Source: a virus (lineage: Duplodnaviria > Caudoviricetes). Taken from it: a DNA stretch of 45,208 nucleotides. This document shows, piece by piece, positions 1 to 45,208 of this stretch. The notes beneath the pieces were generated by a model. That model was not told the DNA's origin and did no database searches. It worked only from the letters and a program-made list of their open reading frames with translations. Numbering within the stretch: position 1 is the first letter of the stretch; each line of letters starts with the position of its first letter. The position numbers and the translations under genes were made by a program. The stretch covers positions 1 through 45,208 of IMG/VR virus record IMGVR_UViG_3300037515_000413; one strand, 5' to 3'.

Positions 1-175
1 GTCGCGCAGCCCAACGGCCACGGCCAGCGGCAGCAGGCGGAGCGCGCTACGCATGGGGCGGCACTCTCCGGCAGCCGTCGTGAACGTGTGGCCTGTCGGT
101 TGCGCACTGTTGGAACCGTTTCGCCCCTGCCCAGTCGTGCACGCTGTCCTGTATCCCGTCCGGGTCAACGCGCCG
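1..175. repeat. Terminal direct repeat, left copy (circular overlap)
   Basis: 1-175 equals 45034-45208 except T128 vs C45161; the gene chain reads through the junction. Confidence 0.97.
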
Positions 176-403
176 GACGCGGTCGCCCGCGGTGAATTCC
201 TTCCCACAGCCAACGCATGAACCTGTGGGGTTCTCGCGGCTGTGTGAGCACAGGGACACCCCTCTTGGACGTGCCGCGAAGATGGCGCAGTATTCGTCCG
301 CAAGACGCTTCCCCAACGGCTTCCCTGCAAGGTGGAACCGTTCACCCTTTGCGATACCGGCCAGCCTCTTTTGACAGTCAGGACAGCGGACGCGCTCACC
401 CAC
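47..403 (-). CDS. Hypothetical Cys-rich (zinc-finger-like) protein
   Basis: CPDC and CVGC motifs; GTG after GGAGG, overlapping the end of the upstream gene. Confidence 0.6.
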   Translation of the reverse strand: MGERVRCPDCQKRLAGIAKGERFHLAGKPLGKRLADEYCAIFAARPRGVSLCSHSRENPTGSCVGCGKEFTAGDRVRRVDPDGIQDSVHDWAGAKRFQQCATDRPHVHDGCRRVPPHA

Positions 404-629
404 ACTCCACCTCCACCCGCGCTGCGCGGTAGGCGTTAGTGGCCTCAACGAGTCCTACAGGCTTGCCGCGCCGCCACGCATAGACAGCTACCGCCAGCGC
501 GTCCGCCTTCGCCAGCGCGGCCTCCGCGGCGGCAAGGCGGGCCTGCAAGTACGCGATTACCTCTTCGCTGTCGCGCCGCTCTGAGAGGGCGCATGAGCCG
601 TCGCAGACTGGGATTTCACTGGCCATCAC
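396..629 (-). CDS. Hypothetical protein
   Basis: Fits the tightly overlapping leftward gene chain; start may be slightly internal. Confidence 0.6.
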   Translation of the reverse strand: MMASEIPVCDGSCALSERRDSEEVIAYLQARLAAAEAALAKADALAVAVYAWRRGKPVGLVEATNAYRAARVEVECG

Positions 630-1575
630 TCACCCTCCCTGCGGGCCTCCCGCCCTGCACGGCCTCTGCCAGCGCAGCAGCCATCTGCTCACAGGTGCGT
701 ATGTGCTCCCAGACCGCCTCCGGGTCGTCGTCCTGTGCGATGGCGTCGGTGACGGCCTTCGTGTCCCGAATCCAGCGAATCAGCGACCTGAGCCACTGGT
801 AGGCGTGCAACTGTCCGGGGCCGTCGTGGAACTCACCCTTGCACGCCGCCAGCAGGGGGCCGTGGCTGTTGACCGCCGCGACTATCAGCGCGGCGTTGGC
901 GGTCATTTCAGCTTCGGTTGGTGCAGCGCCGCCGTGGAGGCAAAAAATGTCGCAGTCGGCAATCAGTGCGCCGTCGCTGTCCAGCACGACCGGCATTGCC
1001 GTACCGTCGGCCACGAACTCGCTGTCATGGGCACTGGGTGTCCGCCACGGCCGCGGCGTCGCGCCGTCATCCACCGCACCGCCAGACGGCGGGCGCTTGT
1101 GCCGCTTCTCAGCGTCGAGCCGGCGGCGGCACTCAGCGCAGTCGTCAACAGATGGCTTGCCGTTGTCCGGGTCTAGTGGCCCGGTGTAGAAGCCGCGCTT
1201 CCGGCACAACGAGAAGGTGCGCCGGTAGTAGTGGGCCTTCCGGCCGGTGATGACACCCCAGCCCTCGTCCGGCTCACCCTGCCCCCCAGACGGCGCAGTC
1301 TTGAACCTGTGCTCTGGAACCGAGAACGGAGCGTCCTTGCCCTCATGCTCGACGTTCTCTTCGTAGAACTTTCCACAGACCACGCAGACGCCGCGCGGCG
1401 CGCCGTCCCACTCGTACTCAGCGCGCCGCTCTTCGAGCGTGCGGTCCTGCCCGCCAGACGGCGGCGGCTTGTGGCACACGCAGCCGCAGCGGTTGTTATT
1501 GCAGTCGCCGTGCTGGCCCCGGTAGCACGCCATCGTCATGGGTTCACTGCGCGGCGGCAGCGTGGCGGCGCTCAT
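616..1575 (-). CDS. Mosaic early protein with Cys-rich modules and an ANAALI module
   Basis: 319 aa; ATGA overlap with the upstream gene; three PSGG linkers. Confidence 0.75.
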   Translation of the reverse strand: MSAATLPPRSEPMTMACYRGQHGDCNNNRCGCVCHKPPPSGGQDRTLEERRAEYEWDGAPRGVCVVCGKFYEENVEHEGKDAPFSVPEHRFKTAPSGGQGEPDEGWGVITGRKAHYYRRTFSLCRKRGFYTGPLDPDNGKPSVDDCAECRRRLDAEKRHKRPPSGGAVDDGATPRPWRTPSAHDSEFVADGTAMPVVLDSDGALIADCDIFCLHGGAAPTEAEMTANAALIVAAVNSHGPLLAACKGEFHDGPGQLHAYQWLRSLIRWIRDTKAVTDAIAQDDDPEAVWEHIRTCEQMAAALAEAVQGGRPAGRVSDGQ

Positions 1576-1940
1576 TGCTGGCGCGCCTTGGCGACGGCCT
1601 GCCGTAGCTCCGCGGCCTCGGCATCCGAGCGCGTGTAGCTGCCGGACACGTCCATCGCATTGAGCTTTAGAAGCGCCGCTTGCGCCGCCGCCAGCAGGTC
1701 AGGCGCGGCGGCTATCAGGGCCGCGTTGGCCTGCACCTTGGCATAGGCGTCTTTATGGGCGGGGTTGTTGCCGTGAGGCCCGGAACCGCCATCCACCCGC
1801 GGGTCTGATTCGTCGCCGGTGTGGACGACGGCCACCAACCCGGCCGGACTCCAGACCTGGCCGCAACCGTCGCTGTGAACCTGCCAGCCGTCGCCTTGCG
1901 GCTCCACCTGAGCCTTGCGCGGCTTGCGCTTCGTCGCCAT
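1572..1940 (-). CDS. Phage hypothetical protein (ANAALIAAAPDLL family)
   Basis: ATG 1940 after GGGGG; common phage motif ANAxLIAAAPDLL. Confidence 0.8.
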   Translation of the reverse strand: MATKRKPRKAQVEPQGDGWQVHSDGCGQVWSPAGLVAVVHTGDESDPRVDGGSGPHGNNPAHKDAYAKVQANAALIAAAPDLLAAAQAALLKLNAMDVSGSYTRSDAEAAELRQAVAKARQQ

Positions 1941-1965
1941 GCTCGCCCCCTGCGCTGGTGCGCTG

Positions 1966-2056
1966 GGGCGGGCCAGTGTTACGGGAAGCGAAACCCGGTT
2001 GTGACTGTCACCGGGGGCTTGTCCCAACCATCCACTTGGATGGTGCCGGCCCGCCC
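1966..2056 (-). ncRNA. Structured three-way-junction leader RNA
   Basis: 11-bp outer stem (1966-1976 with 2046-2056) enclosing two hairpins, between the promoter and the first early gene. Confidence 0.5.
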
Positions 2057-2069
2057 GTACGAAAGGGAT

Positions 2070-2078
2070 ATTATACCA
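2070..2078 (-). promoter_or_regulatory. Leftward early promoter, extended -10
   Basis: TGGTATAAT on the minus strand in the AT-rich divergent intergenic region. Confidence 0.65.
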
Positions 2079-2143
2079 TGTATATGCAGGATGCAAGCGC
2101 AGACTACCCAGACTTGTGGCGCAATCGTACAACAGGCTGTAAT

Positions 2144-2335
2144 ATGAACGGCATGACTCTGGCACAGGAATACCGTGAGCAACAGGCCAAAGAGGCTGAT
2201 GAGCGTCACCAGGACGTGATCGAGCTCTACCGCCGCGGCCTGAAGCAGACTGAGATTGCCCGCGATCTGGGCATCACTCAGGGACGGGTCAGCCACATCA
2301 TCGTCCGCGCACGCAAGCGCGGCCTGTTGAAGTAA
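2144..2335 (+). CDS. Small HTH DNA-binding protein (repressor/Cro-like)
   Basis: GLKQTEIARDLGITQGRVSHII HTH; divergent from the early operon; start 2144 or 2153. Confidence 0.8.
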   Translation: MNGMTLAQEYREQQAKEADERHQDVIELYRRGLKQTEIARDLGITQGRVSHIIVRARKRGLLK

Positions 2336-2418
2336 GCCTCCCGGCACACGTTGAACACACTCCACCGCCTAGAGGGGGTCCGTGGGGCGTGACATAAACG
2401 GGGCCGGGAGGACTCCGG

Positions 2419-3399
2419 GTGCCAGCCAGCCCCCTCTTGTACGAGTTCCGCCGCGAACTCCCGTTCTATCTACGCTGCACGCCATGGACGGCTGAGAAGT
2501 CCTACTATGCCGTCCGGGCGTTCCTGCGCCGTCAGGCCGCGCCCTTCCCTGAGTGCTTCACCCGCAACAACGTTGTGGAGCACCTTTCCTTTCTCGCGAC
2601 AACGCCTCCGCAGGGCCGCGACCGTGAGCGCCGCGCCGCGAGCACGGTCAACGAGACGTTGAAGGCTTTGAAACGCTTTGGCCGCTGGGCCGTGGCGCGG
2701 GAGAAGATCGCGGTCAACCCCACTGAGGACTTGAAGGGTCTGCGGGCCGTTGAGCCTGTCATCCTGGCCCCGGAGCCGCCGGTAGTCGCGTCCATGCTCT
2801 CGACCGCACGTGAGTGGGGTGAGACGCCTGAGATACGCCTGCGGAACCATGCAGCCGTCTGTTTCCTTGTGGACACGGGGGTCCGTGCGGCGGAGCTCCT
2901 GGCGATGGACATGGCGGACCTGAAAGAAGGCATGGCCGTCATCCACGGGAAGGCGGGCCGCGACCGGCTTGTTTCAATCAACCCGGCGGTGCTGACGGCG
3001 CTCAAGGGCTACCTGGACGCGAGACGCCCGCGGCGCGGGGAACGGGCTGTGTGGCTCGCTCAGAGCGGTTACAGGTGGACGTACCCGGCATTGAGGAACG
3101 TGGTGCAGAACATCAGCCGCGATCTGGGGGTAAGGGTGAACCTGCACGACCTGCGGCGGTTTGCGCACACTCAACTTTGGATGAGCGACATCAGCCAGAT
3201 AGACGGGATGCTGATATCCGGCCACCGCGACGTGAGGGTCTACGAACGCTACATCCGCGCAGCGATGCAGTTGCGCGCGCTGCGCGAGCACCGGCTGCGC
3301 AGCCCGCTGGACGCGCTGCTGGAAGAGGAACCGTCACTTGAGGCGCAGCGTGAGGGCACGGCGAACTACGAGACACGCAAGGCAGCGGAAGGGCGCTGA
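2419..3399 (+). CDS. int: Tyrosine recombinase/integrase
   Basis: Catalytic motifs DTGVRAAEL, HGK, HDLRR, SGH and Y (ERY); N-terminal core-binding region; RBS GGGAGG. Confidence 0.93.
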   Translation: MPASPLLYEFRRELPFYLRCTPWTAEKSYYAVRAFLRRQAAPFPECFTRNNVVEHLSFLATTPPQGRDRERRAASTVNETLKALKRFGRWAVAREKIAVNPTEDLKGLRAVEPVILAPEPPVVASMLSTAREWGETPEIRLRNHAAVCFLVDTGVRAAELLAMDMADLKEGMAVIHGKAGRDRLVSINPAVLTALKGYLDARRPRRGERAVWLAQSGYRWTYPALRNVVQNISRDLGVRVNLHDLRRFAHTQLWMSDISQIDGMLISGHRDVRVYERYIRAAMQLRALREHRLRSPLDALLEEEPSLEAQREGTANYETRKAAEGR

Positions 3400-3416
3400 C
3401 GCTGGACGCGCTGCTG
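3305..3416. repeat. 17-bp direct repeat CGCTGGACGCGCTGCTG
   Basis: Exact copies at 3305-3321 and 3400-3416. Confidence 0.85.
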
Positions 3417-3482
3417 ACATCATAGCCTGTGTTATTTATTACACGGTGGTATACAATCCCCCTTTAAGCAACGGGGGAGTCC

Positions 3483-3779
3483 ATGCGCCGCCGCAGTCCC
3501 AAGCAAGCCAGGCTGTACGTCGAGAGACGCGCGTTCGTGAACGCGTTCCTGCGCGGCAAGGCTTGTGAAGCCATCGGAGTCGCGCCGGGGCAGTGCTTCG
3601 GGGAACTCACCGTAAACGAAGTGCTCAGGCGTTCAGCCGGTGGAGCGATAGTCCCTGGTCCGAAGGCCGACGCTCAACAGCAGGTTTTCCAGGCCCTGTG
3701 TGTCGGGCATCACTCGTACGTAACCGATCACCCGAAGTGGGCGCGAGAGAACGGTTTTCAAAAGGGAAGGTGGAAGTGA
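3483..3779 (+). CDS. Degenerate HNH/zinc-binding small protein
   Basis: CE...C...NE..RRSAGG...LCVGHH pattern; RBS GGGGGAG; TACAAT upstream. Confidence 0.6.
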   Translation: MRRRSPKQARLYVERRAFVNAFLRGKACEAIGVAPGQCFGELTVNEVLRRSAGGAIVPGPKADAQQQVFQALCVGHHSYVTDHPKWARENGFQKGRWK

Positions 3780-4972
3780 GAGCGCCGAAGTGCAGGCTAT
3801 GTGGGAAGCGTGAGATGAACCACGTCTGCGGCAATTTGCCTGCCAGCAAGGTGGCATCCCGTGAAGCGCACCCGGTAGCCGACATCTTCCCGCTGCTCAA
3901 CGGTGACGACTTCGATGGGTTGAGAGAGAGCATCCGGGCCAACGGGCTGCGGGAGCCGGTAGTCCTGCACCCTGACGGGCGGATTCTCGATGGGCGGAAC
4001 CGTTACCGGGCATGCGTTGACCTTGGCATCGCTCCCAAGACAGTGACGTACACCGGGATGGGCGATCAGGAAGCTCTCATTCAGTACGTAGCGGACACGA
4101 ACCTGCACAGACGGCACCTGAGCGCATCGGCCAAGGCCATCATCGCGGCGAGAGCCACGGCGCTGATTGAATCCGAGCGTGAAGCGGCCAAAGCACGGAT
4201 GCTCGCGGGTACCCCTACCCAAAAAATTGGGGAGGGTCGGCATGACCGGGAAGCTCTGGACCGCGTCGCTGCCACGTTCAAGACGAACCGTGAGTACGTC
4301 CGGCGCGCCATCAAGCTTCTGGACGAGGCGCCCGACCTTGCCGAGAGAGTCCAGACCGGCGAAATGAACATGTCGGCGCTGTGGGCAGCGGACCGCGAGC
4401 GCAAGGAACGGAGGCGTGAGGCTGAGCGTCAATCCGACCGGCCAGCCGAGCCCTTGCCGGTTCCCGAAGGCGTCTTTTCCACCATCGTCATAGATCCCCC
4501 GTGGGACTGGGGCGACGAGGGTGACGTGAATCAGTTGGGCAGGGCAAAGCCCGATTACGCGGCCATGCCCCTCGATGACATAGCCGACGAATCCAAGGTT
4601 CCGGTCCGCGCCAAGTCTGCCGGGAACGCGCACATCTACCTGTGGATCACCAACCGCTCACTTCCCAAGGGCTTCCGGTTGTTGGAAGCGTGGGGATTCC
4701 GGTACGTCACGTGCCTGACGTGGTGCAAACCATCGTTCGGGATGGGCAACTACTTCCGCGGCTCGACTGAGCAAATCCTCTTCGGTGTGAAGGGTTCACT
4801 CCCACTCAACAGGCACGACGTTGGGACGTGGTTTGAAGCCCCTCGAGGCGAGCGCCACAGTGAGAAACCCGACGCCTTCTATGAGTTGATTGAGACGTGC
4901 AGCCCCGGCCCTTACCTGGACATGTTCGGGCGGAAGGGACGCGATGGATGGGCGGTGTGGGGCAATGATTGA
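3776..4972 (+). CDS. ParB-like N-terminal domain fused to an MT-A70 adenine methyltransferase
   Basis: GLREPV..ILDGRNRYRAC (ParB); IVIDPPW, YLWITN, HSEKP, DMFGR, GWAVWGN (MT-A70); GTGA overlap start. Confidence 0.9.
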   Translation: MRAPKCRLCGKREMNHVCGNLPASKVASREAHPVADIFPLLNGDDFDGLRESIRANGLREPVVLHPDGRILDGRNRYRACVDLGIAPKTVTYTGMGDQEALIQYVADTNLHRRHLSASAKAIIAARATALIESEREAAKARMLAGTPTQKIGEGRHDREALDRVAATFKTNREYVRRAIKLLDEAPDLAERVQTGEMNMSALWAADRERKERRREAERQSDRPAEPLPVPEGVFSTIVIDPPWDWGDEGDVNQLGRAKPDYAAMPLDDIADESKVPVRAKSAGNAHIYLWITNRSLPKGFRLLEAWGFRYVTCLTWCKPSFGMGNYFRGSTEQILFGVKGSLPLNRHDVGTWFEAPRGERHSEKPDAFYELIETCSPGPYLDMFGRKGRDGWAVWGND

Positions 4973-5498
4973 GCCGCGGGACTTCGGGTTTCAGGACATG
5001 CTTGCCTTCTCTCAAGGCGACGGCGGAGACATTGAGCAAATCCTGATTGACAACATCCCGTCTGCCTTCAAGGTTTCGCCTGCCGCGCTCGGCGACGATA
5101 AGAACGGCGTGGACTATCTCGTGTGGCGCACTGGCGGGCCGCGGCCACTCGGAATAGATGTCAAGCGCCGCGGTGACGACCCCATTGAAAAGGGATGGGG
5201 TGATGACGTTGCACTGGAGACGTGGAGCGACGTTCAGCGCGGAATACTTGGCTGGACTCTGAACCCGTGCAAGCTCACCGATTACATCATGTGGTACTGG
5301 GAGCCAACGTGCCGTTGGATGCTGATTCCCTTCCCGATGCTGCTACGGGTGTTCACCGAAAACCGCAGCACATGGACTTCCACCTACAAAGTCTCTCAAC
5401 AGTCATCCAACGGTGGTGCGTGGATCAGCGAGTGCGTGTTCGTGCCGCGAAAAGAGGTGTGGTCCGCGGTCTACCGCCGTTACGGAGGTTCCAAGTGA
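4965..5498 (+). CDS. PD-(D/E)XK endonuclease-like protein
   Basis: GVDYL...IDVKRR...LETW..GW motif; overlaps the MT-A70 gene end. Confidence 0.7.
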   Translation: MIEPRDFGFQDMLAFSQGDGGDIEQILIDNIPSAFKVSPAALGDDKNGVDYLVWRTGGPRPLGIDVKRRGDDPIEKGWGDDVALETWSDVQRGILGWTLNPCKLTDYIMWYWEPTCRWMLIPFPMLLRVFTENRSTWTSTYKVSQQSSNGGAWISECVFVPRKEVWSAVYRRYGGSK

Positions 5499-5686
5499 AA
5501 CGCGACCTGCTAATCGAATCGGTACTTGAAGCCAAACGGTTTATCAAGGCAGCCGAGAAGGCCGTCCACAGGCTGGACACCGGCCCCCAAATACCCGAAG
5601 GCAAGGGCACAAGGGAAACCGCGGCAGCAAGACGCGCGTCGCTCGATTTGTCGCACGTACTCGCACAGCTACGAAGGCCGGGTTGA
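5495..5686 (+). CDS. Hypothetical protein
   Basis: 4-nt start/stop overlaps on both sides. Confidence 0.65.
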   Translation: MKRDLLIESVLEAKRFIKAAEKAVHRLDTGPQIPEGKGTRETAAARRASLDLSHVLAQLRRPG

Positions 5687-5958
5687 TGACCACTCTGTAC
5701 AACGTCAACCCCACAGCGTCCGCGGAGCCGGAAGGTGACTCTGTACAACGCACCTACCGGCCTTCGCTGACAGAGGCCGAACGCAGGGCTGTCCTGCAGG
5801 CTCTGGCGGACCGCGTGAAGTTCTACGAACGCATGTTGAAGCTCGGAAGGTTGAAGCCGGGAACGAAGGCCCATGACACCTACCTTGTCAGCAGGAGGCT
5901 GATGGAATCGTGGACGAACATGCAGCGCGGCCAGTGGTCGAAGCGCAAGGTCTGGTAA
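5683..5958 (+). CDS. Hypothetical protein
   Basis: Coupled ORF; its stop abuts the next ATG. Confidence 0.7.
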   Translation: MMTTLYNVNPTASAEPEGDSVQRTYRPSLTEAERRAVLQALADRVKFYERMLKLGRLKPGTKAHDTYLVSRRLMESWTNMQRGQWSKRKVW

Positions 5959-6834
5959 ATGAAGCCGTACTTCCAGGATGACGCGGTGACCATCTATCAC
6001 GGGGACTGCCGGGAGGTGCTGCCGCAGTTGTCAGGGGTGGACTTGGTGCTGACTGACCCGCCGTATGGGGTCAGGAGGGATCAGCCGTGGGACGATTTGG
6101 AGCCGTCCGAATTGGCAGGGTTCACGATGGGGTGGCTGTCCCTAGTGCGACCGATCTCAGCGCGGCTCATATCCTTTTTCAGCGGTGCCCATATTCAACT
6201 GCTACAGACACTTTGCTGTCTTCTCTATCCGGCCCAACGCCTCATGATCTGGCACAAGCCGGACGGCAGTCAGTACGCAGGTAGTAGTCACGACGGGCTG
6301 TGGTATTCGTACGAAGCCATTCTCTACTGCCATGAGGGATTCGATAGACCGAAGGCACTTTATGTTGCGGCGATGTTGCGAGAGGCGCGGGAGAGCAAAG
6401 GTTTATCTCGCGGGGCTATTGACATGCTCGTACGGGGGAAGAAGACGGGGCTTTGCTTCCGTTGGGAAGAAGCGGCGTGTATCCCAACACCTGAACAGGC
6501 GGAAATCCTGTCCAGCGCATTGAAACTGAATGGCGAATTCCACGCGGTGCTTAACGCTGCACGTACGCAGGCTGAGTCAGCGTCAGGGACAGATGTCTTG
6601 TCATTTCGTACCGTCACAGGTTCCGTGCATCCAACAGAAAAGCCGCCCGGCCTAATCAAAACCCTGTTGCAACGCATGACTGGAGAAGCCGGTCTCATCC
6701 TCGACCCGTTCATGGGCAGCGGCACAACACTCCGGGCAGCGAAGGACTTGGGCCGCCGCGCCATCGGCATCGAGATCGAGGAACGCTATTGCGAAGTCGC
6801 CGCCAAAAGGATGGCGCAAGGAGTATTGCTATGA
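5959..6834 (+). CDS. Beta-class N6A/N4C DNA methyltransferase with an internal XRE-HTH insertion
   Basis: GDC, TDPPY, HPTEKP, LDPFMGSGTT, GIEIE; insert LREARESKGLSRGAID..RWE...PTPEQ. Confidence 0.92.
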   Translation: MKPYFQDDAVTIYHGDCREVLPQLSGVDLVLTDPPYGVRRDQPWDDLEPSELAGFTMGWLSLVRPISARLISFFSGAHIQLLQTLCCLLYPAQRLMIWHKPDGSQYAGSSHDGLWYSYEAILYCHEGFDRPKALYVAAMLREARESKGLSRGAIDMLVRGKKTGLCFRWEEAACIPTPEQAEILSSALKLNGEFHAVLNAARTQAESASGTDVLSFRTVTGSVHPTEKPPGLIKTLLQRMTGEAGLILDPFMGSGTTLRAAKDLGRRAIGIEIEERYCEVAAKRMAQGVLL

Positions 6835-7076
6835 CCGTCCGTAACGAACAGGGACTTCACTTCTGCACGACCGGGTGCCCTCCTGACTGTGGTCAGGATT
6901 GGTCAGTGGATGTTCGCCTGAGCGCTCTTGGAATGGAGACGCCATGCCAGGGGTGTGGCAACCAATGGTGGCGCGGGGAAGTGATGTACGCGGTAGTGCG
7001 GGTTGACGGTGAGCCGCTCGGCTGGCACTGCGCTGAGTGTGTCAAAGTGCCCAAGCTCTCGGCCCGCCGGGAGTGA
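6831..7076 (+). CDS. Cys-rich hypothetical protein
   Basis: CxxC pairs; ATGA overlap. Confidence 0.6.
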   Translation: MTVRNEQGLHFCTTGCPPDCGQDWSVDVRLSALGMETPCQGCGNQWWRGEVMYAVVRVDGEPLGWHCAECVKVPKLSARRE

Positions 7077-7315
7077 CCTGCCCGCGCTGCGGCGGCAGCT
7101 ACATCACGACACATGATGTCTACGGGGAGTTCACGCGCTGCTTTGCCTGCGGCGGGACTCCAACCGTGGAGCCGCCGGTGGAAGTCTGCAAGGGCGAGCT
7201 TGCCGCCGAGACGTGGTACAACCCTGACGCGCAAGTCACGATGGGGATATGCTCACAGTGCGGCGCGGCGGGAAAGGTTCAGAGGGGCAGGATGGTTGAA
7301 CACGCTCACAGATAA
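7073..7315 (+). CDS. Zinc-ribbon hypothetical protein
   Basis: CPRC, CFAC and CSQC; GTGA overlap. Confidence 0.6.
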   Translation: MTCPRCGGSYITTHDVYGEFTRCFACGGTPTVEPPVEVCKGELAAETWYNPDAQVTMGICSQCGAAGKVQRGRMVEHAHR

Positions 7316-7781
7316 GCAGCAGGCGTTCGTCAATGAGTACATCATTGATTTGAACGCGACCCAGGCCGCGATACGCGCCGGGTACTCCCCCGACACTGCC
7401 CGCCAGATGGGTGCGGAAAACCTTTCAAAACCGTACATCGCCATCGAAATCGGTAAAGTTCTCGCCCAGCGCGCCGAACGCACGCACATTACCCAGGACT
7501 ACGTGCTATCGAGACTTGTCGAGGTTGTTGAACGCTGCCTCGACGCCATCCCAGTGTTAGACCGGAAGGGCAACCATACTGGCGAATGGGTGTTCAACGC
7601 CGCGGGAGCGAACCAGGCATTGGCATTGCTCGCCAAGCACACCGGCGGCTTCCGGGAGCGTGTTGACCTCACGGTCACAGACCTCCGCGAGCGCGTCAGG
7701 AGCAGGGCGCAGGAACTCGGCCTCGACCCTGAACTGGCGGTGGCCGAAGTCGAGCGGATGATCCATGACAACGCTCGTTGA
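7296..7781 (+). CDS. terS: Terminase small subunit
   Basis: LTDKQQAFVNEYIIDLNATQAAIRAGYS..ENLSKP signature. Confidence 0.93.
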   Translation: MNTLTDKQQAFVNEYIIDLNATQAAIRAGYSPDTARQMGAENLSKPYIAIEIGKVLAQRAERTHITQDYVLSRLVEVVERCLDAIPVLDRKGNHTGEWVFNAAGANQALALLAKHTGGFRERVDLTVTDLRERVRSRAQELGLDPELAVAEVERMIHDNAR

Positions 7782-9264
7782 AAACGCGCTCATCAACACC
7801 AGGCTCATGCAGATGGCGCGCGACCGTGACCGCGCCTACCTCCTGGACCCCGTTGGCTTCATCTCCTCCCGTCTCGGTTCTCACCTGTGGTCAAAACAGA
7901 GAGAGACCGTCGAGTCAGTCCGCGACCACAGACATACAGCCGTCCATTCGTGCCACTCGTCCGGTAAGAGTTTCGTCGCGGCCAGGACGGTCGCGTGGTG
8001 GCTGGCCTGTCACAAACCTGGAGAGGCGTTCGCGGTCACCACGGCGCCGACCTTCAAACAGGTAAAGGCCATCCTCTGGAGAGAAATCCATAGAGCATTT
8101 CGTATCGGGAAGCTCCCCGGAAGACTCAATCAGACCGAGTGGCTGATAAATGAGGAGCTGGTCGCGTTCGGCAACAAGCCGGCCGACTGGGACCCGGCGG
8201 CGTTTCAAGGGATACATGCCAAGGCTGTACTTGTGGTGATCGACGAGGCCGCGGGTGTCCCCGAGAACATCTACGAGGCGGTAGAGACCATCACGACTTC
8301 TGAATACTGTCGAATACTCGCGATTGGCAACCCTGACGACCCTTCATCGAAGTTCGCCTCCGTGTGCCTACCGGGTTCCGGGTGGAACGTCATCCATGTT
8401 GACGGGTACGCCACTCCCAACTTCACGGGGGAGGAGGTACCGGACGAACTGAGCGAACTGCTGATTGCGCCTGCGTGGGTGGATGAGAGGCGCGACGAAT
8501 GGGGTGAGGACTCTCCGTTATTCGTTTCCAAGATACGCGGCCTGTTCCCCGAAGAGGGCCAGGACCAGGTGATTCCCCTAAGTTTCATCCGCAAGTGCCA
8601 GCAGCGCGTGGACGATGAAGAGGGTGAAGCGGACCCCGGCGCGCCTGTTGAACTGCCAGAGGTCGAGCTTGGCGTGGACGTAGGGGCCGGTGGTGACGAG
8701 ACCGTGATATTTGAGAGAGTTGGGGACCGCGCGGGCAGGCACTGGCGTTACAGGACGCCCGACTGGTCGGATGCTGTCGGAAAGGTGGTACAGGCCATCA
8801 ACGAGACCGGGGCTACAAGAGTAAAGGTGGACGTGATCGGGATAGGCTGGGGCGTGGTGGGGAGACTGAAGGAGGTCACGCGCCGGGTTGAGATCGTCCC
8901 TGTGAACGTGGGGGAGGCCTCCACCAACAGTTCAAAGTGGCCCAAACTCAGGGATGAGATATGGTGGGCTGTCGGGAGAGAGCTATCGAGGTCTCAGGGG
9001 TGGGACTTGACGAACGTGGACGATTCCGTCGTTTCGCAGTTGATCGCACCGAAGTACACTCTCGATTCGTCCGGAAGGGTTAAAGTAGAGCCGAAGGAAG
9101 AGACTAAGAAGAGGCTTGGCCGCTCGCCTGACCTTGCCGACGCTCTATTGCTGGCCTTCTTCCACAAGAACACCGGGAAGGTGTCGGGGCGGCTGGCCCA
9201 GAGCATGTGGAGCGATGAGCCGAAGGTGAACGGCGCGCGCGGGGCTAGCAGGTGGAGGGACTGA
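7765..9264 (+). CDS. terL: Terminase large subunit
   Basis: Walker A SSGKS, Walker B VVIDEA, IGNP, nuclease LGVDVG..D and RSPDLADA. Confidence 0.95.
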   Translation: MTTLVENALINTRLMQMARDRDRAYLLDPVGFISSRLGSHLWSKQRETVESVRDHRHTAVHSCHSSGKSFVAARTVAWWLACHKPGEAFAVTTAPTFKQVKAILWREIHRAFRIGKLPGRLNQTEWLINEELVAFGNKPADWDPAAFQGIHAKAVLVVIDEAAGVPENIYEAVETITTSEYCRILAIGNPDDPSSKFASVCLPGSGWNVIHVDGYATPNFTGEEVPDELSELLIAPAWVDERRDEWGEDSPLFVSKIRGLFPEEGQDQVIPLSFIRKCQQRVDDEEGEADPGAPVELPEVELGVDVGAGGDETVIFERVGDRAGRHWRYRTPDWSDAVGKVVQAINETGATRVKVDVIGIGWGVVGRLKEVTRRVEIVPVNVGEASTNSSKWPKLRDEIWWAVGRELSRSQGWDLTNVDDSVVSQLIAPKYTLDSSGRVKVEPKEETKKRLGRSPDLADALLLAFFHKNTGKVSGRLAQSMWSDEPKVNGARGASRWRD

Positions 9265-9479
9265 TGGCGGAGAGTCCAATACAAGTGTCCCTTGATGACT
9301 TCCCTGATGATGTTCGCGACGTTGATGCGGGGCATTGCCCTTTCTGCCAGTACGTGGCGTTGCTTGAACAGCAACCGCGCAGACGTACCTATCAGCAAGT
9401 TCTCGCTGACAGTTACGCGTTCTCTTTGTGCCACAGAACTTTCAATGAACAGGTAGTGGCTGATGGTCACCCAGACTAA
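9264..9479 (+). CDS. Hypothetical protein
   Basis: TGATG overlap with terL; RBS GGAGG. Confidence 0.55.
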   Translation: MAESPIQVSLDDFPDDVRDVDAGHCPFCQYVALLEQQPRRRTYQQVLADSYAFSLCHRTFNEQVVADGHPD

Positions 9480-9813
9480 CGGCGCATCCACATGGACAGC
9501 CGAGCGAAACGCGAGGCTGTACGGCGCGCTGAGCGGGCACCGCCTCAGTGGGGACGGCAGCACCTACGATTCCGGGATGCGTGGGTTCTGTGGCGCTGTC
9601 CACTGGAGCACGGTTCCCAACCTCACCACCGGCGACGGGATGCTGTGGGTGCTGGAGCGGATGCGGGAGCGCGGGTGGCTGTTCACCGTTGAGGCAGTAT
9701 GGAACGGCGGATATTCAGCGGACTTCCGAAGCTCGAAATTCTTTACGGGCCACACATACGCCGCCAACCTCCCGCTGGCCGTATGTCTAGCCGCAGAGAA
9801 GGCGCTCGCATGA
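9463..9813 (+). CDS. Phage ABA-sandwich-like protein
   Basis: PNLTTGDGM..VLERM..GW...LPLAVCLAA; paralog of 33144-33548. Confidence 0.65.
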   Translation: MVTQTNGASTWTAERNARLYGALSGHRLSGDGSTYDSGMRGFCGAVHWSTVPNLTTGDGMLWVLERMRERGWLFTVEAVWNGGYSADFRSSKFFTGHTYAANLPLAVCLAAEKALA

Positions 9814-10058
9814 CCACCAAGAGCCATGTCAGCACTAGCACGTTCCCCAACATGTGCTCTGGATCAGGGGAGCGACCAGCCAGAGTGACATATAAGGGCG
9901 ACGATGGTGCCCGCCTTCCGATCAGTCGTGCACTTTGTCCAAACTGCGGGCGATGGATTTCCGACTCAGTGAAGAAGATGAAGCGTCACAAGGACCTTCG
10001 TGAGCGCCGCGGGGTTAGAAAGCGACTCTATGCGGCTTGGCAAGCCTTGATCCGTTAA
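9810..10058 (+). CDS. Hypothetical zinc-ribbon protein
   Basis: CSGSG..CPNC..H; ATGA overlap. Confidence 0.6.
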   Translation: MTTKSHVSTSTFPNMCSGSGERPARVTYKGDDGARLPISRALCPNCGRWISDSVKKMKRHKDLRERRGVRKRLYAAWQALIR

Positions 10059-10069
10059 GGGGCATCCCG

Positions 10070-12181
10070 ATGACCACCAATGGCGTAGCCGCATCCCCCA
10101 AGACGGACCGCGCGCAGGCCCAGCGGCAGATAGGCAAGCGCGGCCTGAGTATCTGGGGCGGGTTTCTCTCAGAGGAATACCTGTCGGCTCTCAAACCGTG
10201 GGCCAATGAGGTACGCGTCTATCTGGAGATGCGTGACGACACCATCATCGCCACGCTGCTCGACTCGGTGAAGATGCCCTTGCTGGCCGCGCCCATCCTG
10301 ACTGAACCCGCCTCAGACCAGCATGCCGATGCCGCGGCTGCTGAATGGCTCCAGCAGAACCTCGACTCGATGACGAAGCAGACCCTCCGTTCTCACACGA
10401 TGGACATGCTGGAAGCCCTGGACTTCGGCTTTGCCATTGGCGAGATCATCCTGGAGAAACGTCAGGACGGGAGACTGTGGCTCAGGAACATCGAACCTAG
10501 AGGCCAGGAGACCCTGCGAAGGTGGATTCCACGTGAGGACGGCGAGCCTGACGACATCGTAGGGTTTGAGCAGGCGCCGTTCCGCGGGGCGTCAATGCTG
10601 GGAATAGTCCGCGTCCCCCTGGACAAGTGCGTCCATGTGACGTTTAGGGGACGCAAGGGCTCGCCACAGGGGCGCGCGCTGTTGAGGTCGCTCTACGGTG
10701 CGTGGAAGTTCAGCAAGAACTTCCGTGTCATGGAGGGCATTGGAGTCGAGCGGGACGTTGGCGGCGCGCCGGTGTTCACGGAACCTGAGAACTCGCTGAG
10801 CGACGGTGAGAGGTCAAACGTCGAGGAGCAGCTTGAAGGGCTGAGGATGGACGAGACGGTGTACGCCATCATCCCCCACGGCGCGGAGTTGAAGCCCTAC
10901 CAGAGTTCGGCCAAGGCGTACAACGTCAGAGAGATCATCCGCGACTACGACACGCTTATCCTGATGCGGTTCTTTGCCCAGTTCCTGAAGCTCGGCATGG
11001 ACCAGGTGGGCGCGCGTAGTTTGGGCGAAGACTCGCAACTCTTCTTCTCGCTGGGCCTGAAGGCCGTGCAGGAAGAGATACTTGAAGCGTGGAACAGCCA
11101 GCTCGTGCCGTTCCTGTTCAAGTTCAACAACTTCCCGGGAATGACTGGTCTGCCTAAAGTGACGTGGGCGGACGCTGGCAAGGTGGACTTCAAGGCTGTG
11201 CTGGAATCGGTTGGGTCGGCGGTCAGCGCGAAGGTACTGACGCCCCAGCGGGACGATGAAGTCCAGATCAGGGAGATGCTCAACCTGCCTGAGCTCGCGA
11301 AGGATGAGGGCTGGCAGGACAGGAGCGCACCCGAGCCGAACCCGTTCATGCCGTTCGGTGGGGAGGAAGACACTTCGGCAGACTCAGGGCGCGGCCTAGG
11401 ACAGCCCAACGGCCGCGGCTTTGCACTGCCTGATCTGCGCACGAAGCCCGGAATCTACGAACGCTTCACCAACGCGTATCAACGCGACTTGATGACATCG
11501 TATGGCCGGTGGGCGAACGAGACGGCCAGGCTCGCGGCCCTTCCCGGACGTACCGCTGCGGACCTTGCGGGACTGATAGACGGACGCCTTGACGACCTGA
11601 GAGGGGAACTCATCTCGCTTGGGCAGAGACGTATCGGCGAGGCCGCCGGGATAGGGCTTGGAAAACCCCTTGCCCACCGCGCGGACTCTCTTGCTGTTCA
11701 ACAGGTGGTCTCAAGGATGCTTGACGAGAACATCCGCGCGCTGGACGAGTCCATCCTGCCCTCGATTCGCGAACGGTTCACATCCGACCTTGACGACGTA
11801 ATCCGTACTGGCGACGCACTGGTGCGTAAGCAATCGGTGCTGGACGCGCTGGCTTCGCGGAGGGCCAGGCTTGCGGGGTACGCGGGGAATACATGGGTGA
11901 CGATATTCGAGGCTCAGAAGGCCGCGGGTAGCGAGGAGAACCGCGATAGAAGGGCAAGGGGCGAGACGCCCATCAGGGTGAGGTGGGTGCTGGACCCCAT
12001 GGCGGAGCACTGTGCAGACGACGGGCCAAGGGCGACGTTCGGGTGTCCGTCGCTTGCGCGGGTGTATGAGGACGGCTGGGACTCGATGCCGACTGTCCCG
12101 GCTGGCAACACTTCATGTCTTGGGAACTGCCGGTGCGCCATTGAGGCGGACTTTGGCTCCGGTTGGCAGAGGATCACATGA
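10070..12181 (+). CDS. Portal protein (Mu gp29/DUF935-like) fused to a MuF-like head morphogenesis domain
   Basis: ALDFGFAIGEI, PQGRALLRSLY and IREMLNLP; C-terminal RWVLDPMAEHC...C..NCRC. Confidence 0.85.
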   Translation: MTTNGVAASPKTDRAQAQRQIGKRGLSIWGGFLSEEYLSALKPWANEVRVYLEMRDDTIIATLLDSVKMPLLAAPILTEPASDQHADAAAAEWLQQNLDSMTKQTLRSHTMDMLEALDFGFAIGEIILEKRQDGRLWLRNIEPRGQETLRRWIPREDGEPDDIVGFEQAPFRGASMLGIVRVPLDKCVHVTFRGRKGSPQGRALLRSLYGAWKFSKNFRVMEGIGVERDVGGAPVFTEPENSLSDGERSNVEEQLEGLRMDETVYAIIPHGAELKPYQSSAKAYNVREIIRDYDTLILMRFFAQFLKLGMDQVGARSLGEDSQLFFSLGLKAVQEEILEAWNSQLVPFLFKFNNFPGMTGLPKVTWADAGKVDFKAVLESVGSAVSAKVLTPQRDDEVQIREMLNLPELAKDEGWQDRSAPEPNPFMPFGGEEDTSADSGRGLGQPNGRGFALPDLRTKPGIYERFTNAYQRDLMTSYGRWANETARLAALPGRTAADLAGLIDGRLDDLRGELISLGQRRIGEAAGIGLGKPLAHRADSLAVQQVVSRMLDENIRALDESILPSIRERFTSDLDDVIRTGDALVRKQSVLDALASRRARLAGYAGNTWVTIFEAQKAAGSEENRDRRARGETPIRVRWVLDPMAEHCADDGPRATFGCPSLARVYEDGWDSMPTVPAGNTSCLGNCRCAIEADFGSGWQRIT

Positions 12182-12465
12182 CTTCACCGGGTCAGACAAT
12201 CAGCGATGACATAGCCCGTGCGCTGTTGCGGCTGCTGGAAGTGAAGCCGGGGGCGACGTTGAAGCAGGTTGCCGCCGCCCTGCTGCTGGCACGCGAGGCG
12301 CTGGAGGCTGTGGAGGGGGACTGGTCCGCGCGGGTAACGTGCTACTGGTGCGGTTTCGAGCCTGCGCCAGAGGGGCAGAGGCCTCCGTTTGAGCCGGGCG
12401 GCCAGCACCGCCCGGACTGCCTGCGCGAGCGTGCGCTGGCGGCGGTGCTGGAGGTGGGGGAGTGA
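12178..12465 (+). CDS. Hypothetical protein
   Basis: CYWC..HRPDC motif; ATGA overlap. Confidence 0.65.
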   Translation: MTSPGQTISDDIARALLRLLEVKPGATLKQVAAALLLAREALEAVEGDWSARVTCYWCGFEPAPEGQRPPFEPGGQHRPDCLRERALAAVLEVGE

Positions 12466-12629
12466 CCTGGCAACTGCGCGAGACCTTCTGCGACCGCCTT
12501 GAAGACGCGCAGCCTCCCGATGGCGAGGGGTGGGAGCCCCTAAACGCATCGCTCGACATGGTCGCCCAGTCCGCTGGTGAAGGCCGCAGGGAAATGTACC
12601 GCATCATCTGGCGGCGGGAGATGCCGTGA
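12462..12629 (+). CDS. Hypothetical protein (55 aa)
   Basis: GTGA overlaps at both ends; translated by hand (below the ORF-track cutoff). Confidence 0.55.
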   Translation: MTWQLRETFCDRLEDAQPPDGEGWEPLNASLDMVAQSAGEGRREMYRIIWRREMP

Positions 12630-12811
12630 ACCACCAGCACGTTGAATACTGCCGGACTCACGGCTGCGGCACGCCGATAGGGGAGTGGCGCGGCAACGAG
12701 TTCGTCATCACGGCTGAGAAGTTCGACATCATCACGCGTCACCACGGCGAGAGGCACATCTCAATCGTGAAGAAGCAACCCGAGCCTGAACCTGACAGGA
12801 ACCGCAAATGA
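12626..12811 (+). CDS. Hypothetical protein
   Basis: Coupled ORF; RBS GGGAG. Confidence 0.6.
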   Translation: MNHQHVEYCRTHGCGTPIGEWRGNEFVITAEKFDIITRHHGERHISIVKKQPEPEPDRNRK

Positions 12812-13002
12812 GAGTGCAGTGGACGCGATCAGGATGGGCGTTCTTCGGAGCTGGCATTCTCGTATCGCTGGCGGCTGCACTGTACGGGTTCTGGGCTGGC
12901 CCTGACCTTGACACCACGGCAACAGTGTTGCTTACCGTGGGCGGGGGAAGCATTGGACTAGGCGGCGCTTATCTCTTATGGGCCAGAGTGCTGCCTGAAT
13001 AG
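12808..13002 (+). CDS. Small two-TM membrane protein
   Basis: Two hydrophobic stretches; ATGA overlap. Confidence 0.7.
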   Translation: MRVQWTRSGWAFFGAGILVSLAAALYGFWAGPDLDTTATVLLTVGGGSIGLGGAYLLWARVLPE

Positions 13003-13070
13003 GGCCGCTTGACAAATCCATAACCCCGTGCCCAAACTAGCGTCCAAGGTTTAACGGCCTGCGCGTCATG

Positions 13071-13108
13071 GACGCCCCTTTCCGTTGCGAGAGGGGCGTT
13101 TTCTTTTT
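13071..13108 (+). terminator. Hairpin with U-tract; terminator-like and covering the protease RBS
   Basis: GACGCCCCTT/GAGGGGCGTT stem then TTCTTTTT; TTGACA at 13009. Confidence 0.55.
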
Positions 13109-14411
13109 GCGCACGGTCCGCGACCTCGAAATCTTCTCCATAGGTGAGTGGACGGACTCTCAGGGGTTCACCGACACCTATTCGTCTGACGACCTGGCGC
13201 GCATGGTGGCGAACTTCAACGCGCGCCGCCCCGAATACCTGCCAGTCAAGCTCGGCCACACTTCGCCTGAGTTCAACCACGACGTGGCGAAGGAACTCGG
13301 CCTGCCTGAGTCCCTTATCCACGGTGAGAACGGGCTTGATGGCGTCGCCTCTCTAGGCGAGATTGTCGGGCTCAGGTCTGACGGCTCCAAACTCTACGCG
13401 GACCTCCATGTGCAAGACCCGCTTGCAGGTCTTATTGAGCGCGGGTTTCTACGTCAGGTCTCGTCCGAGATGTCCGAGACGGACTCCGGCTGGGCCATTA
13501 CTGGTCTGGCCCTCCTAGGCGCGGAGAGACCCGCGGTGAAAGACCTTGAAGGGCTGGCCGCGGCTGCGGTCTACCGGCAGGCGATGAAACCGGCGCACGC
13601 GTTCGCCGCACCATGGCCGGCAAAAGTCCATATAGGGAGAGCCTCCATGTTTGAACGTGTCAAGGCGAAGCTCGGCCTGAAGGCGGACGCGTCCGAAGAG
13701 GACATGCTCGCGAGGGTCAGCAAGTTCGCTGAAGACGAAAAGAAAGAGCCGCCGCCCTTTGAAAAGGAAGACGAAGACGAAAAGGACATGGAAGAGGGAG
13801 AGGGTGCGGACATGATCGTGCGTGACGTACGCGTGCTGCTCGGCCTGAGCGATGCCGCGACCGGCGAGGAGATCGTCTCTGCGCTCCGCCAGGCGATGGG
13901 CCTGCCCGACTCTAACCAGGAACTGCCACCGGAGGCGATGGGCATGCTGAAGGAAAAGCTCACCGAAGGCCGCAAGTACACGGAAGCCCAGGGCGAAATC
14001 CGCAAGCTCACCGACCGGATTGCATCGCTCGAAAAGACCAACCGCAAGGCCCACTGGACAGCGCAGGTCTCAGACCTGAAGGCCATTGCCGGCACTCCCG
14101 GCGAACTCGCGGACAAGCTGGTCAGGATCGAGGAGAAGATCGGCCTCGACTTCGCAGAGTCCCAGCTTGCCGAGTGGAAGGCCACGGACGAACAGCTCCA
14201 GAGCGCCGGCGTCCTGAAGGCCGCGGGCAGCGCAGGAGACCGTTCCAACGCCGAGCCTCCACACCCGTTCGAAGAGAAGATCAGGACCTACATGTCGGAG
14301 AACAAGGCCACGCGGCAGGTCGCGCTTGCGCGGCTGGCGCTCGACCCGTCCACCGAAGGTGAGTTCACTAAGTGGCGCCGTGAGACCAACGACGGCGTGA
14401 AGGTGGGATAA
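13107..14411 (+). CDS. Mu gpI-like prohead protease/scaffold
   Basis: PVKLGH, RQVSSE and ALLGAERPAVKDL followed by an acidic coiled-coil; start TTG 13107 or ATG 13068. Confidence 0.85.
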   Translation: MRTVRDLEIFSIGEWTDSQGFTDTYSSDDLARMVANFNARRPEYLPVKLGHTSPEFNHDVAKELGLPESLIHGENGLDGVASLGEIVGLRSDGSKLYADLHVQDPLAGLIERGFLRQVSSEMSETDSGWAITGLALLGAERPAVKDLEGLAAAAVYRQAMKPAHAFAAPWPAKVHIGRASMFERVKAKLGLKADASEEDMLARVSKFAEDEKKEPPPFEKEDEDEKDMEEGEGADMIVRDVRVLLGLSDAATGEEIVSALRQAMGLPDSNQELPPEAMGMLKEKLTEGRKYTEAQGEIRKLTDRIASLEKTNRKAHWTAQVSDLKAIAGTPGELADKLVRIEEKIGLDFAESQLAEWKATDEQLQSAGVLKAAGSAGDRSNAEPPHPFEEKIRTYMSENKATRQVALARLALDPSTEGEFTKWRRETNDGVKVG

Positions 14412-14414
14412 GAC

Positions 14415-14801
14415 ATGGTTGTTTACAGCTTCGAGGCCGGGGCGGACCTCTCTTCGCACCAGTACCACGCGGTGCAGCTTGATGAGGACTTCCGGGTGGA
14501 TGTCATCACCGACGCCAACGCGCCGCAGCTTCCGATTGGAATCCTCCAGAACGACCCTGCGTCTGGAGAGGCCGCGGCCGTGGCCCTTCCGGGTGAAATC
14601 TGCTTCGCCGAGGCGGGCGGGACGATCACGTTCGGGCAGGAACTCGGCATGAACAACGATGGCGAATTGATCGCTGCGGCGCAGGAGACTGGCCCCGCCA
14701 CCGCCGACCTGTACGTGTTCGCAATCGCCCTTGAAGACGCCGCGGACGGCGAACACTTCAAGGTCTTGGTGCTCACCCCAATGCTGGCCTCGACTGAATA
14801 G
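14415..14801 (+). CDS. Capsid cement/decoration protein (DUF2190-like)
   Basis: IGILQNDP.SGEAA.V, AGGTITFGQEL and AIALEDAADGE; position before the MCP. Confidence 0.8.
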   Translation: MVVYSFEAGADLSSHQYHAVQLDEDFRVDVITDANAPQLPIGILQNDPASGEAAAVALPGEICFAEAGGTITFGQELGMNNDGELIAAAQETGPATADLYVFAIALEDAADGEHFKVLVLTPMLASTE

Positions 14802-14828
14802 CTCTTCGGCAGGTATAGGAGTTTCTCA

Positions 14829-15773
14829 ATGGCACTGCCAACGCTCAGAGATGTCCGTCCGGTAAACCCGGTCCTGACGGACATGTCCATCGGCCTGAAG
14901 AACGCGAAGTTCTTCTGGGACCAGATCGCGCCGGTGAAGCCTACGGACCAGCAGTCGGGGACGTACTTCATCTACACCCGCGACTACTGGATGCGCCGGT
15001 GGGAGAACGCGCTGAGGGCTCCTGAAGGGGCTTCCACTCGCATCAACTACGGCGTGTCAACCGACACGTACAACGCCCTCGAACGGTCGTTTGAGAAGCC
15101 GCTCGGAAGGGTGACGCTCAACGCCAGTCAGACGCCTGAGAACCTCCAGACCCAGGACGTTGCGTTTCTCACCAACGCCATTCAACTGGAGCTTGAAAAG
15201 CTCGCGGCGGCGGCGTTCTTCGTCACTGGAGTGTGGGGGACGTCAACCACGCTTGCGGGCGGTGACCAGTGGAGCGACTTCGCCAACTCCGACCCCATTG
15301 CGAACGTTGACACCGCCATGAACACGATTCGTAGGGGTACGGGCAACAAGCCGAACTCCATGTTCATCGGTGTGACGGCGTGGCAGAAGCTCCGGGAACA
15401 CCCGCTCATCCTCGATAAGTACAAGCACACTCAGGCCGGGATTATGACGCCCCAGCTCGTCGCGGCGGCGCTGGAGCTTGACGAGGTGATTGTCGGTGAG
15501 TCGGCTGAGAACACCGGCGCGCCTGGGGGGACTTACGCAGGAGCCGACATCTGGACTGACAACGTCCTGTTCCTGGTGAAGGCCAACCCTGCCCTTGGCA
15601 CTCCGAACGGGGGGACTTCGTTCGTCTGGAACGAGGCGAACAACGTCCCGTGGGCGGTTGAGGAATACGACGAGCCGCAGACCAAGTCCCATGTCACGGG
15701 AGTCTTTACACACGTTGACATGGAGGTCACGAGTGCGCAGTCGGGATACATCTACCTGGACGCGGTGGCGTAA
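14829..15773 (+). CDS. Major capsid protein
   Basis: NPVLTDMSIG, WSD..SDPI and W.KLREHP motifs; synteny; RBS AGGAG. Confidence 0.88.
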   Translation: MALPTLRDVRPVNPVLTDMSIGLKNAKFFWDQIAPVKPTDQQSGTYFIYTRDYWMRRWENALRAPEGASTRINYGVSTDTYNALERSFEKPLGRVTLNASQTPENLQTQDVAFLTNAIQLELEKLAAAAFFVTGVWGTSTTLAGGDQWSDFANSDPIANVDTAMNTIRRGTGNKPNSMFIGVTAWQKLREHPLILDKYKHTQAGIMTPQLVAAALELDEVIVGESAENTGAPGGTYAGADIWTDNVLFLVKANPALGTPNGGTSFVWNEANNVPWAVEEYDEPQTKSHVTGVFTHVDMEVTSAQSGYIYLDAVA

Positions 15774-15775
15774 AA

Positions 15776-15997
15776 ATGGCTCTCCGTACTTTCAGGGTGA
15801 GGAAACCATTCGACTGGAACGGGGTGAAGCTCCAGCCGGGAGACATCTGGCTCGTTGACACGGCGGGCAAAAGGTCGGGGAGAGTCCAGACGCTATTAGA
15901 CAACCGGTTTGCAATGGGCGACGCGACCCTCCCTTCGGGTAAAGAGGCGGCGGGCGACCCTGAGCTTGCACTGCAACTAGTGGGAGGCAGGACGTGA
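15776..15997 (+). CDS. Small head-associated protein
   Basis: Immediately follows the MCP. Confidence 0.7.
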   Translation: MALRTFRVRKPFDWNGVKLQPGDIWLVDTAGKRSGRVQTLLDNRFAMGDATLPSGKEAAGDPELALQLVGGRT

Positions 15998-16494
15998 CTA
16001 CAAGCCGTACTCCAGCAAGGGTGCTCATCCGTGAGCGCGGCACTGTGCAGTTCGACCAGATGGTCGGCCAGCTTGGAAACCGGGTTGAGCGCGCGTCGGC
16101 AACCTTGCCGCAGACCCCGGACGACGAGGCGCTGTTCTCAATTTCAGGCGGGAGGATCATGCTCACCGCGATCATTGGTGAGGTCACGGTGGTCATTGAG
16201 ACGCAGGCTTGTGACACGAAGTTGAAGTTCAACCCGACCGCAACGGGAGCCGACCAGGACCTGTGCGGCGTGCTGGACATCACGGCCGACGCGGTGGGCG
16301 AGATGTACACGATCACCGGGATCGTCGCGAACGCGATGAGGTCGGACCTGCTCATCGGGCAGGCGATGACGAATCACCTGATTTTGAGCGAGGGCGACAT
16401 CGAGATTGACTGCGCCGCGAACAACACCGGCGAGGTCGCGTGGACGCTGTTCTACTACCCGATTGACGACGATGCAATCGTAGAGGCGGCGTGA
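15994..16494 (+). CDS. Putative structural protein
   Basis: Beta-rich acidic 166 aa; RBS GGAGG. Confidence 0.75.
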   Translation: MTTSRTPARVLIRERGTVQFDQMVGQLGNRVERASATLPQTPDDEALFSISGGRIMLTAIIGEVTVVIETQACDTKLKFNPTATGADQDLCGVLDITADAVGEMYTITGIVANAMRSDLLIGQAMTNHLILSEGDIEIDCAANNTGEVAWTLFYYPIDDDAIVEAA

Positions 16495-16775
16495 TGAGGG
16501 TCAAGACAACCGGCGGCGCCACGACGTTCCTTTTCGAGTCGCCGTGGGAAGCCCACCAGCAGTACATGCAGAAAACAGCCACGGGCGTCAGGGGCAAGGC
16601 GTACGAGATCACGCCAAAAGGCACCGACCTGCCTGACCCGGTGGCGGCCTACGCGCTGGCGAACGTGCCGAATGTTGTTGAAGCCCCGCCTGAGCCGAGT
16701 GTCGTTGAGGTCCCGCCTGAGCCGAGCTTGCCAGAACCGGCCAAGCCGAAGCGGCGGAAATGGAGTAAAGCATGA
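16491..16775 (+). CDS. Hypothetical protein
   Basis: Coupled ORF with a tandem VVExPPEPS repeat and a basic tail. Confidence 0.7.
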   Translation: MMRVKTTGGATTFLFESPWEAHQQYMQKTATGVRGKAYEITPKGTDLPDPVAAYALANVPNVVEAPPEPSVVEVPPEPSLPEPAKPKRRKWSKA

Positions 16776-17386
16776 GCAACTACAGCCCCGGTGTGCGGAC
16801 GGTCGCGGACGGGTCGGCTGCAACGCCCAGGACAGACCGGACATCCGGCCCGCTGGCGAACATCCACGGTGACCTGTTCGAGGCGGCCTACAGGTCAGGG
16901 CTTTTTTCGGTAGCCAACCAGGCCGGCGTGACCTCACAGGCCGGGTTGTCAGCGACCACTCCCGTCCTGACGCTTGCCAACCCTCCTGGCTCAGGGAAAC
17001 TCCTGCTTGTCCATGAGGTGCGCGCGACGTTCCTGGTGGCCTTTGCCGCCGCGGCTGCGGTGTGGGTGGCAACCGGGTTCCACGCATCGACGCTGGTCAC
17101 CGGGACTCTCACGGTCACGCACCGGAACCTGAAGTTGGGGGGCGGAGACCCTTCGGGCAGGCCGTTCCTGGCTGCGACGCTCCCTGCGGCCCCTGTGGGG
17201 ATTGACCTGCTCGGGTCGGGGCTTACAGGCGCCATCACCACCACTCCAGTAGTTCAGGCGATGGTGAAGGACTACAAGGGCGGGCTGATTTTGACGCCCG
17301 GAGCGAACCTGTCAGTACAGACCAGCACGGCGTCGGGCGCATCGAGTTCGCTCTTCGCCTACACGTGGGAAGAGATTGACGAGTAG
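16772..17386 (+). CDS. Putative structural (head decoration) protein
   Basis: LANPPGSGK..W.E C-terminus; ATGA overlap. Confidence 0.75.
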   Translation: MSNYSPGVRTVADGSAATPRTDRTSGPLANIHGDLFEAAYRSGLFSVANQAGVTSQAGLSATTPVLTLANPPGSGKLLLVHEVRATFLVAFAAAAAVWVATGFHASTLVTGTLTVTHRNLKLGGGDPSGRPFLAATLPAAPVGIDLLGSGLTGAITTTPVVQAMVKDYKGGLILTPGANLSVQTSTASGASSSLFAYTWEEIDE

Positions 17387-17408
17387 CCAGAACAACGGTG
17401 AGCGACAG

Positions 17409-17437
17409 AGGCCGCCGCCCACAAGCGGCGGCCTTTT
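17409..17437 (+). terminator. Intrinsic terminator after the head genes
   Basis: AGGCCGCCGC-CCACAA-GCGGCGGCCT-TTT. Confidence 0.75.
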
Positions 17438-17455
17438 CATAAGGGAACGGCATGG

Positions 17456-17731
17456 ATGACATGGACTCCCGAACGCATCAGCGCGCTGGTGGACCGCGTT
17501 GGCAGCGTGCCGGAGACGGCGCGCAGGCTGGGCGTGAGCCGGTGGGCGCTCCACAGGTGGCTGAACGGCAGGACCAGGCCGCGGCACAGCCGCGCGCTGG
17601 TCGCGCTCACAAGGCTGGAGGCAGAGTTTGGGGCGCAGGAATTCTGCTCAGCCTCGCACTGGTGTTGCTCGCTGGTGCGGGATGTACAAGCGCGCTTGCA
17701 GACGAGGCCACGGAGCAGACCCCCGGAGTGA
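17456..17731 (+). CDS. Cro/XRE-like HTH protein
   Basis: SVPETARRLGVSRWALHRWLNGRTRP. Confidence 0.75.
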   Translation: MTWTPERISALVDRVGSVPETARRLGVSRWALHRWLNGRTRPRHSRALVALTRLEAEFGAQEFCSASHWCCSLVRDVQARLQTRPRSRPPE

Positions 17732-18030
17732 TTACGCCAGACCTCCACGCGACCGCCGTGGCCTTCTTTGAGACGGCTGTGCCGCTACAGGAGACCGCGG
17801 TGGCCGTCTGGGCCACTGCGACGGCCCCGCAGCCCACGCCAGAGCCCGCCGGTGAGTTCATCCGGTTCACGTTCCAGGAGTGCGCGGGCACACCTGGGCT
17901 GGACGAGCAGGTATGCGGGACGCTGCTCAGGACGTTTGAGCTCTACCGGGAACTTGGAGCGCCGGTGGAGGTGGACGGGACAGGCGCGGTGAGCGTTGAG
18001 CGGATGCTTCCGGATGTGAGGTCCAACTGA
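17628..18030 (+). CDS. Putative lipoprotein/secreted protein; start uncertain (possible frameshift)
   Basis: ILLSLALVLLAGAGC hydrophobic stretch plus lipobox-like Cys, then ATAVA..TATAPQPTPEP; alternative starts 17452 and 17728. Confidence 0.5.
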
Positions 18031-18287
18031 TGGCGACTCTCTCAGATGCAGACCGGCGCGAGATATGGGCGCGGTTCATGTCGGAACTCTCGAACGAGAG
18101 AGAACCGGTCGCGGTGACGAAGGCCGATCTGCGTGCGGCCTTCGACGCGCTCGATCAGTGGGCCGATGACAACGCGGCGTCAGCCAACCAGGCGCTCCCT
18201 GTGGCGGCGCGCAACGGCCTCACCACTTCACAGAAGGCAAGGCTCCTGATGGAAGTCGTCAGGCAGCGGTACGTGAAGGGAGTCTGA
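18030..18287 (+). CDS. Hypothetical protein
   Basis: TGATG overlap; coding-like codon usage. Confidence 0.75.
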   Translation: MATLSDADRREIWARFMSELSNEREPVAVTKADLRAAFDALDQWADDNAASANQALPVAARNGLTTSQKARLLMEVVRQRYVKGV

Positions 18288-18289
18288 CG

Positions 18290-18781
18290 ATGGCATCGGG
18301 CGACACGCTTTTGATTTTCACGCCGTACGCGAACGAGCCGCCAGCGTCCAACTTCGCGACGCTCGACACCCGTAACTTGCACCCCGTCCTGGACTTTGAC
18401 GCCTCGACCAACGAGTCGGCGGTGTTCAGGGGAGTCATGCCGCAGTCCTACGCGGGCGGGGGCGTGACGGTCTTCCTGCACTACGCCATGAGTTCGGCGG
18501 AGTCCGGGGACGTTGACTGGGACGTGGCGTTCGAACGGATAGGCGACCAGCAGCAGGACATCGACTCCGACTCGTTCGCGGCCGTGAACTCGGTTGACAA
18601 CACCACGGTCCCGGCGACATCGGGGCTTGTGGACGTTGTGAGCGTGGCCTTCACGGACGGGGCCGATATGGACTCGGTTGCCGCTGGCGAGGCGTTCAGG
18701 ATACAGGTCACACGCGACGCGGCCTCCGACACTGCGGCGGGAGATGGTGAGTTGGTCGGAGTAGAGGTGCGAGAAACGTAA
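18290..18781 (+). CDS. Putative structural protein
   Basis: Acidic beta-rich 163 aa; RBS GGGAG. Confidence 0.75.
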   Translation: MASGDTLLIFTPYANEPPASNFATLDTRNLHPVLDFDASTNESAVFRGVMPQSYAGGGVTVFLHYAMSSAESGDVDWDVAFERIGDQQQDIDSDSFAAVNSVDNTTVPATSGLVDVVSVAFTDGADMDSVAAGEAFRIQVTRDAASDTAAGDGELVGVEVRET

Positions 18782-19563
18782 TGTGCGCGCGGCTTTTTGA
18801 CGACGCGGATACCCAGTACCTGAACTTCGGCACGGCCCTCATAGACGAGCCGCCGTTCACGATGTGCTGCTGGGTGAACCTGGACGACGACGGCATCATC
18901 CATACGGTGATGTGGAGCGGGGACAAGGACCAGACCAACCGTTTTCACTGCCTCCAGGTGTCCGGTTCCGGCGGGACGGTCAGGGCCGTGTCAGTCGCCG
19001 GGAACACCGGCATTGCGAGTTCCGGCACGGGCTGGACCATCAACAACTGGCACCACGCGGGGGGCGTGTGGCCCAACGCGGACAGCCGCACGGCCTACCT
19101 GGACGGTGTTGCAGGGACGGAGGACACGACCGCGACCAGCGCGGTCAACACGGATACGTTCGACATCGGGCGTTCAGGCGACTCGACTCCTGTCCAGTAC
19201 ACATCTGGACTGCTGGCCGAGCTGGCGGTCTGGGACGTGGCTTTAACTGATGCCGAGATGGCTATTCTGGCGAAGGGCTTTTCACCGCTGCTTGTGAGGC
19301 CGCAGAGCCTCGCGATGTATGTGCCGGGCGTGCGCGAGCAGGCGAGCGGAGACGACCGCGACCTGGTGCGTGGCGCGGCGTTCGCATCGAACGGGGCTGC
19401 CGGGGCGGTGGGTACGGGCAACCACCCTCGCATTATCTACCCGCAGGCGTACCACCTTGGGCTGGCCGCGGCTGCGGCGGCTCCTGAGGGCGACCCTGAA
19501 GGCCCGCTGGTGGGCGGGAAGCTTGTTGGGCGCGGGCTCCTCGGCGGGAGGCTGGCGGCATGA
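18781..19563 (+). CDS. LamG/concanavalin-like domain virion protein
   Basis: FTMCCWV, NNWHHAGGVW, YLDGV and GLLAELAVWDVALTDAEM. Confidence 0.85.
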   Translation: MCARLFDDADTQYLNFGTALIDEPPFTMCCWVNLDDDGIIHTVMWSGDKDQTNRFHCLQVSGSGGTVRAVSVAGNTGIASSGTGWTINNWHHAGGVWPNADSRTAYLDGVAGTEDTTATSAVNTDTFDIGRSGDSTPVQYTSGLLAELAVWDVALTDAEMAILAKGFSPLLVRPQSLAMYVPGVREQASGDDRDLVRGAAFASNGAAGAVGTGNHPRIIYPQAYHLGLAAAAAAPEGDPEGPLVGGKLVGRGLLGGRLAA

Positions 19564-21218
19564 CCGATATCTACTACCCGGTCGCAGGCGACACCCTGCC
19601 CATCTTCTTCTCCACCTATGACGGCGGTACGGGCGCGTCCATCACCATGACGGGGCTGGCCGTCACTGATGTCGAAATCTACAAAGATGGAGGCGTCACC
19701 CAGCGCGCCTCGGACTCCGGGTACACGTTGCTGGACACGGACGGCATCGACTTCGACAGCCTGACGGGCATCCACGGGTTCTCGATAGACCTGTCGGACG
19801 ATGATGACGCCGGGTTCTTTGAGGTTGGCCCGTGGTATCACGTCGTGGTCGCGTCCGTGACGATTGACGGCCAGACGGTGAACTTCATTCCAGCGGCGTT
19901 CCGCATCGTCTCAGCGACCCGCGGGCTGGCCGGGACCGCGCTGCCCAACGCCGCAGCCGACGCCGCGGGCGGGCTGGTGATCTCCGACGCTGGGGGCGTT
20001 GACGCGGACGCCCAGGCTGCGAGTGTGGCCGCCATAGAGGTTGACACCGGCACCACGCTTCAGGGCGAGGTTGACGGCATACAGGCGGACACGGAGGACA
20101 TCCAGGCGCGGCTCCCCGCTGCGCTCGTTGGAGGCCGGATTGACGCCACTGTGGACGCCACGGGCCTTGAGTCCGGGGCTGCCGGAGTGATTGCTGATGC
20201 AGTGTGGGACGAGGACGCCACGGGCCATCAGACTGGCGGGACGTTCGGGCAGGCCATCGGAGACCCCGGAGCCAACACGGAGACGATGTACGACGCGGTC
20301 ATAACGGACGCGGCTGGCACGAACGTCGCCGCGGACATCATCGCAATAGACGGGAATGTTGACCAGCTCCATGAGGCTGTCATTCTTCGCCGGGACACCG
20401 CTCAAGCGGGCGGGAACACCAGTATCACGCTGGATGCGGGTGCATCCGCCGTTGATGACTTCTACAAGGACAGCTTGGTCGTCATCGTAGACGGGACTGG
20501 AGCGGGCCAGAACCGGGTTGTCACGACATACAACGGCACAAGCAAGGTTGCAACCACACAGTCAATCTGGGGCACGAACCCGGATGCGACCAGTGTGTTT
20601 GTCCTGATAAGCGGCGGCGGCGTTACGGTCGAGGGATGGAGAGGCGGCGCACCAGCATCACTTCAGAGCTCCCGTGTGAACGCGTTTGTCGGTGCGATGG
20701 ATTCAAACACGATCACATCCAATGCCTTTGCCGCTGGATCAATAACGGCAAGCGCCATTGCCGCGGATGCGATAGGGGCATCCGAACTAGCGGCTGACGC
20801 CGTGGCTGAGATTGCGGACGCGGTGCTGGACGAAGCTCTCTCAGGCCACACGACAGCCGGGACGCTCGGCAAGGCTGTCGCGGATATTGAGACGGACGCT
20901 GCGGCCATCCTTGACGACACAGACGACATAGGTGTCGCGGGCGCGGGCCTGTCCGGCATCCCGTGGAACGCGGACTGGGACACGGAGGTTCAGAGCGAAG
21001 TGCAGGACGCGCTCGACGGCACCCTTGCCGACTCCGTGCCTGCGGACGGGACAAGGCCGTCGCTGGCGCAGGCGGTCTACATGGTCGTCCAGTTCCTCAC
21101 TGAGAGGGCTGTCAGCGGAACGGACGTGTCGGTAAAGAAGGTGGACGGCTCCACAGAACTGTTCGGGCTGGCCCTTGACGATGCGACAAGCCCAACGTCC
21201 ATCTCGCGGGATGCATAG
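19560..21218 (+). CDS. Long acidic fibre/spike-like virion protein
   Basis: 552 aa; internal repeat IADAVxDE..GH.T.GT.G.A; ITLDAGASAVDDFY..GTGAGQ.R module. Confidence 0.75.
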   Translation: MTDIYYPVAGDTLPIFFSTYDGGTGASITMTGLAVTDVEIYKDGGVTQRASDSGYTLLDTDGIDFDSLTGIHGFSIDLSDDDDAGFFEVGPWYHVVVASVTIDGQTVNFIPAAFRIVSATRGLAGTALPNAAADAAGGLVISDAGGVDADAQAASVAAIEVDTGTTLQGEVDGIQADTEDIQARLPAALVGGRIDATVDATGLESGAAGVIADAVWDEDATGHQTGGTFGQAIGDPGANTETMYDAVITDAAGTNVAADIIAIDGNVDQLHEAVILRRDTAQAGGNTSITLDAGASAVDDFYKDSLVVIVDGTGAGQNRVVTTYNGTSKVATTQSIWGTNPDATSVFVLISGGGVTVEGWRGGAPASLQSSRVNAFVGAMDSNTITSNAFAAGSITASAIAADAIGASELAADAVAEIADAVLDEALSGHTTAGTLGKAVADIETDAAAILDDTDDIGVAGAGLSGIPWNADWDTEVQSEVQDALDGTLADSVPADGTRPSLAQAVYMVVQFLTERAVSGTDVSVKKVDGSTELFGLALDDATSPTSISRDA

Positions 21219-21431
21219 ATGGCTAACGGAATCATCAGCCTTGGAATCGGCACCGGCACAGCGGACATCGGGCTGTTCATCACGCTCGGCCTCGAATCCT
21301 CAACCATCACGGACGCGCTGGCGATCATCCGCCTCCGCGGGCAGAGCGCGCCCATATCCCTGCTTGGGGCCAGTTCTCCCGTCGCGCTCCGCGGGCAGAG
21401 TTCTCCGATTCAACTCAGGGGGCGTGAGTAA
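21219..21431 (+). CDS. Small hypothetical structural protein
   Basis: Abuts both neighbours; repeated LRGQSxPI. Confidence 0.7.
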   Translation: MANGIISLGIGTGTADIGLFITLGLESSTITDALAIIRLRGQSAPISLLGASSPVALRGQSSPIQLRGRE

Positions 21432-21799
21432 TGCCGATTGAATCCCCCGTCACCAAAAGACACAGGTACGTGATTGGCGACGACCGGCCAATCCAGATTG
21501 ACGTCGTGGATAAGGACGGCGCAGCCAAGAACATGAACGGCTGGGCGCTGACATTCGAGATCAAGGCCACACGTACCTCCACAACCGCGCTCATATCGAA
21601 AACGACCGTGTCGGGGATCACGATTGGCGACGGGGCCGGGACTGACGACCGCGCCTCCATCACGATCTCGGACGCGGACGCCGAGGCCGCGCTTTCCGAA
21701 GGCGTCTACTGGTGCCAGTTGAGGCGGACGGACGCGGGCAGCGAAGAGCTACTTCAGTACGGGTCGTTTGAAGCCTTCAACCACGGGTACGGGACATGA
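21431..21799 (+). CDS. BppU-N-like Ig-fold structural protein
   Basis: GDD.PI.I.V.DKDG..G.Y.C.L pattern. Confidence 0.65.
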   Translation: MPIESPVTKRHRYVIGDDRPIQIDVVDKDGAAKNMNGWALTFEIKATRTSTTALISKTTVSGITIGDGAGTDDRASITISDADAEAALSEGVYWCQLRRTDAGSEELLQYGSFEAFNHGYGT

Positions 21800-22293
21800 G
21801 CTACGCAAATATCGCGGACGTGCAGGCAAGGGTCGGGGACATCGTGTCTTCACGGATATTCACGTCGTCAACCGTCCCGACAGCCGAAGAGGTCGAGAAC
21901 ATCCTTGACGGTGTCTCGGCTGAGTTCGACGCGGAACTCGCGGGCGCGGGATATGCAGTCCCTTTGGACGAGATCACCGACACGACGGCCCACGCGTGGG
22001 CCAGGAGGGCGCAGGCCGCGTTTGCATCGGCCTACGTCCTCAACCTGTTCCCGGGCGCGGCGCTTGACCCCAACGATGACTCGCCAATTTCCAACAGGAG
22101 GTCGGGACTGTTCGCGGAGGGCAAGCGGTTTCTGGAGGCCGTGCAGAAGCAGAGGCTCGCCGCCACGCGGACCACTTCGAGATTGGGACGGATGAAGGTT
22201 GGTTCAGCCACGGACTCGAACGGCCTGACCAAGAAACCGACCTTCACGAGAGGAATGTTCGACTACCCCGGAAGCGTGAGCAGGGTGGAATGA
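21796..22293 (+). CDS. Head-tail adaptor
   Basis: MSYANIADVQAR N-terminus typical of gp6/gp36-like adaptors. Confidence 0.75.
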   Translation: MSYANIADVQARVGDIVSSRIFTSSTVPTAEEVENILDGVSAEFDAELAGAGYAVPLDEITDTTAHAWARRAQAAFASAYVLNLFPGAALDPNDDSPISNRRSGLFAEGKRFLEAVQKQRLAATRTTSRLGRMKVGSATDSNGLTKKPTFTRGMFDYPGSVSRVE

Positions 22294-22745
22294 CAGAGGC
22301 AACCATAAAGGCGGGTGTCGCTGCGGTCGTTGCAAAGCTGGCCGGATACACGTCTGGCACCAACGTCACGGAGGACGACTACAGAGTTCTCGCGAACGGG
22401 TCGGACAAGTACGCCATCGTGACATCAGGAGACGGGTCTAGCTCGGAAGTCCTGACGCTGGGAACGTCGCGAACGGTGATGAACAGGTGGGCTATCGAGT
22501 TGCAGGTGCTAGTCCCGCTCAGGGCGCAGGCGCATGGGGACGCTGAAGCCGACGTGATCGCTGAGACGGACGCCGTTCTGGCCGAGCTTCACAAATGGCC
22601 GGAACTCGACGGGGTTTCGGGAGTGGTGGAGGTACAGGTTGGAAACCCGTTGAGTCTGATTGATACGGCGCAGCAGCGTGAATTCGTAGGCCGGATGATT
22701 CCCCTCATGGTGCAGGAAGTCATCGCGGTAGCCCTAAGCGAGTAA
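22290..22745 (+). CDS. Putative tail terminator/completion protein
   Basis: Synteny and size. Confidence 0.6.
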   Translation: MTEATIKAGVAAVVAKLAGYTSGTNVTEDDYRVLANGSDKYAIVTSGDGSSSEVLTLGTSRTVMNRWAIELQVLVPLRAQAHGDAEADVIAETDAVLAELHKWPELDGVSGVVEVQVGNPLSLIDTAQQREFVGRMIPLMVQEVIAVALSE

Positions 22746-22749
22746 CGCC

Positions 22750-23241
22750 ATGATGGGACGGATGGAATGGACTGGGACACGTTCGCTCGCGCGGAACCTC
22801 CGTGCGCGCCGGACGATCATCCAGGGTGCGCTCAACCGGACTCTCAGGGCTGTTGGACGGGTGGTTACTCCCGCGTTGAAGGGCAACACGCCAAGGATGA
22901 CCACGAAGCTCGCCAACTCGACACGTTTTCAACTGGTGGGAGGGCCACAGGCGCAACAGTTGGAAATCCGTCAGGGCGCGAAAACCCCGAAGGGAGCCTT
23001 CTACGGAAGGTTTGTAAGGGAAGGGACACGCGCACATGACATCGTGCCCATCCCACCCAACAAGGCACTGAGGTTCGTTGTTGGGGGTCAGACGGTGTTC
23101 CGTAAGCGGGTCCACCACCCTGGCACGAAGCCGAACGCATATCACGTCAGGACTCTTAATCAGACAAGGGGAGCGGTGCAGGCGATAGCCGACCGGGAAG
23201 GCGCGAACGTGGCGGCTGAGTTCGCGAGGGGTAAAGACTGA
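22750..23241 (+). CDS. HK97 gp10-like neck/tail component
   Basis: TP..T.KLANS, YGRFVREGTRAH.I.P..KALRF..V.HPGTKPN. Confidence 0.8.
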   Translation: MMGRMEWTGTRSLARNLRARRTIIQGALNRTLRAVGRVVTPALKGNTPRMTTKLANSTRFQLVGGPQAQQLEIRQGAKTPKGAFYGRFVREGTRAHDIVPIPPNKALRFVVGGQTVFRKRVHHPGTKPNAYHVRTLNQTRGAVQAIADREGANVAAEFARGKD

Positions 23242-23960
23242 TGGTCGCGCACTCGAAACTTACAAGGGTCTACCTGGACGAGCACGACATCTCCGGTGTT
23301 CTAACGGGCTTTGACCACTCTCCCGAACACCAGTTGGTTGAAGCCACGGTGTTCACAGACACGGCGCGTAAACATTCACGTGGGCTTGGCGAAGAGACGT
23401 GGAGCCTGGAGTCGCTGTTTGACAGCGGAGACGACGGCGACGCCGCGATAGTCGCTTTGAGGTCAGGGTCGGGGTTGATGACGCTCTGGCCGGGTGGAGA
23501 TGCGATAGAGAAGGTGGGGGTGTCGGGCTCGGCCGTTCAGGCTTCCAACTACTCCGGTGGCGTGAGGGTCGGGGAACTTGTGGCGTTTAGAGCGCAGGGC
23601 CAGTGGGAGCAGGTCACGGACAGGCTTGTCTCACTTGGGACAGAGAGCACGGTCACGTCCACAACCGCGGGGACTTCGATTGACGACGGCGGGGCATCGG
23701 CTGACGGCGGGGTCTTCGTCGTGCATGTCCTGGCGTTCTCAGCCACGGGAGGGAACGCGCAGTGGGTCATAGACCTTGAAGAGTCCGATGACGACGGTGC
23801 ATTGGACGATTTCGCGGCCGTGGACTCCATCACCTTCTCCGCAGTTGGAGCCGAGAGGTCAACGTTCGCAGGGGCATTTGAGCAGTACGTCCGGGTGAAA
23901 GCCACGCTGGACGCCTCATCAGGGTCGATCACCTACCAGGCGGGCTACGTCAGGAACTAG
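23241..23960 (+). CDS. Tail tube-like protein 1 with an extra C-terminal domain
   Basis: N-terminal half paralogous to 23971-24396. Confidence 0.7.
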   Translation: MVAHSKLTRVYLDEHDISGVLTGFDHSPEHQLVEATVFTDTARKHSRGLGEETWSLESLFDSGDDGDAAIVALRSGSGLMTLWPGGDAIEKVGVSGSAVQASNYSGGVRVGELVAFRAQGQWEQVTDRLVSLGTESTVTSTTAGTSIDDGGASADGGVFVVHVLAFSATGGNAQWVIDLEESDDDGALDDFAAVDSITFSAVGAERSTFAGAFEQYVRVKATLDASSGSITYQAGYVRN

Positions 23961-23970
23961 GAGCTAAGAC

Positions 23971-24396
23971 ATGGTCGTCCACTCAAAAGATTCCACCTTC
24001 ACGCTGACGGACGTGGGCACAACCGAAAGGATTGTCGCGCGGGTAACCGCGATAGACGGCCTTCCGGGTGAGGCCGAGCTTATCGAAGACACGCCCATCG
24101 CACAGGCGTACCGGACTCACACGAGGGGTCTGGAGTCGGGCGAGTTCACGGTAGAGGGCTTGTGGGACGACACGGCCAACACCGGCCCTGACGTTGTGCT
24201 GGGAGGGCTGAGGACGACGGACACAGCCTCGACCTATGAGTTCGGCCCGGAAGGGTCTGAATCCAGCGATGTCCGGTACACCGGGACGGCCAAGCTCCGC
24301 AACTACTCGATTGGGGTGAGAGTGGGGGAGATGGTGTCATGGAGAGCCACGTTCGTGAAACAGTCCGCGGTCACAAGGGACACGTTCGGTGCATAG
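23971..24396 (+). CDS. Major tail tube protein
   Basis: FTVEGLWDD, YEFGPEG..YTG..VGEMVSW; strong RBS AGGAG. Confidence 0.8.
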   Translation: MVVHSKDSTFTLTDVGTTERIVARVTAIDGLPGEAELIEDTPIAQAYRTHTRGLESGEFTVEGLWDDTANTGPDVVLGGLRTTDTASTYEFGPEGSESSDVRYTGTAKLRNYSIGVRVGEMVSWRATFVKQSAVTRDTFGA

Positions 24397-24877
24397 AGAG
24401 CGGATAGGCGACTGCACGCGGATTACCTGGGACGACGGCACATGGTGGGAGGTCTACAACGACCTGCCCTACGGAGTGAGCCGCGCGGTCGCGGTCGAGG
24501 CCGCGAAGCTCGGCTCGGTCTCGTTGCAGGACGGCGAGCCTGCCATGGCGTTCTCAAAGGACATCTCAGTCGAGAAGTTCGTGGCGGCCGAGACGCGCAT
24601 CTTGGAAATCAGACTCTTGGGGTGTACCAGGGCGTGGAGCTTCGAGGGTGAGGTGAGCGTTGACCGCATCAACGCCATCAGGCCCGACACGAAGGTCCGG
24701 GAGGTGGTGCAGGTCTTGAACGGGCTTCACAGACCTGTGGAGCGGAGCGAAGAGCTAAAAAACGGCTTGAGCTCGCCCTCTACCTCAGGAGCGGCGGGCA
24801 GTCAGACGGTGACGCAGAAATCCCCGGAGAGTTCCGGGGAGTCTACGACTACCGCGGGTGGGTCAAGTCCGGACTGA
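24389..24877 (+). CDS. Tail assembly chaperone (gpG-like)
   Basis: Between the tube and tape-measure genes; contains slippery A AAA AAC. Confidence 0.8.
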   Translation: MHRERIGDCTRITWDDGTWWEVYNDLPYGVSRAVAVEAAKLGSVSLQDGEPAMAFSKDISVEKFVAAETRILEIRLLGCTRAWSFEGEVSVDRINAIRPDTKVREVVQVLNGLHRPVERSEELKNGLSSPSTSGAAGSQTVTQKSPESSGESTTTAGGSSPD

Positions 24878-24993
24878 TGAGTCCCTACTCACCCGAGGAA
24901 TTCGCCCGTAAGCCCGCTTGGTGGGTGAACGACCTTGCGATGGTTGAGAGCTACATCAACAAGGTGCAGGAAGCCAGAGAGCAACTGAAGTGA
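24757..24993 (+). other. -1 programmed frameshift site and gpGT-like extension
   Basis: A AAA AAC at 24757-24763 in register; the -1 frame is open to TGA 24991-24993, overlapping the TMP start. Confidence 0.85.
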
Positions 24994-26072
24994 CCAGCCA
25001 GCACGACACGGTATTGAGGTTCATTGCAGAGGACGAAGCCTCTGAGGACATGGGGCGCCTCCAGGAGCGCACTGAAGGTCTTCAGCGCGGGTTCGCGGGC
25101 CTCAACCGCGGGATGCTGGCGCTTGGACTGGGGACCATTTCAACCGGCGTGGCCTTCCGGTTTGTGCTCACCCGTTCTGAGGAATTAAGGCAGTCCATGG
25201 TGAACATGGGCGTCCTCATGGAGACCCTGCCGGTCAACATCACGCAGGCGTTCGATGAGTTGAAGGCCAGCGGCGCGTTCGCTGCACTCGCGGATGAGAT
25301 TGGGGTTACGGAACGCGAAGTCGAAGAGATGTTCCTGAACATCGCCCGTCATTCCCTTGGGGTCAAGCCGTCCATAGACGACGTAGCAGGGGCGTTCGGG
25401 ATAGTCAAGTCTGGCGCGTCCGATGCAGGCGGGGCCGCGGAACTCATGGGCGGCAAGCTCCGTGGCCTTCATCAGCCCCTCATGGAACTGGGCGGCGGCA
25501 TGAGGGACGCTGAGTCGGTAACGCGGGAGTTCGCCAGGGCGGCCCGCGAGTCCACAGACGACTGGGACCGGGCAAAGAAGACGTTCACGGAGGTTGGAGA
25601 CTGGTTCGCGGGCGTGGGCAGAGAGGCGATCATTGACTTTGCCCGATGGTTCGACGCGGATGTCTGGAGGGAACGCTTCGGCCAGATTACAGACGGACTG
25701 AAAACGCTCAGCGATGACTTTATGGACAGGCTGGGGCGCATCGGCGATTGGTTCAAATCTCTTCCCGGCATTGTCTTGAACGCGCTCAGGTCAGTACGCG
25801 GTTGGATTGACCAGTACCTGATCTCACCGCTGAGCGATGCCTGGGACTTGCTACAGAGGTTCAATCCATTTGGAGGGAACGTCTCTGCGCCATCAGGGTC
25901 GTTTGGTACTTCGACAGCCGCGCCCCAGCCGGTGAGCATGGGTATGGGATCGAGCGTGGTTGTGAACGTCTACAACCCGGTGGTAGACAACGAGGTCCGG
26001 GTGGCTGAGACGGCGCGCCAGATTACCAGGCAGGTGCGTGAGAACCTGCGCGGCGGCGGGAGTCTGGCGTGA
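24990..26072 (+). CDS. Tape measure protein (short, 360 aa)
   Basis: Position after the chaperone; LRFIAEDEAS N-terminus; helical with spaced W/F; VVVNVY C-terminus. Confidence 0.8.
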   Translation: MTSQHDTVLRFIAEDEASEDMGRLQERTEGLQRGFAGLNRGMLALGLGTISTGVAFRFVLTRSEELRQSMVNMGVLMETLPVNITQAFDELKASGAFAALADEIGVTEREVEEMFLNIARHSLGVKPSIDDVAGAFGIVKSGASDAGGAAELMGGKLRGLHQPLMELGGGMRDAESVTREFARAARESTDDWDRAKKTFTEVGDWFAGVGREAIIDFARWFDADVWRERFGQITDGLKTLSDDFMDRLGRIGDWFKSLPGIVLNALRSVRGWIDQYLISPLSDAWDLLQRFNPFGGNVSAPSGSFGTSTAAPQPVSMGMGSSVVVNVYNPVVDNEVRVAETARQITRQVRENLRGGGSLA

Positions 26073-26074
26073 GA

Positions 26075-26635
26075 CTACAGACAGCCGCCGGCCTTCAATT
26101 GCCGGTGCATCTCGGCGGCCTTCTCCGTGGCTTCCTCCGCGACTGGCAGATAGGCAGAGCCGTTTGGCCCGTGCGCCTTCTCCCACAGGCCGGGGAGCGC
26201 ATCGCCATACGCAATGAACATTTTCAGCAGCGCATCGCAGGTTGCGGATACCTGGGACGGCTCTTGTGTTGGCGCACACGCCAGTTCCGTCCAGCGGTCA
26301 TCGGCATATTTGAGCGTTGCACGCCGCTGCTGAATGAAGTCTTCACTAAGTCCATATTCAGAAATGAAAGTTGGGTCGAGACTCCGCGTGAGCGAAAGAC
26401 GCTGCTCATGCAAGGATGGAATCTCACCAGGGCCGCCGCATTCGGTATAGGCCGCGATCTGCTCTCTGACGCCGAACCAGTCGTCAAACTCCGTCTCTGC
26501 GGCCGGCGGTTCTCCGGGCGCTGTCAGGGCCACGACAACAATGAGCGCCACGGACAGCGCCGCGACGCCTATCAGAATCCGCTTCCACATAACGCGCGCA
26601 GCGTACGCGCTCATGGAGCCCTCCGCAATGTCCAT
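26075..26635 (-). CDS. Antisense moron: membrane-anchored/secreted protein
   Basis: KRILIGVAALSVALIVVVAL hydrophobic N-terminus; 4 Cys; start 26635 or 26614. Confidence 0.7.
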   Translation of the reverse strand: MDIAEGSMSAYAARVMWKRILIGVAALSVALIVVVALTAPGEPPAAETEFDDWFGVREQIAAYTECGGPGEIPSLHEQRLSLTRSLDPTFISEYGLSEDFIQQRRATLKYADDRWTELACAPTQEPSQVSATCDALLKMFIAYGDALPGLWEKAHGPNGSAYLPVAEEATEKAAEMHRQLKAGGCL

Positions 26636-26649
26636 GGAGCCTACGCGTA

Positions 26650-29100
26650 ATGGCTCAACCCCACTTTGTATTCGAGGCCGACTGGGATCGCGACGGGGCG
26701 TACTCGGACTTCACGTCAGACGTGGTGCAGTTCAACATGGGCCGCGGCAAGGAAGAGGCGAAGGAAGAGGCGCGCGCCGGGTTCATGGACATGGTGCTGA
26801 ACAACTCTGACCACAAGTACACCCCGACGAAATCAACGTCCGTGCTCTTCCCGTTCGTCAGGCCGGGGGTGCCGTTCAGGAGCTTCATGGTCTACCCCTA
26901 CGACGCGCTGGACGATCTCGCATCAGGCACATTGGACGGCCGCGCGGTGCCGAACGATAGCAACTTCGGATCATGGAGCGACCCGTCGGAGAGTTTCGTT
27001 GGCGACGGGGCAGGCGCGGTTGAGAACACTGACACAGGACTGGCGCGCCGCGCGACTGTGGACTTTGGGGAAACCGATTGCTGGGTGGGGGTGAAGGTTA
27101 AGCGCGTCGCCAGTGGAGACGCTGGGCTGATGCTCAGACGTGTGGATAGCACGACGTTTGTACTGTTCACCGAGAGCGCGGGGACGCTCACCTTCTGGCT
27201 TGCGCCCGGCGACAGTTCAACCTACGGGCTCCGTACACAGGAACTTGACGACATGCACAGCCCCCCGTCCGTGGGGGACTACTACCTGCTGTCAGTCTGG
27301 ATGTCCGGCCCGAAGTTTCACGTGTACGTGAACAACGAGCTTGTGATGCCCAACATGTCTCTCGACTTCCACACGCCGGGCTATGACGCGGCGTTGCTCA
27401 CGTCAACCATTCATGGGCTGGGGACGCTTGGCACAAGTGCTGATAACCGCTGGTCGGAGTTCGGCGGATGGAAGCCGGCCTTCGAGGGCCGGATAGACCA
27501 CGTGGAGCCACGGCCGGGGACGCGCACAAACTATGTCTACATGAAAGCCTATGACGACCTGGAGCGGGCTAAAAAGCATCAGGTGTTCCGGCTGACAGCC
27601 CCACTCTTCGATACTCAGGACATTGTTGCGGAAATTCTCGATGCGATGGGGGTTACACACGGCAAGGGCGGGTTGGACGAAAACGGCCAGCCAGAGGAAA
27701 TGCTGGGCTTCGGCGTAGACCTGACCATCGAAACCGAAAAGGTGATGTCGCGCGATGGGTTCACCGAGTTACAGCAGGTCGCGGATGACGACGTGGGGTT
27801 CGTCTACGTGGATGGCGCCGGAAGCTACCGCTATGAGGACTCAACACACCGTGAGGGCGCGCCTCACGACGCGCCACGCGCCACGTGGGAGAGCGAATGG
27901 TCTAATCCTCGTTCAGAAGACGACAAGACCTTCACGGAACCCCTGACGTGGGACGACGGAAAGGACCTGGTGGAGAACGAAATCTACTACCAGTATTACA
28001 AGATATCCGTCGCAACCAATCAGGAGGTGTGGAGGCTCCCGGAACACCTGGACTCGGTAGCCAACAACCCTGAGTTCACGCACGAGGATGAGCCCACGGT
28101 CTCCTGGACGGACGTGATGAAGTTCCTTGCCGTTGGGGACGGCGACCAGCTCGCCAACCCCAGGATTCCCGAACCCGGCACGGACTTCACGGTGAATAGC
28201 CAGCAGGACGGCGGTGGCGTTGACCTGACGGCCTCGCAAGCCTCGGAAACAGGGACGGTCTCAGCCACGGGCTCTCCGGACTTTGAACTTGACGACACCG
28301 GCCAGGACTTCACCGGCGGCCCAACCCTCGACGGTGTGAGTTGGGCTCTTCGGGCTCAGACCATCTTCATCAAGGACGCGTCGGGGAACAGAGCTTGCGC
28401 GTTCATCAAGCTGACCGACCCTGATGGGGATGGAACGCGAATTGAACTGCTGGACGCGCCGCAAGCCCTCAGCGGCGCAGCGGGTTATCTGGCCGCTGAA
28501 ACTGACTTTGACGAAACAGACACTCCCCTGACGTACGACGTCTATCCCTTCGTCGCGTGGTTCACGGACGGCCTGGACGGGAACTTCAAGGAGATCAACG
28601 TACAGGGGGCTTCACCCTGGACTGACGGGCAGGGGAACGGCGACGGCGCGTTCCTTGATTTGCTCAGGCTGATGGCTGACAGGGGGACGAACTCGGACAA
28701 GGTGGCTGCGCGCGCAGAATCGTCCATCTCACAGAACGCCAACGGACGCCGGAGAGTCCAGCACGAAGCCCTACACATAGACAGGTGGGAGACGGCGCTA
28801 GGCAGGGCAAAGGCACGGCTCTACCAGCGGGCTACAGCGCGCGAACGCCTTGGGATCACCATGATCGGCGGTTCAAAAGGGAACCTGATGGAGATCGTCC
28901 ACAGGGAGTTGTCGGACCGCGTGGCGGTGAACTTCGCGGACATGGGGCTTGACGACCGGGAGTATTACATTGACCGCTATCAGATATCGGCAGACCTTCA
29001 CTCTGGGGGGCAGCCGTTGGCGGCGAAGTTCGGGCTGACAGGCGCGTGGCTCAACCCCGGGTGGGGAGAAATAGCATGGGGAGAGTTCGTCTGGAGCTAA
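26650..29100 (+). CDS. Tail tip/hub protein
   Basis: 816 aa; LNNSDHKYTP, FEGRIDHV, G.VYVDGAG.Y.Y and ELSDRV.V motifs; follows the TMP. Confidence 0.8.
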   Translation: MAQPHFVFEADWDRDGAYSDFTSDVVQFNMGRGKEEAKEEARAGFMDMVLNNSDHKYTPTKSTSVLFPFVRPGVPFRSFMVYPYDALDDLASGTLDGRAVPNDSNFGSWSDPSESFVGDGAGAVENTDTGLARRATVDFGETDCWVGVKVKRVASGDAGLMLRRVDSTTFVLFTESAGTLTFWLAPGDSSTYGLRTQELDDMHSPPSVGDYYLLSVWMSGPKFHVYVNNELVMPNMSLDFHTPGYDAALLTSTIHGLGTLGTSADNRWSEFGGWKPAFEGRIDHVEPRPGTRTNYVYMKAYDDLERAKKHQVFRLTAPLFDTQDIVAEILDAMGVTHGKGGLDENGQPEEMLGFGVDLTIETEKVMSRDGFTELQQVADDDVGFVYVDGAGSYRYEDSTHREGAPHDAPRATWESEWSNPRSEDDKTFTEPLTWDDGKDLVENEIYYQYYKISVATNQEVWRLPEHLDSVANNPEFTHEDEPTVSWTDVMKFLAVGDGDQLANPRIPEPGTDFTVNSQQDGGGVDLTASQASETGTVSATGSPDFELDDTGQDFTGGPTLDGVSWALRAQTIFIKDASGNRACAFIKLTDPDGDGTRIELLDAPQALSGAAGYLAAETDFDETDTPLTYDVYPFVAWFTDGLDGNFKEINVQGASPWTDGQGNGDGAFLDLLRLMADRGTNSDKVAARAESSISQNANGRRRVQHEALHIDRWETALGRAKARLYQRATARERLGITMIGGSKGNLMEIVHRELSDRVAVNFADMGLDDREYYIDRYQISADLHSGGQPLAAKFGLTGAWLNPGWGEIAWGEFVWS

Positions 29101-29103
29101 AGC

Positions 29104-29424
29104 ATGGCTAACTCAGCGGACGTTGTCAGCGGCCAGACCGCATCACACACGCAGTACAACAACCTGCGCGCTGATGCGATTAACACATCGTCGGGCCACA
29201 AGCACGACGGCACGAATGGCCGGACGCTGTATGTCGAGGTGGACGAAACCAACGTGTCGGCCACCCCAACGGACGCGGAGTTGGACGCTGCGTTCGGGGC
29301 TCCTGCAACGGTGGGCGCCGGGTTCCTTTGCTTGCTGGACGACGCGGGCGGGGATGCGGCTGTCTACCTGGTCGGGACGAACGGGACATCGTGGTGGTAT
29401 GTGGCATTGACGAAGGCGGCGTGA
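29104..29424 (+). CDS. Minor tail protein
   Basis: YNNLRAD..GHKHDG motif typical of tail fibre N-termini. Confidence 0.75.
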   Translation: MANSADVVSGQTASHTQYNNLRADAINTSSGHKHDGTNGRTLYVEVDETNVSATPTDAELDAAFGAPATVGAGFLCLLDDAGGDAAVYLVGTNGTSWWYVALTKAA

Positions 29425-29591
29425 TGAAAGACGTTATCGCTGCGCTTGAAGCCCTGGCAAAGCAGGCGGGCAACAGGAGCCTGATCGAGGCCGGCCGCGC
29501 TCAAGGCATTCGCGATGCCATCGTGCTGTTGCGGAATGAGAATGTAGAGGCCGCCCCGGCCACGGTTGACCGCGACGAAAGCAAAGGCTGA
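29424..29591 (+). CDS. Small hypothetical protein
   Basis: TGATG overlap. Confidence 0.6.
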   Translation: MKDVIAALEALAKQAGNRSLIEAGRAQGIRDAIVLLRNENVEAAPATVDRDESKG

Positions 29592-29633
29592 ACAGGGTAC
29601 AATGAACGTGCAGAAATCGTGAGAGGATAAGCC

Positions 29634-29918
29634 ATGACTGAGGAGTCTCCGCAGGAAATAGAAGAGACAGCGGTTGTAGAGGCCAGCGAGACGCCGCGTG
29701 TCAGGCGCAAAAAGGAACCGGCACCGCCGATGACCGTTGGAGAGTTAAAGGACCAGGTGGTCAGCTACGGCGAACGTGTCGGGACGGCATTCGTCGGATG
29801 GCTCTCGAGGCTGGCGGGCGAGAATACGGAGAAAGTCAAGAACGTAGCCAACCGTATCGTCAGCGATCTTGAAGGCGAGGGCGAAGAAGATGGGGACAGC
29901 CGGGAGAAGAAGCCATGA
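29634..29918 (+). CDS. Hypothetical protein, first gene of the membrane cluster
   Basis: RBS GAGGA; TACAAT at 29598-29603. Confidence 0.75.
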   Translation: MTEESPQEIEETAVVEASETPRVRRKKEPAPPMTVGELKDQVVSYGERVGTAFVGWLSRLAGENTEKVKNVANRIVSDLEGEGEEDGDSREKKP

Positions 29919-30109
29919 TTTGGTTTCTCGCATTCCTCGGCGGAGCGATCATCGGGTATGGCTTGGCCCTTGAGTCACCACCTAATGAAATGATGTTCCT
30001 CGGCCTTGCTCTTGCGGCACCGGGATGGTGGATGACGGTGAAGCGGGAGGTGAGGAAACTCTTTGGTTGGGACAAGCCGACCTTTCCAACGACCTTGGAG
30101 AAGGAATAA
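29915..30109 (+). CDS. Small two-TM protein (holin-like topology)
   Basis: Two hydrophobic segments and a charged C-terminus; ATGA overlap. Confidence 0.7.
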   Translation: MIWFLAFLGGAIIGYGLALESPPNEMMFLGLALAAPGWWMTVKREVRKLFGWDKPTFPTTLEKE

Positions 30110-30384
30110 TGGGCTGGCTGCTTAGTGTCACGCTCGCTGCTGGCGCAGTGGGATATGGCGCTGTCTGGGTGTTCAATACCGTCACCGGCTTCTTCTCCAT
30201 CTTTTCCAGCGTGAACGATACAGCCCAGAACGCAGCGCGTGGCGGTGTGTTCGTCAGCAGTTCGTCAGCCATGATGGCAAAGTCGTGGCTGAACAAGTTC
30301 GCGAAGGGTACGGCACGGTTTCAGCGGCCCGCTGCCGCTATCCAAAACAAGTGGGAATCGCTCGCGAAGGGTGAGCGAAAGTAA
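30109..30384 (+). CDS. Single-TM protein with an amphipathic basic tail
   Basis: TAATG overlap; MGWLLSVTLAAGAVGYGAVWVF. Confidence 0.7.
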   Translation: MGWLLSVTLAAGAVGYGAVWVFNTVTGFFSIFSSVNDTAQNAARGGVFVSSSSAMMAKSWLNKFAKGTARFQRPAAAIQNKWESLAKGERK

Positions 30385-30405
30385 AGAAAGCGCAGGATCG
30401 AACAC

Positions 30406-30498
30406 ATGGACATCATGCTGATCGTTGCGGCTGTCGCCATTGGCGTCGCCCTGTTGATGGCAGTCGGGTTGGTGAAGGCCAAGTTCGGCAATAAGTAA
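30406..30498 (+). CDS. 30-aa single-TM microprotein
   Basis: MDIMLIVAAVAIGVALLMAVGLVKAKFGNK; RBS AGGA; translated by hand. Confidence 0.6.
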   Translation: MDIMLIVAAVAIGVALLMAVGLVKAKFGNK

Positions 30499-30514
30499 GA
30501 GCACCAACTAAACT

Positions 30515-31276
30515 GTGAACGAATCCGTCTGGGACATTCTCCGCCGCTTATGGCAGCAGGTATGGGACCGTGTGAAGTGGCGGGTTGTGTGGACGGGGTT
30601 CGCTTTCGGGGTTGGAACCTTCGCCACGTGGTGGTACCGGGAGGCAGTGTTCGACCTGCTGCTCGTCCCGTCAGGGGGGAATCTTTCTCCCTTTGACGGG
30701 AAGCCCGTCTATACCGAGCTCACGGGCATGATGGGAGCCTCTATCCGGCTGGCACTCATGGGCGGGAGGTTCGCGGCAGTGCCGGTGGCTACCATCGGTA
30801 TTATCACCCTGTTCCAACCCTTGCTGCCCCGGCAGTTACGCCGGTTCATCACCATTTTCCTGCCCGCGACCGCCCTGCTTTTCGCTGCCGGCGTGGCATT
30901 TGCCTTCTTCGTGATGCTGCCCGCAGGACTGAATTTCCTGCTCCACTTCGGCGACGGGACCGCAGTCCCGCTAATCACCATCACGTCATACATGGGGTTG
31001 CTCACAGGGATAATGTTCTCGATGGGTGTGGTGTTTGAGTTGCCGCTTGCCATGTTCCTGCTCGCGAAGATGAGGATTGTCTCGCACAGGCAGCTCGCCA
31101 ATTTGAAGGTGCAATTCCTGTTCATGCCGGTGGCGGCGTTCACCCTGGGGGCGATACTGACGCCGGGGATGGACCCCGTCAACGCGATCTTTATCGCGGT
31201 GCCATTCATCGTCCTTTATGAGGTCGGCCTGTTCCTGGCCTGGCTCGCCAGGCCGCAAACTGGAGGCGACGGATGA
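30515..31276 (+). CDS. tatC: Divergent twin-arginine translocase subunit TatC
   Basis: 253 aa, six hydrophobic helices; LF.AG.AFAFFVMLP..LNFL, I.I.SY, GVVFELP, ILTPGMDP and P..VLYEVG. Confidence 0.92.
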   Translation: MNESVWDILRRLWQQVWDRVKWRVVWTGFAFGVGTFATWWYREAVFDLLLVPSGGNLSPFDGKPVYTELTGMMGASIRLALMGGRFAAVPVATIGIITLFQPLLPRQLRRFITIFLPATALLFAAGVAFAFFVMLPAGLNFLLHFGDGTAVPLITITSYMGLLTGIMFSMGVVFELPLAMFLLAKMRIVSHRQLANLKVQFLFMPVAAFTLGAILTPGMDPVNAIFIAVPFIVLYEVGLFLAWLARPQTGGDG

Positions 31277-31491
31277 TTATGCGCTATGGCATCGATGCCA
31301 CTTTCGTTCTCGGCATGATACTGACTGTCAGCGGCACCCTGGTAGTCGGTTTTAAAAGCCACTGGAAATTGTTTCAACCGGCTCCCCCGGACGCCAACGC
31401 TGGCATGATGCTCACCGTGGCAGGCGCAGTACTCGTATGCATCGCGTATGTGATGGCTGAGTACGTATCGTGGAGGTGGGACAGGCGATGA
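31273..31491 (+). CDS. Small two-TM protein
   Basis: ATGA overlap with tatC; RBS GGAGG. Confidence 0.75.
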   Translation: MIMRYGIDATFVLGMILTVSGTLVVGFKSHWKLFQPAPPDANAGMMLTVAGAVLVCIAYVMAEYVSWRWDRR

Positions 31492-31589
31492 TCTCACGCC
31501 TCATCCGCGCCATCGCTGCGGCGTGGTACATCTACCGCGATGCGAAGCGGCACCCGTGGCCGCGCCACATTGGAGACGGGAGCAAGTGA
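31488..31589 (+). CDS. 33-aa hypothetical peptide
   Basis: MISRLIRAIAAAWYIYRDAKRHPW..; ATGA and GTGA overlaps; RBS GGAGG. Confidence 0.5.
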   Translation: MISRLIRAIAAAWYIYRDAKRHPWPRHIGDGSK

Positions 31590-31798
31590 CAGAGTCCGTG
31601 ACAACGCCTCGCAAATCTGAACTCGCCCTGAGAATGACATCCGCCGTGACAAAGCAGCGGCAGGTTGACGCCTACATGAACGCTCTCAGCATGGCCCGCT
31701 GGGGCAGGCCGGTGAAGCGCATGGTGCATCCCGGCTTCCGGCAGTGCCCATTTCGCGGCGATAAGGACTGGTGCTGGTGCAAGGGGACGGGTACATGA
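31586..31798 (+). CDS. Hypothetical protein
   Basis: GTGA overlap; CWCKGTG end. Confidence 0.55.
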   Translation: MTESVTTPRKSELALRMTSAVTKQRQVDAYMNALSMARWGRPVKRMVHPGFRQCPFRGDKDWCWCKGTGT

Positions 31799-32052
31799 CT
31801 ACTGAGACGATTCCGTACGTGTCATCGGCCACGGAGCCAGCGTACCCGTGCTGCGGCTGCACGGTAGTCAGGGCGCACACGCATGAGGTTGTGCGCAGGC
31901 CGCTCTACGTCACGGCCTCTCACTGCCAGCGCTGCGGCGGTACGGCGTGCCGGGACCACTACAACACCTGCGGTCTCTGCGAGGGGTGCTGCATCAGGGA
32001 GCACGGGATGATGAAACACCTGCCGGAGCACCTGCGGAACAACCGGGCGTGA
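31795..32052 (+). CDS. Cys-rich zinc-finger protein
   Basis: Multiple CxxC/CxxH; ATGA overlap. Confidence 0.65.
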   Translation: MTTETIPYVSSATEPAYPCCGCTVVRAHTHEVVRRPLYVTASHCQRCGGTACRDHYNTCGLCEGCCIREHGMMKHLPEHLRNNRA

Positions 32053-32193
32053 GGCTGCTATGATGCCCGCGGCCCCGGCCACGTTGAGAGCGCCGCCCTC
32101 GCGGCGGCGGGCCGGGGCTGTGCTATGCTTGGCGGCGGTCTAGCGTCCGGCAGCTAACCGGGCGGCCCTGCCAGGAGCTTCCGCTCCAACGTT

Positions 32194-32292
32194 GAAGCCA
32201 TCCTCCGGGGTGGCTTCTTCGCGCCATTAATGCTGACGAAAGTCAGAATTGCAGCTTCACCCCGCGGGGAGCCGCCCATGTGGCGGCTTCTT
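32194..32292. terminator. Terminator-like hairpins at the convergence of the two arms
   Basis: Stems at 32194-32217 and 32268-32290 with short T tails. Confidence 0.55.
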
Positions 32293-32384
32293 GCGTTAGC
32301 AAGCATCGCGGGCTTGGCGCCTACTTCCGGGACCCTCAATCTCAGGGGTCCTGCGCCGCGAGTTCAAAAAGGCTGGCGCCGCGC

Positions 32385-32525
32385 CTACAGGCTGTACTTC
32401 ATGCACTGGCCGAGGCCGCAGTCGCGGGCGCGTCTCACCAGGTGGCCGCAGTAGCAGCGTTCGCGCTTCACGTAGCGGCCCAGCAGCCAGCGCAGCAGCC
32501 TCAGGGCTACCTTCCTTTTTGGCAC
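32385..32525 (-). CDS. Small Cys-rich peptide
   Basis: VPKRKVALRLLRWLLGRYVKRERCYCGH..C....C; translated by hand. Confidence 0.4.
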   Translation of the reverse strand: MPKRKVALRLLRWLLGRYVKRERCYCGHLVRRARDCGLGQCMKYSL

Positions 32526-32770
32526 AAACTACACGGTTCAAACGGGGATGCGTCCCGGCTCAAAGGCAAATAGCACTTTGGACACCGTTTGATGGCCGGA
32601 CGCGGACCAAGCAATCGCCCTCCCCGTCCGCCTGAATGAATCTTGCGAACGTGGCCGCTGCCAACCCACTCGGCACCTTTCACAGGAATACGCTCACCCT
32701 TGTTCTCGCCAAAGTAGGCGCACAACCTGATGTAAGGTTCCGATCCGGTTCGACGATATACGCGACACAT
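32507..32770 (-). CDS. Hypothetical protein
   Basis: TGATG overlap; CPKC and CSLC. Confidence 0.55.
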   Translation of the reverse strand: MCRVYRRTGSEPYIRLCAYFGENKGERIPVKGAEWVGSGHVRKIHSGGRGGRLLGPRPAIKRCPKCYLPLSRDASPFEPCSLCQKGR

Positions 32771-33144
32771 CACGCCCGCCCCTCCTCCACGCCCAGCGCA
32801 GCCAACGCTTGCTCTACGGTCGCGAACTCCCCCACAACTGACTGGTGGTAGCGCGCCCTCTTGAAGCCGTGGCAAGGCCCAACGAGTGCGACCGGGACAT
32901 TGGCCGCAAGTGCTGCCCCGGCTTCTATCAACGCTCCATGCAATTCCTCGCCCGGTTCTCCGTACAGCAACAACCCGGACGCCGATGACGCCTCGCTGAT
33001 GCACCGGCCCCACAGGTCACACCAGTCGGAGGTTTCGCCTTCGCCAGCTTCATCTATCCACGTGCTGATGACCGGCTGGCCTGCATTGCGTAAGGCAAGC
33101 CACTTACTGGCGTGGCGGGATTTTGAGGCGATGTAGATGCCCAC
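32770..33144 (-). CDS. Nucleoside 2-deoxyribosyltransferase-like protein
   Basis: IYIAS, VISTW and GALIEAGAALA motifs. Confidence 0.7.
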   Translation of the reverse strand: MGIYIASKSRHASKWLALRNAGQPVISTWIDEAGEGETSDWCDLWGRCISEASSASGLLLYGEPGEELHGALIEAGAALAANVPVALVGPCHGFKRARYHQSVVGEFATVEQALAALGVEEGRA

Positions 33145-33548
33145 TAGCCACCGCCCTCCACGCCCAGCGCAGCAGCGGCAGCGCGTGCCACGGCGAGCGG
33201 GAGCGTGGGGGCTTCCGCGTAGTTGGGAAGCTCCAGCCACACGTCCTCTCCACGTTCCTGCGTGAACATGGCCGTGCAGAGCGGCGTTCCCTCCAGAGCC
33301 GGGTCGTGCCACGGGACGGGATGCTCGCTATCAGGGTCGCGGACGCCGTTGTGCTCTGCTGACTCCAGCCGCCACTGCCACCCCTTCGCCTGCATGGCGT
33401 CGAGAAGCCGCAACATCCCGTCTCCAGTTGTTAAGTCTGGAATTGCCCTGAACTCATCGTCCTCATCATCGGGCAGCCAGTAGGAGCCTTCCGCCACCTC
33501 ATAGCCCGTCGCCGCCGCCCACACCTTCGCCTGGGTCTCGCTGTCCAT
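33144..33548 (-). CDS. Phage ABA-sandwich-like protein
   Basis: PDLTTGDGML..M..GW..TLPLAVARAA; paralog of 9463-9813. Confidence 0.65.
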   Translation of the reverse strand: MDSETQAKVWAAATGYEVAEGSYWLPDDEDDEFRAIPDLTTGDGMLRLLDAMQAKGWQWRLESAEHNGVRDPDSEHPVPWHDPALEGTPLCTAMFTQERGEDVWLELPNYAEAPTLPLAVARAAAAALGVEGGG

Positions 33549-33793
33549 CACCTGCCCTCCCGCGCCAGCGCTCTCACCGGCACCGGCTCCTGCGCGCCTG
33601 CTATCAGCACCGGCGCATCGCCGTTCAGCGGCTCCATGATCCATGACTGCAACTTGTGGAAACCCGTTGCCTGCTGAACCGGCTCGCCGGGGATGCCGCT
33701 CCAGAAGTATTCACCCGGCATGGCAAGGGCGGGCGTGTCCCTGACGAACTCCCAGCCGTCCGGCGCTTTCAATGTGACTTCACGTAGCCCCAT
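33548..33793 (-). CDS. Hypothetical protein
   Basis: N-terminus resembles 44477-44956. Confidence 0.65.
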   Translation of the reverse strand: MGLREVTLKAPDGWEFVRDTPALAMPGEYFWSGIPGEPVQQATGFHKLQSWIMEPLNGDAPVLIAGAQEPVPVRALAREGR

Positions 33794-34126
33794 TTACCTT
33801 CCCTCCACGGCGTCTGCAGCGGCGTCACGGGCGGCGCGCAACTCAGCGAGCACGCGCAGCGCGGTGGCGGGCGACCAGGCCGCGATGTACTGCGCTGTGG
33901 CAAGGTCGCGCTTCACCCAGATTTGATCCCAACTGCCTGAAGCGTGGTTCGTTTCAACGACGTTGAAAGTCCCCTGGCGGCCGTTGTCGAAGCGAGGGTG
34001 TATCTCGCCTTTCCATGCGTACCACTCACCCGGCGTGGCTGCCCGCGCCGCGCGCTCCAGTGCGCCCAGGTCCAGGTCAGGCACGCTGTGCGTGGCGGGC
34101 TCAGGTTGCGTCCAGTCGGTGGTCAT
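33794..34126 (-). CDS. Ead/Ea22-like protein
   Basis: AARAATPGEW...AQYIAAWSPATALRVLAE. Confidence 0.75.
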   Translation of the reverse strand: MTTDWTQPEPATHSVPDLDLGALERAARAATPGEWYAWKGEIHPRFDNGRQGTFNVVETNHASGSWDQIWVKRDLATAQYIAAWSPATALRVLAELRAARDAAADAVEGR

Positions 34127-34220
34127 GGCGTTGGCTCCTCTTCTACGCCGCACCCGCACCCGTTGCAGCACGGCTCCCAGAACGAGACGTGGTCCCCGAA
34201 GCACACGAGACATATATGCA

Positions 34221-34556
34221 TCACGGCTCCACCTCCGCTGCGCAGGGGTGGCCGTCAACGGGTACGTGGTGCTCGGAGTCTGCCCATAGCCACTCGCCTC
34301 TGCAAAGGCGGCATTTTGGCACGCTACCGCTGCGCACCGCCTGCGCCCGCACCCGCGCCTTGAAGGCGGCGGTGGCCTCCGCGGCGACGTCAAATAGCGC
34401 GCCGCCCCAGAACTCAACTTGGTGCAGTTTCACGCGGCTCACCACGTTTCCGGGTGGGGTGTCGCCGGCCTGTAGGCGGGCGTTTTCCTCCATCCATCGC
34501 CGGAACTCTGCAAGCTTCTCTACAGCGATTTGATTAGCGACTTCCCTAGTCACCAT
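34221..34556 (-). CDS. Hypothetical protein
   Basis: RBS GGAGG; CRLC..H. Confidence 0.6.
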   Translation of the reverse strand: MVTREVANQIAVEKLAEFRRWMEENARLQAGDTPPGNVVSRVKLHQVEFWGGALFDVAAEATAAFKARVRAQAVRSGSVPKCRLCRGEWLWADSEHHVPVDGHPCAAEVEP

Positions 34557-35046
34557 GTCCACCCTCCATGCCCAGCGCGGCCAAGTCCTTGACGATGGCC
34601 TGTGCCTCACCTTCAAGGCGCAGGAAGTCGGCTGCCGTTACCTCGCCACTTAGTCGGCTCTCAGCCTCACGCCACGCGACGGCACGCTGCACCAGCCCCG
34701 CCAGCGCCCGTGCGCGCTCCGGCGCGGCTGAGAGCGCGGCGCGGGCCACCTCCGCGCTGTAATCGGAGGCCGCGTATGCGGTGCAGTCCACCTGCCCGGC
34801 CATGATGCGCTGGGCACGGTTCTGTATCCGCTCCAGCGCCGCCACGTACGCCGCCTCGCGTGCGCTGGCCTCCGCCGCCGCGCGGTCCGCAGCGTCCGCG
34901 AAGGCGTCGAGGGCGTCGGCCATTACCCATGACGTGTTGTGTTCAAGCGGCAACCGCTCATCTCCCGCGGCCGCCGTCATCTGCTTGGCGTACTTCCGCC
35001 GCGCCTTGGCTACCGTCCGCATCTGCGCCGCCAATGGTTCAGTCAT
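34546..35046 (-). CDS. Hypothetical Ala-rich helical protein
   Basis: ATGA overlap with the resolvase gene. Confidence 0.65.
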   Translation of the reverse strand: MTEPLAAQMRTVAKARRKYAKQMTAAAGDERLPLEHNTSWVMADALDAFADAADRAAAEASAREAAYVAALERIQNRAQRIMAGQVDCTAYAASDYSAEVARAALSAAPERARALAGLVQRAVAWREAESRLSGEVTAADFLRLEGEAQAIVKDLAALGMEGGHGD

Positions 35047-35669
35047 GGGGTGCCGTTCCTTTCCAGCCACGTCAGCGCGACCGCGAGAGCTTGCCAGCAG
35101 TCGCCAGCCATGCCGTGCAGTGGCCCCGGCGACACTCGCCAGCCCGACCCTTTCGTGACCCATGTGTGGCCGTCCGTCCCCGGCCATTCGTGCTCAAACA
35201 CCTCAACCTCGTCGTGGCAATCAGCACAGGGTGTCCGTTCTCGGCCACGCCAGCCCTTGCCCTTGCAACGCTGGCACCGGACGCCGCCGATGGCAGCCTC
35301 GCCGCCGTAGTGGTCTATCACCCGCTGGCGGATGACCGCGTCGTTCACGCCGCGCATCGTCCCGCAGAGGGTGAGCTTCACGTCCTTCCGGGGGATGCAC
35401 CTGTAGGGGCCGCCCCACGCCTCTATCAAGCGCCCCGTCTCAATCAGGGTGATGGCAATGTCCTTCGCAAACCCCATGCCGTAGGACTCGATTGTCTCTA
35501 TCGCCAGCACGTCCTCTGGCGTCTCGCCAAGCCAGCCGTACCACGTGTCACCTGACAGCATGGCGCGGAGCACGTCATTGCGCACCTTGTCGAACTTCAC
35601 CGGGCAGCCGTCGCGGAGGAACACGTACGCGCTCTCCGACGATCCGGGGTCAACAGCAAGCACATTCAT
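35043..35669 (-). CDS. RuvC-like Holliday junction resolvase with a zinc-finger insertion
   Basis: VLAVDPG, LAIE, GRLIE, R.DVK..LCG and D.WQALAVA; insert CQRCKGKG..CADC. Confidence 0.8.
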   Translation of the reverse strand: MNVLAVDPGSSESAYVFLRDGCPVKFDKVRNDVLRAMLSGDTWYGWLGETPEDVLAIETIESYGMGFAKDIAITLIETGRLIEAWGGPYRCIPRKDVKLTLCGTMRGVNDAVIRQRVIDHYGGEAAIGGVRCQRCKGKGWRGRERTPCADCHDEVEVFEHEWPGTDGHTWVTKGSGWRVSPGPLHGMAGDCWQALAVALTWLERNGTP

Positions 35670-35875
35670 GGCACATCCTCACGCGGCGCGCCGGGTTGCA
35701 CTGCGCCGCTCTCACGCTGCGCCTTCATGGCGACCAGGTAGAAAAGCAAGTCGGCAGCCTCCTCTATCGCCTGGTCAAGCGGGTCGCCAACGAACTCCGG
35801 CCCGTAGGCGCGGCCCACCTCCTGCCGCGCGTCCAGCAGGGTGCGCACCTTCGTCCAAAGCTCTTCGTTGTTCAT
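35666..35875 (-). CDS. Small MazG-like (all-alpha NTP-PPase-like) protein
   Basis: AIEEAADLLFYL. Confidence 0.55.
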   Translation of the reverse strand: MNNEELWTKVRTLLDARQEVGRAYGPEFVGDPLDQAIEEAADLLFYLVAMKAQRESGAVQPGAPREDVP

Positions 35876-36414
35876 AGCCCCACCAATCCGGGTTGCGTGG
35901 CGCGCAGCCGCTTTTCGCTCATGGCGACGTACTCAGGCGAGAGTTCGATGCCCACGTAGCTGCGGCCCAGCTCCATGCACGCGACGCCGGTGCTAGCCGC
36001 GCCGCTGAATGGATCCAAAATGGTCGCCGGGACGGGCTCGGCGCCGTGGGCGCACGTGGCACGCCAGCCGAGGGTGTGTGAAACGCTTCCGCCCATGCAC
36101 CCCGCTGAACCGTACAGTTCGGGGTGCATGTTGTAGGGGCCGCCAACACCACGTCCTTTCCGATCGGCGTAGTTGCCCCCGTTCGTTTCAACGATGCGCG
36201 CCCACTGGCTGCCGCACACCGGGCAGACGCCGCGCTCGCTGGTGCTGGCGCGGACCATCGGCTTCACCAGCGAGACGGGGTAAGTCGCGAAGTGACTTTC
36301 GGAAAACGCCTGAGTTCCAACTTCCCAAACGCTCCGTATATCGTCGTTCGGGACAGGCTCGAAGTATCCCGCCAAATCGGGCGGCACTTCGGACGCGCGC
36401 ATTACGATTTGCAT
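35872..36414 (-). CDS. DNA methyltransferase, C-terminal (SAM-binding) half
   Basis: RSVW, HFATYP, ILDPFSGAASTG and GIELSPEY; own RBS GGAG and ATG. Confidence 0.88.
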   Translation of the reverse strand: MQIVMRASEVPPDLAGYFEPVPNDDIRSVWEVGTQAFSESHFATYPVSLVKPMVRASTSERGVCPVCGSQWARIVETNGGNYADRKGRGVGGPYNMHPELYGSAGCMGGSVSHTLGWRATCAHGAEPVPATILDPFSGAASTGVACMELGRSYVGIELSPEYVAMSEKRLRATQPGLVGL

Positions 36415-36437
36415 TTATCCGTTCTCCCATACTGCGC

Positions 36438-36443
36438 TATAAT
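36438..36443 (+). promoter_or_regulatory. -10 box for a probably leaderless HNH transcript
   Basis: TATAAT 5 nt before ATG 36449; no SD. Confidence 0.55.
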
Positions 36444-36448
36444 TAGAC

Positions 36449-37090
36449 ATGGGCGTTCCGAAGGGTCTGTTTGCTGGCGAAAAGAATCCCGCATGGCGCG
36501 GTGGTCACAGGGGATATCGCGGCCCCAATTGGAAATCTCAGAGGCTCTTGGCACTGCATCGCGACGGGCATAAATGCCTTGCGTGCGGTTCGGTCAAGCA
36601 GCTTACAGTCAATCACATCATCCCGTTCCGTCTTTTCGCCTCTCACGTTGAAGCTAACGATCTGGCGAACCTCGCGACGTTGTGCCGCCCATGTCACAGC
36701 ACAACCGATAACGATTTCTGGCGGCGCAACCCTCTTTTCTTTGCCGTGCCACGATGGCCGGATTGCCGCCTGATTCGCAAATGCCGCCGGTGCAGCAAAC
36801 CGTTCCAAGCCCTCCCGCACAACTTCATCTGTACCCCATGCGTAACGTTTGAGTGTGCCCGGTGTGGAGAGAGATTCATTCGACGCCGGCTCCGTGCAGA
36901 GAAATACTGTTCGCGGGATTGCCGAAACAGCGCGGTGCGTTCCCTTGCGAGAATGTGCCCGCTCTGCGGAGGGCGGAAACGTCAGTCTGCGGTTCGCTGT
37001 CATGCTTGTTACCTCAAAGACCCCGCCGCCGAAGTTCGTCCAGGACGTAGGCCCGGTCGGAAGGCGAAAGATCGCTCCGCAGCCGCATGA
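36449..37090 (+). CDS. HNH homing endonuclease with zinc ribbons, antisense to the operon
   Basis: NPAWRGG, RDGHKCLACG..L.VNHI.P...NDLANLATLCRPCH, CxxC and YCSRDC. Confidence 0.9.
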   Translation: MGVPKGLFAGEKNPAWRGGHRGYRGPNWKSQRLLALHRDGHKCLACGSVKQLTVNHIIPFRLFASHVEANDLANLATLCRPCHSTTDNDFWRRNPLFFAVPRWPDCRLIRKCRRCSKPFQALPHNFICTPCVTFECARCGERFIRRRLRAEKYCSRDCRNSAVRSLARMCPLCGGRKRQSAVRCHACYLKDPAAEVRPGRRPGRKAKDRSAAA

Positions 37091-38024
37091 GCGGTTCGGG
37101 CACTTGCCACACGCTGCGCAGGTTGCGGGTGCCGCCGTCGCCGCCTGTTACCGTGGCATGGCCGCGGGAGCCGTTGACGCCGATGCCCGCCATATTCCCG
37201 CTAACTGACGACCACTCTCGCCGCCCGAACTCCGCACTCTCCGCCACCGCCTCCCGGTCCGCGTAGTACCCCATCGCCTTCACGAACATAAACACGTACT
37301 CATGCGAGTCCGTGGTGCGCCAGCTACCGCGCCGGAGCACCAGGCCATCGTTGGGCGCGCAGCGCGGGCAGCCGGGGCAGTCGGCCCAGCCTGCTAGTGT
37401 TTGTTTGCCACGGTTTTCACTGTGGTTGCTTTCATGGTCGGCAATGTGGTCGAGATAACGGCCTGAACGCATCCCGCCAACGGTGGCCGGAGACACGCGC
37501 TCCCCTGTCTTCACCCGGCACCGCTCCCACCGCGTGCCGTTCAGGCTCTCCGGCATGACAGCCCCGACCCACGGCCCGAAGCTGCCGCCCTTGGCCCAGA
37601 TGATCGTGTCCCGCAGTACCCACCCATCGGCCTGCATCGCCAGTGCGAACCTGTGCGGCACGAGTAGCTGGTTCCCGGCGGTGTAGCCCGGTGGCATGTG
37701 CCAGTCAATGCGATTAGGTGTGGCGTTTTGTGGGCCAGCCAGTTTGGAGGATGGAGGACCGCCAGACGCCGGATTGCTCGCATAGCTGTCCCCGTAGTTG
37801 ACCCAGAGAACACCGTCGTCACGCAGCACCCGCCGTAGCTCCCTGAACACGCTCACCATGTTCTCCACGTGCGCCTCAACCGACTCTTCAAGGCCAAGCT
37901 GTCCCGCCGTGCCGTAGTCCCTGACGCCGAAGTACGGCGGGCTGGTGACGGCCGCGTGGACGCTCTGCGGCTCCATGCTCCGCAGCACCTCCCTGGCGTC
38001 TCCCTGCTCCACGCGCCACGTCAC
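37014..38024 (-). CDS. DNA methyltransferase (N4C-type, SPPY), N-terminal catalytic half
   Basis: GDA, VTSPPYFG.RDY, RVLRDDG, IIWAK, MPES, HEYVF and RNLRSVW; lacks motif I; GTGA start. Confidence 0.9.
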   Translation of the reverse strand: MTWRVEQGDAREVLRSMEPQSVHAAVTSPPYFGVRDYGTAGQLGLEESVEAHVENMVSVFRELRRVLRDDGVLWVNYGDSYASNPASGGPPSSKLAGPQNATPNRIDWHMPPGYTAGNQLLVPHRFALAMQADGWVLRDTIIWAKGGSFGPWVGAVMPESLNGTRWERCRVKTGERVSPATVGGMRSGRYLDHIADHESNHSENRGKQTLAGWADCPGCPRCAPNDGLVLRRGSWRTTDSHEYVFMFVKAMGYYADREAVAESAEFGRREWSSVSGNMAGIGVNGSRGHATVTGGDGGTRNLRSVWQVPEPLMRLRSDLSPSDRAYVLDELRRRGL

Positions 38025-38124
38025 GCTAGCTGCCCCCTGTGGCCCTCTGCGCCCATGCGCGGCGCTCGCGTGGCGTGCGGGCCGTCGCGCCCCGCCGCGG
38101 GGGCTGTGGCGGCCACCAGCGCCC

Positions 38125-38259
38125 TCACGCCGCCCTCCATGCCGTGCAGCGGCAGCCGCGGACCATGCAGCCTTGCTCGCTCCACTGCCCGCTGGCCGCG
38201 CGGTGCGAGCCGCGACGGTGCTGGCAGTTCGCGCATGGGGAGTCAAAGTACGTGGTCAT
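38125..38259 (-). CDS. Small Cys/His-rich peptide
   Basis: CANC.H...H..C....C.C; ATGA overlap; translated by hand. Confidence 0.55.
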   Translation of the reverse strand: MTTYFDSPCANCQHRRGSHRAASGQWSEQGCMVRGCRCTAWRAA

Positions 38260-38711
38260 GCTGGCGTCTCCACAAGCTCACGTGGCACGTTGAACAGGCC
38301 GAGCGCTCCCTTGAATGGCACTGGAACAATCAGGCGCTCGGGTTTTGTCAGCAGCCATGCCCATCTGCCGGGTGTGTAATCGCCAAACGACAGTTCCGGC
38401 TCATCAACGCTAACGACCGTCCCGAACCCGGCGTCGAGTCCGCCCTCCACGATGCGCTGATAGCCTGCCACCCGCGTTATGGCAATCACAGCGCCCCGTG
38501 GCAGGTCTCCGGGCGTCCGGACGCCTGCCGCCGCCAGAGCGCTCTTGAACGGCTCCGTGAGACAGAGTCCGATGGCGGACCGCGGAAAGCCCTTCGCTGC
38601 ATGGATGGCGAGCGGCCCCATGTAGTCTGACCGCCAACTGCGCGTCTCGATTCGCTTTGCCCAGAAGGCAACGAGCGTCGCCCACGGTTGAGTAAGAGAT
38701 ACCGCCTTCAC
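38256..38711 (-). CDS. ASCH domain protein
   Basis: KAVSLTQPWATL...KRIETRSW..G.LAIHA, FGDY.PGR.AW and KG.LGLF. Confidence 0.9.
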   Translation of the reverse strand: MKAVSLTQPWATLVAFWAKRIETRSWRSDYMGPLAIHAAKGFPRSAIGLCLTEPFKSALAAAGVRTPGDLPRGAVIAITRVAGYQRIVEGGLDAGFGTVVSVDEPELSFGDYTPGRWAWLLTKPERLIVPVPFKGALGLFNVPRELVETPA

Positions 38712-38911
38712 CGCGTCACCTCCGCGGCCGGGGCGGGCGCGTAGGCCATGCAGCGGCACGTGTAGGCCCACGGGTTGTCGCGGTCGTCGCCGGGGTCCCG
38801 CTCCACAAGGCACACGCTCCAGTAGCCCTCCATGCGCGGCTTGCGGCCCCAGCTCACGTCCACCTCGTTCCACAAGTGCTGCTCACGGTCGTGACCGCAT
38901 TCACACATCAC
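38708..38911 (-). CDS. Small Cys-rich protein
   Basis: CECGH...H..C..CRC; RBS GGAGG. Confidence 0.65.
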   Translation of the reverse strand: MMCECGHDREQHLWNEVDVSWGRKPRMEGYWSVCLVERDPGDDRDNPWAYTCRCMAYAPAPAAEVTR

Positions 38912-39010
38912 GTCACCTCCATGCCAAACCCGGCTGCCGTTGCGAACACGTTCGTAAAGCGCCAGGACAGTTTTGCGCCGTGCTTCCGCGCACGCGCGTG
39001 TGCGCGAGGC

Positions 39011-40531
39011 TCACCGCGCGCCTCCATGCTCCGCCTCGATGGCGCGGGCGGCGTCCTCGTCCTCGGATGTCCACTCGCTGTCCTTGTAGGGCATCCGGGC
39101 GGGTTCTTTCTTTTCTTCTTTGCCCTTACTCGCCGGGGGGTTAGTAGCGGACAGAACCTCCCCCCCGAAGGGGGGTTCTTGTCCGTTACCCCCCGAACCG
39201 GACAGTACGCGGACACTACCGGACATGTCCGATAGACCCCATTCAGCATCCCGGCTCCCTCCAAAGCGTCTGACGCGGCTGGCGTTGTTCCGGCCAACCT
39301 CCCGGCGCAGGGCTTTCTGTATTGAGTCGTACCCAGTCCGTCCGGGCATCGCCAGTTCTTCCTGCAACCCTGCGATGGTCAGCTTCCCGTGCTTTAGCTC
39401 GGCCAGCACGCGGTCAAGCACGCTCGCGCTCTCGGCGATGCCAACCGTGGTGTGTGGATCCGCGGGGTAGTACCGGATGGAGTCAGCCACAGGCGAAGGG
39501 CTGTACTCGACACGCAGGCCAATGTCTCTATGGCGGCGGTCATTGTTGGACTTGCGGTTGAACAGGCCGAGCAGACTCTCAGATGAGTCCATCTCCTGGC
39601 TCTTGGTCATCTCCCAGATGGCACGCGGTCCGGCGGTGAATAACTGCGACCCGAAGACGCTACGCTTCTCCTTGTCCTTTGGCGGGTGGGCCACTGCGAA
39701 CGTGGTCGTCTCAGTGCCAAGCGCACGGACCGCGCCGTTCAACGTCTGTCCGACCGTGTTGTCGTTCAGATCACCGCCAGCGGCCAGTGAGATCGAATCT
39801 ATGAGCACAAGGCCAAAATCAAGGTTGGCAGTCCACTGGATCACGTCCTGAATGCAGTCCGGCAGCGGCGCCGTCATGGGCAGGTAGTAGATGTTGCCGG
39901 GCATCTCGACACCCGCGCCTTTGCAGATCATCCCCAGCCTGCGCCGGTGAGTGCGTTCGTTGGACTCCCAGTCCAGGTAGACAGTCCCGCATGGCCCTTC
40001 GATGGTGACTCCGGGGATGACGCTCCGGCCGATGGCGCAGCTCACCGCAAGGGCAAGGGCGAGCATGGACTTCCCGGTGTCCGGGTCGGCAAAGATGACT
40101 GAAAACTCCCGGTCTTCAAGCACAGGCCGGGCGCGCCACACGATCTCGCCAGGGTCTTCAACATCCCGCAGCACAATCGGCGGGCGTAAACGTGAGTGAT
40201 AGTCGGCCACCGCGATCATCAACTGCTGAATGCGGGAGTGCCAGCCAATGCTTGTCTCGGCGTCGAGCGTCCGGCGGAGCGCGGTCTTGGCCGAGTCCGA
40301 TACCGTGTTTATCCGCTGTGGGGCCAGCAGCCATTCCCACGGTTCAGATTCGGCAATCCGTCTCTGGAAGTAATAGATCACGTGCAAGCCGTCTTTCCGT
40401 CTTTCGGCGCGCTCCACGACAGCCCGGTACTGGGAGCGCGGGTCGTCCCACAGGACTTCAAGGTGTCCCGCACGGTTCGTTGAGACGTGCGGGACTATTC
40501 CGTCAGGCTCGGTTCCGTTACGTGACGGCAA
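39011..40531 (-). CDS. AAA_25/RepA-type replicative helicase with a C-terminal winged-helix-like region
   Basis: Walker A ADPDTGKS, YLDWE, Walker B VLIDS, VAH..K, FGS and KSN. Confidence 0.85.
   Translation of the reverse strand: MPSRNGTEPDGIVPHVSTNRAGHLEVLWDDPRSQYRAVVERAERRKDGLHVIYYFQRRIAESEPWEWLLAPQRINTVSDSAKTALRRTLDAETSIGWHSRIQQLMIAVADYHSRLRPPIVLRDVEDPGEIVWRARPVLEDREFSVIFADPDTGKSMLALALAVSCAIGRSVIPGVTIEGPCGTVYLDWESNERTHRRRLGMICKGAGVEMPGNIYYLPMTAPLPDCIQDVIQWTANLDFGLVLIDSISLAAGGDLNDNTVGQTLNGAVRALGTETTTFAVAHPPKDKEKRSVFGSQLFTAGPRAIWEMTKSQEMDSSESLLGLFNRKSNNDRRHRDIGLRVEYSPSPVADSIRYYPADPHTTVGIAESASVLDRVLAELKHGKLTIAGLQEELAMPGRTGYDSIQKALRREVGRNNASRVRRFGGSRDAEWGLSDMSGSVRVLSGSGGNGQEPPFGGEVLSATNPPASKGKEEKKEPARMPYKDSEWTSEDEDAARAIEAEHGGAR
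39103..39231. repeat. Candidate replication origin (CGGACA iterons plus T-rich tract)
   Basis: CGGACA at 39148, 39199, 39210 and 39220; inverted at 39180 and 39226. Confidence 0.55.
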
Positions 40532-41075
40532 CCCCTCTCCCCCTCGCTACCTTCCATAGGTCGTACGCGTCACCTGATTGCTGACACTGGCCCCAGCACT
40601 TCCACCGTTGCTCCGCCACCCGGACGTGGAACGACTGCCCCTTGCGTTCGTTGTGCAGCGGACATGGAGATGTCAATTCGTTACCACTGCCCCTGAGCCG
40701 TGCGCCCAGCCGTTCCGCCAGGTCCTCAACCCTCCAGGCCGCCTTGACGCGTTCGATGGGAGAGTGCGAGTCGTAGTCCGGCGGCGGGGCGGGCGGTGCG
40801 AAGCTGGGCCAGAACTCCGGCTGCGGGTCTCCGGGCATGGGCGGGCATAGCTGGCCCGGAAACACCGCCTCATTCAGCCGGAGCCACTGGCAGCGCGCCG
40901 TGGCGAGCGATGGGACTTCATGATGGTGCGGCTCAAATGCGTAGAGTTGCATCCACCTCACGCGGTCATCCCACGGCAGCCGGATGGCCGCGTGCGTGCA
41001 GGCAGGACACACAGCCTCGGCCAGCGTGTAGCCGGGGTCGCGCCATAGCACCTGTTCAAGCCCCCTTGCGCTCAC
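40518..41075 (-). CDS. CHC2 zinc-finger (primase zinc-binding domain) protein
   Basis: CPLHNE...SFHV...WKCWGQCQQSGD. Confidence 0.85.
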   Translation of the reverse strand: MSARGLEQVLWRDPGYTLAEAVCPACTHAAIRLPWDDRVRWMQLYAFEPHHHEVPSLATARCQWLRLNEAVFPGQLCPPMPGDPQPEFWPSFAPPAPPPDYDSHSPIERVKAAWRVEDLAERLGARLRGSGNELTSPCPLHNERKGQSFHVRVAEQRWKCWGQCQQSGDAYDLWKVARGRGVAVT

Positions 41076-41105
41076 CGTCTCCCCCTCTCAGCGGCTCCCG
41101 CCGCG

Positions 41106-41270
41106 CTACTCAGGAGCGAAGCCGCCCACAAGCTTCTCGAACTGCGCGGATATGTGCGCCCGCCTGAGCCTGTCGCAGCGCAGGCACCAGTAAGGCGTCC
41201 ATGCTGTTCCGGCGTCGTTGCCGCACTTCCCCTCAAACTCACCGAAGCCGATGCATTTCCGTGTCGTCAT
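41106..41270 (-). CDS. Small Cys-rich protein (54 aa)
   Basis: MTTRKCIGFGEFEGKC..WCLRC; RBS GAGGTG; translated by hand. Confidence 0.65.
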   Translation of the reverse strand: MTTRKCIGFGEFEGKCGNDAGTAWTPYWCLRCDRLRRAHISAQFEKLVGGFAPE

Positions 41271-41292
41271 CTCACCTCTCCCTTGCTTACCA

Positions 41293-41333
41293 GGCGGCGG
41301 TGACAGGCTGCCGGTTGCCTGCCACCAGCCGCC
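41293..41333 (-). other. Long GC-rich hairpin
   Basis: About 16-bp stem with one bulge, upstream of the 41270 RBS. Confidence 0.6.
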
Positions 41334-41429
41334 CTCTGCGCGTGGCCCACGGCCTTGGTGGCTCCGCCAATTGGCCGCCTAACACCTCACCGTGTTTGTC
41401 CACTCTTCCAGCGCATGAACATCGGCGGG

Positions 41430-41547
41430 TGCTGGCGGGCCGGAATCGAACCGGCATCGCCTGTGCTGGGGATTGCAAGCCCCCACTCGCAGGCAGGTAG
41501 TCCGCTGGTACTGTGGCCGCAGCCCAGACGCTCACCACGCCGCCAGC
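41430..41547 (-). ncRNA. Enlarged tRNA-like RNA (TGC-centred loop)
   Basis: Acceptor GCTGGCGG/CCGCCAGC; T-arm GCCGG-TTCGATT-CCGGC; 7-nt loop CTTGCAA; oversized D and anticodon arms. Confidence 0.7.
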
Positions 41548-41580
41548 TCCCGCCCTGCGCCCGCAGGCGCAGCAGATACG

Positions 41581-41808
41581 CTAGGCGCGCTCCGGCCAGT
41601 GCCATGTCGGATTACGTACAACTGGCACACCGAACGCGACGCTTGTCTTCACACCCCCTTGCTCCTGAAGGCCATCCGGGAAAACGAACAAGTTCGCCAT
41701 CCCATCCACCGTGTCCCATATCTGCACGATTACCGCAGCCCGACACGTGTTTTGCGCGCCGTCGCCGCCGTCGTAATGCACAATGCGCCCCGTCACAAGA
41801 CCGTCCAT
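41581..41808 (-). CDS. Conserved small phage protein
   Basis: GRIVHY...AAVI....NLFVF.DG...WHWPER; RBS GGGAGG. Confidence 0.8.
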   Translation of the reverse strand: MDGLVTGRIVHYDGGDGAQNTCRAAVIVQIWDTVDGMANLFVFPDGLQEQGGVKTSVAFGVPVVRNPTWHWPERA

Positions 41809-41821
41809 ATCAACCTCCCTT

Positions 41822-41868
41822 GCCCCCTGATAGATACCCTGCGGCGGCAGGGGGCCACCGCCGCAGGG
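41822..41868 (-). promoter_or_regulatory. H-type RNA pseudoknot next to an RBS
   Basis: 11-bp stem 1; 8 loop nucleotides complementary to 41822-41829. Confidence 0.55.
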
Positions 41869-41899
41869 GTGCGAGCGCCGCTGCTGGGCGGCGCGGGGG

Positions 41900-42886
41900 T
41901 TAGCCGTCTGTCACGTCCGCCACGTCCTCATCCTCTGGGTGCAGCGCCAGCCGGTGCGTGTCCGCCGCGGCCTGCACGGCCTCCCAGTCGTCATCGGTGC
42001 GCTTGCTGATGGGCCTCGCCGCCACTTCGGGCAGTTCCGCCTTCAACCACTCGCTGGCGTCATGGGCCGAGAACTCCGGGAAGGCTGCCCTCATGGCGTC
42101 CAGCGCAGCCCGTCCGGCCTCAGAGAGCGTGGACGTGTGGGCACGCACCGGCGGGTCTTGCTGCGCGTCGGCTATGCGGTCCTCAACGTCTGACTTGTTG
42201 CACCACTTCCTGGCGTTGCCCACGGGCTTGTGCGCCGGTTCCTTCATCCTTTCGCTCTTGAACCACGGGACGTTGTGAACCGGGCAGATGCCGTGGCCCT
42301 GGTCCGCGTCGCTGTCCGCGGTCACAAGGTCGTCATCCATCGAGAATGTCGCCGACGCTGCGGCTGAGGCTTTCACCGCCGATACGTAGGCGCGCTTCTG
42401 CGCCATCTGCATCAACGTCTCACGGAGTTCCGCGGCCGGCCGTCCGGCCTTTTGGGAGCCGTCCCGGTAGGTCCTGGGTTCCTGCGACGACTTGTACTTG
42501 ACCTCTTCGGACGAGCACGTCGCCTCACGTTCGGTAATCAGGACGCCGCGCTTGTCTCTCAGTTCGCACTTGTACGTGTAGGAGAAGATGCCCTCTTTCC
42601 AGTCTTCGTACTGGTCTGTGCGTGACATCGTGGTCTGGAAGCCGAACATCTGGCAGAGGGTTTCCGCGCCGGGTTGCCAGAGCGACGGCTTCTGAGTGCC
42701 GGGGATGGTGCCGTAGTGCTGTCCCTTGCGCAGCACTGTCCCCATCGCTTCCTGAATGAGCGAGACCTGCGCGTCAATCTCGGCGATGACGGCCCTGCGG
42801 GTCTCCGGCAGCGTCAGGTCGCGGCGCACGTCGGGCAGCGTCTCGATGACCTCTCCGGTCTGATGGTCAATCGTCTGGGTTGTCAT
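41900..42886 (-). CDS. Putative single-strand annealing/recombination protein
   Basis: HYGTIPGT.KPSLWQPGAE.L and MAQKRAYV.A motifs; early-region position. Confidence 0.6.
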   Translation of the reverse strand: MTTQTIDHQTGEVIETLPDVRRDLTLPETRRAVIAEIDAQVSLIQEAMGTVLRKGQHYGTIPGTQKPSLWQPGAETLCQMFGFQTTMSRTDQYEDWKEGIFSYTYKCELRDKRGVLITEREATCSSEEVKYKSSQEPRTYRDGSQKAGRPAAELRETLMQMAQKRAYVSAVKASAAASATFSMDDDLVTADSDADQGHGICPVHNVPWFKSERMKEPAHKPVGNARKWCNKSDVEDRIADAQQDPPVRAHTSTLSEAGRAALDAMRAAFPEFSAHDASEWLKAELPEVAARPISKRTDDDWEAVQAAADTHRLALHPEDEDVADVTDG

Positions 42887-43296
42887 TTCGCCTCCCGTGG
42901 CTTAACCGACAGCTTCTCCGCCCTTGGCAGCATGGCGCGGTCCAGCACGTCCGAGACCTCCGTGCCGAGCCTGCGCAGTTGCAGCGCGACCCTGCCGTCG
43001 ACGCGGGCCGGGACTGTCTTCGTGACCTCATGCTCCGGGACGATGAGGCGGGTCATTTCGTCCGGCGGCAGGAACTCCAGTCCGGCCTTCACCATGTCCA
43101 CGTCGTAGACCGGGGAGCCAACGAAGTCGCGGGCCACCTGGTAGCGGTCGTGGAGCAACTGCCGCGCGTCCATATAGCGCATGATGGCCAGCAGTTCCGC
43201 CTCAACCTGCGCTATCTCGTCAGCGACCGTTGTGCGCGCCTCATAGAGACCAGCGAGCCGGTCAACCAACTGGGTCGTGTCTGTTGCCGTCGTCAT
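42883..43296 (-). CDS. Hypothetical protein (coiled-coil N-terminus)
   Basis: ATGA overlaps; RBS GAGGTG. Confidence 0.7.
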   Translation of the reverse strand: MTTATDTTQLVDRLAGLYEARTTVADEIAQVEAELLAIMRYMDARQLLHDRYQVARDFVGSPVYDVDMVKAGLEFLPPDEMTRLIVPEHEVTKTVPARVDGRVALQLRRLGTEVSDVLDRAMLPRAEKLSVKPREAK

Positions 43297-43787
43297 GCTT
43301 CACCTCTCGCCTCTGCCATCAGACTGCCGTGCTCGTCCTTGTAGATATCGCCGCGACCGCGCTTCTGGCACTCTACGTAGGCGGCGTCGCACATCCAGTG
43401 GTAGTCGGACTTCGGGTTGTTGCCGGCGTAGGCCGACAGCCAGATGGTTTCGTTGACGCGTTTCCTCAGTTCGGCCTCCGAGGCTTCGGCCAGCTTCACC
43501 CGGTACTCTTCGGGGTCAATGCTGTTCCAGTAGGACGGCCACCATGACGGCGCCTCACCCTCACCGGCCCACTTCGCCCTGTGCCGTTCTCTCACATCGC
43601 CCTCCGTTCGCCGCTCTGCGGTGCGCTTGAAGCACTCAATCACCCACCACACGTCCACAAGGTCACGCAGCGGCCAGCCGTGCTCCATGAGCCACTTCTC
43701 CCGCTCGCGGGGCGTTTCTCCGGGCGGCGTGAACACCACGTACTGCACGGCCTGCGCGGGCGGCTGCACGGCGGTGACGCGCGTCAT
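43293..43787 (-). CDS. Hypothetical protein
   Basis: ATGA overlaps. Confidence 0.7.
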   Translation of the reverse strand: MTRVTAVQPPAQAVQYVVFTPPGETPREREKWLMEHGWPLRDLVDVWWVIECFKRTAERRTEGDVRERHRAKWAGEGEAPSWWPSYWNSIDPEEYRVKLAEASEAELRKRVNETIWLSAYAGNNPKSDYHWMCDAAYVECQKRGRGDIYKDEHGSLMAEARGEA

Positions 43788-43975
43788 GGCTGCGGCCTCT
43801 CCTCACGTTCAGCCTTCCGCCGGGCGGCTGCGGCTGTTCTGGAGTCAGTGCTGCCGTGGCCGGGTCCGGTGTGGTGCAGCCAGAACTCATCGGCCACCCG
43901 TAGTGCGTGGCTCGTTCCGGTCATCTTCAGGGCGGCCCCACAAAGGCAATATGCACTGAGGCGCAGTGTGCTCAT
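43784..43975 (-). CDS. Hypothetical protein
   Basis: CLCG..H...H; ATGA overlaps. Confidence 0.65.
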   Translation of the reverse strand: MSTLRLSAYCLCGAALKMTGTSHALRVADEFWLHHTGPGHGSTDSRTAAAARRKAEREERPQP

Positions 43976-44193
43976 ACCGCCTCCCTTGCCTGCCGCTCCG
44001 CCTCCTGCCTGCGCGCTAGCTCGCCTGTGAGCGACAGCACCATCGCGTGCAGGTCCGCGTCGGTTGGCTCACTGAGCGTGACCATCGGCTGGAAGCCGTC
44101 GCCTGCGACCAGCGAGACGGTGCAGCCGCGCTCTGGCAGCCAGAGCGTCAAGGCGCCGTACTCCCACTCGCAACGCAGCGTCTCGTTCACCAT
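43972..44193 (-). CDS. Hypothetical protein
   Basis: RBS GGAGG; coupled. Confidence 0.65.
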   Translation of the reverse strand: MVNETLRCEWEYGALTLWLPERGCTVSLVAGDGFQPMVTLSEPTDADLHAMVLSLTGELARRQEAERQAREAV

Positions 44194-44480
44194 GCCGCCC
44201 TCCGTTCCGCTTCGTCAGCCTGTAGCCCCTCGTCTATTTCGACGCACCGGCACTCAGCCTCCGCCTGCCACGGCCCATCCATGTCGTAGCCGTCTTGTGA
44301 AGTGCCCGCGTCCCACCATGAGAAGGCTCCGCAGTAGTTGCATTGCGTGGCGTCCGGCGCTACCAGTTCGCTGCAATTGAGGCACTCCATCGTGAGCACC
44401 GCATCCTTATGCAGTGGGCACTCACGAAAATGGGTCACCGTCAGCGGCTCCAGTGCGGGGTCAGGGCTGCGGTACATCAC
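44187..44480 (-). CDS. Zinc-ribbon protein
   Basis: CLNC and CNYC. Confidence 0.65.
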   Translation of the reverse strand: MMYRSPDPALEPLTVTHFRECPLHKDAVLTMECLNCSELVAPDATQCNYCGAFSWWDAGTSQDGYDMDGPWQAEAECRCVEIDEGLQADEAERRAAW

Positions 44481-44956
44481 TTGACTCCCATGGCCTTGTC
44501 AAACGCCGCCTCTGCGGCCTTCCCGCTGTCCGCGTATATGGATTGGGGGTGTTGCGTCCGGTAGGCGGTCAGTGCGCACCGGGCGTCGCTCGCCTGCTCC
44601 ACGCTCACCTCTGCGCACCCGGCGGGGCCAACGATGAGGACGGTCGTGCGCGCCAGGGCAACGCGGGCGGCAGCGGCGACAGCGCCCATTGCCGATGTGA
44701 TGTGGGCGTCGCCTGTCTTGTCCGCGTACCACTCCGCCACGTCCCGCGGCAGCATGACCGCCACCATGTCCGGCGCGGTGCGCTTCAAGATGAAGTGCAC
44801 TTCGTGCAGGCCATCGGCGATGGGAGTTGGTGGGTATGAGCTTTCCGGCCCATCCCACCAGTAGGCGTTCCTCTCGTTCGGCCACGAAGGGACACGCGGC
44901 TGCTGTTCACCGCTGAACTCAAACCCCTCCGGTGCCATGATGGTCAGTTCCTTCAT
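44477..44956 (-). CDS. Hypothetical protein
   Basis: ATGA overlap; RBS GGAGG. Confidence 0.7.
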   Translation of the reverse strand: MKELTIMAPEGFEFSGEQQPRVPSWPNERNAYWWDGPESSYPPTPIADGLHEVHFILKRTAPDMVAVMLPRDVAEWYADKTGDAHITSAMGAVAAAARVALARTTVLIVGPAGCAEVSVEQASDARCALTAYRTQHPQSIYADSGKAAEAAFDKAMGVK

Positions 44957-45087
44957 CTCATCCCTCCATAGGTGGCGGCTATCGCCCCAATCAGCAGCGC
45001 CATGCCCCCTGCCAGCGCGCCCCACGTGAGCGCGTCGCGCAGCCCAACGGCCACGGCCAGCGGCAGCAGGCGGAGCGCGCTACGCAT
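44953..45087 (-). CDS. Small membrane peptide (44 aa)
   Basis: Hydrophobic; its start lies in the terminal repeat and overlaps the end of the 47-403 gene on the circle. Confidence 0.55.
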   Translation of the reverse strand: MRSALRLLPLAVAVGLRDALTWGALAGGMALLIGAIAATYGGMR

Positions 45088-45208
45088 GGGGCGGCACTCT
45101 CCGGCAGCCGTCGTGAACGTGTGGCCTGTCGGTTGCGCACTGTTGGAACCGTTTCGCCCCCGCCCAGTCGTGCACGCTGTCCTGTATCCCGTCCGGGTCA
45201 ACGCGCCG
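45034..45208. repeat. Terminal direct repeat, right copy
   Basis: Matches 1-175 with one mismatch. Confidence 0.97.

Follow-up and report, generated by a model that had tools for sequence, protein, structure and literature searches.

We analysed 45,208 nucleotides of a viral genome record (hereafter the window) and found behind the tail genes a conserved four-gene cassette, X, Y, Z and tatC*, the last encoding a TatC that has lost its twin-arginine site. We lean towards the reading that this cassette is an endolysin-free lysis or egress module for hosts that probably lack peptidoglycan. Of the three options raised by a first-pass annotation of the same DNA (lysis or egress, protein export, and sabotage of host Tat), lysis or egress appears best supported. 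Its observed basis is fourfold: conserved synteny, selective loss and retention of TatC residues, a lack of recognisable muralytic enzymes, and exchange of the cassette with another set of membrane proteins. To the fuller proposal, that phages of peptidoglycan-less Dehalococcoidia have made the Tat core into an endolysin-free membrane-tearing machine composed of a TatC scaffold and three partners, we give about even credence.

The cassette and its genome

Pfam and PHROGs searches identified a terminase, a Mu-like portal and protease, a major capsid protein, tail proteins and an integrase in the window, and by its gene content it is a tailed phage; no tRNA was found in it. A 175-bp repeat, differing at a single position, is present at both ends of the window, yet the record is listed as linear in IMG/VR, with a CheckV completeness of 59%. 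A single 14.6-kb unitig, from a run that is possibly the source sample, covers positions 24000–32111 with zero differences; an assembly artefact is therefore disfavoured, and the chimeric join that the annotation had named as a danger was not seen.

The predicted cluster of open reading frames (ORFs) was found directly after the tail genes (Table 1), and in the window and the related viral loci the cassette forms the last late-strand module. Hydrophobicity of the four small membrane proteins (the 64-aa protein, Y, Z and the 72-aa protein) was as described. The first-pass gene list needed amendment: the listed genes are present, but the soluble core gene X had been passed over, and the 64-aa and 72-aa proteins turned out to be accessory.

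Table 1. Features of the cassette region in the window
Feature	Position	Strand	Description
TACAAT, -10-like box	29598..29603	+	In the 42-bp gap upstream of the cassette; without a -35 box
Gene X	29634..29918	+	94-aa soluble protein with acidic N-terminal half and C-terminal amphipathic helices; core member
Accessory 64-aa protein	29915..30109	+	Two hydrophobic segments; between X and Y
Gene Y	30109..30384	+	91 aa; TM at the N-terminus, then a weakly hydrophobic second segment and an amphipathic tail of basic character
Gene Z	30406..30498	+	30-aa single-TM peptide in tatB position; TatA/B-like layout
TatC*	30515..31276	+	253 aa, predicted six-TM TatC fold without the twin-arginine site; turn between TM5 and TM6 retained
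72-aa two-TM protein	31273..31491	+	Translationally coupled to TatC*; accessory
33-aa basic amphipathic peptide	31488..31589	+	After the 72-aa gene

Gene X encodes no detectable TM segment, and the N-terminal half of the protein has a mean charge of -7.8. We regard the 64-aa gene as accessory because contigs of two other runs (X3 and X4) link position 29878 straight to 30109, omitting it; X adjoins Y directly in most relatives. By hydropathy and charge, Y has a holin-like layout without a family match, and neither Y nor the two-TM genes matched any holin family in Pfam or PHROGs. The predicted model of Y consists of two long helices at low confidence (pLDDT 61), and a fold search with it returned no match. 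The best ESM Atlas scores, 0.89 for Y (conjugation-protein clusters) and 0.79 for X, lay under the acceptance bar. Downstream of tatC*, the 72-aa protein had no homologue found besides itself. Peptides similar in size to the 33-aa peptide lie 3' of tatC* in 29 of 72 loci, and no homology of this peptide could be demonstrated to those downstream peptides or to peptides in TatC-less phages.

The TACAAT box noted earlier is present, as one of two copies on the plus strand of the window, but a promoter scan did not call it. Among 46 distinct loci, a -10-like hexamer was found 5' of X in just 11, in some of them within the preceding gene, and X is often coupled to that preceding late gene; TACAAT as a general cassette promoter was rejected on this count.

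Residues, partners and phylogeny of TatC*

TatC* matched PF00902 in Pfam (E=1.8e-37; profile positions 6–208 of 208). Its AF2 model (pLDDT 79) gave a TM-score of 0.73 to E. coli TatC (9e01), and all seven matches with E below 0.001 in a fold search with this model were TatC structures. By profile and predicted fold the ORF is thus a TatC family member, as the annotation had called it. What the annotation missed is that this TatC is not intact, as the following residues show.

Motifs in L015, the nearest cellular TatC, which was aligned to solved TatCs, served to place the residue columns; retention was then counted in 97 rows of the clade and 78 cellular rows, the truncated L067 being excluded. 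E. coli numbering, in part that of the papers cited, is used throughout. H12 was retained in 2/97 clade rows versus 78/78 cellular rows, E15 in 0/97 versus 76/78 (R or K replaces it in 92/97), F94 in 4/97 versus 77/78, and E103 in 4/97 versus 73/78. G98 is also lost in the clade. In the window copy, F94 and E103 are both replaced by L, H12 by V and E15 by R. PMC13673990 describes F94 and E103 as key twin-arginine residues. The former site is consistently basic in the clade, with a window charge of +5.1 versus +1.0.

Retention was high in the turn between TM5 and TM6: T208 was present in 95/96, P209 in 96/96, D211 in 96/96 and Q215 in 82/96 clade members. The window copy has T208, P209 and D211, and A at position 215 (Q215A). 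E170 is kept in 79/97 rows, and P85 and P172 are kept in both the clade and cellular TatC. According to PMC10197872, the polar residue of TatA/B is bound by T208 and Q215. The loss of H12, E15, F94 and E103 together with the retention of T208 and D211 suggests that TatC* no longer recognises cargo but still has the turn at which its partners dock. Ordinary Tat export, or complementation of tatC, is unlikely with the signal site lost. Set beside a canonical Tat receptor, the clade has the TM5/6 polar cluster and D211 and is without the twin-arginine site.

Most relatives have a C-terminal extension: 76 of 87 complete clade members carry a cationic, Trp-rich tail of at least 30 aa (median charge +10) versus 0/77 cellular proteins. 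The window copy is without it. Translation signals at the Z–TatC boundary are uneven. In the window, tatC* starts with GTG and has no SD; at 67 distinct junctions the start is ATG in 38, TTG in 10 and GTG in 7, the other 12 having none of the three codons, and an SD-like motif occurs at 9/67, whereas by the same crude test Z has ATG and SD in 51/68. These weak versus strong start signals suggest that little TatC and much Z are made.

Z resembles TatA/B in parts of its layout. An N-terminal E/D is present in 68/68 sequences, but the TM is three residues longer than that of host TatB, the Gly hinge follows 16 residues on in 53/63 versus 13 in 24/24 host TatB, and the amphipathic helix is very short. 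No match to Pfam TatA/B (PF02416) was obtained for eight Z members or the window copy, and none to NCBIfam TatA/B among the 68 sequences; hhalign gave a probability of 5–9%, and when a host TatA/B HMM was used, 3/68 scored E values between 4e-4 and 2e-3. Z therefore appears TatA/B-like in layout alone, the homology not being significant.

The nearest protein to the window TatC, at 73% identity, lies on a 46.7-kb contig; a Y homologue (66% identity) was likewise found on a contig of this length. An alignment-based scan identified 12 IMG/VR contigs with a TatC relative at 40–57% identity, and a tail-protein scan added two carriers, giving 14 other IMG/VR contigs in total. Alignment queries were needed, as single-sequence scans of viral contigs with the window TatC or the 816-aa tail protein found nothing. 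With half the metagenome collection scanned, a relative was encoded in at least 503 of 601 matched stretches. The cassette counts rest on the best 80 of these, many of them near-duplicates and called viral by clade and cassette rather than contig by contig. Wherever the upstream DNA was long enough to be informative, X (48/48) and Y (63/63) were always present and Z was missing just twice (71/73); in cellular TatC loci the counts were 0/74 for X, 0/79 for Y and 1/79 for Z. HMMs built from 11–12 viral loci, with the window left out, recovered the window genes (X, E=4.5e-6; Y, 1.7e-10; Z, 0.024), each as the top of 1224 frames. The viral database search and synteny check proposed by the first-pass annotation thus yielded relatives in a fixed X-Y-Z order.

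In a quick TatC tree, computed without bootstrap after removal of short rows and rows more than 88% alike, one branch (SH-aLRT 100, length 0.77) split 52 cassette-type from 46 cellular TatCs. From these sequences, TatC* appears to be a distinct clade with a long stem and deep internal divergence. Median pairwise dN/dS was 0.29 for TatC (428 non-independent pairs, none involving the window); the medians for X, Y and Z were 0.42, 0.41 and 0.60, respectively. When the best 150 representatives at 50% identity were taken and 142 of them aligned, 28 had a degenerate site, 88 a canonical one and 26 were unclear. In GTDB the clade is represented once, by L014, which lies on a phage-like contig in a Planctomycetaceae-titled bin. 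The distinct clade, fixed synteny and purifying selection are not those of the recent, decaying host capture that the annotation had offered as a counter-explanation.

Lysis genes, exchange at the site and the host

The annotation had recognised no endolysin or spanin, and our searches agree: no endolysin, holin or spanin family was found among 88 window ORFs (Pfam, PHROGs), further window ORFs (Pfam) or five six-frame family searches, and profile searches for a cryptic endolysin or other hidden muralytic enzyme came back empty. No muralytic enzyme adjoins the cassette, so it does not qualify as a holin–endolysin cassette. Lysis families in Pfam were likewise absent from 188 ORF translations (at least 95 aa) of five related genomes, four of them complete, and SLT, Amidase_2, Phage_lysozyme, Amidase_3 and M23 were each found in 0/20 phage records searched in six frames (16 records at least 90% complete; controls positive). 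Since the genome has no recognisable wall-cutting enzyme, the cassette likely breaches the host membrane.

We compared loci that share one tail protein. TatC was found in 3 of 80, most of which have too little downstream DNA; seven near-complete tail relatives, chosen from the TatC-less loci, have no TatC genome-wide. Among four siphovirus-type tail relatives, one is a known carrier and the other three have at most 3.5 kb downstream, L281 ending within the next tail gene. TatC-less relatives carry other membrane proteins at the same site. A two-TM family of 50–59 aa occurs in 9/19 TatC-less stretches (6 were seeds) and a membrane-anchored family of 300–490 aa in 12/19 (8 seeds), versus 1 (partial) and 0, respectively, of 111 TatC+ stretches, among which, besides the whole genomes, just 32 loci have 1.5 kb on both sides. 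X, Y and TatC occur in 0/19 TatC-less stretches. One member of the two-TM family aligned with holin PF05106 at E=2.8e-4 and 21.7 bits, below the cut-off of 23.8. An amphipathic family occurs with both sets, and family H2 of the alternative cassette was left out of the counts because one seed was not homologous. The TatC* cassette and the other membrane-protein set are thus nearly mutually exclusive at the same site, and TatC is one of several solutions in an endolysin-less phage group. Because the TatC-less relatives likewise have no endolysin, this lack goes with the host group and does not in itself link TatC* to lysis.

SAR202/Dehalococcoidia are widespread in the oceans and the subsurface. 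Of the top 32 GTDB matches, 29 bear a Dehalococcoidia or SAR202 title, and each of the 97 clade rows finds its best cellular match among just four Dehalococcoidia loci. A PBP transglycosylase was found in 0/5 nearest genomes (completeness not given). Peptidoglycan genes have been lost in most Dehalococcoidia orders according to PMC10284905, with which PMC11994032 agrees. Among 401 genomes of the class, one (G124) carries in a 1.36-Mb contig a prophage whose tail protein and capsid family recur in several cassette carriers; G124 has no transglycosylase genes, and its prophage has just short peptides after the tail. The class member G018 has four transglycosylase genes, and in its prophage, with window-like capsid and portal, the tail genes are followed by a gene for a 706-aa SLT protein and then by those for small TM proteins. 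The two make a natural control of one case each, G018 being the peptidoglycan-bearing member. No cassette-bearing prophage was found in the 401 genomes, and gene Y was found in 0/401. The tree gave no support for placing the viral clade within Dehalococcoidia TatC: in an AU test, a Dehalococcoidia clade from which the viral TatCs were left out was not rejected (p=0.696). The Dehalococcoidia host suggested at first pass therefore fits the best hits and the G124 prophage, while the AU test and the lack of Y argue against it; we grade this host, presumably without peptidoglycan, as likely.

Carriers of the cassette differ in their virion modules, with a Mu-like head and tail tube in the window and other capsid families in G001/G003/G005 and G004. 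A cassette common to unlike virion modules is expected of a host-specific function.

Function and comparison with known systems

In the mechanism we propose, TatC* would no longer await cargo and would act as a membrane scaffold. Z, made in excess, would dock at TM5/6 through its N-terminal E/D, and TatC*, Z and Y, perhaps joined by host TatA, would thin the single membrane and break it open at a late stage of infection. More speculatively, acidic X might bind the now basic cytoplasmic face as a trigger or brake. TatA assemblies dock at TatC TM5/6 and weaken membranes, according to PMC13673990. PMC10092561 reports that one substitution uncouples Tat assembly from substrate, even with F94 and E103 removed, and that E. 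coli with constitutively assembled Tat grows, TatB F13Y reaching 94% on SDS. This tolerance indicates that assembly alone is not lytic, so that further factors, such as Y or the cationic tail, would be needed. Against the lysis reading stand the longer TM of Z, which should weaken membranes less; the Q215A change and missing cationic tail of the window copy; the sub-threshold holin match; the non-significant resemblance of Z to TatA/B; a host that is inferred; the failure of our searches to identify an S-layer-breaching factor; and the chance that a novel enzyme acting on wall or S-layer may be encoded among the unannotated ORFs.

An unlikely competitor is a private translocase or insertase for phage cargo without twin arginines, with Z as its TatA/B partner; it might insert Y or export acidic X or a factor acting on the S-layer, and egress could still follow. 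Such a device would explain why the altered site is consistently basic instead of randomised, why X has an acidic half, and why D211, the proposed driver of insertase movement, is invariant and E170 mostly kept. Against it, no twin-arginine motif was found in the called window genes, no folded enzyme accompanies the cassette, X is without a hydrophobic signal region, and the amphipathic helix of Z is very short. We think somewhat less of dominant-negative sabotage, in which TatC* would enter host TatC oligomers or titrate TatA/B and so block export of a receptor or respiratory complex (superinfection exclusion or takeover). Loss of the cargo site with the docking site kept is how a poison subunit should look, and site-less TatC in mixed complexes has been proposed for haloarchaeal TatCt (PMC13673990). 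The window also combines the -10-like box 5' of X with an integrase, but a tyrosine integrase was found in 0/12 TatC+ relatives and, with the box confined to 11/46 loci and X so often coupled to a late gene, this reading is weakened. Weak start signals of tatC* ill suit a poison, and X, Y and the exchange with the other membrane set would be left unexplained.

A part in virion assembly or DNA entry, as a membrane anchor in morphogenesis or a packaged entry channel, we consider improbable. The cassette does lie in the late operon beside tail-fibre genes, and several carriers are podovirus-like with large internal proteins, but it is common to unlike head and tail modules and missing from relatives with the same tail protein. 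To our knowledge, a six-TM protein would be unusual in a tailed virion. Lowest we place, as largely refuted, the readings of the gene as an auxiliary that boosts Tat export by the host, as a passenger in decay or as an artefact of assembly: TatC is clearly of cellular origin and the record is flagged linear and 59% complete, but the key signal-binding residues are lost clade-wide, the stem length, internal divergence and TatC dN/dS speak against a passenger, the fixed partners are missing from cellular loci, and the unitig is contiguous.

If the lysis reading is true, phage egress would gain a new class, and the cassette would be a Tat system that is naturally uncoupled from substrate. We found no description of how tailed phages exit peptidoglycan-less bacteria in the literature searched, and the cassette is a concrete, testable candidate for this step. 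For the Tat field, the clade offers a natural experiment of about 28 clusters at 50% identity that have dropped cargo recognition and kept T208 and D211, separating the disputed membrane-weakening step from substrate binding. The literature searched, which excluded subscription papers and supplementary virome gene tables, held no description of a phage TatC, and the terms phage and virus led to no passage on viral TatC in the accessible text of a 2026 Tat review. Even if a rival reading held, we found no precedent in that literature for a Tat core that is virus-encoded and re-engineered. The window TatC matched PHROG phrog_36238 (unknown function; E=3.7e-17), whose members may be cellular flank genes, as five weak INPHARED matches appear to be.

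Canonical TatC (PF00902), nearest in Dehalococcoidia/SAR202 at 36–41% over the core, shares with TatC* the six-TM fold, P85, E170, P172, T208, P209 and D211, and a single-TM small gene directly upstream. TatC* differs in being viral, in having lost H12, E15, F94, G98 and E103 from a site that is now basic, and in its fixed partners X and Y, the cationic Trp-rich tail of most members, and the lack of a full TatA or TatB. Like TatC*, the 14-TM haloarchaeal TatCt, which lacks F94 and E103, is a TatC retained without its twin-arginine site; by the published account, TatCt is a cellular, fused double TatC beside a functional TatC, and the site is retained in all double TatCs of Chloroflexota (PMC13673990), whereas TatC* is a single viral copy with novel partners. 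With holin–endolysin(–spanin) cassettes, ours has in common its position, the cluster of small membrane proteins, the holin-like layout of Y and exchangeability with a weakly PF05106-like protein; it differs in that neither an endolysin nor a spanin was found, that none of its proteins matched a holin family, and that its core is a host translocase subunit. Judged by these comparisons, TatC* is a TatC by family that fails the defining test of a Tat receptor, in a cassette that is distinct from the holin–endolysin type.

Variants of the TatC cassette and its initiation

In one related locus (L008), two unrelated genes were found between Y and Z of the cassette, at about 8941-9763, and owing to this insertion X-Y is separated from Z-TatC by ~850 bp. 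A complete cassette was also detected on a phage-like contig (L014, CAXBME010000052.1) in a bin titled Planctomycetaceae, where it is likely to have been mis-binned. The frame of TatC*, the TatC without the twin-arginine site, had no ATG, GTG or TTG start in L007, L008, L117, L124, L137, L153, L167, L170, L172 and L184. Most of these frames carry ATC no more than a few bases past the Z stop, and their sequences suggest possible non-canonical initiation.

Membrane modules and prophages in relatives

A second membrane module, devoid of an endolysin, lies 3' of the tail-fibre genes in TatC-less relatives (L216, L222, L232, L236, L239, L245, L248, L251, L254 and L266). It encodes a weakly holin-like 2-TM protein (50-59 aa), an amphipathic protein (60-75 aa) that also occurs next to some TatC cassettes, and a membrane-anchored protein (300-490 aa) with a Trp/Arg-rich N-terminus, which matched no Pfam or PHROG family above the cut-off.

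Related prophages are present in two genomes of the presumed host class, Dehalococcoidia. In G124, where transglycosylase searches gave no match, only peptides of 33, 92 and 44 aa occupy the prophage's lysis position, after the tail genes. In G018, a 706-aa SLT protein is followed by four small genes, three of them encoding TM segments.

Other genes of the window and related phages

The short tape-measure-like gene predicts a short tail. The product of the adjacent inserted ORF carries a hydrophobic segment at its N-terminal end, contains several cysteines and had no Pfam match. One of the four methyltransferase genes fuses MT-A70 to a ParB-like domain. In two related phages (G002 and G003), sugar-modification blocks are interspersed with structural genes; their gene content hints at possible virion glycosylation.

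Locations of features in the window and in related genomes
Feature	Location	Strand	Remark
Major-tail-protein PHROG matches	window 23241-24396		two consecutive genes
Tape-measure-like gene	window 24990-26072		360 aa
Inserted ORF	window 26075-26635	-	moron-like; between tape measure and tail gene
DNA methyltransferase genes	window 3593-4972, 5959-6834, 35872-36414, 37014-38246		
Prophage	G124:C4, about 784000-817000 (L272-L273)		integrated; with integrase
Prophage	G018:C27, about 20500-24000 (L275:10540-13941)		host is a peptidoglycan-bearing class member
Sugar-modification genes	G002 (L097:3269-8957); G003 (L106:15530-L107:3824)		NeuB, epimerase, methyltransferases; heptose-type SIS/cytidylyltransferase, dehydrogenase E1, radical SAM
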